Below are positions 1 through 64,000 of a stretch of DNA of 64,000 bases, piece after piece. The notes below the pieces were generated by a model. It was not told the origin of the DNA, did not search any database, and saw only the letters and a program-made list of their open reading frames with translations. Source of the DNA: an uncultured Bifidobacterium sp. (GTDB lineage Bacteria; Actinomycetota; Acidimicrobiia; Acidimicrobiales; Ilumatobacteraceae); the NCBI GenBank assembly GCA_964477795.1, contig CAYZFZ010000004.1, positions 1,013-65,012 of the forward strand, written 5' to 3'. Each line of letters starts with the position of its first letter. The first letter of the stretch is position 1. The position numbers and the translations under genes were made by a program.

Positions 1-293
1 GGCAGGACGTGGAGGTGCACGATCCGCTGGTATCCGTGGAAGGTGGTCGGGGCGAGTTGGATCTTCTTCGCCGGGAGCCAGCGCCGCGTGAGGTAGGCGC
101 CGAAGGTCAGGCTGCGGTTGCCGTCGTCGCGGCCAACGGCTTCCTTCGCGAGCTTTCGGGCGAGCCCTTCGGCTGCGGCTCGATCGGTGCCGGCCGCGTG
201 CCATGTCCGCTGTTCTCGACCCGTGACCGGGTCGAGGCCGTGGTAGATGACTGCGTACCAGCGGTTGCCCTTCCGGGCGATGTATCCATCCAT
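1..293 (-). CDS. int: Tyrosine recombinase / phage-type integrase, N-terminal 97 codons only (gene continues past the left edge)
   Basis: Manual reverse translation from ATG 293..291 gives MDGYIARKGNRWYAVIYHGLDPVTGREQRTWHAAGTDRAAAEGLARKLAKEAVGRDDGNRSLTFGAYLTRRWLPAKKIQLAPTTFHGYQRIVHLHVLP. This is the typical arm-binding plus SAM-like N-terminus of actinobacterial integrases. AAGGAGAA lies about 9 nt upstream on the minus strand. It is absent from the ORF track because there is no stop inside the window. Confidence 0.75.
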   Translation of the reverse strand, partial: MDGYIARKGNRWYAVIYHGLDPVTGREQRTWHAAGTDRAAAEGLARKLAKEAVGRDDGNRSLTFGAYLTRRWLPAKKIQLAPTTFHGYQRIVHLHVL

Positions 294-409
294 GATGCGT
301 GTTCTCCTTCTGCCGGCGCCGTCGATCGGCAACCGGTAGAAGGATCGGTGGAACTCGCGGGACGGTCGCGCCGGGCTCGAGGCCAGCTGACCGGTGCCGA
401 GCCGTGGTG

Positions 410-1210
410 CTACCGGTGGCAGCAGTGCTTGGCCTTCTTGCCGGATCCGCACGGGCACGGCGAGTTCCTCGGAACCTTCGCTGACCTCGCCGGCAGTCCG
501 CCACCGGTCATCATCGACGTCGTCTCGGTCCAGTCGGTGCCGGTGGGTATCCAGCGCACGTGATCGGGTGCCGCACCGCACTGCGGGCAGGGTTCCATCG
601 ATGGCTCGGCCTCACCTCTGGTCTGATCGAGACGCGACGTCCATGAACGTGGTGACGGGACGAACGCTTCGATCCGCCCGGCGAGATCGTCGCGGGTGTC
701 GCGGCCGAGCGCTCGCAGTGCCCGATCGCGCATGTCCGACAACTGGCCAACGAGACCGACCTGGTCGCCGTCGGACATCGTGAGTTCCAACGCGTCATCG
801 ATCCACGCAAGCGCCGTCGCGTGGTCGCCGACATCGAGATAGGTAAGGCCGGCACTGTTGTACAGCCACACGTCGTCCGGGTAGCGGTTGCGAAGCTCCC
901 GATAGATCGCGTCCCCGGTGTCTCGACGGCCGGCGAGGATGTTCAGCTCGGCGATCTCGGCTCGCGGGTGCGGCGCGCTGCGGTAGCCCAACCGGATCGC
1001 TTGTTCCCATGCGTCGATCGCATCGTCCCACTCGCCGCGTCGACGGTGGATCTCGCTGATCTCGGTCCACACCTCCGTCACCGCAACGGTGTGCCGCGCA
1101 CACGGGTGCCCGGCGAGCGCTCTGAGTGCGTCGAGCCGTTCGTCGCTTCCCGCCGGCGTGCGCTCGACGGCCCTGGACAACTCGAACACCGCCGACGCTC
1201 CGCTCATCAC
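410..1210 (-). CDS. TPR-like repeat protein with C-terminal SEC-C metal-binding motif
   Basis: ORF track, 266 aa. The C-terminus CPCGSGKKAKHCC is a SEC-C motif. The central region has helical-repeat character (DDAIDAWEQAIRLGY, DVWLYNSAGLTY). Paralog of 38065..39243. Confidence 0.75.
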   Translation of the reverse strand: MMSGASAVFELSRAVERTPAGSDERLDALRALAGHPCARHTVAVTEVWTEISEIHRRRGEWDDAIDAWEQAIRLGYRSAPHPRAEIAELNILAGRRDTGDAIYRELRNRYPDDVWLYNSAGLTYLDVGDHATALAWIDDALELTMSDGDQVGLVGQLSDMRDRALRALGRDTRDDLAGRIEAFVPSPRSWTSRLDQTRGEAEPSMEPCPQCGAAPDHVRWIPTGTDWTETTSMMTGGGLPARSAKVPRNSPCPCGSGKKAKHCCHR

Positions 1211-1291
1211 GCTCGACTGTACGACCGGGCGGCGCCTCCGCAGTCGACCTGCTCAACCCTCGAGTCACGACTCCGGCTCGCCCGCTGAGAC

Positions 1292-1327
1292 ATGAGTCTT
1301 GACTCATCATGAGCGATAGTTCATACT
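1292..1327 (+). promoter_or_regulatory. Candidate promoter with overlapping palindromic operator for the toxin-antitoxin operon
   Basis: Perfect inverted repeat ATGAGTC-TT-GACTCAT at 1292..1307. It overlaps TTGACT (1299..1304), followed by a 17-nt spacer and CATACT (1322..1327). The GTG start at 1334 sits about 7 nt after the -10, implying a leaderless transcript. Confidence 0.4.
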
Positions 1328-1333
1328 GCTTGG

Positions 1334-1690
1334 GTGTGGGAGGTCGAGGTCACCGATGAGTTCATCGACTGGTGGTCGACGCTGTCCGACGCACAACGCG
1401 AGGCCGTGACCGACCGAGTCGACCTGCTCGCACAACGAGGCCCGGATCTCGGTCGCCCAGTGGTGGACCGGATTCACAGCTCTCGTCACCAGTCGATGAA
1501 GGAGCTGCGGGCGGCCAAGGGTGGAGCGTTGCGGGTGCTGTTCTCGTTCGATCCGCGCCGGCAGGTGATCTTGCTGCTCGGTGGTGACAAGTCGGGCGAG
1601 TGGAACGACTGGTACGAGTGGGCGGTCCCGCTCGCTGATGACCTGTATGACGAGTACCTGCGGGAGCTCGGTGAGGAAGGATTGATCTGA
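1334..1690 (+). CDS. Type II toxin, RelE/HigB (Gp49-like) family
   Basis: 118 aa. The pattern EFIDWW..L....R..V...V.LL...GP.LGRP.VD.I..S....MKELR......LRVLF.FDP.R..ILLLGGDKSG is typical of HigB/Gp49-type toxins. The toxin-first order and TGATG overlap with an XRE antitoxin support the call. Confidence 0.8.
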   Translation: MWEVEVTDEFIDWWSTLSDAQREAVTDRVDLLAQRGPDLGRPVVDRIHSSRHQSMKELRAAKGGALRVLFSFDPRRQVILLLGGDKSGEWNDWYEWAVPLADDLYDEYLRELGEEGLI

Positions 1691-2019
1691 TGGCACGAAC
1701 CAAGTTCTCCGAACTCCGCGACACCGTGGTCGCCAAGCCAGGTGCCGCTGAGCGCCTCGCTGGTCTGCGTGCGGAGACACTCGAGGAGATCCGGCTGTAC
1801 GAGCTTCGTCACGCCGTGGCCGTCAGCCAGGCCGAACTCGCTGGCCGGCTCGACGTCACCCAAGGAGCGATCTCCAAACTCGAGCACTCCGACGACGTCC
1901 GTGTGTCGACGCTGCGGCAGTACCTCGACGCGCTCGGAGCCCGCCTCGAGCTCGTCGCCGTGTTCGACGACGACGATCGTCGGGTGCCGATCCACCTCGG
2001 ACGCGACGACGCCGCCTGA
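1690..2019 (+). CDS. XRE-family HTH antitoxin (HigA-like)
   Basis: 109 aa. HTH segment VSQAELAGRLDVTQGAISKLE. The start overlaps the toxin stop (TGATG). Confidence 0.8.
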   Translation: MARTKFSELRDTVVAKPGAAERLAGLRAETLEEIRLYELRHAVAVSQAELAGRLDVTQGAISKLEHSDDVRVSTLRQYLDALGARLELVAVFDDDDRRVPIHLGRDDAA

Positions 2020-2073
2020 CCCGAAGTCCCTCGTGGGTTCCCGTTGGCGCTCGTCGGCAGAGTCGGCCGGCCT

Positions 2074-2093
2074 TGTCAACGCGATGTCAACGC
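2074..2093 (+). repeat. Pair of TGTCAACGC direct repeats with 11-bp phasing (left of the att core)
   Basis: TGTCAAC at 2074..2080 and 2085..2091, both followed by GC. The same word pair recurs at 2317..2334. Confidence 0.45.
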
Positions 2094-2212
2094 TCGTACC
2101 GCCCACAGCCTCCGACGGCCGCCTACCAACGAACACGGCGCACACGGCGAAAGCGGCAGTGAGCAGGACGAATGCGATCGGCCACCCACCGATACATACG
2201 TCGACATGTGCA

Positions 2213-2257
2213 CTCATAACCCGAAGGTCGCAGGTTCAAATCCTGCCCCCGCCACCA
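2213..2257 (+). mobile_element. att site: 3' 45 nt of an initiator-type tRNA-Met gene (anticodon loop to CCA) with no 5' half
   Basis: CTCATAACCCGAAGGTCGCAGGTTCAAATCCTGCCCCCGCCACCA contains the CAT anticodon loop, a CCC run in the anticodon stem (initiator hallmark), T-arm GCAGG-TTCAAAT-CCTGC, a 7-nt acceptor strand, a discriminator and CCA. The upstream sequence cannot form the D-arm or 5' acceptor strand. Confidence 0.7.
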
Positions 2258-2271
2258 ATAGCACCAGGTCA

Positions 2272-2303
2272 GAGGCCCTTTCCGCTCCGGCGGGGAGGGC
2301 CTC
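2272..2303 (+). terminator. Stem-loop downstream of the tRNA fragment
   Basis: GAGGCCCT (2272..2279) pairs with AGGGCCTC (2296..2303) as an 8-bp perfect stem with a 16-nt loop. There is no clear T-tract. Confidence 0.3.
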
Positions 2304-2316
2304 GTCCGCTGGCGGC

Positions 2317-2334
2317 TGTCAACGCCTTGTCAAC
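2317..2334 (+). repeat. Second pair of TGTCAAC direct repeats with 11-bp phasing (right of the att core)
   Basis: TGTCAAC at 2317..2323 and 2328..2334, in the same orientation as the 2074..2093 pair. Confidence 0.45.
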
Positions 2335-2489
2335 ACGCGATGGCGTGGGCTCCCGTGTGCGTCCTTCGGAGCTCGTGGGTGCTCGTGCGATCTGGTCGGC
2401 GCTGTTTCACTCGTTTCGGCTGCGACGACCGCCGACGAGCACCGACGAGACCGCACGGGCGCACGCTGCCGCCTAGACCACTTGGGCCG

Positions 2490-2507
2490 TAACCCGAAGG
2501 TCGCAGG
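2490..2507 (+). repeat. Second copy of the att core (18 nt of the tRNA-Met fragment)
   Basis: TAACCCGAAGGTCGCAGG at 2490..2507 is identical to 2217..2234. Similarity stops on both sides. Confidence 0.6.
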
Positions 2508-2771
2508 CCAGTCCGCGGGTCTTACCGGTCGGCTGAGCTACGGGACTGCGCTGGTGTTGCCGTCGGACGACGAGCACGAGCACCGCCAGGGCGGTGGCGG
2601 AGGTCAGGTCCAACGGCCATCACGTCGTCGCGCACACCAAACCGCTGCACGACCTGATCGGGCCGACGGGAGGTCCCACCGCCCGATGGGCGGCGGCGTG
2701 TGTGGCATCCCCAACTGCGCGCCCGGCCCTCGGGACGCGTGCGCTCGGTTCCTCTATTGGCTAGAACGCCC

Positions 2772-2800
2772 TTGTAACCAATAAAGTTTAGTTCTACTAT
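2772..2800 (+). promoter_or_regulatory. Candidate sigma-70-type promoter of the TetR gene (near-leaderless)
   Basis: TTGTAA (2772..2777), 17-nt spacer, TACTAT (2795..2800) in a locally AT-rich patch. The ATG is at 2809. Confidence 0.4.
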
Positions 2801-2808
2801 CGTGCAGC

Positions 2809-3441
2809 ATGGACGTCGCATCGCCTCGGCAGGCTCGTCGGTATGACTCACCCTTGCGTGCGCAGCGGGCGGCGGAGACGAGGGAGGCATTGGTCCGTGC
2901 CGCCACCGATCTGTTCGTCACCAATGGGTGGGCGGCGACCGGGATGCGCGACGTGGCCCGTGCCGCAGGCGTCGCTGTCGACACGCTGTACTCGCACTAC
3001 CCGTCGAAGCGGGCGCTGCTCGACGCGGTGGTCGACCAGGCCGCCGCCGGCGACGACGCGCCGGTGGCGGTGGCTGAACGCCCCGAGTTCCGGGCGATGG
3101 GGCGTGGCCGGCGCGCTGACCGGATCTCCGCGGCAGCCGCCGTCGTCGCTGCGATTAGCGGCCGCACGGCACCGTTCGCGCGGCTCATCCGTGACGCAGC
3201 GGTTGGCGACCCGGAGATCGCCGGCGTGCTCCGAGCGACGCGGGATCGCCAGCGTGCCGACGTTGCTGCCGGCCTGGGCTTGGTCCTCGGCCGTGCCCCC
3301 ACCGCCGCGGAGCGCGACGGCGTCTGGGCGCTCGTGAGCCCCGAGGTGTTCCTGCTGCTCGTGCACGAGACCGGCTGGTCGGTCGAGGACTACGAGCGCT
3401 GGGTGGCCGAGATGTTGACCCGGACACTTCCGCGCACATGA
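2809..3441 (+). CDS. TetR-family transcriptional regulator
   Basis: 210 aa. N-terminal HTH ALVRAATDLFVTNGWAATGMRDVARAAGVAVDTLYSHYPSKRALL. Confidence 0.9.
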   Translation: MDVASPRQARRYDSPLRAQRAAETREALVRAATDLFVTNGWAATGMRDVARAAGVAVDTLYSHYPSKRALLDAVVDQAAAGDDAPVAVAERPEFRAMGRGRRADRISAAAAVVAAISGRTAPFARLIRDAAVGDPEIAGVLRATRDRQRADVAAGLGLVLGRAPTAAERDGVWALVSPEVFLLLVHETGWSVEDYERWVAEMLTRTLPRT

Positions 3442-3650
3442 AGAAGGAGCCGCACATGACCGTCGATGACCACCGACCCGCCGACACGAGCACGATGCGC
3501 ATCGTGCACGCGGCGTTGCGACGCGATCTGGAACGCGCACGCCGCGCCCTCACCGGTCAGCCGCCGCCCGATCCGCGTCAGCGTGCCGCGATCGCCCATC
3601 ACCTGACGTGGATGATGCGCTTCCTGGAGGCGCACCACCGAGCTCGGCAA
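3438..3650 (+). pseudogene. Hemerythrin-like domain gene, 5' fragment only (about 66 codons)
   Basis: MTVDDHRPADTSTMRIVHAALRRDLERARRAL...AIAHHLTWMMRFLEAHH matches the start of actinobacterial hemerythrin-domain proteins. It breaks exactly at the HH of the expected HHxxED motif, after which the frame turns into low-complexity R/G/A text. GGAG lies upstream of the ATG at 3456. Confidence 0.5.
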
Positions 3651-4854
3651 CTTCTATCGCAACCCGGCGCACGCACCGTTCACGGCGGGGCACGTGCCGG
3701 TGACCCATCCGTTCGGCGAGGCGACGGTGCTGCAGGCGGCCGGTCTGGAGGTGCATGTGCAGCCGGCGCCGTCCGATGCCGACGACTCGGTGACCTTCTG
3801 GTTCCCGGCGTTGGGGGTGGCGGTGCACAACCTGGTGTGGCCGGCGTTGTTCAACGTCTTCGCCATCCGCGGCGAGGAGTATCGCGACCCGAGGGTGATG
3901 CTCGCGGGGCTCGAACACCTGCTGTCGTTGGGCGCCGACCACCTGGTGGCGACGCACGGCCCGCCGATGGGTGGGCGCGACGAGATCGTGCGGCGGGTCA
4001 CCCGCTACCGCGACTCCATCCAGTTCCTGTGGGACCAGACGGTGCGCCACACGAACCGCGGACTGAGCTCGGTGGAGGTGGGCCACGCGGTGCGCCTGCC
4101 GGATCAGTGCGACGACGACTTCATCACCAGCGAGCTGTACGGGGTGGCCGAGCACCACGCCCGCCAGATTCGCTCGGGGCTGTTCGGGTTCTTCGACGGC
4201 GACCCCGCCAATCTGTTCCCCCTGCCGCCGGCTGAGCGGGCGCGCCGAACGATCGTCGGGTTCGGCGGCCGCGAGGTGGTGCGCGCGCAGGCGACCGAAG
4301 CGCTCGACGCGGACGACGTACGGTGGGCGATCGAGTTGGCATCGATGCTCGTGTGCGATGACGGCGACGAGGCTGACCGTCACCTGCTGGCGTCGTCGTT
4401 GCGGATGGTGGCGCAGCGGACGTCGGCCGCCAACATCCGCAACTGGTGCATCACCAGAGCGCTCGAGCTCGACGGCTCGATCGACCTCGGGCGTCTGCGC
4501 CGTCACCGGTTCGCGGCACGTCAGGTGCTCGCGGGCGGTGCGGCGCGGTCGGTGACGGTGTTGCGGGTGCTGCTGGTGCCGGAGGCTGCCGTGGGTGTCG
4601 ACACCCACGTGCGCTGGGACTTCGACGACGGCACCTCTGCTGGCCTCCACGTGCGCAACTGCGTGGCGGTGCCCACCGATGGCGCAGGTGCTGACGTGAC
4701 GGTGCGGTGCGCACCGCAGGTGTGGGCGGAGCTGTTGGGTGGCTCGCGCGTGCTGTCGGAGGTGTTGAGCGACGGGTCGTTGCAGGTTGGCGGCGATGCC
4801 CAGCGCCTGCGGGTCGCGCTGAGTGTGTTCGACGTGGACGGCCTGCGCGGCTGA
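3640..4854 (+). pseudogene. Alkyl/aryl-sulfatase (metallo-beta-lactamase fold, SdsA1/BDS1 type) lacking the N-terminal catalytic half
   Basis: ORF 3694..4854 carries the distal MBL part (FWFPALGVAVHNLVWPALFNVFAIRGEEYRDP...LVATHGPPMGG), the dimerisation region and an SCP2-like C-terminus. Family-like sequence continues upstream of the first start codon to about 3640. No HxHxDH zinc motif is present anywhere. Confidence 0.55.
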
Positions 4855-4938
4855 CGACAAGGCTGGGAGAACCACTACCTGGAGAGCGTGCCGTCCGGCC
4901 CGGCTGACCGGCCTACGATCGCTCGACCGGGGGCCATC

Positions 4939-6438
4939 ATGCGCGTGCTGTACATCGACATCGACACCCTGCGAGCGGACCATCTCGGCTGTTACGGGTA
5001 TCACCGCAACACCACGCCGAACATCGATGCGCTCGCCCGTGACGCGGTGCGGTTCGAGCGGGTGTACGCGTCCGATGTGCCGTGCCTGCCCAGTCGCACG
5101 GCGCTCAGCACGGGGCGGTTCGGCATCGTCAACGGGGTGGTGAACCACGGTGGCACGGGGGCCGATCCGCGCCTCGAAGGGCCGGCCCGCGGGTTCTTCA
5201 GCCGCAACGCCCGGCGCGCCTGGGCCACGCAGTTCTTCAACGCCGGCTGGAGCACGGCGTCGCTGTCGTCGTTCCCGTTCCGTCACTCGGCCGCCTGGTG
5301 GAACCACGGGTTCATGGAGGCGATGAACCTGATGCGCAACATGGGCCTGGAACAGGCGCACGACGTGCTGCCCCACGCGCTCGACTGGCTGGAGCGGCGC
5401 GGTCGGGCCGACCGCTGGTTCTTCCACGTGCACCTGTGGGACCCGCACACCCCGTACATCGTGCCGCCCGAGTACGGCAACCCGTTCGCCGCGGACCCCG
5501 TGCCGGCGTGGCACGACGAGGCGGTGCGGGCGCGCAACTGGCAGCTCTCCGGCCCGCACAGCGCGCAGGAGCCGTGGGGCTTCAGGCCCGACGAGTGGGG
5601 CGCACCGCCGCCACGCCACCCTTGGAACCTCGCCGGGCCCGACGAGGTGAAGGCAGTGTTCGACGGATACGACGTCGGCGTGCGCTACGCCGACGACGCG
5701 GTGGGCACCCTGCTGAACGCGCTCGCCGATCTCGGCGTGGTCGACGACACGGCTGTGCTCATCAGCAGCGACCACGGTGAGGCGTTCGGCGAGCTCGGCG
5801 TCTACGCCGACCACCAGGCCGCGGACGAGGTCACCTGCCACATCCCATCCGTTCTCCGCTGGCCCGGCTTGGCGCCACGGGTGGATCACGGGCTGCACTA
5901 CCACCTCGACGTTGCGGCCACGGTGCTCGGCCTGGCCGGGTTGCGCGTGCCGGCGGACTGGGACGGCGTGTCGTTCGCCGACGAGCTGCGCGCCGGCACC
6001 GAGGCCGGCCGTGACCACCTCGTGCTGTCGCAGGGGGCGTGGGCCTGCCAGCGGTCGGTGCGCTGGGGCGACCACCTGTACCTGGAGACGTATCACGACG
6101 GCTACCACGGCCACTGGCCCGCGGAGATGTTGTTCGACGTCGCGCACGACCCGCACGAGACCACCGACCTCGCCACCGCGGAGCCCGCGCTCGCGGCCAC
6201 CGGCCGTCACCTGCTGCACTCGTGGGTGGACGAGCAGCTCACGCGCAACGACGTCACCGACCCACTGGCCACCGTGCGCGCCGAGGGCGGCCCGTTGCAC
6301 ACCCGCGGCCACCTGCCCGCCTACCTGGACCGGCTGCGCGCCACCGGCCGCGGCCATTGGGCCGACGTGCTGCAGGAGCGTCACGCCGCCGAGGCCGACC
6401 CTGCATCACCGTGGGTGCGTCCCGTCGGCCGGTTGTGA
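4939..6438 (+). CDS. Formylglycine-dependent (Cys-type) sulfatase
   Basis: MRVLYIDIDTLRADHLGCYG...SDVPCLPSRTALSTGR contains the C-x-P-x-R sulfatase signature. The ORF is open from 4888, but the ATG at 4939 matches the family N-terminus. Confidence 0.85.
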   Translation: MRVLYIDIDTLRADHLGCYGYHRNTTPNIDALARDAVRFERVYASDVPCLPSRTALSTGRFGIVNGVVNHGGTGADPRLEGPARGFFSRNARRAWATQFFNAGWSTASLSSFPFRHSAAWWNHGFMEAMNLMRNMGLEQAHDVLPHALDWLERRGRADRWFFHVHLWDPHTPYIVPPEYGNPFAADPVPAWHDEAVRARNWQLSGPHSAQEPWGFRPDEWGAPPPRHPWNLAGPDEVKAVFDGYDVGVRYADDAVGTLLNALADLGVVDDTAVLISSDHGEAFGELGVYADHQAADEVTCHIPSVLRWPGLAPRVDHGLHYHLDVAATVLGLAGLRVPADWDGVSFADELRAGTEAGRDHLVLSQGAWACQRSVRWGDHLYLETYHDGYHGHWPAEMLFDVAHDPHETTDLATAEPALAATGRHLLHSWVDEQLTRNDVTDPLATVRAEGGPLHTRGHLPAYLDRLRATGRGHWADVLQERHAAEADPASPWVRPVGRL

Positions 6439-6559
6439 GCTGAGTGTGTCCGACCTCCGGCCGGTTGGGCGTCGAACAGGTTGGCGAGGGCAACACCGGC
6501 GGCGATGGCGAACACCCGCGCTCTGCGACGTGCGGCGCCTCCCGCGGCGGGTTCGTCGG

Positions 6560-7816
6560 TCATGTGTCGAGCAGGGCGGCGACGCGGTCGGTCATGTGGC
6601 CGAGTGCCGTCGCGGGGTTGTCCAGATGGCAGTGCTGTTCACCGCCATCACCCGCGGTGTAGACGTGGAGCTCGGTCGAGGCGGCATTGACGGCTTCGGC
6701 GACGACGCGGCGAGCCTGCTCGACGGGAACCTGCATGTCGGCCGCGCCGTGGAAGACGACGAGCGGGCAACGCAACCCGTCGAGGTGCCCGGCGAGGCTG
6801 AACTGGTCGCGTCGCTCGATGAGCTCCTCGATGGAGTCAGCGCCCATGAACCACATGATCGTGTCCAGGTCCAGGCCGTTCATCGCCGCTGGGCCCACAC
6901 CGCCGGGCTCGCCATCGACGGGCGCCGGCGGCGGGGCGATCTCGTACAGGGCGCCCCAGGCCAGGCACATCTTGAACCGAGGCTCGTGGGCGGCGGCACG
7001 CACTGTCCGGTAGCCACCGAAGCTGCAGCCGATCGACGCCAGCCGGCTCGCGTCGACGTCGGGACGAGACACGACGTAGTCGACCGCTGCGGTGGCATAG
7101 CGCTCGGTGGCGGGTTCCATGTGCAGGCCCTGGTGGAAGCGCGCGGAGCCCGAGCCGGGGCAGTCGAACACGAGCACGGAGATCCCGCGGCGCACGAGGT
7201 GGTCGACGAGGCCGATCTGCCAGAACCACTCCATCGACGAGTGCAACCCGTTGAAGCACACCGCTGTCGGATGCGGCCCGTCACCGGCCGGCCAGAACAT
7301 CGCCTCGAGGGTGTGCTCGCCGTAGGGGATGGTGACCTCCTCGAATCGGGCCTGGCCGAGTCGCATCGCGGTCATGCAGAGCTCGCGTCCGCGGTCGAAC
7401 GTCTCCCGCTTGCGCGGCCCGCGCAGCATCGACCATTCGGCGTAGCTGATCAGCACCGACGCTCGGTGGTAGATCCCGGCGGCGGTGAGGTCGTGGCCGT
7501 CGGCGGCGAAGCGGTCGGCAAGTGCAGCGAGCCGCTCGCCTTCGGCGATCCATCCGTCGCACCAGATCGGCACCGCGGCGATCATGTCCGCAGCGAGGTC
7601 CGGCGGGCACAGCGTGGTGGTGGTGCCGTCGAAGCGCAGCGGTGCGACGCGCTTGGCGTGCTCGAAGCGTTCACGGTTGGCGGCGACGTGGGCAAGGTAG
7701 GGGGCGATGGCCCGCTCGATGTCGCCGAGCTGGGCTCCCGCCGACACGGCGTTGTGGACGCTGTAGTTCAGCCAATAGGTGGGCGCGGAGAAGGGGATCA
7801 GCTCGATCATCGTCAT
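6560..7816 (-). CDS. Alpha/beta hydrolase (large, cap-domain type)
   Basis: 418 aa. Nucleophile elbow GCSFGG, plus FDCPGSG and a downstream HG..D segment. Confidence 0.8.
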   Translation of the reverse strand: MTMIELIPFSAPTYWLNYSVHNAVSAGAQLGDIERAIAPYLAHVAANRERFEHAKRVAPLRFDGTTTTLCPPDLAADMIAAVPIWCDGWIAEGERLAALADRFAADGHDLTAAGIYHRASVLISYAEWSMLRGPRKRETFDRGRELCMTAMRLGQARFEEVTIPYGEHTLEAMFWPAGDGPHPTAVCFNGLHSSMEWFWQIGLVDHLVRRGISVLVFDCPGSGSARFHQGLHMEPATERYATAAVDYVVSRPDVDASRLASIGCSFGGYRTVRAAAHEPRFKMCLAWGALYEIAPPPAPVDGEPGGVGPAAMNGLDLDTIMWFMGADSIEELIERRDQFSLAGHLDGLRCPLVVFHGAADMQVPVEQARRVVAEAVNAASTELHVYTAGDGGEQHCHLDNPATALGHMTDRVAALLDT

Positions 7817-7833
7817 TCCTTGAATATCTTAAA

Positions 7834-7848
7834 GCAACTTGTGGTTGC
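7834..7848. promoter_or_regulatory. Inverted repeat in the 35-bp divergent intergenic region (candidate TetR operator)
   Basis: GCAAC-TTGTG-GTTGC in an AT-rich spacer between 7816 and 7852. Confidence 0.3.
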
Positions 7849-7851
7849 ATT

Positions 7852-8496
7852 ATGATGAGAGACATGGTGACCCGTCAACCCTTGACTCCAGCTGTCGACC
7901 CGCACCGGCGCCGTCGCCCGGGCGGGCGTTCGGCCAACGTCCGCGCCGCAGTGCAACGGGCAACGATCGAGTTGCTGGAACAGGTCGGCTATCACGCCCT
8001 GCAGTTGACCGACGTTGCCGAGCGGGCCGGCGTCAACAAGTCGACCGTCTACCGCCGCTGGCCCGACAAGGCTCGACTCGTCGCCGACGTCATGGCCGAC
8101 TTCGCCGACGAACAGGTCCCCGTCCCGGACACGGGCACGCTGCACGACGATCTCGTGGAGCTGATCACCGGGATGGCCGCGATCCTCGACCAGCCCGCAA
8201 CTCGCGCGACGCTGCAGGCCAACGTTCCGTTCGCCGGGACGGACGGCGAGTTGGACGTGGCGCGTCAGCGGTTCTGGGCCCGACAGTTCGCCGACAGCGC
8301 CGTCATCGTGCAGCGTGCCATCGCCCGCGCCGAGGTCGACCCGTCGACCGACCCGCGACTCGTCCTCGACATGGTCAGCGGACCCGTGTACTTCCGGCGG
8401 CTCGTCACCAACGAACCGGTCACATCCGACTACGTGGCCCGCCTCGCCTGTGCCGTCGTCGCCACCTGCACCCGAGGGGGTATGTCAGTTGACTGA
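7852..8496 (+). CDS. TetR-family transcriptional regulator
   Basis: In-frame tail of ORF 7522..8496. HTH ATIELLEQVGYHALQLTDVAERAGVNKSTVYRRWPDK. ATG at 7852 (alternatives 7855 and 7864). Confidence 0.85.
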   Translation: MMRDMVTRQPLTPAVDPHRRRRPGGRSANVRAAVQRATIELLEQVGYHALQLTDVAERAGVNKSTVYRRWPDKARLVADVMADFADEQVPVPDTGTLHDDLVELITGMAAILDQPATRATLQANVPFAGTDGELDVARQRFWARQFADSAVIVQRAIARAEVDPSTDPRLVLDMVSGPVYFRRLVTNEPVTSDYVARLACAVVATCTRGGMSVD

Positions 8497-8539
8497 CAAC
8501 CGAGGCGCAGAAGCTCGATAGATGCGAGCCGTGGTGCAG

Positions 8540-10054
8540 TCACCCGCAGGTGGTGTTCGGCGGCGGTAGGCGACCCTCGGCGAAGAACTCGTCGACCTGG
8601 TCGTCGACGCACGGGTATCCGACTCCGTACGAGGTGTGGCCTGGACCGTTGTGGACGAGCAGCGTGGAATGTCCCAGTCTCGACACCAGGTCGCGTGCGC
8701 CTGCGAGCGGGGTGGCGAAGTCACCGGTGGACGAGACGACGAGGATCGGGATCGTCGTCGTGCTGGATGGTGTCGGCGTCGGTTCCGCGGAGGGCGGGTA
8801 GCCGTGGCAGCGCGGGACCGATCCCGGGTACCACCGAGCGAATGTCGGTGAGGTGGCCGCGAGCCGTTCGGCGATCCGTCGGTAGTCGTCGACCGTGGGG
8901 CGGTCGGCGTTGTCCGCACACCAGATCAGGTCGATGGCGTCGATGGCTCCGCTCGGATCAGGTGTCTGGTTCTGGTTCCACCAGTAGGACAGGCGGGCCA
9001 GTGGGAGCCCGTCGAATGTCTCGGCGGCCCGGATGGCCGCGTTGAGGTCGGGCCACGTGTTGGGGTCGTAGAACGCCGACAACACGGCGTTGATCGCGTA
9101 CTGCGCGGACAGGGCGGACAGTCCTGCGCGTGTCGGAATGGGGGTTCGTTCGGCGCGCTCGATGATGTGGCTGGCGGCGGTTCTGATGTCGTCGGGGCAC
9201 ACGGCGCCAGCCGTGCGGGGGCAGACCTCGTTGAACTCGTCGGCAAGGTGCTCGAACTCGACCGCTTGGCGTTCGAAGATGGTGGCGATGTCAGCGTCGG
9301 GGTCTTCGGGCCCGTCGAGGACCATGGCTCGAACATGGTCGGGGAACATCGCGGCGTAGGTCCACCCCAACCGGGCGCCGTAGCTGAAGCCGAGGTAGTT
9401 GATCTGCTCCTCGCCAAGCGCGAGGCGGAGCCGGTCGAGGTCGCGGGCGACGTTGACCGTGCCCAGGAACGGGCCGACATCGGTGGCCAGGCAGGCCGCC
9501 GCGGATCGTTCGGCGTCGGCGAGCCATTCGTCCAGATCGGCAGGGTCGGCCGGGGCCAGGGGACCTGCGAACGCTTCGTTCATTGCCTCACTGTCGATGC
9601 AGCTCACGGGGTGCGACCGTCCAACTCCCCGAGGGTCGAAACCGACGATGTCGAAACCGGTCGGGAACCTCCCCGACCGATCACGAACGAAGTCCACCCC
9701 AGACGCACCCGGCCCGCCGGGGTTGACGATCACGGTGCCCCGCCGCGGCCCGTCGGCCGGCTCGCGATAGACGAACAAGTCGATGCTCGGCCCTCGTGGG
9801 TCGTCGTAGTCGATCGGCACGGTCAGCGTCGCGCATTGCCCCCGATCGAGAGTCGGCTCCGCGCAGCCGGTCCACTCGAGACCACCGCTCTCCGGCGACG
9901 TCACGTTGGTCATCGACGTGCTCGGCATGCCGGCGGTCGAGGCGGTGGCGAGCGTCGCGTCGGCGGACCGTGCTGGACCGTCGCAACCCGCCGCAAGGTT
10001 CCCGACCGCGACGGCGATGGCGAGCGCACGGGCGGGTCGTGGGGCCATGGTCAT
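8540..10054 (-). CDS. Secreted lipoprotein, alpha/beta hydrolase of the tripeptidyl-aminopeptidase (TAP) type
   Basis: An internal start gives MTMAPRPARALAIAVAVGNLAAGC (lipobox). Family segments include NPGGPGASG, GFDPRGVG, the nucleophile GFSYGA and a TAP-like C-terminus. ATGA overlap with the upstream gene. The track ORF (to 10399) is over-extended. Confidence 0.8.
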   Translation of the reverse strand: MTMAPRPARALAIAVAVGNLAAGCDGPARSADATLATASTAGMPSTSMTNVTSPESGGLEWTGCAEPTLDRGQCATLTVPIDYDDPRGPSIDLFVYREPADGPRRGTVIVNPGGPGASGVDFVRDRSGRFPTGFDIVGFDPRGVGRSHPVSCIDSEAMNEAFAGPLAPADPADLDEWLADAERSAAACLATDVGPFLGTVNVARDLDRLRLALGEEQINYLGFSYGARLGWTYAAMFPDHVRAMVLDGPEDPDADIATIFERQAVEFEHLADEFNEVCPRTAGAVCPDDIRTAASHIIERAERTPIPTRAGLSALSAQYAINAVLSAFYDPNTWPDLNAAIRAAETFDGLPLARLSYWWNQNQTPDPSGAIDAIDLIWCADNADRPTVDDYRRIAERLAATSPTFARWYPGSVPRCHGYPPSAEPTPTPSSTTTIPILVVSSTGDFATPLAGARDLVSRLGHSTLLVHNGPGHTSYGVGYPCVDDQVDEFFAEGRLPPPNTTCG

Positions 10055-10704
10055 TCCGTCCCGAGCCCGCGCTCGCTTCGCGGACCACCGCGAATCGTTC
10101 GCCACGCCGCCGCGACGGTGACCACGATCACTCCGGCACCAGGGATGATCCACGGCGGGACGAGCACCGAGGTAGCAGCAGCGCCGTAGGCGAGCCCGTT
10201 GCCGATGATCCTGCTGCGTCGGCAGGTCAGTACGACCGCCAAGGACGCGGCCACCGCGAGCCAGGGCGCAGCATTGGCGAGTGAGTGGTCGGCGATGTCG
10301 GGCACCGAACTGGTCGGCGTCTTGGCATGCCCGGCCGCGACCAGATCGTCGACAACGCGGAGGTTGCCGACCATGACCAGCACCGTCGTCGCCAACCACA
10401 TCAGGACAGCCACCAGCACCGCCGGTGAGCGCGCCACACGTGGTTCAGCTCGGGCCAACAACGTGACCACAACGACGGCCATGAACGGCGCCGAGGCGCC
10501 GGTGAGATGCTCGGCAGCGTGGCCACCCACGTCGTATCGACGGCCGAGCACCAGGCGTTGCGCGACCACAGCGGCGACGAGCACGAACGCGACCGGCGCC
10601 CAGCGATGCACCACGCGCAGGGCCGCGGTCCTCCCTGACGCGGGTGGACTCGACGCGCGATCGTGTCGAGTGCGCTCGGGCGTGCACGGTTCGGTGCGGC
10701 TCAT
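10051..10704 (-). CDS. Integral membrane protein (about 5 TM), function unknown
   Basis: ATG at 10704 preceded by GGGGGA. Several hydrophobic helices. Its stop overlaps the start of the peptidase gene. Confidence 0.6.
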   Translation of the reverse strand: MSRTEPCTPERTRHDRASSPPASGRTAALRVVHRWAPVAFVLVAAVVAQRLVLGRRYDVGGHAAEHLTGASAPFMAVVVVTLLARAEPRVARSPAVLVAVLMWLATTVLVMVGNLRVVDDLVAAGHAKTPTSSVPDIADHSLANAAPWLAVAASLAVVLTCRRSRIIGNGLAYGAAATSVLVPPWIIPGAGVIVVTVAAAWRTIRGGPRSERGLGTE

Positions 10705-10882
10705 CGCAGTCCCCCAGTCCTCGACCTGCCGTGGCAACCTCGTGGCTCCCGGCGATCTTCTTGTCGCGGCGACCAGCTCGTTCGGTTCGGCCGCACCCGA
10801 GACCCCCTGAAGACCGGGCCCTCCGCAGATCTGTCCGGAGCGCTCGTGAACCGCTGATGGCGCCTGGCGCGACAATCCTCGT

Positions 10883-11419
10883 GTGCCCAGCCGGTTGACC
10901 GACTGCGACGACCTCGAGCTGGTGTCGTTGATCGCCGACGAGCACCGCGACGCGCTCGCAGAGCTCTATGGGCGTCATGCCGCGTGGTTGGTGGCACGCT
11001 TGCGTCATCGGTGTGCAGACGATGGGGTCGTCGCCGAAGCACTCCAGGACACCTTCGTCGCGGTGTGGCGAGGGGCCGGTCGCTTCGACGCACGTGGGCC
11101 TGTCGGTGCATGGCTGTGGGGCATCGCGATCCGACGACTGATCGGGGTGCTGCGCAAGCAACGCCCGGCTGCGGTCGACCCCGAGACGCGTGACCGTCTG
11201 CTCGTCAGCGCGGAGGATCTCGTGCTCAGCGGGACGGAACACGGCGATCTCGCAGGTGCGCTCCGTGCACTGTCGCCCGAGCTCCGGGCGGTGGTGCAGG
11301 CGACAGTGCTGGACGGGTTGACCACCCGCGAGGCGGCCGACCTGCTCGGCATTCCAACCGGCACGGTGAAGACCCGCATGATGCGGGCCCGCGCCGAGCT
11401 GAGAGGAGCGTTGGCGTGA
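10883..11419 (+). CDS. ECF-type RNA polymerase sigma factor
   Basis: 178 aa. Region 2 (DTFVAVWRGAGRF) and region 4 HTH (LTTREAADLLGIPTGTVKTRMMRAR). Confidence 0.9.
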   Translation: MPSRLTDCDDLELVSLIADEHRDALAELYGRHAAWLVARLRHRCADDGVVAEALQDTFVAVWRGAGRFDARGPVGAWLWGIAIRRLIGVLRKQRPAAVDPETRDRLLVSAEDLVLSGTEHGDLAGALRALSPELRAVVQATVLDGLTTREAADLLGIPTGTVKTRMMRARAELRGALA

Positions 11420-11447
11420 TCCGTCGACACGAGGATGGAGGAGGTTT

Positions 11448-12278
11448 GTGATGGGGTGGCATCTCGACCACACCGCTGCAGAGGCATACGTGACGCGGTC
11501 TACGAACGGTGCCGTGACGGCGTCGATCGAGGCGCACCTGGTGTCGTGCTCGTCGTGCCAGGCGCTCGTGGCCACCATGGAGGAGCCGGCCATGCTGCAG
11601 CTGGTCGCCGATGTGTGGGCGAAGGTCGACGACGTGCTGGATCGTCGAAGGACTCCCGCGATCGAGCGCGCCCTCCGTAGGGTCGGCTGCACCGAGACGA
11701 CCGCGCGGATCATCGCGGTGAGCGCCCGTGCCCGCTGGACGTACCTGGCGGCGGTCACTGTGAGCGTCGCGATGGCCTTCGTGGCGGGGAGGTCCGGCAA
11801 CGATCAGGCGTTCGAGGCATTCCTGCTCCTCGCCCCACTTGGGCCGCTCGTGGCCACCGTGGGGGCGTTCAACCGTCGTACCGATCCGCTCCATTCGTTG
11901 ATGAGGTCGGTGCCGATCTCTCCGTGGCGGGTCGCGCTGTTGAGGACGATTGCGTCGGTGGTACCGGCGATCGGGCTCACGGCCGTCGGCGTTCCGATCC
12001 TCTACGACCGCGGGTGGCTCGCCGTCGCGTGGTTGCTGCCGTCCCTGGCGCTGAGCATGTGCGTGCTGGTGCTCGCGACGCGAGTATCGATCGAATCGGC
12101 AACGCTGATCGCCGGTGTCTCGTGGCTCTCGATCCCGCCATGGTCGCGGCTGCGCCAGGTTGATCTGCTCGGCGCGTTCGGCGGTGGGATCCAGATCGGC
12201 TCCCTCGTCGTCGTCGCCGGCATCGCCATCCTGCTCGCGGTGCATCGTCAACGGCTCGACGATCTGGTGATGCCGTGA
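11448..12278 (+). CDS. Anti-sigma factor (zf-HC2) fused to a multi-pass membrane domain
   Basis: The N-terminal HLVSCSSCQ motif directly follows the sigma gene. About 6 predicted TM helices follow. Confidence 0.75.
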   Translation: MMGWHLDHTAAEAYVTRSTNGAVTASIEAHLVSCSSCQALVATMEEPAMLQLVADVWAKVDDVLDRRRTPAIERALRRVGCTETTARIIAVSARARWTYLAAVTVSVAMAFVAGRSGNDQAFEAFLLLAPLGPLVATVGAFNRRTDPLHSLMRSVPISPWRVALLRTIASVVPAIGLTAVGVPILYDRGWLAVAWLLPSLALSMCVLVLATRVSIESATLIAGVSWLSIPPWSRLRQVDLLGAFGGGIQIGSLVVVAGIAILLAVHRQRLDDLVMP

Positions 12279-13201
12279 GCGGCTTGGAGCAGGGCGAAGG
12301 AGGGGCGGCCCCGGGCAGGGCGCGGCCGACGCAGCCCGGTGACCGCGCAATGGTTCGCCTGACAGGCGTGACCAAGCGTTACGGGCATCGTGACGCGGTG
12401 AGCAATGTCGACCTGACGCTCGGACGCGGCGTGCTTGGTCTGCTGGGTCCCAACGGGGCGGGGAAGACCACGCTGCTGAAGATCCTGGCGACGTCGCTGG
12501 CGCCCACGTCCGGACGCATCAGCGTGTTCGGTCTCGACCCGATGGTCGCGAGTGAACGGCTGGAGATCCGCCGCCGACTTGGATACGTGCCCCAAGAGGT
12601 CGGACTGTACGAAACGTTCAGCGTGTTCGACTTCCTCGACTACATCGCCATCCTGAAAGAGCATGCCGATCGGTCAGACCGGCGGGCAGAAGTGAGGCGA
12701 GTGCTGCAGGCGGTCGATCTCGACGACATGCGCTCGAAGCCCATCCGCAAGCTGTCGGGAGGGATGCGACGCCGAGTCGCGCTCGCCCAATCACTGCTCG
12801 GCGACCCGGACCTGCTCGTGCTCGACGAGCCGACCGTGGGCCTCGACCCCGAGCAGCGTCTTCGGTTCCGCCAGATCGTGTCCCACCACGCAGACCGTCG
12901 GTGCGTGGTGCTCTCGACCCACCTGACCGACGATGTCGAGGCACTCTGCGACCGGGTCGTCGTGATGAACAGTGGGCGCATCACGTTCGACGGCACGCCC
13001 GCCGGCCTGGCAGCCTTGGCGACCGGCCGGGTCTGGCTCGCCGACTCGCCCGATCCACGCGCACTCACCTCGTGGCGCACCACCGAGGGGCGCCACCGCA
13101 ACGTTGGCGAGGCTCCCGTCGGGGCACACCTGCTCGACCCGACGGTGCAGGACGGCTATGTGATCCTCAACGGATCGGCGATGAGGGAGCCGGCGGCGTG
13201 A
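12275..13201 (+). CDS. ABC transporter ATP-binding protein
   Basis: Walker A GPNGAGKTT, signature LSGGMRRR, Walker B LLVLDEP. A GTGA overlap at 12275, or the ATG at 12350 (MVRLTGVTKRYG), may be the true start. Confidence 0.9.
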   Translation: MSGLEQGEGGAAPGRARPTQPGDRAMVRLTGVTKRYGHRDAVSNVDLTLGRGVLGLLGPNGAGKTTLLKILATSLAPTSGRISVFGLDPMVASERLEIRRRLGYVPQEVGLYETFSVFDFLDYIAILKEHADRSDRRAEVRRVLQAVDLDDMRSKPIRKLSGGMRRRVALAQSLLGDPDLLVLDEPTVGLDPEQRLRFRQIVSHHADRRCVVLSTHLTDDVEALCDRVVVMNSGRITFDGTPAGLAALATGRVWLADSPDPRALTSWRTTEGRHRNVGEAPVGAHLLDPTVQDGYVILNGSAMREPAA

Positions 13202-14070
13202 GCAGCCCGACCGTCGCGCTGGCGATCGCCGAAGGTCGACGCTTCGTGCGCAACCCGTTGATCTGGGTCTCGTTGCTGCCGTCAGCGCTGTGGTTGCGAG
13301 CCGCGCTGCCAGAGAGCGCTGGCGAAGCTCGGCTGTTCCTGCTCGTCGGGTACGGGCTCGGCATGAGTGGTTTCGTGATGGTGGCGGCAGCCGTGCTCGC
13401 GACGTTGCGCGGTCGCCGGGAACACACCGACGAGCTGCTGGACACGCTGGCCATCGGCCCTGACGGGCGATCGCTCGCTCATCTCGGCTCGACGCTCGCA
13501 CTCGGAGCCATCGGAGTGATCGTGACGATCGTCATCGCCATCGTGCTCCGCCCCGGCGACTCGCTCGGCACCTGGGACCCTTCCGATACCGGCGTCGCGG
13601 TCGACATCCCGCGGCCCAATCTCGCGCAGCTTCTCCAGGGCCCGCTGGCGTTGGTAGCGGTCGCAACACTGGCGATCGCCGTGGTTCGGTGGGTACCTAC
13701 CTGGCTCGTGCTGGTGCCGTTGCTGTTCGCGTTGATGGTGCAGATGCTGTTCATCGGCGTGTACCACGGCGTTCCGGCCGTCGGCGGCCGATGGTTCTTC
13801 CCGCTTGGTACGGGCATCGTCAATGGCACATGGTCAGGCTGTCGGGACGGCGAAACCGGGTGTGTGCTCGCTGTGTCTGGCTACGACCGCGTCGCCCCGT
13901 GGTGGCATGCCGGCTATCTCGTGGCGGCCTCGTGCTGGTTCGGCTCGATCGCAGTGCTCAGGCACCGGCGCGATCGTCGCTCGTGGGCATGGTTCGTCGT
14001 CTCGCTCGCCGCCCTGGTCGGGGTCGGCCTGGTGCAGGTCGCCACGGCGAGGGAATTCGTGGCGTCGTGA
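13198..14070 (+). CDS. ABC-2-type transporter permease-like membrane protein
   Basis: GTG at 13198 overlaps the ATPase stop (GTGA). Multiple hydrophobic helices. Confidence 0.7.
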   Translation: MSSPTVALAIAEGRRFVRNPLIWVSLLPSALWLRAALPESAGEARLFLLVGYGLGMSGFVMVAAAVLATLRGRREHTDELLDTLAIGPDGRSLAHLGSTLALGAIGVIVTIVIAIVLRPGDSLGTWDPSDTGVAVDIPRPNLAQLLQGPLALVAVATLAIAVVRWVPTWLVLVPLLFALMVQMLFIGVYHGVPAVGGRWFFPLGTGIVNGTWSGCRDGETGCVLAVSGYDRVAPWWHAGYLVAASCWFGSIAVLRHRRDRRSWAWFVVSLAALVGVGLVQVATAREFVAS

Positions 14071-14086
14071 TGGCCGAGAGGGGCTG

Positions 14087-14151
14087 TGTCAAATTCTCTT
14101 GACATCGTCGATGGGCGGCCCCTATCGTCGAGATGTCAAAGAAACTAGACA
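14087..14151 (+). promoter_or_regulatory. Promoter with two 6-6-6 inverted-repeat operators
   Basis: TGTCAA-ATTCTC-TTGACA at 14087..14104, where the right arm is a consensus -35. An 18-nt spacer leads to TATCGT at 14123..14128. A second site, TGTCAA-AGAAAC-TAGACA, lies at 14134..14151. Confidence 0.45.
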
Positions 14152-14166
14152 CTGCTGGAGCTGGCC

Positions 14167-14589
14167 ATGACGTTCACCGAGAAGAGCACCATCACCATGA
14201 CGGCGGTCCTGCTCGTCGTGTTCTCCGTCTACTTCGCGTTGGTCCTGGGCCAGTACGCCACGTCGTCCGATCGCCAGGCGGCGTTCACCGGGCTGACCAT
14301 CGCCGCGGTGGTCGTGCTCGCCGTGCTCGCCGCGGTGTCACACATCGTGTTGGCGTTGGCCTTCCGCTCCCAGGCCGTGTCGTCCCGCGACGAGCGAGAC
14401 CACCTGATCGCGTTGCGCAGTGGGCGGCTCGGCGGCTACGTGCTCGCGGTCGGCGTGTTCGCCGGCATCGTCCTCGCGATGGCCGATGCATCCGCCTTCT
14501 GGATCGGTCAGGTACTGCTCGGCGCGTGGGTGCTGGCCGAGGTAGCCCGCGGCGTCGCGGCGCTGGTGCTGTACCGGCGGGGCGCGTGA
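14167..14589 (+). CDS. Small 4-TM membrane protein (DUF2178-like)
   Basis: 140 aa with four hydrophobic helices. GTGA-coupled to a YozG-like XRE regulator, a recurrent gene pair. Confidence 0.7.
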   Translation: MTFTEKSTITMTAVLLVVFSVYFALVLGQYATSSDRQAAFTGLTIAAVVVLAVLAAVSHIVLALAFRSQAVSSRDERDHLIALRSGRLGGYVLAVGVFAGIVLAMADASAFWIGQVLLGAWVLAEVARGVAALVLYRRGA

Positions 14590-14807
14590 GCGTCGCCAAG
14601 CCCACTCGGGTCACCAACCGCATCGCCGAGCACCGCCATCACGCCGGCATGAGCCAGGCCGAGCTCGCCGAGCGGATCGGCGTCACTCGCCAGACGGTGA
14701 ATGCGATCGAGCGTGGCAAGTACTCGCCCTCGCTCGAGGCGTCGTTCCTCATCGCCCGCGTGTTGCAGCGGCGGCTCGAGGAAGTGTTCGACTACCCGGC
14801 GGACTGA
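14586..14807 (+). CDS. Short XRE-family HTH transcriptional regulator
   Basis: NRIAEHRHHAGMSQAELAERIGVTRQTVNAIERGKYSPSLEASFLIARVL. GTG at 14586 overlaps the upstream stop. Confidence 0.8.
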   Translation: MSVAKPTRVTNRIAEHRHHAGMSQAELAERIGVTRQTVNAIERGKYSPSLEASFLIARVLQRRLEEVFDYPAD

Positions 14808-14922
14808 GGCGCGCATCTCCGCTCGGCGCTGGCCATCCGCAGGGCGTCGAATCGGTGGTGGATGGCGACGGTCGGCACACTGCGCCGAGGACGAACTTCA
14901 GAGGTCGCGTGGACAGGTCGCG

Positions 14923-15618
14923 TCAGCTGCGCATGCGCCCGCTGTGCCAGGCGAATGCCGCGAGCTCGACGCGGTTCCGGGCACCGATCTTGTCCTGGAG
15001 GCTCGACAGGTGGCTCTTCACAGTGCCCAGCGAGATGAAGAGCGTACGGGCGATCTCCAGGTTGCTGAGCCCCTTCGCAGTCGCGCGAAGGACCTCCTCC
15101 TCTCGATCGGTCAGTGGCACTGCGGGCTCGATCGGTGGCGTCGCCGCGGTGGTCGCGCTGTGATGGTGCAGCAGGCGGACCGTCATCGCCGGTGAGATGA
15201 GCACCTCGCCGCGCTGAGCCGCACGCACGGCCTCGAGGAGCAACGCGGCTCCGGCGTCCTTCAACAGGAAGCCGGCTGCGCCGCCGCGCAGCGCCGCATG
15301 CGCGTACTCGTCGAGATCGAAGGTGGTCACCACCACCACACGAAGCGGATCAGCGACGTCGGGCCCGGCGAGAAGGCGGGTCGCCTCGAGGCCGTCCATT
15401 CGCGGCATGCGCACGTCGAACAGGCACACGTCCGGCCGCAGCTGCTGTGCCAGCGCGACCGCGGTGGCGCCGTCGGCAGCTTCGGCCACCACCTCGATGT
15501 CGTCGGCGTCGTCGAGGATCATCCGGAAGCCGGTGCGGACCATGTCCTGGTCGTCGGCGATGAGGACACGGATGGTCAACGCAGGTGTCCGATCGGCAAC
15601 TCCGCCCGCACCATCCAT
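14923..15618 (-). CDS. NarL/LuxR-family response regulator (TCS-1)
   Basis: Receiver domain IRVLIADDQDMVR...DVRMPRMDG. C-terminal LuxR HTH LTDREEEVLRATAKGLSNLEIARTLFISLGTVKSH. A TTG at 15579 overlapping the kinase stop is an alternative start. Confidence 0.9.
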   Translation of the reverse strand: MDGAGGVADRTPALTIRVLIADDQDMVRTGFRMILDDADDIEVVAEAADGATAVALAQQLRPDVCLFDVRMPRMDGLEATRLLAGPDVADPLRVVVVTTFDLDEYAHAALRGGAAGFLLKDAGAALLLEAVRAAQRGEVLISPAMTVRLLHHHSATTAATPPIEPAVPLTDREEEVLRATAKGLSNLEIARTLFISLGTVKSHLSSLQDKIGARNRVELAAFAWHSGRMRS

Positions 15619-16817
15619 CCGCCGCCTCGGGCAGGGCCGGCGATGAGCGATCCGCCCAGTGCCGCCGCCCGCTCACGCATGCCGATGATGCCGAAACTGC
15701 CTCGCCGGGACGAGCCCGCCGGCGTTCCGTCGTCGCGCACCGTCACCACCAGCCGATCGTCGACACGGACGACCGAGATGTCGAGACGAGTGACGGCCGA
15801 AGCATGTCGCCGCACATTGGTCACCGCTTCGGCGATGATGCGGTGCACTGACGGCGCCAGCGACGGGGAGAGGTCTCGCACGGCCGGATCGATGGTCGCG
15901 TGCAGCGGCGCGCCCATCGATGCTGCGTCGGCGAGGAGTCGATCGATGTCGTCCCATCCTGAGCCGCCACTCGCCGCGGAGTTCGCCGTGTCGCGCCGCA
16001 GGCCCACCACCATCTGTCGCATGGCGTCCAGCGCATCCTGCCCGGCGGTCTCGATGCTCTGCAGCGCCGCCGTCGCGGCAGCGGGTTGCCGCTCGGCGAC
16101 GTGGCGTGCCGCCTGTGCCCGGACGACGATGCCACTCACGTGGTGCCCCACCAGGTCGTGCAGCTCGCGGGCGAGTTCCAGCCGTTCGTTCGTGCGGGCT
16201 GCCTCCTCCGCCGCGAGGCGGCGCCAGTCCGTCCAGCGCAGGTACAGGCCGACGCACACGGCCACCGCCAACGCACCCTCGGCCGCCACGAGGAGGTACG
16301 CGGCCGCGGCAACCATCGGCCGCGATGCCTCGGCGGCGACCGCCAGGCCGGCGAGCCCGGCGAGGCGCACAGCGGGGCCGCTCGGCTCGCGTCGCACCAC
16401 GACGACGGTCAGGATGCCAAGTGCGAAGAGCGCAGCGAACGACGGAGGCATGCTCGATCCGATCGCCAAGCTCGCACTGGTGAAGGCGATGGAAGCGCAC
16501 GCGAGCACGGTCATCGCGGTGGTGGCGAATCGCCGACGCAGGACGACCGCCACCACGGCGGCTGCCCCGATGCCGGGCACCATCACGGCGATCGAGACCG
16601 CGAGGCGGCCCGTGTCGACCACCGGGTCGTTCACCCACACGGCGAAATCGACGAGCGCGAATGCGAGCGTGCAGCTGACCAGCAGCAGGCCCGTCGCCGT
16701 CGGGCCGACCCGCTGCACGACGTCGACGACTCGATCGAGCGGCGCGGTGGGCAGTGCTCTGTCGTCCAGCTCGAGAGGGGGAGTCACGGGGATGGGGTCT
16801 GCGGCGAGGTGTCGCAT
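15576..16817 (-). CDS. Sensor histidine kinase, HisKA_3 type (TCS-1)
   Basis: H-box ELARELHDLVGHHVSGIVV, followed by the HATPase region (GIIGMRERAAALGG). N-terminal TM helices. The ORF stays open to 17003, so the start is uncertain (16817, 16913 or 17003). Confidence 0.85.
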   Translation of the reverse strand: MRHLAADPIPVTPPLELDDRALPTAPLDRVVDVVQRVGPTATGLLLVSCTLAFALVDFAVWVNDPVVDTGRLAVSIAVMVPGIGAAAVVAVVLRRRFATTAMTVLACASIAFTSASLAIGSSMPPSFAALFALGILTVVVVRREPSGPAVRLAGLAGLAVAAEASRPMVAAAAYLLVAAEGALAVAVCVGLYLRWTDWRRLAAEEAARTNERLELARELHDLVGHHVSGIVVRAQAARHVAERQPAAATAALQSIETAGQDALDAMRQMVVGLRRDTANSAASGGSGWDDIDRLLADAASMGAPLHATIDPAVRDLSPSLAPSVHRIIAEAVTNVRRHASAVTRLDISVVRVDDRLVVTVRDDGTPAGSSRRGSFGIIGMRERAAALGGSLIAGPARGGGWMVRAELPIGHLR

Positions 16818-17032
16818 CGGTGCCAGGCTACGAGGTGCCGGTCCCGGACGTGATCGGCCGATCGGCTGGTTCTCCGCCGGGCAGTCCTCAGCCGGCCGGC
16901 TGTCGAAGACAGCCATGCGCCCGATGTGCGCAGCGGATGCTCGTCCGACAATGGCCGAGTGACGAACCGACGACCAGTTCCTGATCCCGCCACGCGCTCG
17001 CACGCCGGCGCCCGGACCGACGCGACTCAGCT

Positions 17033-17731
17033 GTGAGCGACGACCTGGGGGACATCCTGCGCGGACTCCTCCGATCGAGTGATGGCTCGAACCTCGCGTT
17101 CGACCGGATGCTCGACGACTACGCCCGCTACCACGCGGTGCTCGTCGCCATCGGTGGCCTGTTCGCGGTGATGGCCGGCGTGGCCGCCGTGGTGCTGTGG
17201 CGACGGAGCCGAGCGCTGGTCACGGCACCGCGATCGTTCGAAAGGACGACGTACCGGTGGTTCGCGCTCCTCGGCGTGATGGTCGCCCTCGGTCTCGGGC
17301 TCGTCGTCGTGGCGAACCTCGGCAACGCCCTGCACCCGCGCGAGGGCTTCGCCGGTGTCGTCGATGCGCTCGGCCCACCGACCTCTGCACCAGCCGTGGA
17401 ACTGCGGCAAGCATTCGACGAATGGATCGCGTCGGGCTCCACCACGATGCCGGCGTTCGTGAGGAACCGAATCGATGCCCGTCTCGCCTGGCAGCGGCCG
17501 AAGGCGATCATCAGTGGTGTGCTGTTGCTGGTGGGGGTGTTGCTCGCGATGCGGGTGTGGCGCGCCTTGATCGACGCGTCGCGACGGTCGGCCGCGCGGA
17601 CGGCCCGGGAGCGAGCGCTGCTGGTAGTGGGGTTCGGCTCCGTCGGCGCCTGCCTCGTCCTCGCGGTCATGGTGATCGGGAACACACAAGCGTCCCTCGC
17701 TCCAATTGTGTTGACGCTCCAGTTCGGGTGA
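17033..17731 (+). CDS. Membrane protein, function unknown
   Basis: 232 aa with 4 hydrophobic helices. Divergent from TCS-1. Confidence 0.6.
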   Translation: MSDDLGDILRGLLRSSDGSNLAFDRMLDDYARYHAVLVAIGGLFAVMAGVAAVVLWRRSRALVTAPRSFERTTYRWFALLGVMVALGLGLVVVANLGNALHPREGFAGVVDALGPPTSAPAVELRQAFDEWIASGSTTMPAFVRNRIDARLAWQRPKAIISGVLLLVGVLLAMRVWRALIDASRRSAARTARERALLVVGFGSVGACLVLAVMVIGNTQASLAPIVLTLQFG

Positions 17732-17758
17732 CGGGCGCGTCCGCCTCTCGCTGCGCGG

Positions 17759-18316
17759 TCAGGTCCCAACCGGAGCCTGCGGCGGCGTGGTCATCAGGGC
17801 GACGATCCGGGCATACCAGTCGGGGTCGACGAGCAGGTCGCCGGGGCCAGGGGTCGGGTCGAAGTCGGGGTCGAGGCAGTTCAGCTCGCCGTCGCAACCA
17901 TCGACATCGACGAAGCTCACCGACAGCACCGCGCCGAACGAGGTCACTTCGCTGATCGAGACACCCGCGGCAACGAGTCGCGCGGTGCATGCCTGGAACG
18001 ACTCGATGTCGGGCAGCGTGAATCCGAAGTGATCGAGGCGGCCCCTGCCGAACGGGCCGCCGAACGCGGACGGATCGACGTGTGGCATCTCGAACACGTG
18101 GAGGATCAGCGAGCCGGCCGCCAGCAGCGCGTGCCGGCCGTGGTCGCCAGACATCACGATGAGCGTCTGCACGCCGACGACCTCTTCGTAGAACGTGCGA
18201 TAGCGGTCGAGGTCGGGCGTCATCAACGCGATGTGGCTGGCGCCTGTCGGGAACCTGACGGTGATGGCGTGGTCGTGAGTGGTGGGGTCCGGTGGGTCGG
18301 GAGGCAGTGTGTTCAT
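17759..18316 (-). CDS. VOC (glyoxalase/bleomycin-resistance/dioxygenase) family protein
   Basis: 185 aa with the paired beta-alpha-beta-beta-beta module pattern (HIALMT...FYEEVVG ... LDHFGFTL). ATGA overlap with the upstream regulator. Confidence 0.7.
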   Translation of the reverse strand: MNTLPPDPPDPTTHDHAITVRFPTGASHIALMTPDLDRYRTFYEEVVGVQTLIVMSGDHGRHALLAAGSLILHVFEMPHVDPSAFGGPFGRGRLDHFGFTLPDIESFQACTARLVAAGVSISEVTSFGAVLSVSFVDVDGCDGELNCLDPDFDPTPGPGDLLVDPDWYARIVALMTTPPQAPVGT

Positions 18317-21300
18317 GCCTTCGAGGCGTTCCGCGGCGACGGAACTTCGTTCCGGAGCACCGTCGGCGACGACGCTGCATCGACGATCACCCAGGCCAGG
18401 GCCGCCGCGGGTTCGGGCCGGTAGACGCAGAATCGTCCCGTGTGCACCGACACCTCGAGATGGCGCGCCAGATCGGGCGCCACGTGGTCGATCGTCGCGA
18501 TCGCCCGCTTGAGGCTGCGGACGACGTTGATCCGGGCCCGTTCCGCGGTCGCTCCCATCGGACGATCACGCCCGCCGAGCCCGGTCGCCCGGCTCAGCTC
18601 GCTCAGCAGTGCATCGATCTCCTGCTGCGCCCGCTCGCTGCGTGTCGAATCACCGATGGCGTCGGCGCGGTCAAGCTCTTCACGCAGCTCGATCAGCCGG
18701 GCTCGGTAGGCGCGCTTGGCCGTCGCGTCGAGCGCCGGCCCGAGATCTCCCGTGACGGGTGCATCCGCTGCGCCGGCAAGGTCGACCGCGGAGACCTCCG
18801 TGTTCGGCGCGGCCAGCAGCCGCACCAGCTGCGACATCCCAGCCGACGTGGGCACGGTACCTGCGCCGAGCGGTGACTCGATCGTGTACCGCCCCGGCTC
18901 GAGCCGCATGGATGCCGATCGGCTCGAATGCGCCGCAGACGATCCGATCAAGGTGGTGGACGCCGTCACCAGGCCGGCCGTTGCGACTGGCTTCGGTCGT
19001 TCGTCCTGCGCATGCACATCCGGCTCTGGATCCTCGGCGTGTCCGATGGCGATCTCCAGATGGTGGAGGCACGCGGTGATGAGCGGCGGCGAACCCAACC
19101 GGCGAGAGAACGCGACGGCGGCACGCCCGTGTTCGACCGCCGCCTTCCAGTCGCCCCTCGCACCAGCGAGGCGACCGAGCAGGTCATCGACGGGGAGACC
19201 GGCCGACGCCGCGTTGCCCACGTTGAGGAGCCCTGCGAACGGCAACAGCGCGTCGTACATCGCGGGCGCGTGAGTCGTCGATCCGGTGCGGGCGACCAGT
19301 TCTCCGAGCGTTCGGAGCAGGGCGTCGCCGGTGAGCGAGCCCAGCACGAGATCGAGCGTCGGCAGGAAGCGTTCGATCACGTCGCGGGCCTTGTGATCGT
19401 TGCCGCTCAGCAGTGCCGCGTAGCCGAAGCTGACCTGCAGGAACGGAGCCGGTACACGTTCCAGGATCCCGAGCAGGCGGGTCAGCAGTTCGCCCAGACG
19501 GGGAGAGGCGGCACCGAACAGATCGGCCAGCATCGTCAGGTGGGCGAGTTCGAAACCCCACAGACCGATGTCGTCCATCCACCCCTCACCCAGGTCGGCG
19601 GCGTCGCGGACCAGCAACTCGGCGGTGGCCTGATCCCCACTCAACGCAGCGAGCGTGACACGACGGACGAGGACGCTGTACCTCCAGATCGGGGCCGGTT
19701 GCAGTGCTGCCAGGAGTTCCGCGCGGTGCAGCTCGCGGGTCGCGGCAGCGAAGTCGCCGTGGTTGAGGTGGTGGCTGACCAACCACTGGTGGCCTTGGAT
19801 CGCCAGCTCGTTGCGGCCAAATCGTTCGCCGATCGCGATGACCTCGGCCATCGCCTCGGCCCGGGCGTCGAGCGCGGCGACCGTCGTCGGTGCGATGTGC
19901 TGATCGAGCAATGCCTGCGCCACCAGGACGGAGCTGCCGCTGAGCCGAGCCGCAGCCACGGCCTCGGTCGCCCACCGGCGAGCATCGGCGGCGTAGTGAG
20001 GATCGGCTCCGCAGACGACGGCCAGCCTGCCGCATCCGATCGCCCTGAGACGGTGCGAGTCGGAAGGGAGCGCGTCGACCACCGCGGACACGCGTCGCAG
20101 TCGCTCGGGGTCAGGCTGGAACGGCCTGTGCTGCATGGCCGCACCGAACTCCGCCCGAGCCCGTGTCTCGGCCGAGGCGGTGCGCGACAGGAGGGCGCAC
20201 GCCGACTCGGCAACCCGGCAGGCATCGTCGCCCTCACCTCGATCGGCGTGCACATCAGCAAGGTCCAACAGCGCGCCGAGCTGCAGGTCCACCAAACCGG
20301 CCCGTGCCGCCAGATCGGCCCCATCGCGAAGCAGGGCGATGGCCCGCGAACCCTGGCCGCGGCCCGCCAGATCGGCGGCCGCGGTCTGGGCGTCGATGAC
20401 GGCTTGGGTCGCGTCGGTTCGGTCGCTCGGTTCGGTCGCGTGAAGCCGATGGGATGCCGCCGACGCTGCTCCATCCGGCATCGTCGCCCACGCGGTGGCG
20501 AGGCGTCGATGAGCCGAGGTGATGTCCGCTCGCTGCAACACCGCACTGCGGAGCAGGCTGTGACGGAAGCGGACGCCGTCGCTGGTCACCTCATCCAACA
20601 CGGTCGCGTCGACAGCGAGCGCGAGGTGTTCGGAGACAGCCGTCAGCGTGGCGCCCGCTGCAGCGGCAAGGACGGAAAGGGGGGTGGTCGAGCCGGCGAC
20701 AGCGGCCAACTCGACGACCGCTGTGGTCTCCGGTGGCAGTCGCTCGATGGTCGGGGCCAACAGTTCGTCGATCATGTCATTGCGGTGCGGGGCCTCCAAC
20801 AGCTCCCGGACGAACATCGGGTTGCCGCCGGTTCGCCCGTGCAGCGCCGCGGCATCGGCGCCGGCGTGACCGCGGAGCGCAGCCAGCTCACCGACCTGAT
20901 CGACTCCGAGTCCCTCCAACACCATCACGTCGCACATCTGCCGGAGTCGATCGAGTCGGCCGACTCCGGTGTCCTCGCGACTCGTCGCGATGACGACGAC
21001 GGGTGCGCCGGCCAGTGCGCGCGGTAGCCGTTCCAGCACCCACAACGACTCGTCGTCGGCCCAGTGCAGGTCGTCCAGCACGACCAGCGTCGGGCCGCTC
21101 GCGGACAGCGCTGCCGTGAGGATGTCGAGGTGCTCCCACCGCCGCTCCTCGGCCGCCAGGTTCGGGTCTGCCGTCGCGGCGATTCCCAAGGCACGGCGAA
21201 CTCCGTGCCACAACGCCAACTCCTGCACTGCGTTGGGCTCGGCCTCGCCCCACACCACCCGCATACCGGCGGCGCGGGCGAGTGCAGCCCCTTCGCCCGC

Positions 21301-21438
21301 CAGGCGTGACTTGCCGATCCCGGCTTCGCCGGTGACGAGCACGACCGTCGCGCGGTTGTGCGTCGACTCGATCGTGCGACGCAGTCCGTCGATCTGGGCG
21401 CGCCGACCGACGAAATCGTCTCGACCCCGGTTGTGCAC
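18313..21438 (-). CDS. Large STAND/AAA_16 ATPase regulator with helical-repeat middle and a non-LuxR C-terminal domain
   Basis: 1041 aa. Walker A GEAGIGKSRL and Walker B LVVLDDLHWAD. Long helical region. The C-terminal approx. 190 aa (GMSQLVRLLAAPNTEVSAVDLAG...AKRAYRARLIELREELD...AERARINVVRSLKRAI) lacks the LuxR HTH. Confidence 0.8.
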   Translation of the reverse strand: MHNRGRDDFVGRRAQIDGLRRTIESTHNRATVVLVTGEAGIGKSRLAGEGAALARAAGMRVVWGEAEPNAVQELALWHGVRRALGIAATADPNLAAEERRWEHLDILTAALSASGPTLVVLDDLHWADDESLWVLERLPRALAGAPVVVIATSREDTGVGRLDRLRQMCDVMVLEGLGVDQVGELAALRGHAGADAAALHGRTGGNPMFVRELLEAPHRNDMIDELLAPTIERLPPETTAVVELAAVAGSTTPLSVLAAAAGATLTAVSEHLALAVDATVLDEVTSDGVRFRHSLLRSAVLQRADITSAHRRLATAWATMPDGAASAASHRLHATEPSDRTDATQAVIDAQTAAADLAGRGQGSRAIALLRDGADLAARAGLVDLQLGALLDLADVHADRGEGDDACRVAESACALLSRTASAETRARAEFGAAMQHRPFQPDPERLRRVSAVVDALPSDSHRLRAIGCGRLAVVCGADPHYAADARRWATEAVAAARLSGSSVLVAQALLDQHIAPTTVAALDARAEAMAEVIAIGERFGRNELAIQGHQWLVSHHLNHGDFAAATRELHRAELLAALQPAPIWRYSVLVRRVTLAALSGDQATAELLVRDAADLGEGWMDDIGLWGFELAHLTMLADLFGAASPRLGELLTRLLGILERVPAPFLQVSFGYAALLSGNDHKARDVIERFLPTLDLVLGSLTGDALLRTLGELVARTGSTTHAPAMYDALLPFAGLLNVGNAASAGLPVDDLLGRLAGARGDWKAAVEHGRAAVAFSRRLGSPPLITACLHHLEIAIGHAEDPEPDVHAQDERPKPVATAGLVTASTTLIGSSAAHSSRSASMRLEPGRYTIESPLGAGTVPTSAGMSQLVRLLAAPNTEVSAVDLAGAADAPVTGDLGPALDATAKRAYRARLIELREELDRADAIGDSTRSERAQQEIDALLSELSRATGLGGRDRPMGATAERARINVVRSLKRAIATIDHVAPDLARHLEVSVHTGRFCVYRPEPAAALAWVIVDAASSPTVLRNEVPSPRNASKA
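18314..18354 (-). repeat. Copy A of a 41-nt start-proximal motif
   Basis: Forward CATGCC-T-TC-GAGGCGTTCC-GCG-GCGACGGAAC-TTC-GTTCCG, where CAT is the VOC start codon. 33 of 41 positions are identical to 22403..22443, and the differences fall in the 3-nt spacers. Confidence 0.6.
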
Positions 21439-21464
21439 CGGACGATTCTGACAGACCGCGCGCG

Positions 21465-21502
21465 AGGGGAAGACCCCTCCGATCCCGGAGAGACCTTCCC
21501 CT
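21465..21502 (-). terminator. Intergenic stem-loop after the cupredoxin gene
   Basis: AGGGGAAG (21465..21472) pairs with CTTCCCCT (21495..21502). An inner CTCCG/CGGAG pair is also present. There is no U-tract. Confidence 0.3.
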
Positions 21503-21523
21503 GCACATCGTGCCGATGCTCGA

Positions 21524-22423
21524 TCAGTTCACCGTGAACTCTGTCCACATTCCCTTGGCGTCGTGGCCCGTGATCGGACAGACGATCAGCCACCGGCCGG
21601 GCGTGACGTCGACCGTCAGCGCTGCCGTGTCGCCGGGAAGGGCTGGGTTCGAGTCGTACTCCTCGACCACGCCGACCTCACCCTGCGACGCGATGATCTC
21701 GTCGACGACGGCGTCGTCCTCGATGCGGGCGATGACCATCATGTGCGTCTCCTCGCCGGTGTTCGCCATCACGAACGAGTAGCGGCCGGCCGCGGTCGGC
21801 AACTCGCCCTCGATCGCGAACTCGGTCGCGGTGAGGTCGATCCGAACCGCATCCGGATCGACCGCGGTCTCCGCCGCGCCACCCTCGTCGTCGTCGCCTG
21901 ACGACCCACACGAGGCCAGACCGACCGCTTCGGCGAGGCGGTCGACCTCGGCGAACGGGTCGTCGTCGCCGAGGAAGAACTCCTGCGGATCACCGGTCGT
22001 GGCGTCGGCGAGCGCGGCATGGACGGCGACGAGCAGTGCGTCGACCTGTGGAGCGAGCGATGCCGGCGCGTCGAGCGCGCCGATCGTGTCGGCCGCCTTG
22101 GTCGTCTCGTCGACGATCAACTGCAGCGCGGGTCCCATGGTCTCGGGAGTGGGGCCGGCAGCGAACAACTCGCCGATGCCGCTCTCGATCGCCGTGTTGG
22201 CCACGTCACACGCTGCGTTGCCCTGGGCCAGGAAGTCGGCCTCGGTCAGCGCGATGTCGGTGGCCGGTGGCGCGACCGTTGCGGCAACCGGGGTCGTAGT
22301 GCTCGCCGCCTCGTCGTCGGTGCCGCACGCGGCGATCGCGAACATGAAGAGCCACGGGAACCAGATGAGTCGGGGCCGGATGCTGTCGTGTTGTTTGGTC
22401 TGCATGCCCATGAGGCGTTCCAC
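21524..22423 (-). CDS. Lipoprotein with C-terminal cupredoxin-like (type-1 copper) domain
   Basis: Signal plus lipobox LFMFAIAAC. The C-terminal candidate ligand set is H (EETHMM) and C-x4-H-x4-M (VCPITGHDAKGM). The start may be 22423, 22411 or 22405. Confidence 0.6.
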   Translation of the reverse strand: MERLMGMQTKQHDSIRPRLIWFPWLFMFAIAACGTDDEAASTTTPVAATVAPPATDIALTEADFLAQGNAACDVANTAIESGIGELFAAGPTPETMGPALQLIVDETTKAADTIGALDAPASLAPQVDALLVAVHAALADATTGDPQEFFLGDDDPFAEVDRLAEAVGLASCGSSGDDDEGGAAETAVDPDAVRIDLTATEFAIEGELPTAAGRYSFVMANTGEETHMMVIARIEDDAVVDEIIASQGEVGVVEEYDSNPALPGDTAALTVDVTPGRWLIVCPITGHDAKGMWTEFTVN

Positions 22424-22443
22424 AGCGACGGAACAGTGTTCCG
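22403..22443 (-). repeat. Copy B of the 41-nt start-proximal motif
   Basis: Forward CATGCC-C-AT-GAGGCGTTCC-ACA-GCGACGGAAC-AGT-GTTCCG, where CAT is an in-frame ATG of the lipoprotein gene. Confidence 0.6.
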
Positions 22444-22545
22444 CGGTTGGACGACATCGAGAGCTGACGTCATGGTCACGTCATCGACGGGGAGACCGGC
22501 TACGGCAACGCGCCACGCCGGCGGGTCGTCGCAGATCGGGCTCGC

Positions 22546-22836
22546 TCAGAGTGTGTGGGTGATCGTGATCGCGATGGTGTCGCCGGCGGACTTGCCGAGT
22601 AGGTCGCGCAGCTTGGCCTTGATGGGGAACATGTGCGTTCCGTCGCCCATCGGGAGCAACGTCAGGTCGGTCTCGTGGCCGTCGATGGTCGTGCGAACCT
22701 TGACGGCACGCCGGGTACCGAGGACTTCGGACGAGCCGTCCAAGGTCGCGTAGGTCCACGCGCCCTTGGCCTCCCCGGACGTGAGCGGACGTTCGACGCT
22801 GTAAGGGGTGGAGAGCGGTGTCGGGCTGGTGGTCAT
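22546..22836 (-). CDS. DUF1905-family protein
   Basis: 96 aa. GAWTYATL...GTRRAVKVRTTIDGHETDLTLLPMGDGTHMFPIKAKLRDLLGKSAGDTIAITI fits the DUF1905 pattern. ATGA overlap with the TetR gene. Confidence 0.75.
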   Translation of the reverse strand: MTTSPTPLSTPYSVERPLTSGEAKGAWTYATLDGSSEVLGTRRAVKVRTTIDGHETDLTLLPMGDGTHMFPIKAKLRDLLGKSAGDTIAITITHTL

Positions 22837-23585
22837 CGTGGGGCTCCTTCGGGTCGTCTGCGACGGGTCGCAGACGGGGTGGGTTGAGGATCGGGCCGGC
22901 TAGCGGGGTCATCGCGGGGTGCGTACCCGGCGAGGAAGAGATCGAGGCATCGATCGAGGTGCGACGTTCGTTGCCTCGGCGTGGGGATCGTGTCGTCGCC
23001 GATGAGCATGGCGTCGTTGATCGGTCCGCCCATGACGAGCCAGTTGAGCTGGGTGGCCGCAACGGTCGGGTTGGGTACGTGGAGCAGGCCATCGGTGTGG
23101 GCATCGGCCAGCATCGACCCGAGGTTGCGTATCGCTCGTTGCGGCCCTTCTTCGGCAAGGGCTTTGCCGAGTGAGGGGAACCGTGTGTGTTCGCCGATCA
23201 CGAGCCGCCGAAGTCGAAGGAGGGGAGGCGTGAGCACGATGTCGAGCTGACGTCGAAGGGTGTCGCGCAGGACCGCTCTCAGCTCGGCGTGCGACGTGGC
23301 GCGTGGGTGCTCGAGGTGGACGCGGTCGCCCGCCGATCGGGTCATCGTCTCGACGAGCCCGACGAAGAGCGCCTCCTTGTTGCGGAAGTGCGCGTAGACG
23401 GTCTGCTTCGACACGGACGATGCCTCGGCGATGGCGTCCATCGTCACGCTGTCGTAGCCGCGTTCGAGGAACGCCGCGATCGCGGCGTCGATGATCGCTT
23501 CTCGCTTCACGACTGAGCTCGGCCTGAGGCTCACGGTCACCTCCGTTCGATACATCACACTACTGGGTCTAGATTCACGAAACAA
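22833..23585 (-). CDS. TetR-family transcriptional regulator
   Basis: HTH AIIDAAIAAFLERGYDSVTMDAIAEASSVSKQTVYAHFRNKEALF. The most plausible start is the GTG at 23534 (GGAGG 5 nt upstream), so the ORF maximum of 23585 is probably over-extended. Confidence 0.85.
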   Translation of the reverse strand: MFRESRPSSVMYRTEVTVSLRPSSVVKREAIIDAAIAAFLERGYDSVTMDAIAEASSVSKQTVYAHFRNKEALFVGLVETMTRSAGDRVHLEHPRATSHAELRAVLRDTLRRQLDIVLTPPLLRLRRLVIGEHTRFPSLGKALAEEGPQRAIRNLGSMLADAHTDGLLHVPNPTVAATQLNWLVMGGPINDAMLIGDDTIPTPRQRTSHLDRCLDLFLAGYAPRDDPASRPDPQPTPSATRRRRPEGAPR

Positions 23586-23596
23586 GACCTGGTAGT
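23559..23596. promoter_or_regulatory. Long imperfect inverted repeat (candidate TetR operator)
   Basis: ACTACTGGGTCT-N14-AGACCTGGTAGT, with arms matching 10 of 12, in the divergent region between the TetR gene and the hydrolase gene. Confidence 0.4.
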
Positions 23597-23647
23597 CTAA
23601 AAATCTGTGGACACGCGGAACGCGTGAACGGAGCGAGGAGGAGTGAG

Positions 23648-24436
23648 ATGCCGAAGACCACTACATCTCGGGACGGCACCGCGATCGCCTACGACATCGC
23701 GGGCGATGGCGTGCCGCTCGTCTACGTCACGGGCGCGCTCTGTCACCGGCGGATGCGCGAGGTGAGGCGCGACGCGAAGGTGTTCTCCGAACGGTTCCGG
23801 GTGATCACGTTCGACCGGCGGGGTCGCGGCGACTCCGGGCCTGGGGGTGCGTGGTCGCTCGATCGCGAGCTCGATGATGTCGAAGCGCTGCTCGACGTTG
23901 CCGGTGACCGGGCAGTGATCTACGGGCACTCGTCGGGTGCGGTGATCGCGTTGCATGCTGCGGCGAGATTCGCGGGACGGGTCGACGCAGTCGCGTTGTA
24001 CGACGCGGCATGGGCCGCAGACGACGCTGAGGTCGCCAGCTACCGGGGGTTGACCACCGAGGTCGACGGCCTCCTCGAACGCGGGAGGAACGCCGCCGCG
24101 ATTCGCCGGTTCCTCGTCGGGATCGGCATGCCGAGGGTGTTCACGTACCTCCTACCGGTCCTGCCGCAGTGGTCGACGATGAAGCAGCTCGCACCGACGC
24201 TGCGCTATGACATGGCGCTCACGGCCACGCCACCGCCCCTCGACACCGTCGCCGACGTCGCGACCGCGGTCCACATCCTCGTCGGCGAGCGAAGCCCCCG
24301 TGAGCTTCACGCGGTCGCCACCGCGCTCGCCGGAGCTCGCCAGGGTGTGCCGACCGTCGTCGCCGGTCAGAACCACCTCGCGTCACCGGCGGTGATCCTT
24401 CCGCTGCTCACCGCCATCAGCAAGGCTGCGACCTAG
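23648..24436 (+). CDS. Alpha/beta hydrolase
   Basis: GGAGGAG precedes the ATG at 23648. Family segments FDRRGRGDS and the nucleophile elbow GHSSGA. Confidence 0.85.
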   Translation: MPKTTTSRDGTAIAYDIAGDGVPLVYVTGALCHRRMREVRRDAKVFSERFRVITFDRRGRGDSGPGGAWSLDRELDDVEALLDVAGDRAVIYGHSSGAVIALHAAARFAGRVDAVALYDAAWAADDAEVASYRGLTTEVDGLLERGRNAAAIRRFLVGIGMPRVFTYLLPVLPQWSTMKQLAPTLRYDMALTATPPPLDTVADVATAVHILVGERSPRELHAVATALAGARQGVPTVVAGQNHLASPAVILPLLTAISKAAT

Positions 24437-24451
24437 GAACGTCACTGACGA

Positions 24452-25105
24452 TCACGGTCGAGCGTCGTGGACGAGGAGGGCGATCTGCACCCGGTTCGTG
24501 ACGTCGAGCTTGGTGAGCAGCCGCGAGACGTGCGCTTTGACGGTGGCCTCGCTCATGAACAGCGTTGCGGCGATCTCCGCGTTGGATGCTCCGGACCCCA
24601 CCGCGGTCGCGACCTCGCGCTCTCGATCCGTGAGTGAGGCCAGGCGCATGGCAGCGGCGTGGCGGCGAGGCATCGCGTCGTCGTCGCCGAGGTGGGACAG
24701 CAGTGTGCGAGTGACCGACGGTGAGAGCATCGCCTCTCCCGCGGCCACGAGGCGTACTGCGTTGACGATCTCGGTCGGTGCCGTGTCCTTCAACAGGAAC
24801 CCGTCGGCGCCGGCTCGAATCGCGCTCATGACGTGGTCGTCGGCCTGGAAGGTGGTGAGGACGATGACGTGCGGCGGAGTAGGAAGGCGGCGGAGAACTG
24901 CCGTGGCAGCGATGCCGTCCATCCCGGGCATCCGGATGTCCATGAGGACGACATCGGGCCGACTCGCGTGCACGGCCGCGACGGCGCCGGCGCCGTCGGC
25001 GGCCTCGCCGACCACCTCCAGGTCCTCTGACGAGGACAGGATCATCCGCAGGCCGGCCCGCACCAGCGCGTCGTCGTCGACCAGCAGCACCCGGGTCGTC
25101 ACCAC
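24452..25105 (-). CDS. NarL/LuxR-family response regulator (TCS-2)
   Basis: Receiver RVLLVDDDALVR...DIRMPGMDG. HTH LTDREREVATAVGSGASNAEIAATLFMSEATVKAH. Confidence 0.9.
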   Translation of the reverse strand: MVTTRVLLVDDDALVRAGLRMILSSSEDLEVVGEAADGAGAVAAVHASRPDVVLMDIRMPGMDGIAATAVLRRLPTPPHVIVLTTFQADDHVMSAIRAGADGFLLKDTAPTEIVNAVRLVAAGEAMLSPSVTRTLLSHLGDDDAMPRRHAAAMRLASLTDREREVATAVGSGASNAEIAATLFMSEATVKAHVSRLLTKLDVTNRVQIALLVHDARP

Positions 25106-26328
25106 GGCAGGTCGGCCTCGACGACGAAGTCACCGGACGCGTCCGGCCCGTGTACGAGGGTGCCGTTGGCCAGGGTCACCCGCTCTTGCAGGCCGAGCAG
25201 GCCGGTGCCGGACCCCGGCAGCACCGGGTGGGTGAGAGCGCTCAGCGCGGCCGGGTTCCGAACGCTGACGTGCAGCCCGCAGTTCGGCGCTCCTGCGATG
25301 CGAACCCGGGCGCGGGTACCGTGCGCGTGCTTGCTGATGTTGGTCAGGGCTTCTTGCACGATGCGGTAGGCGTCGCGGCCCAGGTGGCCAGGCACCGGCG
25401 CGCCGCCGTCGACCTGCATCTCGAAGTCGATCTTGGTGCCCGTCCGGCGCGTCTCCTCCACCAAGCGTGGGATGTCGGCCAGGGTCGGTTGTGGCATCGT
25501 CGACGACTGCTCCTGCCCCGGTTCCTCGCGCAGGACACCGATCACGTCTCGCAACTCCTCCAGCGCTTGGTGGGCCGTGGTCCGCAGCAGCGCTGCGCTC
25601 TCGCGCACCTGATCGGGTGGCAGGTCGCGTGCGACCTCGAGTGCGCCGGCGTGCAGCGCCACGAGGGAGATGCGGTGGGCGAGGACGTCGTGCATCTCCC
25701 GTGCGATGCGGGCCCGCTCGGCCAGCCGCGCCCGTTCCGCGCGAGCGGACTGCTCGGCTTCGGCACGTTGGGCTCGGTCGAGCAGGGTGACGAGGAGCTG
25801 ACGTCGGGCACGGATGAACATGCCCCATGCGATCGCGGCGGCGGCGAGCGCCGTGGTGGGCAGCAGCACCGACCAGGTGTTGGCCCGCCCGAGCCAGAGC
25901 GAGCAGACCACGGCGGACGCCACGAACAGCGCGGCGACGAGCAGCGTGGGCCGGAGATGGCGGTGGATGGCGAGCGAGGCCAGTGCCAGCAGGCCGGCCA
26001 CGGTGCCAGACGTCGAGAACGCACCAAGGAGGACACAGACCACCGCCACACCGATCGGCCATCGTCGCCGCCACCACAGCGACAGGCAGCAGGTGGCTCC
26101 GAACGCGGCGTCGACGGCCACCTGCCCTGACGTCATCCGATCGCCGTAGTCGTCCAGCGTGATGTTGAGGAGCACGGCGCCGAGCACGAACGCGACGACG
26201 AACGCAGCGACGTCGACGGACCAGTCGCGCCGAGTCCTCTGCCCGTCGGCATCGGGAAGGGCCGGATCGGTGGGTGCCACGACAGCCATCGGAGCGGTCA
26301 TGGCCCACCATCTGCGAAGCCAGGACAT
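25099..26328 (-). CDS. Sensor histidine kinase, HisKA_3 type (TCS-2)
   Basis: H-box IAREMHDVLAHRISLVALHAGAL, ATP-binding region EALTNISKHA...GTGLLGLQERV, N-terminal TM helices. Confidence 0.9.
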   Translation of the reverse strand: MSWLRRWWAMTAPMAVVAPTDPALPDADGQRTRRDWSVDVAAFVVAFVLGAVLLNITLDDYGDRMTSGQVAVDAAFGATCCLSLWWRRRWPIGVAVVCVLLGAFSTSGTVAGLLALASLAIHRHLRPTLLVAALFVASAVVCSLWLGRANTWSVLLPTTALAAAAIAWGMFIRARRQLLVTLLDRAQRAEAEQSARAERARLAERARIAREMHDVLAHRISLVALHAGALEVARDLPPDQVRESAALLRTTAHQALEELRDVIGVLREEPGQEQSSTMPQPTLADIPRLVEETRRTGTKIDFEMQVDGGAPVPGHLGRDAYRIVQEALTNISKHAHGTRARVRIAGAPNCGLHVSVRNPAALSALTHPVLPGSGTGLLGLQERVTLANGTLVHGPDASGDFVVEADLPW

Positions 26329-26361
26329 GACCTGACACTACGGTCTCCGAGCGCGGGCTGA

Positions 26362-26403
26362 CCATCGACGAAAGTCGACAGTGCCATCGACGAAAGGCGA
26401 CAG
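26362..26403 (+). promoter_or_regulatory. Tandem 20-bp direct repeat (period 22 bp) in the TCS-2 / ABC divergent region
   Basis: CCATCGACGAAAGTCGACAG at 26362..26381 and CCATCGACGAAAGGCGACAG at 26384..26403, matching 19 of 20. Confidence 0.45.
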
Positions 26404-26491
26404 GTCCGACACGCCGACGCATCCCTTCGGATCGTTGGTTGTAGCCGCCCGCCCGATGCGGGCGGCGCACCGGCCGGTTCAGGCTGGCCGC

Positions 26492-27406
26492 ATGATCACG
26501 ACAACTGCGCTCACCAAGAGCTACAAGGAGGTTCCGGTCGTGCGCGACGTCTCGCTGCGCTGCGAACCCGGCACCATCACCGGCTTTCTCGGGGCCAACG
26601 GCGCCGGCAAGTCGACCACGCTGAAGATGATCGTCGGCCTGGTGCGGCCCGACCGCGGGGCTGCGACGATCGCCGGCCGACCGTTTGTCGAGTTGCCCAA
26701 CCCGACGCGAGCGATCGGGATGCTGCTCGATGCGTCCGCGATGCATCCCGGGCGCAGCGGTCGGTCAACGCTCACGATCGCGGCGCGGATGGCAGGAGTT
26801 GAGGAGCAGCGGGTCGAGCACCTGCTCGATGTCGTCGGGCTCACCGACGCGGCGGACAAGCGGGTCGGGGCCTACTCCCTCGGCATGCGCCAGCGCCTCG
26901 GCATCGCCCAGGCCCTCGTCGGTGAACCGGCGGCGCTGATCCTCGACGAACCGGCGAACGGGCTCGATCCCGAGGGCATCGCGTGGATGCGAACCCTGCT
27001 GCGCGACTTCGCCGACCACGGCGGCACGGTGCTGCTGTCGAGCCACCTGCTCCACGAGGTGCAGGCCACCGCCGATCATCTCGTCGTCATCTCCGGCGGT
27101 GCGGTGGTCGCCGCGGGTCGGCTCGACGACCTGCTGGCCAGCTCCACGGCCCTGGTCCGTAGCCCCGATCCCGTCGCGCTGGCCGCGGCACTCGACGCAG
27201 CGCGGATCCAGTACGTCGCGGGGCCGGGAGCGGCGTTCACCGTTGACGTCGGCGACGGGCGGGTCACCACCGAGGTGCTGGCGGGCGTCGCCCGCGACCA
27301 CCATGTCCTGCTCACCGAGCTGCGGCAGTCCGAGACCAACGGGCTCGAGCAGTTGTTCTTCTCACTCACCGCTGCCACGGCCCCCGCCCGGGAGGACGCA
27401 GCGTGA
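26492..27406 (+). CDS. ABC transporter ATP-binding protein
   Basis: MITTTALTKSYKE..., Walker A GANGAGKST, signature YSLGMRQR, Walker B LILDEP. Confidence 0.9.
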   Translation: MITTTALTKSYKEVPVVRDVSLRCEPGTITGFLGANGAGKSTTLKMIVGLVRPDRGAATIAGRPFVELPNPTRAIGMLLDASAMHPGRSGRSTLTIAARMAGVEEQRVEHLLDVVGLTDAADKRVGAYSLGMRQRLGIAQALVGEPAALILDEPANGLDPEGIAWMRTLLRDFADHGGTVLLSSHLLHEVQATADHLVVISGGAVVAAGRLDDLLASSTALVRSPDPVALAAALDAARIQYVAGPGAAFTVDVGDGRVTTEVLAGVARDHHVLLTELRQSETNGLEQLFFSLTAATAPAREDAA

Positions 27407-28182
27407 GCACGTCTCTGTCCCCTCGAACGCCCGGTCTCGACGCGACACCGTCGGGCGCAGCGCCGATCCCGTTCGCACGACTCGTCCGAGTCGAGTGGAC
27501 CAAGGCGACCGACACCCGCGCGGCCCGCTGGCTCCTCGCGATCGTCATCCTGTCGACCGCGGGGATGATGCTGGCGTCGATCCTCGCCCCCACGAGGTTC
27601 GACCAGACCTACACGGGGTACCTCGAAGTCGCCTCCATCCCACAGGTGCTCTTCCTGCCTGTGGTGGGGATCCTGATGCTCACCGGCGAATGGAGCCACC
27701 GCAGCGTCATCACGACGTTCACCCAGGAACCACGACGTATCCGAGTCGTCATCGCCAAGGTGACGGCGGCGTTGATGCTGGGCAGCGGCGCGGCGGCCTT
27801 CGGCGGGGTGGTCACCGCCGCCGGCATCGGGCTGGCGACGGCATCGGGCCGCACCATCGAGGGCACCCTGAGCTCCGGCGACATCACCGGCTACCTGCTG
27901 TACCTGCTCCTCAACGTCCTCGGGGGCGTGGCGGTCGGCGCGCTCGTGCACAACTCGGCAACGGCGATCGCCGCCTACTTCTCCCTCAACATCGCCACCG
28001 CGCTGCTCGGCACCGCATCGACACTGATCGCCGACTGGATCGACACGGCGACGACCTGGACCTGGGTGCTCGACAACGACTGGAGCGGTCACGTGCCGCA
28101 GGTCGCGATCTCGACCCTGGTCTGGGTGGTGATCCCGCTCGCCGCCGGGGTCGTCCGAACCTTGCGCCGCGACATCGGCTAG
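27403..28182 (+). CDS. ABC-2-type transporter permease
   Basis: 259 aa with 6 hydrophobic helices. GTGA overlap with the ATPase gene. Confidence 0.8.
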   Translation: MSTSLSPRTPGLDATPSGAAPIPFARLVRVEWTKATDTRAARWLLAIVILSTAGMMLASILAPTRFDQTYTGYLEVASIPQVLFLPVVGILMLTGEWSHRSVITTFTQEPRRIRVVIAKVTAALMLGSGAAAFGGVVTAAGIGLATASGRTIEGTLSSGDITGYLLYLLLNVLGGVAVGALVHNSATAIAAYFSLNIATALLGTASTLIADWIDTATTWTWVLDNDWSGHVPQVAISTLVWVVIPLAAGVVRTLRRDIG

Positions 28183-28235
28183 CCGGTCAGTCCTGCACCC
28201 CATCCCCTCCACCACAGTCACAGAAAGCAACACCC

Positions 28236-29561
28236 ATGCCTCTCCACCACGGCCGAACGGCCACCGCTTCCCGCGCCATCGCAGCCGTTCTCGCTGCCGG
28301 CCTCCTCGCTGCCGGGTGCGCCTCGGAGCAGTCGTCCGCCACGTCGACCCCAGCGACCACGACCACGACTCCAGCGACCACGACGCCGACACCGACAGCG
28401 ACACCGACAGCGACACCCGACTACGCGGAGCCGGGCAGCCACGCCGTCGGATATCGCGTCTTCACCACCACCGGGGCACAGGACCAACCGCTGACAGTAC
28501 GGGCGTGGTACCCCGCCGTTCCCACCGCCGCCGAGTCCGAGGCGATCACCTACGTCGCGCCCAACAAGTTCGACGAGCAGATCACGCCCGGCGAGCAGAT
28601 CACCAGCGTCGGCCGAGCGCTCGCCGATGCCTCACCGGAACAGGCCGACGAGCCGTACCCGCTCGTGGTCTTCTCCCATGGCTTCGCACTGAGCCCGATC
28701 GTCTACAGCACGCTGGTGGAGCACTACGCATCACGGGGATACGTCGTGCTCGCACCCGAACACAACGAGCGCTTCGACGGATCACTCACCGGCTTCTGGC
28801 AGGAGTTGATCGACCGGCCCGTCGACATCCGTCGAACCATCGACCTCGCCGAGCAACTGACCGCGTCCGGAGCACCGTTGGCCGGGCTGGTCGACACCGA
28901 CCACGTCGCCGTCGTGGGCCACTCCTACGGCGGGTACACCGCGCTCGCCGCCGGCGGCGCACGGTTCGACTTCGCCGCCTACGCGGACCGCTGCGCCGCG
29001 CTGACCGCGGACGATGCGCTCAACTTCTTCTGCGCTCCCCTCGCGAACGAGGCGGACATGGCGATGCGAGCCGGGCTCGACGAGGTCCCCTCCGGTCTGT
29101 GGCCGTCGTTCGGAGACCCGCGAGTCGACGCCGTCGTCTCGCTGGCAGGCGATGCGTACCTCTTCGATCAACGCGGCCTCGCGGAACTCGATGTTCCCGT
29201 CATGGCGATGGGCGGAACGATCGATGACGGCACCCCCTACGAGTGGGGCGCGAAGCTCACCTACGACCACGCAGGGAGCACGGACAAGACGCTCGTCTCG
29301 TTTCCCGGTGCCGGCCACATGCTCTTCCTCGACCCGTGCGAGAACCTTCCGTGGGTCGAAGACTCCGTCTACCGAGACGCGATCTGCACCGATGCGGTCT
29401 GGGAGACGCGACCGTTCGACATCGTCATGCACTACACCACCGCGTTCCTTCGCGACACGCTCAACGACGACGCCCAGGCACGGGCGGCACTCGCCGGCCC
29501 GCAACCCGACCTCGACGACGTCGAGTACGACACGACCATTCGTGCCGGAGGTGGTGCGTGA
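28236..29561 (+). CDS. Secreted lipoprotein alpha/beta hydrolase (PAF-acetylhydrolase / dienelactone-hydrolase-like)
   Basis: Signal plus lipobox AAGLLAAGC, then a Thr/Pro linker. Family segments PLVVFSHGF and the nucleophile elbow VVGHSYGG. It lies in the tail of the over-extended ORF 27099..29561. Confidence 0.8.
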   Translation: MPLHHGRTATASRAIAAVLAAGLLAAGCASEQSSATSTPATTTTTPATTTPTPTATPTATPDYAEPGSHAVGYRVFTTTGAQDQPLTVRAWYPAVPTAAESEAITYVAPNKFDEQITPGEQITSVGRALADASPEQADEPYPLVVFSHGFALSPIVYSTLVEHYASRGYVVLAPEHNERFDGSLTGFWQELIDRPVDIRRTIDLAEQLTASGAPLAGLVDTDHVAVVGHSYGGYTALAAGGARFDFAAYADRCAALTADDALNFFCAPLANEADMAMRAGLDEVPSGLWPSFGDPRVDAVVSLAGDAYLFDQRGLAELDVPVMAMGGTIDDGTPYEWGAKLTYDHAGSTDKTLVSFPGAGHMLFLDPCENLPWVEDSVYRDAICTDAVWETRPFDIVMHYTTAFLRDTLNDDAQARAALAGPQPDLDDVEYDTTIRAGGGA

Positions 29562-29656
29562 GCCACGGAACGAGGCGCCGGTTTCGAGTTCTGCTCTCGC
29601 GAGAGTGCAACCGCGGCTGCCGGAGATTCGTCGAAGCGCTGACGACGACGACTGCG

Positions 29657-30322
29657 TCAGCTCTCACCCGGTGTGACGAGGCCGTGTTCATAGGCGAGGA
29701 TCACGGCCTGGACGCGATCTCGGAGGGCGAGCTTCATGAGGACGTGGCCGACGTGGGTCTTCACCGTCGACTCACCAAGGTACATTGCGATTGCGATCTC
29801 GGCGTTGCTCTGTCCGCGGGCGATGTGGAGGAGCACCTCGTGCTCGCGTGAGGTCAGCGTGTCGAGGGCGCTGCGGCCAGTGGGCAGCTGGGGGCGTTGG
29901 AGGAACTCCGTGATGAGCCGCTTGGTGACCCGGGGTGCGAGCAGGGCGTCGCCGTTGGCGACGACTCGCACGGCGTGGGCGAGTTCGTCGCGGGTGGCGT
30001 CCTTGAGCAGGAATCCGCTCGCCCCGGCACGGAGCGCTTCGTAGACGTACTCGTCGAGGTCGAAGGTGGTCAGGATCAGGACTCGGCTTGGGTGCGCGAC
30101 ACCGGGGCCGGCGAGTTGGCGGGTGGCGGAGATCCCGTCGAGCCGTGGCATGCGGATGTCCATCAAGATGACGTCTGGCCGCAGGGATCGGGCCGCGCCG
30201 ATGGCTTCTTCGCCATCGGCGGCTTCGCCGATGACTTCGAAGTCGCTGTGGGCGTCGAGGATGGTCGCGAAGCCGGTGCGGACGATCGGTTGATCGTCGA
30301 CGATGAGGATGGTTGTGGTCAT
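29657..30322 (-). CDS. NarL/LuxR-family response regulator (TCS-3)
   Basis: MTTTILIVDDQPIVR...DIRMPRLDG. HTH LTSREHEVLLHIARGQSNAEIAIAMYLGESTVKTH. ATGA overlap with the kinase stop. Confidence 0.9.
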   Translation of the reverse strand: MTTTILIVDDQPIVRTGFATILDAHSDFEVIGEAADGEEAIGAARSLRPDVILMDIRMPRLDGISATRQLAGPGVAHPSRVLILTTFDLDEYVYEALRAGASGFLLKDATRDELAHAVRVVANGDALLAPRVTKRLITEFLQRPQLPTGRSALDTLTSREHEVLLHIARGQSNAEIAIAMYLGESTVKTHVGHVLMKLALRDRVQAVILAYEHGLVTPGES

Positions 30323-31488
30323 GCCGTGTCGCTGGGGAGGTGCGCTTCGAGCCGGAAGCCGCCGAGCGGTCCAGGGCATGTGGTGAGCGTGCCGCCGAGG
30401 AGTGCGACACGTTCGTGGAGTCCGATCAGCCCGGTCCCGTCGCCTACTCGGTGCCCGCTGTGCTGCGTGAGTGGTGCAGGTGCGTTGACGATGACAACGG
30501 CGAGATCGCGATCAGTGGAGGTGATGGTCACCTTCGCGCTCGAGCCGGGTGCGTGCTTGACGACGTTGGTGAGACCTTCCTGCACAATGCGGTAGGCGGT
30601 GAGGTCGACGGAGGTGGACAGCGTGTCAACGGGTCCGTCGATGTCGACGCTCACGGTGGCGCCCGACGCCGCCACTTCAGCGAGCAGCGTGTCGAGGTTG
30701 CGGAGTGTGGGCTGCGGTGTGGCCAGCACCGAGCGGTCGCTGCGGAGCACGCCGAGCATCAGGCGCAACTGGGTCATGGCTGCTCGGCCACTGCGCGCCA
30801 GATCGTCGAAGATGGACCGAGCTGAAGCGGCGGGGAGATCGGGGCGGCTCGCTGCCGCCTCGGCCTGCACGACCAGCATCGTGACATGGTGGGCGACCAC
30901 GTCGTGGAGTTCGCGTGCCACCCGGGCCCTTTCGGCGGCGCGGGCGTCGTCGAGCGCATGGAGTCGCTCAGCCTCGAGGCGGCGAATCCGCGCGCTGGCT
31001 TCCTCGAGGAGGCGCTTCTTGGCGCGCAGGTAGTCGCCGATGAGGGGCGCGCCGACAACGACGAGGACCGCGGTCCACCAGTCGAGCGCGTCCGAGTCCG
31101 TGATCCACGCCGTACCGACGAAGGTCGCCAACGCAGTGATAGCGAGCAACGACCACTTCATCGTGGCTCGGGAGTGTTCGAAGACCGTCGCCAGCGCCAC
31201 GAACACGGCGAAGGGGATCAGGGGGTCGGGCCAATCGACCGCGCCGTACACCGCTGCCGCTGTGGAAGCCACCGCGAACATTGCAGCTGGGAATCGGCGG
31301 CGCCACACCAGCCCGATCGCGCCGACGGTGAGCACCATGAACGCTGCGAAGGAGAAGGACGGCTCGCCGTGCTTGGTGGCCGTGAACCCGGCGGTCGACG
31401 CGCTCAGGAGCAGCGTGACCCCAGCGACCAGCAGGTCGGGACGCGCCACACCCGTTGACCGGTCGTGCTCGTAGTCGTCGGCGTCCAT
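30319..31488 (-). CDS. Sensor histidine kinase, HisKA_3 type (TCS-3)
   Basis: H-box VARELHDVVAHHVTMLVVQAEAA and ATP-binding region EGLTNVVKHA...GTGLIGLHERV. ATG at 31488 (MDADDYEHDR) precedes the first TM helix. The track ORF is over-extended to 31860. Confidence 0.85.
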   Translation of the reverse strand: MDADDYEHDRSTGVARPDLLVAGVTLLLSASTAGFTATKHGEPSFSFAAFMVLTVGAIGLVWRRRFPAAMFAVASTAAAVYGAVDWPDPLIPFAVFVALATVFEHSRATMKWSLLAITALATFVGTAWITDSDALDWWTAVLVVVGAPLIGDYLRAKKRLLEEASARIRRLEAERLHALDDARAAERARVARELHDVVAHHVTMLVVQAEAAASRPDLPAASARSIFDDLARSGRAAMTQLRLMLGVLRSDRSVLATPQPTLRNLDTLLAEVAASGATVSVDIDGPVDTLSTSVDLTAYRIVQEGLTNVVKHAPGSSAKVTITSTDRDLAVVIVNAPAPLTQHSGHRVGDGTGLIGLHERVALLGGTLTTCPGPLGGFRLEAHLPSDTA

Positions 31489-31645
31489 GATGCGAACGCT
31501 ACGCGTGACTCGTCGGCTCGTCCTCCACCTCGAGGATGAGATCGGATCGGTGGAACCGGCGAGGAGGAATCGCCGGCGAAGCGGACGACAGCCCCGGGCC
31601 GGTTCCGTACCGTCCGAGGGGTCCATCGATCCATGGGAGTCCCTC

Positions 31646-32773
31646 ATGACCCGTCGCTCAATCCCCATCGCGCTCGTGTCGCTGGCGCTGGCAGCCTGCG
31701 GCTCGGCGCAGGCCGCCCGGTCGCCTGGCGCGTCCGACCGGCCGACGTCGACATCGCCCACGACCACTGAGATCCCTTCGAGAACGAGCGTGGCGCTCTC
31801 GCCATGCCCCGACTCGGGCGGCGCGCTTCCCGAACCGACCGGGGAGTACGGTGTCGGCACCGCGACGCTGCCCGGCCCGGCCGAACTCGGCCACCTCGCC
31901 GCGTACTACCCGACATCGGATTGCACCGGGGCTCGTCCGCCGTACTTGCGGGCGGAACTTGCCGACGCGCTCGGTGTCGATTCGAGCCTGCTCGACGCAC
32001 TCGTCGTCCACGCCAGCTCGGATGTAGCGCCCCTCACCGGGGCACCGCGGCCCGTGGTCGTGCTCGCACCGGGCTGGACGTCGCTGGTCGCCCTTTCGAC
32101 CTCACTCGCGACCGACCTCGCGAGCCACGGATACGTCGTCGTCACAGTCGACCCGCCGCTCGGGACCGAGACCACCACGTTCCCCGACGACGCCGCCGCC
32201 AGTCGCCGCCTGAAGACGCTTCGCGCGGTGCTCGATCTGCTCGACGACCCGGCGATCGAAGCGTTCACAGGGCCACTCGATCGGTCTCACATCGCTGCCG
32301 GTGGGCACTCGTACGCCGGATCGATCGCGTTCCAACTCGCGCAGGACGATCGACGTCTCGTCGCTGTCTTCGACCTCGATGGTGTGCTTCGCGGCGCCGC
32401 CCTGGACGCCCCGCTGCGTGTCCCAGCGCTGATCGTCGCCACCTCTGAAGGCAGTGCCACGGATCCGAGCCTGAGCTTTGTGCTGGCGCAGTCGCCGAAT
32501 GCAGTCGGTCTCGTCGTGCAGCACGCTGACCACTACGACCTCACCGATGTGCCGGCTCTCGTCGGATCGCTCGGTGCGCTCACTGCATCGCTGGCCCGTG
32601 GTGAAATCGGCGTCGCTGCGGTCGACATCACCAACCAGCTTGTGCGCGGCTTCCTCGACTGCGTCATCAAGGAAGCGTCTGTCACGGCGCAGCCGTGCAC
32701 ACCAAGCGCAGCAACTCTCGCAGCCGGACTCACCGATGTTGCGCCACTCGCCGACCCGCCCACCACGAACTGA
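31646..32773 (+). CDS. Secreted lipoprotein alpha/beta hydrolase (same broad family as 28236..29561)
   Basis: GGGAG precedes the ATG at 31646. Signal and lipobox MTRRSIPIALVSLALAAC. Nucleophile elbow GGHSYAG. Confidence 0.8.
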   Translation: MTRRSIPIALVSLALAACGSAQAARSPGASDRPTSTSPTTTEIPSRTSVALSPCPDSGGALPEPTGEYGVGTATLPGPAELGHLAAYYPTSDCTGARPPYLRAELADALGVDSSLLDALVVHASSDVAPLTGAPRPVVVLAPGWTSLVALSTSLATDLASHGYVVVTVDPPLGTETTTFPDDAAASRRLKTLRAVLDLLDDPAIEAFTGPLDRSHIAAGGHSYAGSIAFQLAQDDRRLVAVFDLDGVLRGAALDAPLRVPALIVATSEGSATDPSLSFVLAQSPNAVGLVVQHADHYDLTDVPALVGSLGALTASLARGEIGVAAVDITNQLVRGFLDCVIKEASVTAQPCTPSAATLAAGLTDVAPLADPPTTN

Positions 32774-32783
32774 AGGAGAAGCC

Positions 32784-33509
32784 ATGTATCAGCGCGTCGT
32801 CATCGACCGAGTCTCGTACGCCGTCGGCAAGGAAACATCCCACCGCACGATTCTGGACGCCGCCTCGCTCCAACTCGCCCCTGGGGAGTGGGTCGCGGTG
32901 ATGGGGCCTTCCGGCTGCGGCAAGTCGACACTGCTGCACATGGTCGGAGGGCTCCGCCGTCCCGATGCCGGATCCATCACGATCGACGGTGTCGAGATCA
33001 GCTCCCTGTCCGACCACAGCCGCGCCCGCTATCGACGTAACCGGATCGGATATGTGTTCCAGCAGTACAACCTGATCGATGACCTCACCGTCGTGCACAA
33101 CGTCGAACTCCCCGCCCTCCTGCTCGGGACCCCGCACCGCCGAGCCCGACACGACGCCGCGGAGCTCCTCGATCGGCTCGGACTCAGCTCGCTCGCGGGC
33201 GCGTGGCCCGCTGAGCTCTCCGGCGGAGAACAGCAACGCGTTGCCATCGCCCGCGCGCTGGTTGCCCGCCCGGCGGTAGTCCTGGCGGACGAACCGACCG
33301 GCGCGCTCGACCGCGCCGCCAGCGCCACGGTGATCGAGTTGCTCCGGGCTGCGAGCAATGAGCGCCAGACGATCCTCATGGTCACACACGACCCGGAGGT
33401 CGCCGCCGCGGCGGATCGTGTCGTGTGGATGCGAGACGGAACGATGCATGACCCCGAACCGTGTTCGGCAGTGCGCAGCACGGCGGAGTTGGTTGGTGAC
33501 TCGCGATGA
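32784..33509 (+). CDS. ABC transporter ATP-binding protein (MacB/LolD/FtsE-type)
   Basis: GAAGGAGAAG precedes the ATG at 32784. Walker A GPSGCGKST, signature LSGGEQQR, Walker B VLADEPTGALD. Confidence 0.9.
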   Translation: MYQRVVIDRVSYAVGKETSHRTILDAASLQLAPGEWVAVMGPSGCGKSTLLHMVGGLRRPDAGSITIDGVEISSLSDHSRARYRRNRIGYVFQQYNLIDDLTVVHNVELPALLLGTPHRRARHDAAELLDRLGLSSLAGAWPAELSGGEQQRVAIARALVARPAVVLADEPTGALDRAASATVIELLRAASNERQTILMVTHDPEVAAAADRVVWMRDGTMHDPEPCSAVRSTAELVGDSR

Positions 33510-35800
33510 GTGTTCTTGCCACGATCCTTCGGATGGGCATCCGCCGGCGCTCCGTCATCCCAACTGTGATTGCCGCCGCCGTGACTGCCGCGGCCGCCTC
33601 AGGCATCGCAGCTGCCGTGGTCGTTCACGAGGACGCCGGCCGCGCCGTCGACACAGTCTTCGCCGACCACAACGGACCCGACCTCGTCGTCACCACCACC
33701 TTCGACGAGATCAGCGCCGTGCAAGCGATGCTCGACACCGACCCTCGAGTCTCCGCGACAGCTCCACCTCGGCGTGTCATCGAGACTCGCGCCGAGACCG
33801 CGACCCACGGGGTCCCCCTCACCATCAACGGCATCGACAGCACCACCCGCACGGGTGCACTCAACGCCCCGATCCTCACCGCCGGTCGCCTGCCAGCCAG
33901 CCCAGGGGAGATCGCGTTCGACACCGCGGCCGCGCGCGATGCTGGCATTTCACTTGGCGACACCGTCGCCATCAGCACCATCTCCGGCGAACGCCCAGTC
34001 AGCGTGGTCGGATTGGCCTACGATCTCACCGACTGCTTCTACCCGACCTGCGACCCCGCCCGAGCGTGGGTTCTCGACAGGCTGATCCCGACACTCGGCG
34101 CTGACGTTCACGCGTTGCTCGCAGTGGACGTCACCGACTCGGAGCTGGCCGACGCCGTCGGACGAGACATCACTCAGTCGTTGGGCGACACAACGGTCAG
34201 GTACAACACCTGGCTGGACACTCGGGGCGACCTTGTCGCAGAGTCGGAGTTCTTCGGTGCTTTCCTCGCGGCGTTCGGGCTGCTGGCCCTCGTCGCGTCG
34301 ATGGTTGTGATCGCCGGAACGATCACCGCCAGAACCTGGTCACGGCGCCGAGCCCTCGCCCAGTTGCGTTCCCTCGGCAGCACTCGGGCACAGGTCACCA
34401 TGGGCCTGCTCGCCGAGCACATACTGATCGCAATCGTAGGAATCGTCATCGGCAACGGCTCAACAGCGCTGATCGCACCACGGCTGCGCATCGGCGCGCT
34501 CAGCATCCTCGACGACACCACACCGCGCCTCCCTGGGGCTGCCGTTGTCGTCAGCTCCGTGGTCGTGCTCGTCATGTGCATCACTGCGACACTCCTGCCC
34601 TCTCTTCGCGCTGGTCGAGCCGACATCGTCGCCAGTATCGGCGCCGCACCAGCGCGCACCGGGCGGGGCTCAGCCGCCGGACGGCTGCTCGGCGCCGTTC
34701 CACTCCCTGTGCCTGTTGATCTCGGTGCACGCTCGGCACTCGTCAGGCCCGTGCGAACCGTGCTCGCGACCACGGCAATCGCGCTTGCCATCGGTACGAC
34801 CGTTGTTGCCGTCTCGATCGATCAGACCATGGACGACCTGCTCTCCCATCCTGAACTGACCGGCAAGCCGGCCGACGCGACACTCACACCAGCGGTCGGC
34901 ATCAGCCTCGACCAGTCGACACGCGCGCTCGAGCAGATCCCTGAGGTGGCCAGCTGGTACCTCGTCGCTGATACCAGCGCCAACGTCGACGAGCGATCCG
35001 TTCACGTCCGAGCGATCGGCGGCGACCCGAAGGCCACCGGCTACGTGATCGGCGACGGTGCACCACTCACCCAGCCAGGCCAGGCCGTCGCCGGATACGG
35101 ACTACTCGACGCCACCGGCTGGCACATTGGACAGACCCTGCACCTCGAGATCCATGGCCAGGCGACCGACGTGACCCTGGTCGGCTGGTACCGAGAAACC
35201 GAAGACAGCGGTGCACTGCTCCAGATCCGCCTCGAGGACCTGCAGCAGATCGACAACAGCACAACCCCGCAGGTGGCCGTCCACGGAGCCGCTGGAGTGA
35301 CACCACGACAGCTCGGATCGGCACTGACCCGAGCCTTCGGTACCTCAGCGGAAGTGGTGGTCCGCGAAGATGACGTCGGTCGCCTCTCACCGTTCCGCAC
35401 CGCGCTCGGCACGATGACGGCACTCGTCGGGTTTGTCGCCCTCTCCAACATGATCGCTACCGCGACCGCCGCCAGCCGGGAAGGGTCGCGGCGAACAGGA
35501 ACGCTCCGGGCGCTCGGCATGACGCGGCGAACATGCCTCGCCGCCGCTGCCTCGCACGCCATGACCGTGATTGTCGCCGCCGTCCCGATCGGTCTCCTGC
35601 TGGGCACGCTCGGCGCCGGTCGGATCGGCGACACACTCACCTCGCAACTCGGCAACGGCCCCGGGATCACCCACGGCCTACCCATCGCACAGCTCGCCAC
35701 GATCGCGACCGTCGTCGCGCTCATCGCGGCACTTGCGGCCGCCGTGGCGTCCAGACCCACGATCGCCCGGCCGATTCCGGACCTCCTCGAGGAGCCATGA
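33506..35800 (+). CDS. FtsX-family ABC transporter permease with duplicated FtsX modules
   Basis: 764 aa. Two blocks of 3-4 TM helices are separated by large extracytoplasmic regions. ATGA overlap with the ATPase gene. Confidence 0.85.
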   Translation: MSVLATILRMGIRRRSVIPTVIAAAVTAAAASGIAAAVVVHEDAGRAVDTVFADHNGPDLVVTTTFDEISAVQAMLDTDPRVSATAPPRRVIETRAETATHGVPLTINGIDSTTRTGALNAPILTAGRLPASPGEIAFDTAAARDAGISLGDTVAISTISGERPVSVVGLAYDLTDCFYPTCDPARAWVLDRLIPTLGADVHALLAVDVTDSELADAVGRDITQSLGDTTVRYNTWLDTRGDLVAESEFFGAFLAAFGLLALVASMVVIAGTITARTWSRRRALAQLRSLGSTRAQVTMGLLAEHILIAIVGIVIGNGSTALIAPRLRIGALSILDDTTPRLPGAAVVVSSVVVLVMCITATLLPSLRAGRADIVASIGAAPARTGRGSAAGRLLGAVPLPVPVDLGARSALVRPVRTVLATTAIALAIGTTVVAVSIDQTMDDLLSHPELTGKPADATLTPAVGISLDQSTRALEQIPEVASWYLVADTSANVDERSVHVRAIGGDPKATGYVIGDGAPLTQPGQAVAGYGLLDATGWHIGQTLHLEIHGQATDVTLVGWYRETEDSGALLQIRLEDLQQIDNSTTPQVAVHGAAGVTPRQLGSALTRAFGTSAEVVVREDDVGRLSPFRTALGTMTALVGFVALSNMIATATAASREGSRRTGTLRALGMTRRTCLAAAASHAMTVIVAAVPIGLLLGTLGAGRIGDTLTSQLGNGPGITHGLPIAQLATIATVVALIAALAAAVASRPTIARPIPDLLEEP

Positions 35801-35958
35801 CCCGCCGCGGGCAGTGATCTGGGCGATGCTGCCGAAGTGCCTGCTCATCTCAACGCCCTCGTCTCTGTTGTGGATCGATCTCGATCACGATCTTGCCGAC
35901 TACCCGGTTGGCAGTTCGGAGGGAAGTCTGTCGTGGAGCCGTGAGAACTTCGTGTGCG

Positions 35959-37290
35959 TCACTCCCGGCTGAGGGCGGCCACGACGTCACCGGCGACGCG
36001 TTGGCCGGATTCGATGGCACCTTCGATGTAGCCGGGGTGCTCGCGGGCGGTCTCGGTGCCGGCCCAGTGGATGGGCCCGACGGGGTCGTTGGCGTCGGGT
36101 GCGGTCGCTGGGGCATCGGCGTTCGGCAGGGCTGCGTACCCGCCGCCGACGTAGGGGTCGAGATGCCAGGACTTCTCGTGCCAGCTCACCGGTTGCGTGA
36201 CGGCGGTGCCGAGGTGGCCGGCCAGCGGGCCGAGGAGGGCGGCCTGGCGCTCGTCGGCCGACATCGTGTCGAGGGTTCTGGCTTCGGGCCCGGCGACGAG
36301 GAGGCACAGGTGGCCGGGCCCGTCGGGCGATGAGGTGTCGAAGACGGCAGCGCCGGGTTGGTCGAGCATGATCAGTTCGGTGTGGGCGCGACTGTCGCGC
36401 CAGAACGGCCGCGCGTACACGGCGATCGCCTTGTAGACGATGCCCATGTGGGTGTTGGCGATGAGCTGTGCACGCGCCGGCGGAAGCGGCGGGTCGAAGG
36501 TGATCGACGCCGTCATCGGCGGGGGCACGGTCACGATCGCCTTGGTGGAGCGGATGGTGCCCTCCGGCGTGTGGATGGTGACGCCGGCGTCGTCGTAGGA
36601 CACACGGGTGACCCGCCGGCCGGTCAGCACGCGGGGGCCGAGCTCGTCGGCCATGCGCTCGGCGAGGCTGCCGGCGCCTTCCAGGACGAGGGCCTCCTGG
36701 GCACCGCCTTTGGTCTTGACCATGTCGGCGAGCCCGCCCTGCGAGCGGATCATGTCACCGAAGTCCGCCATCGCGTAGGTGTCGAGGTCGGCGCAGGTGG
36801 TCGCGGTGACCATGACGTCGAGGGCGCGGCGGGCCGTTGTCGACCGCACCCGAGTGGCGAGCCACTCGCGCACCGACCCGTCGGCCCATCGCGTCGGGTT
36901 CTGCGTGCGCCGGGCGGCGATCTCCCAGCGCACCAGCGCGAGGTTCGCCCACAGCATCGGCAGGCTCAGGGCGCCGATGCGCTTGCGTCCTCTGACGAAG
37001 TCCGGCTGCTTGGGGGTGTCCATCGGGAACACGGTCGCGCGCAGTTCGGCGGCCAGCGCTTCGAACCGGTGGTGTCCGTGACCGACCCATTGGCCGCCGA
37101 GGTCGAGTCGCGATCCGAGCGGTGAGGTCTCGGCCAGCACCCGCCCGCCGACGCGACCGGCGGCCTCGACCACGACGACGTCGATGCCGGCTCGGTGCAG
37201 GGCGCGAGCGGCGACGAGGCCCGCCATCCCGGCGCCGACCACCACGACGGTGGCGGTCTGGGAGCCGTCTGCTTCGGGTTCCGATGTCAT
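35959..37290 (-). CDS. FAD-dependent amine oxidase (flavin monoamine oxidase family)
   Basis: Dinucleotide fold VVVVGAGMAGLVAARAL...VVVVEAAGRVGGR. The C-terminal GTETA...PGYIEGAIESG is typical of amine oxidases. Confidence 0.85.
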   Translation of the reverse strand: MTSEPEADGSQTATVVVVGAGMAGLVAARALHRAGIDVVVVEAAGRVGGRVLAETSPLGSRLDLGGQWVGHGHHRFEALAAELRATVFPMDTPKQPDFVRGRKRIGALSLPMLWANLALVRWEIAARRTQNPTRWADGSVREWLATRVRSTTARRALDVMVTATTCADLDTYAMADFGDMIRSQGGLADMVKTKGGAQEALVLEGAGSLAERMADELGPRVLTGRRVTRVSYDDAGVTIHTPEGTIRSTKAIVTVPPPMTASITFDPPLPPARAQLIANTHMGIVYKAIAVYARPFWRDSRAHTELIMLDQPGAAVFDTSSPDGPGHLCLLVAGPEARTLDTMSADERQAALLGPLAGHLGTAVTQPVSWHEKSWHLDPYVGGGYAALPNADAPATAPDANDPVGPIHWAGTETAREHPGYIEGAIESGQRVAGDVVAALSRE

Positions 37291-37326
37291 GTCGTACTCC
37301 TGCTCGGGGGCAACCCGATCTCGAAA

Positions 37327-37346
37327 AGTCAGTCATTTGACTGACT
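37327..37346. promoter_or_regulatory. Perfect 20-bp palindrome (candidate TetR operator)
   Basis: AGTCAGTCA-TT-TGACTGACT between the divergent amine oxidase and TetR genes. A second palindrome, CGGTCG-AA-CGACCG, lies at 37397..37410. Confidence 0.55.
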
Positions 37347-37418
37347 CAGAGAATGTCGTGAAGCTGTCGTTCTGTCAAGAGTCGGTGATAGATATTCGGT
37401 CGAACGACCGGATCGGAG

Positions 37419-38021
37419 ATGGCAGTGGTGTATGTCGAAGCGTCGTTGCGACGGCCGCAACTCGTCGCGGCCGCGCGCCGCGCGCTCGCCCGCGACGGTG
37501 TCGCCCAGACCTCGCTGCGCGCCGTCGCCGCCGAAGCCGGAGTGCCACTCGGCACCATGCAACACGTCTTCCCCACCAAGGAACTGCTCTTGCGTGCCGT
37601 CATCGAGGACGTCATCGACGAGATCGCCGGCGTCCTCACGTCGCTCGCCGACGCCGAACACGGATTGGAGCATGCGATCCGTACCGCGCTCACCAGCTTC
37701 TGGCAGCAGCTCGTCGAGGCCGACTCGGGCCTCCAGCTGATGCAGTACGAACTGACCCTCTACGCCCTGCGCAACGCCGGTCAGGAGGAGCTCGCCCGCT
37801 GGCAATACGAGCGCTACGCAGACGTCATCGCCGAGTGGTGCCAACTCGCCGCCAGCAAGGCCGGCGAGACCTGCCGCATCCCTTTCGGCCAGCTCGCCCG
37901 CATCATCCTCGCCGGTCTGGACGGCCTGATCATTCAGCACGTCTGCGACCCCAACCCGTCGCGCTCGCGCCAGAACCTCGACGCGCTGATCGAAACCTTT
38001 CCCTGCCTCGTTCGAACCTGA
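37419..38021 (+). CDS. TetR-family transcriptional regulator
   Basis: 200 aa. HTH LVAAARRALARDGVAQTSLRAVAAEAGVPLGTMQHVFPTKELLL. Confidence 0.85.
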   Translation: MAVVYVEASLRRPQLVAAARRALARDGVAQTSLRAVAAEAGVPLGTMQHVFPTKELLLRAVIEDVIDEIAGVLTSLADAEHGLEHAIRTALTSFWQQLVEADSGLQLMQYELTLYALRNAGQEELARWQYERYADVIAEWCQLAASKAGETCRIPFGQLARIILAGLDGLIIQHVCDPNPSRSRQNLDALIETFPCLVRT

Positions 38022-38064
38022 CAACCACCGCTCCGGACGGCGAGATGCGTCCTCGCCGCGTAGC

Positions 38065-39243
38065 GTGGGGTGCATGGCGATCAGTCGGTTGATCGAATCG
38101 CAGGAGCAGGTCGACGCGCTGGCGCGAGCAGCCAACCAGGCGTCTCGGGATGGCCGCTGGGAGGACGCGGCAGCGGCGCTGCGGGCGATGCTCGCCCACC
38201 CCTGTGCTCGTCACCTGCTCGTCGACTACGAGGTGCTCAACGAGCTGCACCACGCGCTGCGGAACGCACGCCGCTTCGACGAGGCGATCGATGCCAAACG
38301 GGCAGCAATCACAGCCGGCTACCGGTCCGACCCTGACCCCGAGGCCGACATCGCCGAGGTGCTGCTCCAGGCAGGACGACGTGACGAAGCAGACCAGCTG
38401 TACGGCGAGCTTCGTCAGCGCGACCCGGACGACGTCTGGCTGTACAACTCGGCGGGCTTCTCCTATGCGGGCATCGACGACCGCCGGGCGCTGCAATGGT
38501 GCCTCGACGGGATCGATGTGGCGATCGCAACGGGTGACCCCGATCAGGTGGTGATCCAGTTGCTCGAGATGGCGGAGCGCCTGTGGTCGGTGCTCGGCGA
38601 GCCGGCGGATGAATCACTGGTCGAGCGCGTCGAACGATTCACCGCCGAGTGGACGCCAGTCCCGCATCGGCCGCGCTGGGGCGACCTGCCGCCCGCTCCG
38701 GTGATGACGGTGTGTGAGCACTGTGGCTTCGATCCCGATGCGCCGCTGCAGGAGATCGGTGCAACGGCTCGTGCAGTGGCCCCGGCTGCTCGGCCGACGA
38801 TGCTGGCGTTCGCGTGGTTCCCGTCCGACGAGTGGGCCGCCGCCCGCACGTGGTGGCCAGATCTCGCCGACCTTCCGGCGGATCACACCGCGTACAGCCA
38901 TCAGATCGAGTCTCGGGTGAAGGCGATCGCCAAGCACACGACCGGTCACCCGTTCCACATCGCCCCGCTCCGCGTCGATGAGCTGATCACCGTGATGGGG
39001 GAGCGTGCCGGCACTGCTACTGGTCGGTCCGAGCGGGCGGCGCAGATGGTGCAGGAGGGTCGCGCGATCGCATGGCCGCCCGCCCGCAACGACAGATGCT
39101 GGTGCGGTTCCGGCCGCAAGTACAAGCAGTGCTGCGCACCGGTGGCTGCAGCGCCAGCCGACGATGAGGTGGAGGAAGTTGCCTCGCCGGATCACCGTGC
39201 AGCCCCCGACCAGAGGCCTACTCGGGCGCCGGGGAGCGGCTGA
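38065..39243 (+). CDS. TPR-like repeat protein with SEC-C motif (paralog of 410..1210)
   Basis: 392 aa. The C-terminal region contains CWCGSGRKYKQCC. A shared central block with the paralog includes HPCARH, GYRS.P.P.A.IAE, AGRRD and DDVWLYNSAG. Confidence 0.75.
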   Translation: MGCMAISRLIESQEQVDALARAANQASRDGRWEDAAAALRAMLAHPCARHLLVDYEVLNELHHALRNARRFDEAIDAKRAAITAGYRSDPDPEADIAEVLLQAGRRDEADQLYGELRQRDPDDVWLYNSAGFSYAGIDDRRALQWCLDGIDVAIATGDPDQVVIQLLEMAERLWSVLGEPADESLVERVERFTAEWTPVPHRPRWGDLPPAPVMTVCEHCGFDPDAPLQEIGATARAVAPAARPTMLAFAWFPSDEWAAARTWWPDLADLPADHTAYSHQIESRVKAIAKHTTGHPFHIAPLRVDELITVMGERAGTATGRSERAAQMVQEGRAIAWPPARNDRCWCGSGRKYKQCCAPVAAAPADDEVEEVASPDHRAAPDQRPTRAPGSG

Positions 39244-39781
39244 CGACGAGTCGCGCTGCGAGCCGGCGAGCGTCGCGTGCAGGGCGTGGTCCGTGGTGGA
39301 TCAGGCAGTCGATGGTGGCACCATCCGCGAGCGCGACGAGGTGCGTGGCGACGGCTCGCGGTGCCTCGACTCCGCCGGCACGGAGGTGCCGTTCGACGCG
39401 CCGCGCGAAGGAGCGTTTGTGTTCTGCGACGATCCGTTGGGCGGGGTGTGCGCCGGGAAGCTCGATGGTTGCCTGGACGAATGGGCATCCGGTGAACCCG
39501 GGCCGGCTTGCGGCTCTGGCGATGCGGTCGAACATCGCGAGGACGGTCTCGACGCCGAGCGGCGCCGCCGGGAGGAGCCAGTCGAGATGCGCCGGGTCGC
39601 GCGCGCGGAGCACTTCGACGATGAGCGCGTCCTTGGAGGCGAAGTGCCGGTACAGCGACATCTTGCCGACGCCGGCGGTCGCTGCGATCTGGTCGACCCC
39701 GGTGATGTTGATGCCGTCGCGGGCGAACAGCACGGTCGCGGCGTCGAGCACGCGCTGTCGGGCGTCGTGGCGGCCGGGCAT
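39218..39781 (-). CDS. TetR-family transcriptional regulator
   Basis: ATG at 39781. HTH VLDAATVLFARDGINITGVDQIAATAGVGKMSLYRHFASKDALI. The track ORF is over-extended to 40276. Confidence 0.85.
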   Translation of the reverse strand: MPGRHDARQRVLDAATVLFARDGINITGVDQIAATAGVGKMSLYRHFASKDALIVEVLRARDPAHLDWLLPAAPLGVETVLAMFDRIARAASRPGFTGCPFVQATIELPGAHPAQRIVAEHKRSFARRVERHLRAGGVEAPRAVATHLVALADGATIDCLIHHGPRPARDARRLAARLVVSRSPAPE

Positions 39782-39785
39782 CTGT

Positions 39786-39811
39786 GGGATGATACCGAGC
39801 GGTATCATCCC
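39786..39811. promoter_or_regulatory. Perfect 11-4-11 palindrome (candidate TetR operator)
   Basis: GGGATGATACC-GAGC-GGTATCATCCC, 5 nt from the TetR start and 42 nt from the MerB-like start. Confidence 0.6.
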
Positions 39812-39852
39812 AGGGGCGAACCGATGCGGGTCGCGTGACGAGGAGTGGCGAC

Positions 39853-40536
39853 ATGGACAGCGTTGAGCTCGACGAGGTGCTCGAAGACGTACGGCTCGCG
39901 GTCTATCGATCCCTTGCCGACACGGGCCGGCTGCCGAGTCCGGATCGGCTGGCAGAGATCGCTCACAGCCCCGTGCGAGCCGGGGAAGCCATCGTCGAAC
40001 TCGCCCGCCAACGGGCATGGGCACTCGGCCCGGACGGCGCGATCGAGCTGGCTCATCCGTTCGGGACGCGGTCGTTCGGGTACAGCGTGATGAGCGCGAC
40101 CACGCTGTGGTGGGGCGGCTGCTGCTGGGACGCGTTCGCGATCCCGCACCTGGTTCCTCACTGCGGCCCGGCGATCGTCGCCGGCGCGTGCCCCGCGTGC
40201 GACCGCCCACTCGCATGGCGGGTCGACACTCACGCGCCGCCCGAGGGCCCGCAACGGGCGCACTTCCTCGTGCCAACGGCGCACATGTGGGACGACGTCC
40301 TCCACACCTGCAGCAACCAGCTCCTGTTCTGCGACGACGCGTGCATCGACGCCTGGCTCGAGCGAACCGGCAACGCCGAGGGCTACCGCATGGATCTCGC
40401 GACCCTGTGGCGCTTCGCCTCCCAGTGGTACGCCGGCCGGCTCGACCGCGGCTACACGCGGCGCGAGCCGGCCGAGGCGCGCTCGTACTTCCAGTCCGTC
40501 GGGCTTCACGGGCCGTTCTGGGGATTGGACGACTGA
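39853..40536 (+). CDS. Alkylmercury (organomercurial) lyase MerB-family protein
   Basis: GAGGAG precedes the ATG at 39853. N-terminal wHTH-like region. WWGGCCWDAFAIP gives C-x2-D spacing like MerB Cys96/Asp99. The later LLFCDDAC is a candidate Cys159 equivalent. Confidence 0.55.
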   Translation: MDSVELDEVLEDVRLAVYRSLADTGRLPSPDRLAEIAHSPVRAGEAIVELARQRAWALGPDGAIELAHPFGTRSFGYSVMSATTLWWGGCCWDAFAIPHLVPHCGPAIVAGACPACDRPLAWRVDTHAPPEGPQRAHFLVPTAHMWDDVLHTCSNQLLFCDDACIDAWLERTGNAEGYRMDLATLWRFASQWYAGRLDRGYTRREPAEARSYFQSVGLHGPFWGLDD

Positions 40537-40619
40537 TCCCACGTGCTCGCGGTGGCTGCCCACGTTCGGGCTGACCGCGTCGTCACGTTCGACGTCGGCG
40601 ACTTCCCGGAAGGGCGTGG

Positions 40620-41174
40620 TCAGGTCGCGACGTGATCGACCAGATCGAGAACCTGGGTGGTGGTGCGCCAGTTCCGGATGGTCATCAGGCGGTACTCGGG
40701 CGTGCCCATGATCGACGACAGTCTGCTCTGGGTGCGGCGTTCGATCAGGCGCTCGAAGTAGAGCACGCCGGTGCCGGCCCAGGCCCGGTCGACGCCGTCG
40801 CGGACCTGGACGACGCTCATCGCGGCCGAGGGGGTGAGCGGCGCCTTCAGGAAGATCACGTCGCTGTGGTGCTGGTCCGGAGACTCCCCGAAGCCGGGTG
40901 GTTTCGCGGCGACGACGGAGCGCATCTGGCGCGCCGACCGCACCACGACGGCGATGGGGATGCCGAAGCGTTGCTCCAGCACCGCCTCGAGGTGCGCTTC
41001 GAGCCGTGCCGCGGGGTGCTCGGTGGCGAACGCCACGTTGCCGGACTGGATGTACGTCCCGACGGAGCCGCATCCGGCCTCGGTGAATGCGTCACGCAAC
41101 TCGGCCATCGGCACGCGGTTGCGACCGCCGACGTTGATGCCGCGCAGCAACGCTGCGTACCGCTGTACCACCAT
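40620..41174 (-). CDS. DUF1697-family protein
   Basis: 184 aa. The N-terminus YAALLRGINVGGRNRVPMAELR is the DUF1697 signature. Confidence 0.85.
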   Translation of the reverse strand: MVVQRYAALLRGINVGGRNRVPMAELRDAFTEAGCGSVGTYIQSGNVAFATEHPAARLEAHLEAVLEQRFGIPIAVVVRSARQMRSVVAAKPPGFGESPDQHHSDVIFLKAPLTPSAAMSVVQVRDGVDRAWAGTGVLYFERLIERRTQSRLSSIMGTPEYRLMTIRNWRTTTQVLDLVDHVAT

Positions 41175-41388
41175 GTCGGAACCCTACCGAGGGCGCGGCG
41201 GGTCGGCTGCCGTGCCCGTCCGGGCTGCGCTCCGTCGGTGCAGGCCGGCCCGTGGGAGCTCATGGCGTCGGACTTGACCAGCTTCATCGTGCTCCCGCTG
41301 AGGTGGGGGTCGCGCTGCGGCTACCCTCGCACCTCGTGGGAGACGCAGGCGGGTACCAGGAGACGCCGGGTCGCGCCGTCACTGGTCC

Positions 41389-42048
41389 ATGACCAGCGAC
41401 CTCACCCGCTACGGCGCCGGCGCGTACGCGACGGTGTTCGACTACCTGGCGCTGACCGACGAGGTCCGGCCGAGCGACGCGATCGTCTGCTTCGGAAGCC
41501 GCGACCTGCACGTGCCGCATCGTGCGGCCGAGCTGTTCCACCAGGGCGTTGCCCCGCTGGTGCTCACCACGGGTGGGGTGACGCTGTCGGATGATCGCTG
41601 TGAAGCCGACGTGTTCGCCGACGAGCTCGAGCGGCGTGGCGTTCCCCGGCATCGCATCGTCGCCGAGCGTGACTCGGCCCACACCGGCGACAACGTGCGC
41701 CTTGGCATCGCGACGTTGCAGGAACGCCACGGAGCAATCACGTCGGTGATCTCCGTCGCCTGGCCGTTCGCCGCCCGGCGCTGCGTCGCGACGTTCGCGC
41801 GACATCACCCGCGCATGAAGGTGCGCTCGGCGCCGGCGTTCTGGCGAGCTGGCCTGCGCACTCCGTTCACCCGCGTCGCGGCCGGCCGCGCCGTGGACCA
41901 ACTGTCGCGCCTGACGCACTATGCGGAACGCGGCGAGATCATCATCCACGAGACGCCGGCCGCCGTCAGGCGCGCGGCAGCGACGCTGAAGGAACTGCTC
42001 GCGCACTCACCCGCGTCGAGCAGCCGCGCTCCTGCGCTCACCGAGTGA
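41389..42048 (+). CDS. YdcF/DUF218-family protein
   Basis: 219 aa. AIVCFGSRD...LVLTTGG...RIVAERDSAHTGDN fits the DUF218 fold pattern. Confidence 0.7.
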   Translation: MTSDLTRYGAGAYATVFDYLALTDEVRPSDAIVCFGSRDLHVPHRAAELFHQGVAPLVLTTGGVTLSDDRCEADVFADELERRGVPRHRIVAERDSAHTGDNVRLGIATLQERHGAITSVISVAWPFAARRCVATFARHHPRMKVRSAPAFWRAGLRTPFTRVAAGRAVDQLSRLTHYAERGEIIIHETPAAVRRAAATLKELLAHSPASSSRAPALTE

Positions 42049-42874
42049 CGAGCGCGGCCTCGACCGCACGCAGGTGCACGGCGTCGGCGAAGCGGTCGAC
42101 GAGTGGCGGCAGGGCATGGCCCACAGCGCGCTCGATGAGCTGATCGGCGAACCACGCGTTCTTCGCCAGAAGCGGACCGTGCAGGTAGGTGCCGATCACC
42201 GTCCCCGCCACGGCGCCCTCGAGGCGGTCGTCGCCGTTGTTGCCGGCACCGACGAGCACGGTGCCAAGAGGCTGGCAACCTGCGCCGAGCTCGGTGCGCC
42301 CCTGGTGGTTCTCGAACCCGACGAGTCGGGACGCAGGGAGTCGTGCAGCAGCAGGGAGTCGTGCAGCAGCAGGGAGTCGTGCAGCAGCAGTGAGTCGTGC
42401 AGCAGCAGGGAGTGGCGGCGGGGCGTGCATTCCCGCAGCGGTCACCTCGACGACGACGTTGCCCACGAGTCGTGGCCTGTCGCGTCGGGTGGTGACCGCG
42501 TCGAGCAACCCGAGGCCGGGGATCGTGCCGTCCGCCGTGACGTACTCGTGGCCGAGTAGCTGGAAGCCACCGCAGATCCCGAGCACGGTGGTGCCGGCGG
42601 CCGCAGCAGCGGCGAGCGTCTCGCGGTGCCGCAGCAGGTCGGTGCCGCAGGCGCGCTGGTCGCGATCTTGGCCTCCACCGAGGTACACGAGGTCCGGTCG
42701 CGTGGTACCGAACGTGTCGCCGAGGTGCATCGTGGTGAGCTCGAAGGCGATGCCCCTGCGCCGGCACCGCTGGGCGAGCACGAGCACGTTGCCGCGGTCC
42801 GCGTACAGGTTCAGGCGCTCCGGGTACAGCACCGTCGTCCGCATCACCATGCCGGCGCTGTGCACGCTCACCAC
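42038..42874 (-). CDS. gatD: Lipid II isoglutaminyl synthase, glutaminase subunit GatD
   Basis: LYPERLNLYADRGN, catalytic ICGGFQLLG, LVGFENHQGRT and YLHGPLLAKN. Overlaps the murT stop. The start may be 42874/42871 (GTG) or 42850/42844 (ATG). Confidence 0.9.
   Translation of the reverse strand: MVSVHSAGMVMRTTVLYPERLNLYADRGNVLVLAQRCRRRGIAFELTTMHLGDTFGTTRPDLVYLGGGQDRDQRACGTDLLRHRETLAAAAAAGTTVLGICGGFQLLGHEYVTADGTIPGLGLLDAVTTRRDRPRLVGNVVVEVTAAGMHAPPPLPAAARLTAAARLPAAARLPAAARLPASRLVGFENHQGRTELGAGCQPLGTVLVGAGNNGDDRLEGAVAGTVIGTYLHGPLLAKNAWFADQLIERAVGHALPPLVDRFADAVHLRAVEAALVTR
42336..42415 (-). repeat. In-frame 18-bp tandem repeat (4 full copies plus a partial) inside gatD
   Basis: Forward unit GGGAGTCGTGCAGCAGCA at 42336, 42354 and 42372, variant GTGAGTCGTGCAGCAGCA at 42390, and partial GGGAGTGG at 42408. 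It encodes PLPAAARLTAAARLPAAARLPAAARLPA. Confidence 0.9.
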
Positions 42875-44343
42875 CAGTACCGCGCAGCGTGTCCTTGCTC
42901 AGCGACGGTCTCACGTACGTCGAGCATCGCGGAGTAGTTGGCCACCGTCACCACCGGCCCGTCGGCCCGTTCGAGCGCACGTTGCAGGGGCGCGGCGATG
43001 CCGTCGACCACCTCGATCATCGTGGCGTCGATGCCCGCGTAGTCGAGCCGAAGTGCCGCCTCAGCCGCGCGCGAGCCGCCGCATGTGGCGCGTCCGACGT
43101 GCGGTGCGAGCCGCTCGACGTCGCTGTCCCAGATCCACGAGACGTCGCGCCCGTCGAGATCGCGATCGTTGAGCACGAACAGCAGGTCGAGCGGTCCCGG
43201 CTCGCTGCCGAGCATGGTGATCACCTCGTCGAAGCCGCATGGGTTCTTGGCCAGCACGAGCGTGGCCGTCTGCCCGCCGATCTGCAGTTGCTCGCTACGC
43301 CCGAATGCGCCGGTGCAGCCGGTGAGCCCCGCCACGATCGATCCGAACGAGTAGCCGAGCGCGAGTGCGGCCCCTGCGGCGGCGGTGGCGTTGGCCACGT
43401 TGAAGCGGCCGGGCACCGACAGCTGCACGCGCTCGGCGACGGAGGTGCCGGTCTCGGTGTCGCGCACGGTGAGCGTGAACGACGCGCCGCGGAGACCGTG
43501 CACCGAGACGTCGCTGCCCTCGACCACCGGAACCGGCGGCCGGTGATCCCCACAGTTGGGGCACGACCAGCTGCCGAGGTGGCCGACGTGAGCGCCCCGG
43601 TAGCCCAACACCCCGCCGCAGTGCAGGCAGTCGGGCACGTCTGTGCTGCCGACGGGAGCCTCGCGGTCGTGGTCGGCGAGCCCGACGTGCACGATGTTCG
43701 GGTGGGTCGAGGCCAGCTGGCACACGCGGGGGTCGTCGGCGTTCACCACCAGCACGGTCGACGGTGGCAGCCCTTCGACGCACGCGCGCCAGCGAGCCGC
43801 CACCCGATCGATCTCGCCCATGCGGTCGAGCTGGTCGCGGAACAGGTTGCCGAGCACGATGACTCGCGGGGCCAGCGGGCCGACCATGTGGTCGAGCCAC
43901 AGCTCGTCGGCCTCGAACACACCGACATCGGCGCGCAGGGTGCCGCGGTGAGAGCGCCCGATCAGCTCGGCGCACACCCCGGGTGGCATGTTGGCGCCCA
44001 GGTGGTTCACCACCGGATTGTGGCCCGCGGCGCGCGCGATCTCGGCGAGCAGATTCGTGGTGGTGGTCTTGCCGTTGGTGGCCGACACGAGCGTGCACCC
44101 GCCGGGAAGCCGGCCCGCGAGGGTGGCCAGTGCGTGCGGCGCAGATCCCATCAGCGCACGCCCGGCGCGACTCGGGTCGATGCGCGAGTCGGTGTGACGA
44201 TCGAGGCTGCGCAGCGCGCGTGCGGCAGCCACCGTAAACTCGAATCGCCGCCCAGGCTCGCTCCCCAGTGCGGGCGAGCGGATCGCCCGATCCAGCAGCC
44301 TGGCACCGAGGCGGGCGAGCGGGGCGCGCACGGCTACCCCCAT
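42868..44343 (-). CDS. murT: Lipid II isoglutaminyl synthase, Mur-ligase-like subunit MurT
   Basis: P-loop SATNGKTTTT. Cys4 ribbon CLHCGG...CPNCG. Mur-ligase central domain and DUF1727-like C-terminus. ATG at 44343. The track ORF is over-extended to 44946. Confidence 0.9.
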   Translation of the reverse strand: MGVAVRAPLARLGARLLDRAIRSPALGSEPGRRFEFTVAAARALRSLDRHTDSRIDPSRAGRALMGSAPHALATLAGRLPGGCTLVSATNGKTTTTNLLAEIARAAGHNPVVNHLGANMPPGVCAELIGRSHRGTLRADVGVFEADELWLDHMVGPLAPRVIVLGNLFRDQLDRMGEIDRVAARWRACVEGLPPSTVLVVNADDPRVCQLASTHPNIVHVGLADHDREAPVGSTDVPDCLHCGGVLGYRGAHVGHLGSWSCPNCGDHRPPVPVVEGSDVSVHGLRGASFTLTVRDTETGTSVAERVQLSVPGRFNVANATAAAGAALALGYSFGSIVAGLTGCTGAFGRSEQLQIGGQTATLVLAKNPCGFDEVITMLGSEPGPLDLLFVLNDRDLDGRDVSWIWDSDVERLAPHVGRATCGGSRAAEAALRLDYAGIDATMIEVVDGIAAPLQRALERADGPVVTVANYSAMLDVRETVAEQGHAARYWW

Positions 44344-45116
44344 CCGTACCCGAACGATCGGCGCGCGGCGTGGTCGTAGCGCGCGGGTACGTTGCCGAAT
44401 CCCAGCAGCCGCCGGCGCTCGCCGTCCAGCTCGTCGGCGTCGCGCTGGCGCAGGCTGCCCGGGAAGTCCCAGTGCGGCTGCACCCAGCGGCGGGCGAACA
44501 GCACGTGGAGCGCTCGCCTCGGCCGTGCCGTCGTGTTCGCGCTCCCGGCGTGCACGCACGTGGCGTCGAACACCACAGCATCGCCCGGCTCGAGGGAGAC
44601 GTGGCGGGCTCCTCCCTCCATCGCCGCCGGCTCCGTTCCCTGGAAGGCGTCGCGGTGGCTGCCGGGCACCACCCGGGTGGCCCCGTTGGCCTTGTTGAAC
44701 TGGTTGAGCGCGACGACCGCGTGGAGGTAGAGGGTGACGCCCGGCGTGGGCACCGTGTGGTCGCGGTGCAGCGGCTGCCCCTCGCCTCCCGGGATCATCG
44801 ACTGGCCGTTGAAGCCGGCGAGCACGGAGTCGTCGCCCAGCACGGTGGCGGCGAGCTCGGTGAGCGTGCCAGGGCGGCACAGGTCGAGAAAGACCGGGTG
44901 CTTCGCCGGCAACATGTACGCGACGCGATAGGCGGGGGTGAGCCACTGGCGAGCCGCGGCGATGTCGTCCTCTGCCGCGAAGACCTCGTCGAGCGCATCC
45001 ACGCAGCGGGCCACCGCGTCGGCCGCGAGCACCGACGGCACCACGACGAACCCGTGCTGTTCGATGGCGCGCGAGCGCGCATCGTCCACCTGCGCCGCCG
45101 TGCGCGCGTGGTTCAC
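44334..45116 (-). CDS. Phytanoyl-CoA dioxygenase (PhyH) family Fe(II)/2-oxoglutarate oxygenase
   Basis: GTG at 45116 overlaps the upstream stop (GTGA). It has QPLHRDH (H-x-D) and a distal CVHAGSAN histidine, plus the typical PhyH N-terminus (IEQHGFVVVPSVL). Confidence 0.8.
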   Translation of the reverse strand: MNHARTAAQVDDARSRAIEQHGFVVVPSVLAADAVARCVDALDEVFAAEDDIAAARQWLTPAYRVAYMLPAKHPVFLDLCRPGTLTELAATVLGDDSVLAGFNGQSMIPGGEGQPLHRDHTVPTPGVTLYLHAVVALNQFNKANGATRVVPGSHRDAFQGTEPAAMEGGARHVSLEPGDAVVFDATCVHAGSANTTARPRRALHVLFARRWVQPHWDFPGSLRQRDADELDGERRRLLGFGNVPARYDHAARRSFGYGWG

Positions 45117-46225
45117 GGCACCCACCGACCGACGTGCGGCCACTGCTTCATCCGTCGCCGCGCGAGCGCGATGTCGATCGCTCGCCGCAGCCGCTCGCTC
45201 GCCTTGGTCCGCGCCAGCTCGTCGCGGTAGCCCTTCCATGCTGTTCCCAGCCCCACCACGTTGACGCTCGCGATCTGGCGGAGCGTGGGCGGCGGCAGCG
45301 ACGGGAAGCTGCCCTCCACGCCGGCGACGCGGATGGCGACCCCGCTGCGGATGCACTTCTCGCACTGCCCGCAGTTGTAGAGCCCGTCGCGGTTCTCGAA
45401 GCAGACGCGCAGGTGGTGGCGTGCTGCCGGCTCGCCGGCGATGGCGCGAACCTTCTCGAACCGTGTGGCGTCGGCGCCGTCGTGCACGATCTGCACCTGC
45501 TCGGTGCTCCACAGCGGGTCGAGCAGTGGATGCGAGCCGAGCGGGTAGAGGACCGCATAGGTGGTGGTGGCCGGCACGAACACCTTCGAGAAGTGTGGCG
45601 CCAGCAGCAACGCGACCGTGGCGAGCGCCGAGCCGTGGTAGTCGTCCCAGCTGATGCCGAACGAGGTGCTGTACGCGACGAGGTTGCACTCCACCTCGAT
45701 CAGCGGCAACCCGAGCATGCCGGCGGCAGCCTGCAGCCGGGCGGAGACCTGCTGGTTGAGCGGATCGTGCTGATCGTCGAGGAGGTCGAAGCCGTGCACG
45801 AAGATGAGCGCGTCGAGCTCGTCGCGACGACGCAGCACGCTGTGGAACGAGTCGATCCCGCCGGTGAAGAAGCAGGCCGTCCCTCGCCGGTTGGGGGTGC
45901 GAGGTGGCTCGTCGGCCGGTTCCTCGCGGCGGGTGGCCACCAGCGGCACCCGGCTGTACTTCGAATGGCCGGGATGCAGCGCACGGTCCCAGGTGACCAG
46001 GATGTCGGCGATGAGCTCGGCGTTGTCGACGAGGCGCGCGGACACCGGCCCGTCCACCACCAGCGGCTCGCCGGCGGCCATCGCGGGCAGCCAGCCGGCT
46101 GCGACGGCGGCGTCGGCGGTGCCGGCGGTGCGCACCTCGGGCGGGAACCGGAACGTCGCATGGGTCTTACCGTCGAAGCGAATGGTCACGTCGTCGCCGT
46201 CGCGGGCAGGCGGATGCGCGATCAC
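45113..46225 (-). CDS. PP-loop ATP-pyrophosphatase superfamily protein, QueC-like, with an extra approx. 125-aa N-terminal domain
   Basis: GGAGGGGAGG lies 6 nt upstream of the GTG at 46225, which forms a GTGA overlap. FFTGGIDS resembles the SGGxDS PP-loop. The C-terminal CGQCEKCIRSG resembles the QueC zinc motif CGxCxxCxxR. Confidence 0.55.
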   Translation of the reverse strand: MIAHPPARDGDDVTIRFDGKTHATFRFPPEVRTAGTADAAVAAGWLPAMAAGEPLVVDGPVSARLVDNAELIADILVTWDRALHPGHSKYSRVPLVATRREEPADEPPRTPNRRGTACFFTGGIDSFHSVLRRRDELDALIFVHGFDLLDDQHDPLNQQVSARLQAAAGMLGLPLIEVECNLVAYSTSFGISWDDYHGSALATVALLLAPHFSKVFVPATTTYAVLYPLGSHPLLDPLWSTEQVQIVHDGADATRFEKVRAIAGEPAARHHLRVCFENRDGLYNCGQCEKCIRSGVAIRVAGVEGSFPSLPPPTLRQIASVNVVGLGTAWKGYRDELARTKASERLRRAIDIALARRRMKQWPHVGRWVP

Positions 46226-47040
46226 CGTGACCTCCCCTCCCACGCATCGAGCGCGGCTCTGGCGCACGCGCCGATGTCGGCGGAGGTGCGTGCCGGGTCG
46301 TCCTGACCGTCGGTGAGGAAGCAGGCGATCAGGTCGCCGCTCGGGGCGTGGATGACACCGACGTCGTTGACCACGCCGGCAAGGCTGCCGGTCTTGTGCG
46401 AAACGATGATCTCGTCGGGCATGCGCAGCAAGATCCGCGAGTTGAACAAGCTCGACCGCAGCGCGGGTCGCAACGGGGCCAGCGCCGGCAGCTGGAAGAC
46501 CGCGGCGAGCACAGTGGCGCAGTCGGTAGCGGTGGTGACGTTCGCGCGACCGTGAGCGCTCAGCATCTCGTCGGCGAATCCGACGCGGAGCTGAGTGTCG
46601 GGGCAGCCGAGCGACGTGGACACCGCGTTCACGCGTTCCGCCCCGACGAGTTGCACCAGGTGCTCGGCGATGCGGTTGTCGCTGGTGGACAGCGCGAGTC
46701 GCGTCAGCTCTCCGATGCTGAAGCGGTGGTGCGGCAAGAGCGAGTCGAGCACGGACGGACCGATGCTGGACGGCAGGTCGGCCACGGCCACTCTCGCGTC
46801 GAGGTCGAACTGCGCGTCGGCTGCGAGGAGCTGGGCTGCAACCGAGACGAACACCTTGTGCACGCTGGCGCCCGGCCGAGAGACGTCGGCCGCGTGCCCC
46901 ACCGAGCACCTGCGTCCCACGAGCAGGACGCTGCGCCCGGGGTCGTGCCCGACGAAGCGATCGACGGCGGTGCGCCAGCATTCGTGCAACGCTTCGACGC
47001 GGCCGGTGCCGTTGCTCGACCGTCCCGTCACCGCCCTCAC
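46222..47040 (-). CDS. Class A beta-lactamase-related serine hydrolase
   Basis: SVHK (SxxK), STSDN (SDN) and HKTGS (KTG) occur in the right order and spacing. I recognised neither a signal peptide nor an obvious ExxLN omega-loop motif. Confidence 0.75.
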   Translation of the reverse strand: MRAVTGRSSNGTGRVEALHECWRTAVDRFVGHDPGRSVLLVGRRCSVGHAADVSRPGASVHKVFVSVAAQLLAADAQFDLDARVAVADLPSSIGPSVLDSLLPHHRFSIGELTRLALSTSDNRIAEHLVQLVGAERVNAVSTSLGCPDTQLRVGFADEMLSAHGRANVTTATDCATVLAAVFQLPALAPLRPALRSSLFNSRILLRMPDEIIVSHKTGSLAGVVNDVGVIHAPSGDLIACFLTDGQDDPARTSADIGACARAALDAWEGRSR

Positions 47041-47086
47041 CTCGGGAGACGCTACTCGCCGTGCGTCGCGGGCTGAACCTCCGCCC

Positions 47087-47104
47087 GCGGTTCACGTGAA
47101 CCGC
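47087..47104. promoter_or_regulatory. Perfect 18-bp palindrome between divergent operons
   Basis: GCGGTTCAC-GTGAACCGC. A second near-palindrome, ATGTTACTAGTAGCAT (14 of 16), lies at 47148..47163. Confidence 0.45.
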
Positions 47105-47189
47105 CGCCGAGATGCTCGGGGAATCGGGAACAAACCAATGCACTCGCATGTTACTAGTAGCATCGGAATCAAGAGCAAAGGTGATCGTG

Positions 47190-48059
47190 ATGAGTGAACG
47201 GAAACTGGAAGGCGTGTACTCGGGGGACGGGTTCCACTGGGTGGGCGACGGGTTCTACGTGACGCAGGTGTTGCCCGGCCGGGCCGGGTTGGAGGCGTTG
47301 GCGGATCCGTTCCTGTTGATGGACTACCACCCGCCGCGTGACTATGCGCCGACCGATCGTCCCCGCGGGGTCGGGGTGCATCCGCATCGTGGGTTCGAGA
47401 CGGTGACGCTGGCGTTCGAGGGTGCGGTCGCGCACCACGACTCGACTGGTGCGGGTGGCGTGATCCGCCCGGGTGATGTGCAGTGGATGACCGCCGCGCG
47501 CGGGATCCTGCACAAGGAGTACCACGAGGCCGACTGGGCCCGGGCCGGCGGCCTGTTCCACATGATGCAGCTGTGGGTGAACCTGCCGGGCCGCCACAAG
47601 ATGGACGACCCCGGCTATCAACCCCTCGAGGCAGCGCACATGGGCGACGTCGCGTTGCCGGGCGGTGGTCGGGTGCGGTTGATCGCCGGTGAGCTCGACG
47701 GTGTGCGAGGCCCGGCGCGCACGCATACGCCGATCGAGCTGTGGGACCTGACGCTGACACCGGGGGAGCGGGCCGAGCTGCACACTCCGGACGGGCACAC
47801 GACGATGGTCTTCGTGATCGACGGGCGGCTCGAGGCTGCCGGCGGCACGATCGAGCGGCAACAGCTGGGGATGTTCTCCCGCGACGGCGACCTCACCGTC
47901 CTCACTGCGGGAGATGCGGGGGCGCGGGCGATCCTGCTCGGTGGCGAGCCGATCGGGGAGCCGGTCGTGTTCTACGGTCCGTTCGTGATGAACACCGACG
48001 ACGAGATCGCCCAGGCCATCGCCGACTTCAATGCCGGCACGTTCGGGCACCTCGTATGA
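47190..48059 (+). CDS. Pirin-family protein
   Basis: GVGVHPHRGFETVTLAFEG...HDS.G..G.I.PGDVQWMTA..GI.H.E is the pirin N-terminal cupin signature. Confidence 0.9.
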   Translation: MSERKLEGVYSGDGFHWVGDGFYVTQVLPGRAGLEALADPFLLMDYHPPRDYAPTDRPRGVGVHPHRGFETVTLAFEGAVAHHDSTGAGGVIRPGDVQWMTAARGILHKEYHEADWARAGGLFHMMQLWVNLPGRHKMDDPGYQPLEAAHMGDVALPGGGRVRLIAGELDGVRGPARTHTPIELWDLTLTPGERAELHTPDGHTTMVFVIDGRLEAAGGTIERQQLGMFSRDGDLTVLTAGDAGARAILLGGEPIGEPVVFYGPFVMNTDDEIAQAIADFNAGTFGHLV

Positions 48060-48936
48060 ACCGCACCCCGCGCCCCGCGGCAAGGTGCCTGCGGTGATCA
48101 TCGAGCCGAGGTCGCGCCCCGTGGGCACGCTCACAGTCGGTCGCTTGCTGCCGTTCCGTCTGCGGCGCTCGGTGGGGCCGTTCGTGTTCTGCGACGTGAT
48201 GGGGCCGGTCGACTTCGAGCCCGGGGCCGGGCTCGACGTCGACGCCCACCCGCACATCGGGTTGTCGACGCTGACCTATCTGCTCGCCGGGCGGGCGCGG
48301 CATCGCGACTCACTCGGCGTTGTCCGCACCATCGAGGCGGGCGAGGTGAACTGGATGACCGCCGGGGCCGGGGTGTGCCACACCGAACGCTCCCTTGCCG
48401 AGGACCGCCGGAGTGCGGCCCGGTTGGCCGGGGTCCAGTTCTGGGTCGCGCTCCCCGACGGGGCCGAGGACGGCCCGGCGAGCTTCCAGCACGCCGGCTC
48501 GCAGGATGCACCGACGCTCGACGTCGATGGCAGCCGCGTGCGGTTGCTGGCCGGTACCGGGTGGGGGGAACGATCACCGGTGACCGGTTCGTCGCCCCTC
48601 GTGCTCGGCGATGTCGCCCTGACCGGCGGCCCTGTCCCGCTCGACGGTGAGCATGGCGAGTGGGCGGTGCTGGCCCTCGACGGTGCGCCGACCGTCGCCG
48701 GGCACCGTCTGGCGCCGCATCATCTGCACGTCATCGAGCCGGGCGAGCCGCTCGTCGTCGCCGGGTCCGGACGGGTTGTCGTCCTCGGTGGCCAGCCGCT
48801 CGGTCGGCGGCACATGTGGTGGAACTTCGTGCACTCCGACCCTGATCGCATCGAGGACGCCAAGCAACGCTGGTTGCGCCAGGAGTTCCCACGCGTTCCC
48901 GACGACCACGATCCCTACGTCCCGCTTCCCACCTGA
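48031..48936 (+). CDS. Pirin-family protein (YhhW-like), second copy
   Basis: DAHPHIGLSTLTYLLAG...HRDSLG....I..GEVNWMTAG.GV.H.E. The start is uncertain: 48031 overlaps the previous gene by 29 nt, and a GTG near 48094 is an alternative. Confidence 0.8.
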   Translation: MPARSGTSYEPHPAPRGKVPAVIIEPRSRPVGTLTVGRLLPFRLRRSVGPFVFCDVMGPVDFEPGAGLDVDAHPHIGLSTLTYLLAGRARHRDSLGVVRTIEAGEVNWMTAGAGVCHTERSLAEDRRSAARLAGVQFWVALPDGAEDGPASFQHAGSQDAPTLDVDGSRVRLLAGTGWGERSPVTGSSPLVLGDVALTGGPVPLDGEHGEWAVLALDGAPTVAGHRLAPHHLHVIEPGEPLVVAGSGRVVVLGGQPLGRRHMWWNFVHSDPDRIEDAKQRWLRQEFPRVPDDHDPYVPLPT

Positions 48937-48947
48937 AGGACCACGCC

Positions 48948-49265
48948 ATGAGCATCACCGTGACCGACAACCCCGCCGAATCCCGCTACGAGCTCCACAC
49001 CGACGGCCGGCTCGCAGCGTTCGTCGTCTACCGCCTCGACGGCAATGTCACCGACATGATCCACACCGAAACCCTCGACGGGTTCGCCGGCCAAGGTTTC
49101 GCCGGCCAGCTCGTCGCCGGCGCCCTCGCCGACGTACGCCGTCTCGGCCGGCACGTCCGCCCGACCTGCCCCTACGTGCGCGGCTACCTCGACAAGCACC
49201 CCGACCAACGCGACCTCGTCCCCGACGACCTCCGCGCCCGGCTCTTCGGAGACACGCCGACGTGA
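48948..49265 (+). CDS. Small GNAT-like acetyltransferase-fold protein (YjdJ type)
   Basis: 105 aa. NPAESRYEL..DG.LAAFVVYR.....D..HTE......GQGFAGQLV..AL.......G....P.CPYV fits the short GNAT family. Confidence 0.75.
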   Translation: MSITVTDNPAESRYELHTDGRLAAFVVYRLDGNVTDMIHTETLDGFAGQGFAGQLVAGALADVRRLGRHVRPTCPYVRGYLDKHPDQRDLVPDDLRARLFGDTPT

Positions 49266-49332
49266 ACCGGTTCTCACCGTGTTCTTCCGTGCCTCTGAGC
49301 CGTTTCCCAGGAAGGAGGTTCAGGGTGGGGGC

Positions 49333-51267
49333 ATGAACACCACACCCTCGCACGCCGATGACCACTTCGAGTTCGCCGCGAACGGCACCGATCACCTGAC
49401 GCGGCGTCGTCTGCTGCAAGGCATCGGTCTGGCCGGCTTGGCCGCGGCCGGTTCGAGCCTGTTGGGCCGTTCGGCTGCAGCGGCGGCGGTCGCGGAGATC
49501 CCGGAGGAGACGGCGGGCCCATACCCCGGGGACGGGTCGAACGGTCCGAATGTGTTGACCCAGTCGGGGGTGATCCGCAGCGACATCCGGTCCAGTTTCG
49601 GTTCCTACTCGGGATCCGCGGCGGGGGTGCCGACGATCGACATCACGGTGTTGAACAGCAACGACGGCACCCCGCTGGTCGGTGCGGCTGTGTACCTGTG
49701 GCATTGCACCCGGGAGGGCAGCTACTCGCTGTACACGTCGGGGGTCACCAACCAGAACTACCTGCGTGGTGTGCAGGTCACCGATGCGAACGGCAAGATC
49801 ACGTTCACGAGCATCTTCCCGGGCTGCTACTCGGGTCGTTGGCCGCACCTGCACTTCGAGGTGTATCCGGACGTGGCGTCCATCCTGTCGGTGTCGAACA
49901 AGATTGCCACGTCCCAGTTCGCGTTGCCGCAGGACGTCTGCCAGGCGGTGTACTCGGGGGCGAGCGGGTACTCGGCGAGCACCGGGAACCTGGCGCAGAT
50001 CTCGCTGGCGTCGGACAATGTGTTCTCCGACGGCTACAGCCAGCAGATGATGACGGCGACCGGTTCGGTCGCTGCCGGCTATGTGTTGTCGGGCACCGCA
50101 GCGGTCGACGCCGGCACCACCACGACGCCGACCACTCCGCCGGCGGCGCCCACGGTGACGTACGGGTACACGCCGATGTCGCCGACGCGTGTCCTCGATA
50201 CCCGTGATGGCACCGGCAGTGGCGTGGTCGCCAAGCTGGCGCAGCGCGGTGTGTTGGGATTGTCGTTGGCGTCGCGGCTCCCAGCCGACGCGGTGGCGGC
50301 GGTACTGAACGTGACCGCCACCAACCCCACCGCGCCGACGTATGTGACGGCGTATCCGGCGGGCACGACCCAGCCGACAGTGTCGAACCTGAACATCAAC
50401 GCCGCTGGTGACACGGTCGCCAACCTGGCCGTCGTCGCGTTGGGTGGTGACCGCAGTGTGGACCTGTTCAACAGCGCGGGCAGCGTCGATCTCGTCGCCG
50501 ACCTCGCCGGCTGGTTCAGCGCCAGCGGCACCGACCGGTTCGTTGCGGCCAGCCCGTCGCGCGTGCTGGACACCCGTGACGGCGTCGGAGGTGCGACCAC
50601 CGTCGCAGCAGGCGGGACGGTCACCCTCGACCTGTCGGGCAGGCTGCCGGCGGACGCGACCGCGGTGGTGTTGAACGTGACCGCGACCAACCCGACCGCG
50701 CCGGGTTACGTGACGGTGTTCCCTGCCGGCAGGGAGCGGCCGCTGGCGTCGAACCTGAACATCATCCGCGCCGGTCAGACCGTGCCCAACCTCGTCGCCG
50801 TCCAGGTCGGCACCGGACGCCGGGTCAGCCTGTACAACGCTTCCGGCACGGTCGATCTGGTCGCCGATCTGCTCGGCTGGTACACCCCGAGCGGGGCGGA
50901 TGAGTTCGTGCCGCTGTCCCCGGCGCGGGTGCTCGACACCCGCAACCGGATCGGCACCTCCACGATCGCCCAGCTCGGCGCCGGCTCGACCCTCACGCTC
51001 GCGCTGGCCGGCGCGGTGCCGGCGACTGCGACGGCGGTGGTGTTGAACGTGACCGCCACCAACCCGACCGGTGGCAGCTACCTGACCGTCTACCCGGCGG
51101 GCAGCAGCCGGCCGTACGCGTCGAACCTGAACACCGAGACGGGCCAGACGGTCGCCAACCTGGTCACCACCCCGCTCGGCACCGGCCTCGCTGTCGCGAT
51201 CTACAACAGCTCCGGCAGCGTCGACGTGATCGCCGACATCGCCGGCTACTTCCACCCCGCGCTGTAG
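49333..51267 (+). CDS. Tat-exported intradiol-dioxygenase-like domain protein with three C-terminal approx. 120-aa repeats
   Basis: GGAAGGAGG lies upstream of the ATG at 49333. Tat motif TRRRLLQGIG. ETAGPYPGDG...LWHCTREGSYS...GRWPHLHFEV resembles the dioxygenase C-terminal domain. Confidence 0.8.
   Translation: MNTTPSHADDHFEFAANGTDHLTRRRLLQGIGLAGLAAAGSSLLGRSAAAAAVAEIPEETAGPYPGDGSNGPNVLTQSGVIRSDIRSSFGSYSGSAAGVPTIDITVLNSNDGTPLVGAAVYLWHCTREGSYSLYTSGVTNQNYLRGVQVTDANGKITFTSIFPGCYSGRWPHLHFEVYPDVASILSVSNKIATSQFALPQDVCQAVYSGASGYSASTGNLAQISLASDNVFSDGYSQQMMTATGSVAAGYVLSGTAAVDAGTTTTPTTPPAAPTVTYGYTPMSPTRVLDTRDGTGSGVVAKLAQRGVLGLSLASRLPADAVAAVLNVTATNPTAPTYVTAYPAGTTQPTVSNLNINAAGDTVANLAVVALGGDRSVDLFNSAGSVDLVADLAGWFSASGTDRFVAASPSRVLDTRDGVGGATTVAAGGTVTLDLSGRLPADATAVVLNVTATNPTAPGYVTVFPAGRERPLASNLNIIRAGQTVPNLVAVQVGTGRRVSLYNASGTVDLVADLLGWYTPSGADEFVPLSPARVLDTRNRIGTSTIAQLGAGSTLTLALAGAVPATATAVVLNVTATNPTGGSYLTVYPAGSSRPYASNLNTETGQTVANLVTTPLGTGLAVAIYNSSGSVDVIADIAGYFHPAL
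50170..51264 (+). repeat. Three tandem coding repeats (period about 366 nt)
   Basis: Each unit has the pattern (S)P.RVLDTR...LNVTATNPT..(G)YVT.YPAG...P..SNLN...G.TV.N......G....V.L.N..G.VD..AD..G(W/Y)(F/Y). Units start near 50170, 50536 and 50904. Confidence 0.7.
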
Positions 51268-51271
51268 CCAC

Positions 51272-51316
51272 CCCGAACCGGGCGACCGCCTTCCGGTCAG
51301 GACCGCCCGGTTCGGG
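51272..51316. terminator. Bidirectional stem-loop between convergent genes
   Basis: CCCGAACCGGGCG (51272..51284) pairs with CGCCCGGTTCGGG (51304..51316), a 13-bp perfect stem with a 19-nt loop. Confidence 0.5.
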
Positions 51317-51325
51317 TTGTGACGG

Positions 51326-54300
51326 TCAGGTGCGCACGCCAGGCGAGGGTGCGCTGGGCGGCCCCTCCCCGAGCGCGTTCTCGGCCAGGGCCACGCAGAT
51401 CCAGGTGGTGCTCGTCGGCAGCCCCGACAGGGTCGCCGTCGTCGTGGTGGTCTGGGCCGTCGCGATCCCGCGCAACGAGATGCAGCCGACCGAGTAGCCG
51501 GTGATCGGCGAGCCGCCGTTGCTGGACGGAGGCGCGATCGTCACCGTCAGGCGCCCACGAGAGGGGGAGGTCGCCGACACGATCCGCGGCGCCCCGGGTT
51601 GGCCGAGCACCGTCACCGGTTCCGAGGGGGTCGACGCCGTACCGAGACCGGCCGAGTTCCGGGCGACGACGGTGCACGTGTACACCGAACCCGCCGTGAG
51701 GCCGTAGACCGAGATCGGGCTGGCAGGCCCGTCCTTCTTCCGAGTCACCCCGGTCGGTGAGGTGCAGGTGGCGGTGTAGTCGGTGATGGCCGCGCCACCG
51801 TTGTCGACCGGGGGTGTGAACGCCACGTCGAGGCGCCCCGCCCAACCGGTCGCAGCGCGGGTGGAGGCTCGGGCTGCTGTCGGCGCCCCCGGCGCGTGTG
51901 CGACGAGGAGGACTGCGGCACTCGTCGCCGCCGGGCCTCGCCCGACCGCGTTCGTGGCGACGACGGCACAGGTGTAGGTCGCGCGGGCCGTCAACGACCC
52001 CACCGCCACCGAGCCGGCGGTAGCCCTCGTGACCGACCGAGTCGCGCCGGTCGGCGAGGTGCACGTGACGGTGTAGCCGGTGATCGGCGAGTGCCCGTCG
52101 TCGGTCGGCGCCGTGAACTCGACGGTCAGCTCGGTCCGTCCCGTCATGCGTGCCGTGACGCTGCCCGGCGCGCCCGGCACCGACAGTCCCATGACCGTCA
52201 CCGGGGCGCTGTTCGACGGATCGCTCGTGTAGCGGCCGTTCAGGGCGACGACGGTGCAGCCGTAGACGGCGTTGGCCGTCAGGCCGGTCACGACGATCGG
52301 GCTCGTGGCGCCGTCGGCCGAGCCCGTGGCCCCGGTGGGCGACACGCACGTGGCTCGGTACCCCGAGATCGGTACGCCGCCGGCGGGTGGTGTGAACGAC
52401 ACCGTCGCCTGACCGACCACGGTGGACGATGCAGCTGCCGAGGTCGGCGGCGCCGGCGCGGCGATCAGCGGGGCGATCGTCGGTCCGGTGATGTCGGTGC
52501 CGTCGTCGAGTTTCACTGTTGGGTATCCGGCGGGGACCGGGCCGGCGTAGGTGTGCTGGAAGGAGAACGTGGTCGGCCGTGCTGCCGGGTTGATCCCGAT
52601 GCAGATCACGAGCCCACTGGAGTCGCACGCGTAGCGGCGGCTGGTGGTGGTGCCGTCGCCCCAGTCCACGGTCAACTGCACTTCGTCGTTGCCCGGGTCG
52701 GCGAACTGGCCGGCGACCGTCACGACGTCGGCTGCTGCGACGGCGGTCGGCCCGTCGGTGAAGGCGGCGGGTGCATTGCCGACGTGGAAGGTCACGGCGG
52801 CACCGACGCGGGCACCGTTGACGTCGGTGACGATGGCGCGAGCCGCGTAGTCGCCCGCCACGCGGTATGTCTGCTGCGCGGTGGCCCCGCTGACCTTCGG
52901 CCAGTTGCAGCCGTCACCGGGACCGGTCGCCGCGCGGCAGAGCGCGTCGACCGCTGGGTCCACGACGAGGAACGACGACTGCGGGTTGTCGGGCTCGATC
53001 ATCCACTCGACCGTGTAGCCCGTGCCCGCCGCGCTGTGCGACGCGTGTGCGTCGAAGGTCAGCACCGAGCCTTCGAGCAGGTCGCCGCTGACCGTCGGTG
53101 CCACGCTCACCTGTGGCGCCGGCAGCGGGGCGATGGTCGGTCCGGTGATGTCGGTGCCGTCGTCGAGTTTCACCGTCGGGTATCCGGCCGGGACCGGGCC
53201 GGAGTAGGTGTGTTGGAAGGAGAACGTGGTCGGTCGTGCTGCCGGGTTGATCCCGATGCAGATCACGAGCCCACTGGAGTCGCACGCGTAGCGGCGGCTG
53301 GTGGTGGTGCCGTCGCCCCAGTCCACGGTCAACTGCACTTCGTCGTTGCCCGGGTCGGCGAACTGGCCGGCGACCGTCACGACGTCGGCTGCTGCGACGG
53401 CGGTCGGCCCGTCGGTGAAGGCGGCGGGTGCATTGCCGACGTGGAAGGTCACGGCGGCACCGACGCGGGCACCGTTGACGTCGGTGACGATGGCGCGAGC
53501 CGCGTAGTCGCCCGCCACGCGGTATGTCTGCTGCGCGGTGGCCCCGCTGACCTTCGGCCAGTTGCAGCCGTCACCGGGACCGGTCGCCGCGCGGCAGAGC
53601 GCGTCGACCGCTGGGTCCACGACGAGGAACGACGACTGCGGGTTGTCGGGCTCGATCATCCACTCGACCGTGTAGCCCGTGCCCGCCGCGCTGTGCGACG
53701 CGTGTGCGTCGAAGGTCAGCACCGAGCCTTCGAGCAGGTCGCCGCTGACCGTCGGTGCCACGCTCACCTGTGGCGTCGCATGCGTGGTGGCGAAGCCGTC
53801 GTACAGCGAGACGTCGACTGGGTACGTCGCGCCGGGATCGGCGTACGTGTGCTGGAGGCTGAACGTGCTGGGGTGAGCGAGCGGCGCGTCCGAGCTGCAG
53901 CCGCTGGTGAAGTCGCAGGGGAAGAGGCGATTCGACGACGTGCCGTCCCCCCAGTCCACTTTCACCTTCACGGAGGCGTCGCCCGGATCGTCGAACGTGC
54001 CGGCGACGGTCGCCGTCAGCCCGTTCATCGTGAGGGTGGGGCCACTGGTGAACCGCGGCGCGACGTTGCGCACGGTGAAGTTGAACGAGGACTCGCTCCG
54101 CGTGCCGTGGCTGTCGGTCGCGAACACGCGGGCGAGGTAGGTGCCAGGTGTCTGGTAGTTCAGCGTCACCTGGTCACCCGTATGCCGGGGCCAGTTGCAC
54201 GTCGAGGTGGGCGGGAGCCCTCCCTCACGGCACTCACTCGTGGCACTGGGGTCTTGGTACGCGAGGCCGAGGCCCGGATCGGGCTCGACGAGCCAGGTCA

Positions 54301-55903
54301 CGGTGACCGGATCGTTCGCGTCCAGGTCGGTGGCGTGCGCGGTGAGGGTGAAGGGCGAACTCTGGTCGATGGCGGACGGGTACGTGGGCGCAAGGCTCGG
54401 GAGGTGGTTGCCGTGCCAGGTGGCCGTGTGGGTGCGGAGGGTCAGCCCGTCATAGGTCGAGTAGACGAGCGCCTGCGAAGTGGTCGCTGGGGGCGGGCTC
54501 GTCGAATCCCCGGGTGGGCTGGAGAGGAAGCCGTCCACGTCGTCGAGGTAGGCCGTCTTCCTGCCGCCCCCGCCGTCGAGGTAGTGCAGCGACAGGCTCC
54601 ACTCGAAGTCACCGGTGCCCTGCTTCGTCGCGAACCAGCGTCCGACCATGTAGGTCTCCTGGGGTGTGCCGTTCCAGTCACGCGTGACGATGGTCGAGGC
54701 GCCTGTGGTGGACCCGTCGACGAGGAACTCCGGGTCGGCGGCCGTGTGAGCGGGCGGGCTGTCCTTGGCGATCCGCTCGGCCGTCCAGTCCCCGTGCGTC
54801 GGGTCCAGCGTCGCCCCGAGGACCGCGCTGAACATCTCGACGTTGCCCTCCGGGGTCGCCGCGAGCGACGCGAGGTCGATGGTCTCGTTCTGTGCGTTCG
54901 ACAACGCCTCGGCCAGCTTCGTCGGCACCTGTTCCGCCTCGATCAACTGCCACAGCGCGATCGCCGTGACGACCGAGGCGAGGGCGATGATCATCACGAC
55001 CGACACCCCCGCGCCGATGGCGACCGTCGTCGCCGCGCTGGCGGCCCAGGCGGGTGGTGCCACGCCCAGTGCCAGGGCGCTCGACACCGCGCTGTAACCC
55101 AGGAGCGCAGAGCCCATCGCTCCTGCGATGGAGAACGCGAGCGAGCTGGAGGCGGCGATGGCTGCGGCCAGCGCCGCGCTGATCGCGCCTGCCGCGGCCA
55201 GCGACGAGAGGAAGGTGAGGGCCGTCACCGTGTTCTTCCACGCAGCCTGGGCGTCGGCCGCCCCGAACTTCTGGCCGTCGACGAGCACCCCGGCGTAGGC
55301 CTGGAACTGCTCCGCGGACGGGGGCGCCGGCGGCAAGCCCACGTAGAACGGGTCATTGCACCACGCATGCGTCGGGATGCTCGTGAAGCCGTAGCCGGCC
55401 GGCGGCTGGTAGGTGCACCGGTCGGCCGACCACCGGTTGTACTCGTCGACCGCCTTCTGGGCTTTCGCGACGCGGCGGGCCTTCATCTGCGACTGCAGCG
55501 TCGTCAACCACAACTGCTCGTCAGCCGTGAGCGCCTCGCCGTTGCCCTGCTTCTTGATGATGCTCAGCAGGCGCGCGTACATGAACCCGCGGATCTCGTC
55601 GCGGCCCCAGTGCAGCAGCTGACGATCGTTGGGGACGTCGTAGAGCAGCGCGACGCTCGCCCGCGCCTCGGATGCAAGCGAGTCCCACTGACCGGCGCTC
55701 GTGTCCTGGATCATCCGGTCCCACGGATCCAGCACGACGATCGGGGCTTCACCTCCGCTCGCCGAGCACCAGCCGGGCACCACCTCGACGCATCCGTCGG
55801 CCAGCACGCGCGGTGGTGTGTTCGCCACCCCGATGACCGTCACGGCCATCGCCAACGCCACCAGCCCCGCAACCCACCGCTGCAACCGCGCGCTCACATC
55901 CAT
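51326..55903 (-). CDS. Giant (1525 aa) secreted or membrane-associated multidomain protein
   Basis: Domain order: signal-like N-terminus, an unknown approx. 190-aa domain, an Ala/Ser/Gly-rich hydrophobic block, three PKD-like double modules, then four Fn3-like domains. The sense frame has domain-like composition and repeats (VDWGDGT, NVAPRF/NAPAAF, ITGY..TC.SPTG), while the antisense 1344-aa ORF is R/G-rich nonsense. There is no LPXTG or other C-terminal anchor. Confidence 0.85.
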   Translation of the reverse strand: MDVSARLQRWVAGLVALAMAVTVIGVANTPPRVLADGCVEVVPGWCSASGGEAPIVVLDPWDRMIQDTSAGQWDSLASEARASVALLYDVPNDRQLLHWGRDEIRGFMYARLLSIIKKQGNGEALTADEQLWLTTLQSQMKARRVAKAQKAVDEYNRWSADRCTYQPPAGYGFTSIPTHAWCNDPFYVGLPPAPPSAEQFQAYAGVLVDGQKFGAADAQAAWKNTVTALTFLSSLAAAGAISAALAAAIAASSSLAFSIAGAMGSALLGYSAVSSALALGVAPPAWAASAATTVAIGAGVSVVMIIALASVVTAIALWQLIEAEQVPTKLAEALSNAQNETIDLASLAATPEGNVEMFSAVLGATLDPTHGDWTAERIAKDSPPAHTAADPEFLVDGSTTGASTIVTRDWNGTPQETYMVGRWFATKQGTGDFEWSLSLHYLDGGGGRKTAYLDDVDGFLSSPPGDSTSPPPATTSQALVYSTYDGLTLRTHTATWHGNHLPSLAPTYPSAIDQSSPFTLTAHATDLDANDPVTVTWLVEPDPGLGLAYQDPSATSECREGGLPPTSTCNWPRHTGDQVTLNYQTPGTYLARVFATDSHGTRSESSFNFTVRNVAPRFTSGPTLTMNGLTATVAGTFDDPGDASVKVKVDWGDGTSSNRLFPCDFTSGCSSDAPLAHPSTFSLQHTYADPGATYPVDVSLYDGFATTHATPQVSVAPTVSGDLLEGSVLTFDAHASHSAAGTGYTVEWMIEPDNPQSSFLVVDPAVDALCRAATGPGDGCNWPKVSGATAQQTYRVAGDYAARAIVTDVNGARVGAAVTFHVGNAPAAFTDGPTAVAAADVVTVAGQFADPGNDEVQLTVDWGDGTTTSRRYACDSSGLVICIGINPAARPTTFSFQHTYSGPVPAGYPTVKLDDGTDITGPTIAPLPAPQVSVAPTVSGDLLEGSVLTFDAHASHSAAGTGYTVEWMIEPDNPQSSFLVVDPAVDALCRAATGPGDGCNWPKVSGATAQQTYRVAGDYAARAIVTDVNGARVGAAVTFHVGNAPAAFTDGPTAVAAADVVTVAGQFADPGNDEVQLTVDWGDGTTTSRRYACDSSGLVICIGINPAARPTTFSFQHTYAGPVPAGYPTVKLDDGTDITGPTIAPLIAAPAPPTSAAASSTVVGQATVSFTPPAGGVPISGYRATCVSPTGATGSADGATSPIVVTGLTANAVYGCTVVALNGRYTSDPSNSAPVTVMGLSVPGAPGSVTARMTGRTELTVEFTAPTDDGHSPITGYTVTCTSPTGATRSVTRATAGSVAVGSLTARATYTCAVVATNAVGRGPAATSAAVLLVAHAPGAPTAARASTRAATGWAGRLDVAFTPPVDNGGAAITDYTATCTSPTGVTRKKDGPASPISVYGLTAGSVYTCTVVARNSAGLGTASTPSEPVTVLGQPGAPRIVSATSPSRGRLTVTIAPPSSNGGSPITGYSVGCISLRGIATAQTTTTTATLSGLPTSTTWICVALAENALGEGPPSAPSPGVRT
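52461..53775 (-). repeat. Two tandem copies of a 657-bp coding unit (219 aa)
   Basis: An offset of 657 nt is confirmed by identical 68-aa shadow ORFs at 52644..52850 and 53301..53507. By eye, 538 nt are identical (52581..53118 versus 53238..53775) and about 7 mismatches fall in the first approx. 110 nt. A diverged third unit lies at about 53776..54400. Confidence 0.9.
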
Positions 55904-55910
55904 CGTCTCC

Positions 55911-55951
55911 CACCCTCTGTGTTGAGTTGATCAACTCGACCACAGAGGGTG
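55911..55951. promoter_or_regulatory. Nested palindrome abutting the start of the giant gene
   Basis: CACCCTCTGTG-TT-GAGTTGATCAACTC-GAC-CACAGAGGGTG, with 11-bp outer arms and a 14-bp perfect inner palindrome. It ends 7 nt from the ATG (55903) and overlaps the GGGAG ribosome-binding region on the minus strand. Confidence 0.55.
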
Positions 55952-55961
55952 CCCACTGCCA

Positions 55962-55979
55962 ATCGGGCAGTTGCCCGAT
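55962..55979. promoter_or_regulatory. Second perfect inverted repeat in the same divergent region
   Basis: ATCGGGCA-GT-TGCCCGAT. Confidence 0.45.
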
Positions 55980-56032
55980 GTGGCCGCGCGACCTCCGGCG
56001 CACGACAATGGGAGGGAGATGTAGGAGCAGCG

Positions 56033-58453
56033 GTGACGGGTGGGGTCAGCGGGGTCGAACAGGGCGTGACGGGTGACTCTGATGGCACGTCGCGCGACGT
56101 CCGCGCCGGCGGGATCGATGCGCTGCTGGCGTGGACCGACGCGCCGAGCCACCGCGTGCTCACCATCTCCGGGCCGGGAGGGATCGGCGCGACACACGTC
56201 GCCCGCCGGCTCCTCGACCGGATGGGCGCCACCCGGACCGTCGACATGCTGGTCCTGGACGACGTGGAGGATCCCGCCGAGGTCCTGAGCCGGATCGAGG
56301 ACCTGCTCGATCGGGGCGATCTCGACGCGATGCTCCTCGACGGACTCACCCGCGCGGCGGTTCGAGTGGGCACGGCGCCGGTGCTCGAGCGCGTCCTGTC
56401 GGCTCACCCCGAGCTGCTGCTGATCGTGACGAGCAGGGTGCCCCTGCACCTCCGCGTCGAGCGCGTCGTCGTCCTCGCCCCGCTCGCCGTACCGGAGCGC
56501 GCCGCCGAGCCCCCGGCGATCCGAACCGCCCCTGCCGTCGCGCTCTTCTGCGAGGTCGCGGCGTCGACCGGCGCGACCGTCACCGACGCCGACCTGCCCC
56601 TGATCGCCGACATCTGCCGTCGCCTCGACGGGCTGCCGCTGGCCATCTCCCTCGCGGCCCGGCGGGCGGGCCAGATGTCGATCAGCGAGCTGGCTCGCCA
56701 GCTCGACGTCCGCGCGGGCCTCGACGTGCTGCGCGATGGCCCGGTCGATGCACCGCCGCGGCATCGCGACCTCGCCGAATCGGTGCGCTGGAGCCTCGCG
56801 CTGCTCAGCGATCGACAGCACCGCATCCTCGTGGCGCTGTCGGTGCTGCACGACCCCGCGACCCTCGACGAGCTCGTGGCGCTCACCCTCGAGACGGTGC
56901 CGGGCACGCGAGCGGAGCTGCTGGAGGCGCTGGATGCCCTGGTGCGCCACCACCTCCTCTCATCCGGCGCTGCCGACGAGCTGCGGCTGCGCGCCGTCCC
57001 ACCGGTTGTGCGTGCAGTCGTCGCAGAGCAGACGCCCGCCGAGGTGCGCCGCGCGGCGATCGAGGCCGTCGACCGGTCGCTCCTGCCGTTCGCGACCCAG
57101 CACGTGGCCGGCGCGCGCGCCCACGGCCAGGCGACGTGGGCGGCAGGCCTGAGCCGGCGCCACCGCGATCTCGTCGCAGCCTTCGAGCGCGCACTCGACC
57201 GCGGCGACGTGCACGCTGCGAGTGTGCTCGCGGCCGCGACGTCACGCGTCTGGCACGACGGCGGGCAGGGTGCCGTCGCACTTCCGCTCCTGCGCGGCCT
57301 GCTCGACGCGCTCGCGGCCCACGACGACGAGGCCATGAACCGGGCGATGATCGGCGGTTGGGTCACATTGTTCGAGGTCCTCACGTCGGCCGACCAGACC
57401 CGGCGGCGCGAGCTCGGCCTGCGGTTCGACGCGCTCGTCGATGCCGCGGCCGAGACCGGCGACGCGATCGTCCTGTTCGACGTGGTCGAGCGGTCGGTGG
57501 CTGCGGTGCGGTACAGCCACCACTTCGACCGCTTGATCTCACAGCTCGAGCGCACACTGTGCGCCTGCGACGAGGCGGGCCTCTCGCGGCACGCCGCGGC
57601 GTGCGCGGTCTGGCTCGCGATGACAGTGAACGTGCAGCAGCGCTTCGACGACGCGGCGCGGCTGGCGTTCGCAGCCATGTCACGTGCCCGCGCGATCGGC
57701 AACGACGCGCAGATGGCGTATGCCGCGATGGTGCTGGCCCACTTGCCCCCGGGGGTCGTCGCCGCGCACGGTCCGCCTGTGACGATGGAACAGGCTGTCG
57801 TGCTCGCCCGCCGCTCCGGCGATCAGCGGCTGCTGGCCAACATCCTGCCGGGGGTCGCTGCGGTGCGAGCGGCGCTCGGCGACCGGCAGCAGGCCACACT
57901 CGCGGTGGCCGAGGGGTTCGAGCTGGCGCTCGCGACCGGCCTGCACGACGGAGCCCTGGGTTCGCTGCTCGTGATCGTCGAGATCGCGGCGGCCCGCGAG
58001 GACGACGAGGTCGCCGCCGTTCTCACCGGAGGGCTCGCCGACCAGTGGACGCTGATCGAGGGGCCGCTCTCGGGGATCCTGCGGCGCCGGCACGACGCGA
58101 TGGTCGACGGCGTGCGGTCACGCCTGGGCGACACTCGCTTCCGGCAGGCGTTGGCCACCGGTGCCGCGATGAGCTGGGACGAGCTCGCGGACCATGCACT
58201 CGCCACCGTGCGCGGATGGACGAGGGTCGGGGGAGTGCCGGCACCGCCCGCCGGCAAGCTCACGGCACGAGAGCGCGAGGTGCTGCGCGCCCTTGTCGCC
58301 GGCGCCTCCAACAAGGAGCTGGCGGTCGCACTCGGCATCACGCGCAAGACCGCGATGCACCACACTTCGAACATCTACCGCAAGCTCGGTGTGCGCGGCC
58401 GCGCCGAGGCGGTCAGCTGGGCCTACCGCAACGGAGTGCTCGAGACCCCCTGA
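56033..58453 (+). CDS. Large ATP-binding LuxR-family regulator (LAL type) with a degenerate Walker A
   Basis: AGGAG lies 5 nt upstream of the GTG at 56033. The P-loop reads GPGGIGATHV, with Ala where the Walker Lys is expected. Walker B is MLVLDDVED. Long helical region. C-terminal LuxR HTH LTAREREVLRALVAGASNKELAVALGITRKTAMHHTSNIYRKLGV. Confidence 0.85.
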   Translation: MTGGVSGVEQGVTGDSDGTSRDVRAGGIDALLAWTDAPSHRVLTISGPGGIGATHVARRLLDRMGATRTVDMLVLDDVEDPAEVLSRIEDLLDRGDLDAMLLDGLTRAAVRVGTAPVLERVLSAHPELLLIVTSRVPLHLRVERVVVLAPLAVPERAAEPPAIRTAPAVALFCEVAASTGATVTDADLPLIADICRRLDGLPLAISLAARRAGQMSISELARQLDVRAGLDVLRDGPVDAPPRHRDLAESVRWSLALLSDRQHRILVALSVLHDPATLDELVALTLETVPGTRAELLEALDALVRHHLLSSGAADELRLRAVPPVVRAVVAEQTPAEVRRAAIEAVDRSLLPFATQHVAGARAHGQATWAAGLSRRHRDLVAAFERALDRGDVHAASVLAAATSRVWHDGGQGAVALPLLRGLLDALAAHDDEAMNRAMIGGWVTLFEVLTSADQTRRRELGLRFDALVDAAAETGDAIVLFDVVERSVAAVRYSHHFDRLISQLERTLCACDEAGLSRHAAACAVWLAMTVNVQQRFDDAARLAFAAMSRARAIGNDAQMAYAAMVLAHLPPGVVAAHGPPVTMEQAVVLARRSGDQRLLANILPGVAAVRAALGDRQQATLAVAEGFELALATGLHDGALGSLLVIVEIAAAREDDEVAAVLTGGLADQWTLIEGPLSGILRRRHDAMVDGVRSRLGDTRFRQALATGAAMSWDELADHALATVRGWTRVGGVPAPPAGKLTAREREVLRALVAGASNKELAVALGITRKTAMHHTSNIYRKLGVRGRAEAVSWAYRNGVLETP

Positions 58454-58504
58454 GGACGACGTCGAACACGTGGAGACGTTCGAGCATCTCGGCACCCGTC
58501 TGGT

Positions 58505-58912
58505 TCAGCGGCTCCCGAAGATCTGCGGGTTGGCCGCAGCGTACCGGGCGACCGCGTCGAGCACCGGTGCCGCGTCGCGACCGGCCTGCGTCAGCCGGTA
58601 GCGCACCACCACCGGTGGGCCCGGTTCCACGACACGCTCGGCCAGGCCGTGCTCGCACAGCTCCTTCAACCGGGTGGTCAGCACGCTGTCGGCCACATCA
58701 GGCACGCTCCGCGCCAGCTCCGAGAAGCGTTCGTTGCCATCGAGCATCGCCTGCACGACCGCACCCGCCCACGCTCGGCCGAGGACGGCCATCACCCGCT
58801 CGATCCCGGCACATCCCACCGCCGGAGCCTTCGACCCAGCCCGAGAACCCGACGACGATGTCGCTCGCGCCATCAGACCCTGCCTCGACTCGACGCCCGC
58901 GCGACCCGCCAC
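58505..58912 (-). CDS. HxlR-family winged-helix transcriptional regulator
   Basis: C..IERVMAVLGRAWAGAVVQAMLDGNERFSELARSVPDVADSVLTTRLKELCEHGLAERV. The start may be the internal ATG (MARATSS). Confidence 0.85.
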   Translation of the reverse strand: MAGRAGVESRQGLMARATSSSGSRAGSKAPAVGCAGIERVMAVLGRAWAGAVVQAMLDGNERFSELARSVPDVADSVLTTRLKELCEHGLAERVVEPGPPVVVRYRLTQAGRDAAPVLDAVARYAAANPQIFGSR

Positions 58913-59045
58913 AGAGCGCTCCCTGACCCCATCTCGTACATGACTCGTACTCTAGAAGTAACTCGCATCATGTGTGCGCCAAGGGCTCAGGTGGGGCGAA
59001 CCTTGATTCCGGCAGACGGCCGAGAACGCAGGTCGCCCGCATGTG

Positions 59046-59065
59046 CATACATCAACGTATGTATG
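59046..59065. promoter_or_regulatory. Inverted repeat just upstream of the TetR gene
   Basis: CATACAT-CAACGT-ATGTATG in an AT-rich patch 12 nt before the ATG at 59078. Confidence 0.4.
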
Positions 59066-59077
59066 TAAGATCGGCGG

Positions 59078-59710
59078 ATGATGACGACGCATGCCGACGC
59101 GACGCCGGTTCGGCGAACCCAGGAAGAGCGCAGCACCGCGACTCGCGCTGCGCTGGCAGATGCCGCGACCGACCTGCTGATCGAGCGCGGCTGGGCCGCG
59201 CTGTCCGCGGTCGAGATCTGCAACCGGGTCGGTGTCAGCCGCGGCGCCTTCCATCACCACTACGAGAGCGTGCCCAGCCTCCTCGCCGATGCACTGCGCC
59301 GCCTGTACGCCGACATGCGCAGTGCGCAGCGGCCGGTCGCGACGGGCATGATCGGCTTGGTCGACGGCACGTGGGCTGCGATCAGCAACCCACGGTTCAA
59401 GGCGGTGCTGGAGGCATGGTTGGCGATGTCGAACGACGCCGGCTTGCGCGCCGAGATCGGCCCGGTCGTTGCCGAGTTCGCCGAGCTGGTTCGCCCCGAC
59501 GCACGCGCCTCACAGGTGTTGGCCGACGCCAACGGTCGCGACTTCTACCTCCTCGCCCGCGAGACGATGCTCGGCCTCGCGCTCGGGCGGGCCACCAACT
59601 TCGGTCGCGCACCCCTCGCCCATGAACGACGCGTGCTGGCCCGCCTGCGGGCCGAGGCGGCATCGATCGACCAGGCCCGCAACCCGTCGACCACCAGGAG
59701 GCATCGATGA
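59078..59710 (+). CDS. TetR-family transcriptional regulator
   Basis: HTH ALADAATDLLIERGWAALSAVEICNRVGVSRGAFHHHYESVPSLL. Confidence 0.85.
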   Translation: MMTTHADATPVRRTQEERSTATRAALADAATDLLIERGWAALSAVEICNRVGVSRGAFHHHYESVPSLLADALRRLYADMRSAQRPVATGMIGLVDGTWAAISNPRFKAVLEAWLAMSNDAGLRAEIGPVVAEFAELVRPDARASQVLADANGRDFYLLARETMLGLALGRATNFGRAPLAHERRVLARLRAEAASIDQARNPSTTRRHR

Positions 59711-61557
59711 CAACGACGAGCACGGACGCGCCGGCACCGGCCACGGCGGGGCTGCTCGTCGAAGCCGAGGACTTCGCCGACTACGGGGGCTGGGTGCTCG
59801 ACTCGCAGTTCGAGCTGCAGATGGGTTCGCCCTACCTGCTGGCCCACGGGCTCGGCCGCCCGGTGCACGACGCGAGCACGACGGTGACGATCCCGGCCGC
59901 TGGGGCGTACACGGTGTGGGTGCGAGCGAAGGACTGGGTGCCCGCGCACCATCCGGGTCGGTTCACCGTGTCGATCGGCGGCGTCGCCCTCGCCACCGAG
60001 CTGGGAGCGAACGGGCAGGACTGGTCGTGGCAGGAGGCAGGGCATGTCCAGCTGGATGCCGGAGACGCGACGATCGTGCTGCACGACCTGACCGGCTTCG
60101 ACGGGCGCTGCGACGCGATCTACCTCAGCCGTGACGGGAGCAGACCGGTCGACGGCGCCGACTCGACCGCGCGGGCGTGGCGCACACGCTTGCGCGGCAT
60201 CCCGGACCTGCCCGCTCCCGCCGGCGCGTTCGACGTGGTGGTCTTGGGTGGCGGGGTCGCCGGGTGCGCGGCTGCGCTGACGGCGGCACGGCAGGGCTGC
60301 CGGGTGGCGTTGATCCAGGATCGCCCCGTGCTCGGCGGCAACGCGAGCAAGGAGATCGGGCTCAGCCCCCGTGGCGACACCGGTGGCCTCGTGCACGAGC
60401 TCTCCGGTCGCCACCCCGACGGCGACCTCGTCGCGCTGCAGGTCCTCCAGGCCGAACCGAACGCGGCCGTGTTCCTGGAGCATCGGGTGTTCGACGCTGT
60501 CACCGACGGCACGCGCATCGTGTCGATCGACGTCCGCGAGGCCCGCAGCGGCCGGGAGCACCGGTTCGTGGCGCCGATGTTCATCGACTGCACGGGCACC
60601 GCGCTCCTCGGGATGCTCGCCGGCGCCGAGACCCTGTCCGGGCAGGAGTCGAGGGCCGAGTTCGGGGAACCGCTCGCGCCCGAGCTGGGCGACGCGATGC
60701 ACCACGGCAACACCCTGTTCTTCCGCACTCGGATGGCCGACCATCCGGTCGAGTTCCCGGACGTGCCGTGGGCCGTGGAGGTGGCCAAGGACTACGCGAA
60801 CCTCAGCGGCCAGCTCGCCCGACCGGGCATCGAGAACGCCGACGGGCCGATCGCCGGGGAGAACCCCGATCGGCCGGAATTCTCCTTCGCCCAGGCCTTC
60901 GCCGACGCCAAGCCCGGCGAGAACCCACTGATGAAGTTCCCGGCGACGCACTTCTGGGAGTACGGGCAGTGGCTCGACCTCTACACCCAGGGCGAGCTGA
61001 TCCGCGACTACCTCCTCCGGGCCCTCTACGGAACCTTCTCCAACGTCAAGCGGCTCGACCCGGCCAACTACGCCAACCTCGAGTTCGACTGGGTCGCCTA
61101 CGTCGCCGCGCAGGGCGAGTTCAAGCGCTACCGGGGCGACCACGTGCTCACCGAGACCGACATCCGCGAGCACACCGAGTTCCCCGACGCGGTGGTGCTC
61201 AACGACGGCGCGTTCTGCCTGCACTGCCCGAACCAGCCGGGCGAGGGCGACTACGACTTCCGCCTCAAGGACTGGACGTGGGACGTGCGCGACAACCAGC
61301 CGTACGCCATCCCGTTCCGCTGCCTGTACTCGACGAACATCGACAACCTGATGATGGCCGGCAAGCACATCAGCGTCACCCACGTCGCCGGCACGAGCAC
61401 CAAGTTCATCGGCAACGGCGTGCAGCACGGCACTGCCGTCGGCGTCGCCGCCGCGCTGTGCAAGCAGTACGAGACCACGCCTCGCGGGGTCTACGAGCAG
61501 CACCTCGGCGAGCTGCAGAGCATCACCGAGCATCTCACCGGCCACCACCACCCGTAG
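59707..61557 (+). CDS. FAD-dependent oxidoreductase with an N-terminal approx. 150-aa beta-rich (carbohydrate-binding-like) domain
   Basis: ATGA overlap with the TetR gene. Dinucleotide fold DVVVLGGGVAGCAAALTAARQGCRVALIQDRPVLGGNAS. The distal MMAGKHISVTHVA segment is typical of the FAD_oxidored family. Confidence 0.8.
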   Translation: MTTTSTDAPAPATAGLLVEAEDFADYGGWVLDSQFELQMGSPYLLAHGLGRPVHDASTTVTIPAAGAYTVWVRAKDWVPAHHPGRFTVSIGGVALATELGANGQDWSWQEAGHVQLDAGDATIVLHDLTGFDGRCDAIYLSRDGSRPVDGADSTARAWRTRLRGIPDLPAPAGAFDVVVLGGGVAGCAAALTAARQGCRVALIQDRPVLGGNASKEIGLSPRGDTGGLVHELSGRHPDGDLVALQVLQAEPNAAVFLEHRVFDAVTDGTRIVSIDVREARSGREHRFVAPMFIDCTGTALLGMLAGAETLSGQESRAEFGEPLAPELGDAMHHGNTLFFRTRMADHPVEFPDVPWAVEVAKDYANLSGQLARPGIENADGPIAGENPDRPEFSFAQAFADAKPGENPLMKFPATHFWEYGQWLDLYTQGELIRDYLLRALYGTFSNVKRLDPANYANLEFDWVAYVAAQGEFKRYRGDHVLTETDIREHTEFPDAVVLNDGAFCLHCPNQPGEGDYDFRLKDWTWDVRDNQPYAIPFRCLYSTNIDNLMMAGKHISVTHVAGTSTKFIGNGVQHGTAVGVAAALCKQYETTPRGVYEQHLGELQSITEHLTGHHHP

Positions 61558-61615
61558 ACGGCAGCCCGTGCGCCGCCAGGTGACCGCGCGCAGGCTCCGA
61601 TCGCCGATCTTTTCG

Positions 61616-61644
61616 TTGACAAGTTCGCGGGTGTGTCGTATATC
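61616..61644 (+). promoter_or_regulatory. Strong sigma-70-type promoter candidate
   Basis: TTGACA (61616..61621), 17-nt spacer, TATATC (61639..61644). GAGGAGG and the GTG/ATG starts at 61676/61679 lie downstream. Confidence 0.55.
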
Positions 61645-61675
61645 TTGTCGATGACAAGTTGCCGACGAGGAGGCT

Positions 61676-62149
61676 GTGATGACTGATTCGAACGCCGCGA
61701 GCTGGTGCCTGCAGCGCTGGCATCGGGTAGTGGGCGGCGGTGAGCCCGAACTGTTGGGCGAGCTGATCGCCGATGACGCCGTGCTGCATTCACCGGTCCT
61801 GTTCCGGCCGTTGGCCGGCAAGGAGACGGTGATCCGCTACCTGACGGCCGCGTCGATGTCGTTCGTCGGTGATCGCCCAGCGAGCGGGCGGGTTCGCGTC
61901 GACGGCGCTCCGGGCGAGTGGGATGGCCGTTTCCGATACGTGCGCGAGGTCGTCGGCGAGTTCGACGCGGTGCTCGAGTTCGAGACCACCATGAGCGGCA
62001 AGTACGTCAACGGGGTCGACATGATCCGCTGGGACGGCACCGGTCGGATCGTCGACTTCAAGGTGATGGTGCGGCCGGCGCAGGCGATCGACGCGGTCCG
62101 CCAGCTGATGGTCGCAGCCCTCGACACGCTGGGGCCGACCGGCGGCTGA
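61676..62149 (+). CDS. SnoaL/NTF2-like fold protein
   Basis: 157 aa. Size and pattern (W....V.....ELL..LIADDAVLHSPV...P..GKE) fit the SnoaL-like family. The ATG at 61679 is the likelier start. Confidence 0.65.
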   Translation: MMTDSNAASWCLQRWHRVVGGGEPELLGELIADDAVLHSPVLFRPLAGKETVIRYLTAASMSFVGDRPASGRVRVDGAPGEWDGRFRYVREVVGEFDAVLEFETTMSGKYVNGVDMIRWDGTGRIVDFKVMVRPAQAIDAVRQLMVAALDTLGPTGG

Positions 62150-62196
62150 GCCGGTATCCACGACCTCGCGCTCTGCAACGGGTCTAGGGTGCGGGC

Positions 62197-63233
62197 GTGA
62201 CTCGCCCACGTGAACGCCTCGATCGTCGGGGTGTCGCGTGGGGAAGTGTAGGGATCGCTGTCGTCGTCGCGCTGACCTTCATCGGCAGCGATCGTCTGGT
62301 GTGGTTCGATGCGGCACTGGTCGGCTACCTGTTCGGTGTCGTCTTCGCCGTGTTCGGCGTGGCGTACCGGTATGCGGTGTGGTTGCGGCGGCCGCCGACG
62401 GCGATGCTCAACCGTCGCGGGTGGGATGCGTTCCGGCAACACAAGGTGGCCAACGCGGCAGCCCTGCCGTCGCTGGTCGCGACCCAGTTGCTGGCACAGG
62501 GGTTCATCCGGCGCCGGTCGTTCGCCCGCTGGCTGGCGCATCAGCTGGTGTTCTGGGGCTGCATCCTGGCCGGGCTGGTGACGATCCCCCTCACGCTCGG
62601 CCTGCTGCACTTCGAGAGCGTCGGCCAGCGTGCCGACCACTACCAGGTGTACCTGTCGCGGGTGGGCACCGTGAAGTTCGATGCCGAGAGCATCGTCGGC
62701 TGGTTCATGTTCCACGCCCTCGACGTCGCGGCGGTGCTCGTGCTCGCCGGTGTGTTCATCTTCCTGCGCCGCCGGTTGCGCGACCCGGGCGCAATGGCTG
62801 TGGAACGCTCCGGCGACTTCCTGGCGCTCGCCGGGTTGTTCGCGGTGTCGGTGTCGGGGCTGTTCTTGACGGTGTCGAGCATGTGGCTCGAGGGGCGCTT
62901 CTACTCGGCGCTGAACACGATCCACGCGCTGACGGTGATCCTCGGGTTGATGTACCTGCCCTTCGGCAAGCTGTTCCACATCTTCCAGCGGCCGGGCAAT
63001 CTCGGCGTCGCCTACTACAAGCGAGCGAACGACGAGGGCCCGCCGGCGACCTGCCGGCGTTGCGGTGGCGCGTTCGCGAGCGCCCAGCAGATCGCGGATC
63101 TGCAGGCGGTGCTGCCCCAGGTCGGGTTCGACTACTCGATCGACGGTGGCGGGAACTATCAGGACACCTGCCCGCGCTGCCGGCGCGCCCAGGTCACACT
63201 CGCCCAATCGGCGCGCGTAGGGGGGTTCGGCTG

Positions 63234-63234
<1 letters not shown>
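62197..63234 (+). CDS. NarI/DsrM-like polytopic membrane protein (putative heme b) with a C-terminal CxxC...CxxC extension
   Basis: Five to six TM helices with conserved His residues and the [14 protein letters not shown] motif typical of the nitrate-reductase-gamma fold. C-terminal cysteine pairs CRRCGG...CPRCRR. TGATG overlap with the next gene. Confidence 0.6.

Positions 63235-64000
<766 letters not shown>

What the first reader, a model, noticed from the sequence alone, without database searches (positions are those of the whole stretch)
42038..47040. murT-gatD embedded in a five-gene, translationally coupled operon with a beta-lactamase-like hydrolase, a QueC-like PP-loop enzyme and a PhyH dioxygenase
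Seen: five minus-strand genes joined by stop-start overlaps.
- The beta-lactamase-like gene and the PP-loop gene share a GTGA overlap at 46222..46225, preceded by GGAGGGGAGG.
- The PP-loop gene and PhyH share a GTGA overlap at 45113..45116.
- PhyH and MurT overlap by 10 nt.
- MurT and GatD overlap at 42868..42874.

Established: MurT/GatD amidate D-isoglutamate of lipid II and usually occur as a two-gene unit. PP-loop enzymes (QueC, and the asparagine-synthase-type AsnB1/LtsA) activate carboxylates by adenylation for amidation. AsnB1/LtsA amidate meso-DAP in peptidoglycan. PhyH enzymes are Fe(II)/2OG hydroxylases. Class A beta-lactamase folds are related to DD-peptidases. Chemotaxonomy records hydroxylated Glu or DAP in the murein of some Actinomycetota, and I know of no assigned hydroxylase.

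Inference: the operon may encode a second, undescribed stem-peptide tailoring pathway (hydroxylation plus a further amidation or trimming) co-expressed with iGlu amidation.
Basis: partly seen in the sequence, partly recalled or inferred. Interest (0 to 1): 0.75.

Follow-up and report, generated by a model that had tools for sequence, protein, structure and literature searches.

The report
MurT-GatD operon with unknown tailoring enzymes
In one lineage of aquatic actinobacteria (Acidimicrobiia), the two genes that amidate the cell-wall building block lipid II sit in one tightly packed operon with three uncharacterised cytoplasmic enzymes, which points to an undescribed cell-envelope precursor modification whose chemistry is still unknown.

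Summary
Five minus-strand genes (42038-47040) are joined by stop/start overlaps, and the same order and overlaps recur in six other genomes of one Acidimicrobiia lineage that includes an Ilumatobacteraceae MAG.

- **MurT/GatD** look canonical. Catalytic motifs are intact, and the nearest relatives outside the lineage are plain two-gene units.
- **The "PP-loop gene" (G4)** has no Pfam or NCBIfam match, but a confident AlphaFold2 model (pLDDT 91) has a QueC/QatC-like PP-loop fold with a Cys4 motif.
- **G4-PhyH plus a convergent DUF218 gene** is an older module. It occurs without murT-gatD in at least 10 other Acidimicrobiia genomes.
- **G4's wider family** is large (about 8,800 cluster representatives). 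It lies mostly in surface-polysaccharide loci.
- **Natural fusions** join G4 to a beta-lactamase-like domain, to DUF218, to pyruvyl transferases and to a FemAB-like domain. So Bla, G4 and DUF218 are functionally linked.

An envelope-precursor tailoring module co-expressed with iGlu amidation is likely. Peptidoglycan as its substrate, and hydroxylation plus amidation as its chemistry, remain inference.

The parts
46222..47040 (-). Cytoplasmic class-A beta-lactamase / PBP-A-like serine hydrolase ('Bla-like'), 272 aa. The public gene call starts at 47031.
   Evidence: Pfam Beta-lactamase2 at 102.9 bits and Peptidase_S13 at 27.9 bits. NCBIfam bla_class_A scores 59.9 against a cut-off of 200. Best PDB sequence matches are 4ewf, 4hes, LRA-5 and Tll2115. 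S59-x-x-K62 and K216-T-G are invariant in 7 orthologues, but the Ser of SDN is Gly in 3 of them. There is no signal peptide or TM segment. A natural G4+Beta-lactamase2 fusion exists, P0369, whose Bla part is 43% identical.
45113..46225 (-). G4: QueC-like PP-loop ATP pyrophosphatase with an N-terminal domain and a C-terminal Cys4 motif, 370 aa. Uncharacterised family.
   Evidence: No Pfam or NCBIfam hit. AF2 model has pLDDT 91 and pTM 0.90. Foldseek matches: QatC 9y01_B (E 7.5e-6), GMP synthase, QueC 3bl5 (TM 0.66 on the target), TtuA, MnmA and ArgG. TGGIDS at residues 121-126 and C275/C285/C288/C291 are conserved (C275 invariant, the other three in at least 90% of sequences). 7 of 23 family members give weak QueC Pfam hits and 10 of 23 weak DUF6395 hits.
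44334..45116 (-). PhyH-family Fe(II)/2-oxoglutarate oxygenase, 260 aa.
   Evidence: Pfam PhyH at 95.1 bits. H117-x-D119, H189 and R200/R201 are conserved in 11 orthologues. Best PDB matches are DhiD, AsqJ, EasH and KanJ. The orthologue group is confined to Acidimicrobiia. A start giving a 4-nt overlap with G4 is available in 12 of 13 loci.
42868..44343 (-). MurT, the ligase subunit of lipid II isoglutaminyl synthase, 491 aa.
   Evidence: Pfam Mur_ligase_M plus MurT_C at 97.8 bits. Full-length match to S. pneumoniae MurT 6fqb at 156 bits. Motifs present: TNGKTT at 89-94, two CxxC pairs at 239-264, and DGRDVSWIWD at 397-406. About 45-50% identical to stand-alone MurT proteins.
42038..42874 (-). 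GatD, the glutaminase subunit, 278 aa (alternative start at 42871).
   Evidence: Pfam GATase_3 at 128.5 bits. Matches S. aureus GatD 5n9m/6gs2 at about 133 bits, in two pieces. GICGGF at 99-104 and YLHGP at 230-234 are present.
42333..42413 (-). In-frame 18-nt x 4.5 tandem repeat inside gatD (AAARL[T/P] x4), within a 36-aa loop insert.
   Evidence: TRF score 155. The insert splits the match to S. aureus GatD. This loop varies among orthologues, and L007 has a different insert.
41389..42048 (+). Cytoplasmic YdcF-like DUF218 protein, 219 aa. Convergent with gatD and overlapping its stop by 11 nt.
   Evidence: Pfam DUF218 at 54.9 bits. A convergent DUF218 gene follows the last operon gene in 14 of 15 PhyH-type genome loci, whether that gene is gatD or PhyH. 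A natural G4+DUF218 fusion exists, P0377.
46231..46240 (-). Shine-Dalgarno-like GGAGGGGAGG, 5 nt upstream of the G4 start and inside the end of the Bla-like gene.
   Evidence: Read directly.
47041..47111 (.). 71-bp divergent intergenic region between the operon and two pirin genes. This is the only non-coding gap and the presumed promoter region.
   Evidence: No sigma-70 consensus was found and no Rfam family.

Best explanation
This is a lineage-specific operon fusion.

**Shown by homology.** The 3' half is an ordinary lipid II isoglutaminyl synthase. MurT uses ATP to activate the alpha-carboxyl of D-isoglutamate, and GatD supplies ammonia from glutamine.

**Shown by comparative genomics and fusions.** The 5' half, together with the convergent DUF218 gene, is an older Acidimicrobiia module of soluble cytoplasmic enzymes. 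murT-gatD was inserted between PhyH and DUF218, and the Bla-like gene was added in front.

**Inferred.** The module tailors the same class of substrate, a nucleotide- or lipid-linked cell-wall precursor, most likely the peptidoglycan stem peptide.
- G4, a QueC-like PP-loop enzyme, adenylates a free carboxylate and passes it to ammonia or an amine.
- PhyH hydroxylates a neighbouring carbon.
- The beta-lactamase-like serine hydrolase either trims the D-Ala-D-Ala end or acts as the amide-cleaving partner of G4, much as GatD serves MurT.

Translational coupling would then deliver all the tailoring activities in fixed proportion with iGlu amidation.
For: - Gene identities and intact catalytic motifs.
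- PP-loop/QueC fold of G4.
- Five-gene order in seven genomes, with junction overlaps kept in the five intact related loci; monophyletic in the PhyH tree.
- Two separate additions flank an older core while the convergent DUF218 gene is kept at the end.
- Natural fusions G4+Beta-lactamase2, G4+DUF218 and G4+FemAB-like GNAT. The Bla part of the fusion is 43% identical to the window protein.
- The G4-Bla fusion lies next to an N-acetylmuramoyl-L-alanine amidase domain gene. The G4-FemAB-like fusion lies next to a VanY D-Ala-D-Ala carboxypeptidase.
- DUF218 proteins SanA and ElyC control the balance of peptidoglycan and ECA synthesis (PMC12176290).
- All six proteins lack signal or TM segments, so they must act on cytoplasmic precursors.
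- MurT's closest outside relatives are ordinary two-gene units, so it is an orthologue rather than a divergent paralogue.
Against: - G4-PhyH/DUF218 works without an adjacent murT-gatD or Bla in at least 10 genomes. Iamia keeps only PhyH and DUF218, behind a TetR-like gene.
- Across 80 species-level loci, G4 neighbours are mostly polysaccharide enzymes: GT4 in 33, pyruvyl transferase in 17, ABC exporter in 18. VanY, Amidase_2 and FemAB-like neighbours occur once each.
- In Corynebacteriales, G4 lies beside WS/DGAT-like and NRPS genes.
- More distant PhyH relatives sit in glycosyltransferase loci.
- Stop/start overlaps are common in this genome.
- There is no direct evidence on substrate.
- A second murT-gatD elsewhere in the genome cannot be excluded.
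Confidence: 0.4

Rival explanations
1. The Bla/G4/PhyH/DUF218 module tailors a different envelope glycopolymer or its lipid-linked precursor, for example by amidating or aminoacylating a uronic or pyruvyl-ketal carboxylate and adding a hydroxyl. murT-gatD joined the operon only for co-regulation of envelope charge, not because the substrate is shared.
For: - G4 relatives are adjacent to GT4 (33 of 80 loci), polysaccharide pyruvyl transferase (17 of 80, mostly directly adjacent), ABC exporters (18 of 80) and Asn-synthase-like genes (6 of 80).
- Natural fusions G4+PS_pyruv_trans (4 cases) and G4+GT2.
- GT2 genes lie beside both peptide-linked fusion loci.
- More distant PhyH relatives sit in GT2/GT4/GT9 loci.
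- One MAG carries both a PhyH-type and a polysaccharide-type G4 (L015 and L026).
Against: - No glycosyltransferase or polysaccharide gene lies near the PhyH-type loci in the window or in the 3-gene genomes.
- In the NJ tree (no support values) the PhyH-linked G4s form their own clade, apart from the polysaccharide-type paralogues.
- The partners gained in this lineage are both peptidoglycan-type: MurT/GatD and a DD-peptidase-fold protein.
Confidence: 0.3
2. The core module is small-molecule metabolism (solute, xenobiotic or secondary-metabolite tailoring), and its position next to murT-gatD is a historical accident kept by vertical inheritance in one clade.
For: - The closest solved PhyH relatives all act on small molecules: DhiD, AsqJ, EasH, KanJ and ectoine hydroxylase.
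- In Iamia the PhyH gene overlaps an upstream TetR-like regulator gene, a typical catabolic or detoxification layout.
- The window neighbourhood is rich in TetR, pirin, MerB and amine oxidase genes.
- The five-gene state probably arose once.
Against: - Order and overlapping junctions are kept down to about 50% protein identity.
- Fusions and neighbours of G4 point repeatedly to envelope enzymes.
- The DUF218 family has links to envelope biogenesis.
Confidence: 0.2
3. The MurT/GatD pair here is a specialised second copy that amidates the product of the upstream enzymes (a non-lipid-II carboxylate), while a housekeeping pair lies elsewhere in the genome.
For: - Scores are far below the NCBIfam equivalog cut-offs: 176 against 800 for MurT, and 151 against 400/450 for GatD.
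- MurT has an N-terminal extension of about 45 aa, and GatD has a loop insert.
Against: - The equivalog models are named for Staphylococcus/Streptococcus-type proteins.
- The extension is shared with stand-alone two-gene units at 50% identity.
- All MurT and GatD motifs are intact.
- There is no second copy in the 64-kb window.
- Every Acidimicrobiia MurT among the top hits whose source contig I could match by length (P0124, P0129, P0130, P0136, P0140) or inspect directly (P0131) maps to the five-gene locus.
Confidence: 0.1

Closest known systems
MurT/GatD lipid II isoglutaminyl synthase (S. pneumoniae 6fqb; S. aureus 6gs2)
   Same: Same two-subunit architecture and adjacent genes. The Mur-ligase P-loop, Cys4 ribbon, MurT_C DGxDxSWxWD motif, and the GatD Cys and His motifs are all present.
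   Different: Embedded as genes 4 and 5 of a five-gene overlapping operon instead of a two-gene unit. MurT has an N-terminal extension. GatD carries a repeat-bearing 36-aa loop insert. Scores are below the Firmicute-based equivalog cut-offs.
QueC (7-cyano-7-deazaguanine synthase; B. subtilis 3bl5)
   Same: PP-loop nucleotide-binding fold. A C-x9-C-x2-C-x2-C motif in G4 that resembles, from memory, the zinc site of QueC. A carboxylate-adenylating mechanism is expected.
   Different: No significant PF06508 hit for the window protein. G4 has an extra N-terminal domain of about 110 aa and a helical C-terminus. No queuosine-pathway genes are nearby. A published survey of the QueC family does not mention envelope contexts.
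QatC of QatABCD and Cap9 of type IV CBASS (QueC-family protein-modifying enzymes)
   Same: QatC is the best structural match over the full length (9y01_B, E 7.5e-6). These enzymes are a precedent for QueC-like enzymes that target an amine on a macromolecule rather than making a nucleoside (PMC13279940).
   Different: TM-score is only 0.39, with 16% identity. No PADLOC hit and no QatA, QatB or QatD neighbours. The genomic contexts are envelope biosynthesis, not defence.
AsnB1/LtsA-type peptidoglycan DAP amidotransferases and WbpS-type sugar amidotransferases (asparagine synthase family)
   Same: PP-loop adenylation of a wall carboxylate followed by amidation.
   Different: G4 has no Asn_synthase domain and no fused glutaminase domain. 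Asn-synthase-like genes occur beside G4 as separate genes in 6 of 80 loci.
PBP-A / class-A-like proteins (Tll2115 2j7v; 4ewf; 4hes; LRA-5)
   Same: Beta-lactamase2 fold with SxxK and KTG motifs.
   Different: No signal peptide, so the protein is cytoplasmic. The Ser of the SDN motif is not conserved. Translationally coupled to, and elsewhere fused with, a PP-loop enzyme.
DUF218 proteins SanA, ElyC and YdcF of E. coli
   Same: DUF218 domain. SanA and ElyC influence the balance of peptidoglycan and ECA synthesis and probably are enzymes. YdcF is cytoplasmic (PMC12176290).
   Different: The window protein is soluble and YdcF-like, not membrane-anchored. It is genomically tied to a PhyH oxygenase and a QueC-like enzyme, and fused to the latter in P0377.

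Membership tests
MurT (lipid II isoglutaminyl synthase, ligase subunit) | Mur ligase middle domain with ATP-binding P-loop, plus the MurT_C (DUF1727) domain | tested here: met
   PF08245 at 53.7 bits and PF08353 at 97.8 bits, both above cut-off. TNGKTT at residues 89-94.
MurT (lipid II isoglutaminyl synthase, ligase subunit) | Cys4 ribbon in the middle domain, and the conserved C-terminal DGxDxSWxWD motif holding the Asp that completes GatD's triad (the role of this Asp is from my own knowledge) | tested here: met
   C239/C242/C261/C264 and D397-G-R-D-V-S-W-I-W-D align to S. pneumoniae MurT 6fqb.
MurT (lipid II isoglutaminyl synthase, ligase subunit) | NCBIfam equivalog score for the whole protein | tested here: not met
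   176.1 and 172.5 bits against a cut-off of 800. Two of these four models are named for Staphylococcus. Nearest relatives are annotated lipid II isoglutaminyl synthase at 43-47% identity.
MurT (lipid II isoglutaminyl synthase, ligase subunit) | Amidation of lipid II D-iGlu; single housekeeping copy | not testable with these tools
   Only 64 kb of the genome is available, and it holds no second copy.
GatD (glutaminase subunit) | CobB/CobQ-type GATase domain with catalytic Cys and His, encoded next to murT | tested here: met
   PF07685 at 128.5 bits. GIC101GGF and YLH232GP. About 133 bits to S. aureus GatD. Equivalog cut-offs are not reached (151 against 400/450).
QueC (PF06508) / PP-loop ATP pyrophosphatases | PP-loop (SGGxDS-type) motif in an adenine-nucleotide alpha-hydrolase fold | tested here: met
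   Variant TGGIDS at 121-126; G123, D125 and S126 are invariant and G122 is in at least 90% of 23 homologues. Foldseek matches to QueC, GMP synthase, TtuA, MnmA and ArgG.
QueC (PF06508) / PP-loop ATP pyrophosphatases | C-terminal Cys4 zinc site | tested here: met
   C275-x9-C285-x2-C288-x2-C291, conserved in at least 90% of sequences, C275 in all. Metal binding itself was not tested.
QueC (PF06508) / PP-loop ATP pyrophosphatases | Significant match to the family model, and a queuosine/preQ0 pathway context | tested here: not met
   No Pfam or NCBIfam hit for the window protein. Only weak QueC hits in 7 of 23 relatives, best E 0.013. No queD, queE or folE within 10 kb on either side.
QatC / QatABCD defence system | QatC model match with QatA, QatB and QatD partners | tested here: not met
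   No PADLOC hit. The neighbours are Bla, PhyH, MurT and GatD.
PhyH Fe(II)/2OG oxygenases | PhyH domain with HxD...H iron triad and a 2OG-binding Arg | tested here: met
   PF05721 at 95.1 bits. H117, D119, H189 and R200/201 are conserved in 11 orthologues.
Class A beta-lactamase | Secreted enzyme with SxxK, SDN, E166 and KTG; score above the family cut-off | tested here: not met
   bla_class_A scores 59.9 against a cut-off of 200. No signal peptide. The SDN Ser is Gly in 3 of 7 orthologues, and the E166 equivalent is unclear. Only the broader Beta-lactamase2 fold family is met.
AsnB1/LtsA-type DAP amidotransferase | Asparagine synthase domain with an N-terminal glutaminase domain | tested here: not met
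   No Asn_synthase hit for G4. One weak hit among 23 relatives.
DUF218 (SanA/ElyC/YdcF) | DUF218 domain; conserved Thr-His-Glu triad | tested here: inconclusive
   The domain is met: PF02698 at 54.9 bits against a cut-off of 27.6. The triad described in PMC12176290 was not mapped residue by residue. The motif SAHTGDN at 96-102 is present.

The most novel reading that the evidence does not exclude
G4 founds a large, undescribed branch of QueC-like enzymes that ligate ammonia, amines or amino acids to carboxylates of envelope glycan precursors.

In the five-gene lineage of Acidimicrobiia (which includes an Ilumatobacteraceae MAG), a Bla-like/G4 pair would form a second amidotransferase, with a beta-lactamase-fold amidohydrolase as the ammonia- or amine-supplying subunit. 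This would mirror MurT/GatD. With the PhyH hydroxylase between them, the operon would produce a doubly modified, hydroxylated peptidoglycan stem. One possible product is the hydroxyglutamate that I recall being reported for Ilumatobacter murein; that recollection is unverified.

The same reading would also assign a first biochemical partner to the DUF218 domain.
Probability: 0.15. Interest if true: 0.85.

Novelty: new variant of a known kind. Interest (0 to 1): 0.58.

Why it matters
**Peptidoglycan tailoring.** MurT/GatD is a validated antibiotic-target pathway and is normally a self-contained gene pair. Here it is welded to three enzymes of unknown substrate, in a bacterial class that is abundant in water and soil but hardly studied biochemically. 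If the partners act on peptidoglycan precursors, this would reveal new cytoplasmic tailoring chemistry. It could also name a first candidate gene for hydroxylated stem residues, which are known from chemotaxonomy (Hyg is listed as a peptidoglycan variant in PMC11382707). I know of no assigned hydroxylase, and my searches found none.

**An uncharacterised enzyme family.** Independently of the substrate, the work defines a family of about 8,800 cluster representatives. It has a QueC-like fold, has no own Pfam or NCBIfam model, and is absent from a recent QueC-family survey.

**Testable fusions.** Natural fusions to pyruvyl transferases, a beta-lactamase-like domain, DUF218 and a FemAB-like domain give testable handles. 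These apply both to this family and to the enigmatic DUF218 proteins SanA and ElyC.

Tried and rejected
1. **Sequence searches for G4.** Pfam, NCBIfam, PDB and PADLOC gave nothing significant. Only structure prediction identified the fold.
2. **QatABCD-type defence reading.** Rejected: no PADLOC hit and no Qat partners.
3. **G4 as genuine QueC or AsnB1/LtsA.** Rejected on domain content and context.
4. **PhyH as the general hydroxy-Glu hydroxylase.** If it were, Hyg-containing Microbacteriaceae should carry orthologues. None appeared; the orthologue group stops at Acidimicrobiia. So at most it is a lineage-specific solution.
5. **Literature check of Ilumatobacter murein.** Five searches and one DOI look-up found no text on its composition. 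The hydroxyglutamate report is only my recollection and carries no weight in the scores.
6. **Literature on MurT/GatD with a dioxygenase, and on DhiD.** Nothing found.
7. **Promoter, terminator and Rfam scans.** Nothing found.
8. **First all-vs-all ORF clustering.** It was polluted by antisense ORFs typical of high-GC DNA; clusters 1, 3 and 9 were discarded.
9. **Second murT-gatD copy.** I could not test whether 3-gene genomes (Aquihabitans, Iamia) or the window's own genome have murT-gatD elsewhere.

Full report
**1. Observation**

- Bla-like (46222-47040) to G4 (45113-46225): GTGA overlap at 46225-46222, behind a GGAGGGGAGG Shine-Dalgarno-like run.
- G4 to PhyH (44334-45116): GTGA overlap at 45116-45113.
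- PhyH to MurT: the TAG at 44334 lies 10 nt inside MurT, which starts with ATG at 44343.
- MurT to GatD: the TGA at 42868 is overlapped by GatD starts at 42874 or 42871. The latter gives a third GTGA and is the public gene call.

No promoter-like, terminator-like or Rfam element lies inside the unit. The only non-coding gap is the 71-bp divergent region next to two pirin genes.

Overlaps are not remarkable in themselves in this 70% GC genome. Roughly 10 of 22 other same-strand neighbour pairs in the window overlap too.

**2. What the genes are**

Pfam and NCBIfam and PDB sequence searches give the following.
- **GatD.** GATase_3 at 128.5 bits and about 133 bits to S. aureus GatD. Cys101 and His232 motifs are present.
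- **MurT.** Mur_ligase_M plus MurT_C, with a 156-bit full-length match to S. pneumoniae MurT. P-loop, Cys4 ribbon and DGRDVSWIWD are present.
- **PhyH.** 95 bits. H117-x-D119, H189 and R200/201 are conserved in 11 orthologues.
- **Bla-like.** A Beta-lactamase2-fold protein with invariant S59xxK and KTG but a non-conserved SDN serine. Its closest solved relatives are uncharacterised class-A-like proteins and the cyanobacterial PBP-A Tll2115.

None of the six proteins has a signal peptide or membrane segment. All must therefore act in the cytoplasm.

**3. The unknown gene (G4)**

G4 has no Pfam, NCBIfam, PDB-sequence or PADLOC match. An AlphaFold2 model built from 23 homologues is confident (pLDDT 91, pTM 0.90).

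Foldseek places it among PP-loop ATP pyrophosphatases. The best full-length match is QatC of the QatABCD system (E 7.5e-6). Next come GMP synthase PP-loop domains, QueC (TM 0.66 on the target), TtuA, MnmA and argininosuccinate synthase.

The alignment shows a conserved A-x-F-F-T-G-G-x-D-S-F PP-loop and a C275-x9-C285-x2-C288-x2-C291 motif. From my own knowledge, that motif resembles the QueC zinc site. Seven of 23 relatives give sub-threshold QueC hits and ten give sub-threshold DUF6395 hits.

It is not QueC proper, because there is no model match and no queuosine context. It is also not an AsnB1/LtsA-type enzyme.

**4. Source and distribution**

The window is identical to a 138-kb contig of an Acidimicrobiia population seen in about 25 assemblies.

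A scan of one genome per species with the G4 alignment found at least 567 loci, of which 80 were kept. I mapped the window proteins onto them.

| Arrangement | Loci |
|---|---|
| Full Bla-G4-PhyH-MurT-GatD order | L005, L006, L007, L008, L014, and an Ilumatobacteraceae MAG, L091 |
| Only G4-PhyH with a convergent DUF218 gene | Nine loci (L009 Aquihabitans daechungensis complete genome, L010-L013, L015, L018, L019, L021); L017 is too short to show DUF218 |
| TetR-like gene, PhyH, convergent DUF218, no G4 | Iamia majanohamensis |

Junction analysis shows that an overlapping start codon is available as follows.
- Bla/G4: 4 nt in 6 of 6 loci.
- G4/PhyH: 4 nt in 12 of 13 loci.
- PhyH/MurT: 4 or 10 nt in 6 of 6 loci.
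- MurT/GatD: 4-7 nt in 5 of 6 loci.

The PhyH orthologue group is sharply bounded and confined to Acidimicrobiia; scores fall from 181 to 108 bits. In neighbour-joining trees the PhyH-linked G4s form one clade, and the five-gene loci are monophyletic for PhyH.

The history therefore reads as follows. An old PhyH/DUF218 (+G4) module gained murT-gatD between PhyH and DUF218, and Bla in front. This happened once, in a deep lineage that includes Ilumatobacteraceae. The reverse, loss from an ancestral five-gene state, is not excluded.

**5. Is MurT/GatD ordinary?**

The best MurT hits outside the five-gene clade (about 50% identity, same length, same N-terminal extension) are plain two-gene murT-gatD units. 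Canonical 450-aa MurTs of Solirubrobacterales follow at 43-47% identity.

The low NCBIfam scores probably reflect models built around Firmicute proteins, not divergence of function. There is no second copy in the window. I could not examine the rest of the genome.

**6. What the wider family says**

A profile search of 1.84 billion representatives finds 8,815 G4 relatives, 3,861 of them at E <= 1e-30.

Partners of G4 in the 80 genome loci:
- GT4 glycosyltransferases in 33.
- Polysaccharide pyruvyl transferases in 17, mostly directly adjacent.
- ABC exporters in 18.
- Asn-synthase-like genes in 6.
- G4 is often present in tandem arrays of up to five copies.
- In Corynebacteriales the neighbours are WS/DGAT-like and NRPS genes.

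Natural fusions are the most telling result.
- G4+Beta-lactamase2 (P0369). Its Bla part is 43% identical to the window's Bla-like protein.
- G4+DUF218 (P0377).
- G4+PS_pyruv_trans, in four proteins.
- G4+GT2.
- G4+Acetyltransf_6/FemAB-like (P0435).

The G4-Bla fusion lies beside an N-acetylmuramoyl-L-alanine amidase domain gene, a second G4 and a GT2. The G4-FemAB-like fusion lies beside a VanY D-Ala-D-Ala carboxypeptidase and a GT2. Such peptide-type neighbours are nevertheless rare in the 80-locus sample, at one each.

DUF218 proteins SanA and ElyC are reported to balance peptidoglycan and ECA synthesis, and probably are enzymes with a Thr-His-Glu triad (PMC12176290).

**7. Mechanism**

*Shown:*
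- A conserved, tightly coupled operon.
- An intact MurT/GatD.
- A QueC-fold enzyme, an Fe/2OG oxygenase and a serine hydrolase, all cytoplasmic and with catalytic motifs.
- Fusion-level links among G4, Bla-like and DUF218.

*Inferred:* the module tailors a cytoplasmic or lipid-linked envelope precursor.
- G4 adenylates a carboxylate for transfer to ammonia or an amine.
- PhyH hydroxylates.
- The Bla-like protein either removes D-Ala or cleaves an amide for G4. The second idea comes from the fusion and from the rule that PP-loop amidotransferases pair with a hydrolase of varying fold (established for GuaA, AsnB and NadE).

I rank the readings as follows:

| Reading | Confidence |
|---|---|
| Peptidoglycan stem peptide is the substrate | 0.4 |
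| Another envelope glycopolymer is the substrate | 0.3 |
| Unrelated small-molecule metabolism | 0.2 |
| Specialised MurT/GatD paralogue | 0.1 |

**8. Comparison with known systems and novelty**

MurT/GatD membership is met on every sequence feature that I could test, apart from narrow equivalog cut-offs. G4 works like QueC or QatC but fails membership of both families.

QueC-family enzymes acting on macromolecular amines are a recent precedent (PMC13279940). A 2026 survey of PF06508 does not mention envelope contexts. I found no paper linking MurT/GatD with a dioxygenase.

The finding is therefore a new variant of a known kind. It also carries an uncharacterised enzyme family.

**9. Caveat on hydroxyglutamate**

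threo-3-Hydroxyglutamate is an accepted peptidoglycan variant (PMC11382707). My recollection that Ilumatobacter murein contains hydroxyglutamate could not be verified in the library and is not used as evidence. If true, it would raise the stem-peptide reading considerably.

Noticed in passing
window 42333-42413 (within gatD): An 18-nt x 4.5 perfect-frame tandem repeat encodes AAARL[T/P] x4 inside a 36-aa insert. The insert splits the match to S. aureus GatD. The loop varies among orthologues, and L007 carries an unrelated insert at the same place.
   Followed up: partly
window 41389-42048 (+); L004/L009, L010-L015, L018-L021, L090: A cytoplasmic DUF218 gene converges on and overlaps the end of the last operon gene, whether that gene is gatD or PhyH. 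One G4+DUF218 fusion protein exists (P0377).
   Followed up: partly
L090 (Iamia majanohamensis CP116942) 9351-11717: A TetR-like gene overlaps the PhyH start by 4 nt and a convergent DUF218 gene follows. No G4 lies within 10 kb, so PhyH/DUF218 is the most persistent pair.
   Followed up: partly
L087 7411-8067: In a contig carrying a MurT about 47% identical to the window's (P0148), a SAM-methyltransferase gene sits between murT and gatD. This is another departure from the two-gene rule.
   Followed up: no
L050, L069, L056, L055; proteins P0361, P0362, P0367 and others: G4 paralogues form tandem arrays of up to five genes, and many proteins are G4-G4 tandem fusions. This suggests hetero-dimeric or multi-specificity use.
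   Followed up: no
L040 (Rhodococcus olei) 7056-11149; L069 (Tomitella biformata): In Corynebacteriales, G4 paralogues lie beside WS/DGAT-like acyltransferase (HHxxxDG), NRPS, alpha/beta-hydrolase and AsnB genes rather than polysaccharide genes.
   Followed up: partly
window 47112-48059 and 48031-48936 (+): Two tandem pirin genes, 32% identical to each other and overlapping by 29 nt, diverge from the operon. They are followed by a GNAT-like gene and a 662-aa Dioxygenase_C protein.
   Followed up: no
window 44334-44380 and orthologues: PhyH proteins of five-gene loci share a C-terminal tail (...RYDHxxRRxFGYGWG) that is missing from three-gene loci. This tail overlaps the murT start.
   Followed up: no
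L091 (Ilumatobacteraceae MAG GCA_041394565.1) 6066-10234: G4 and gatD are split across frames, which looks like indel errors of the assembly. The public gene calls therefore miss gatD there.
   Followed up: partly
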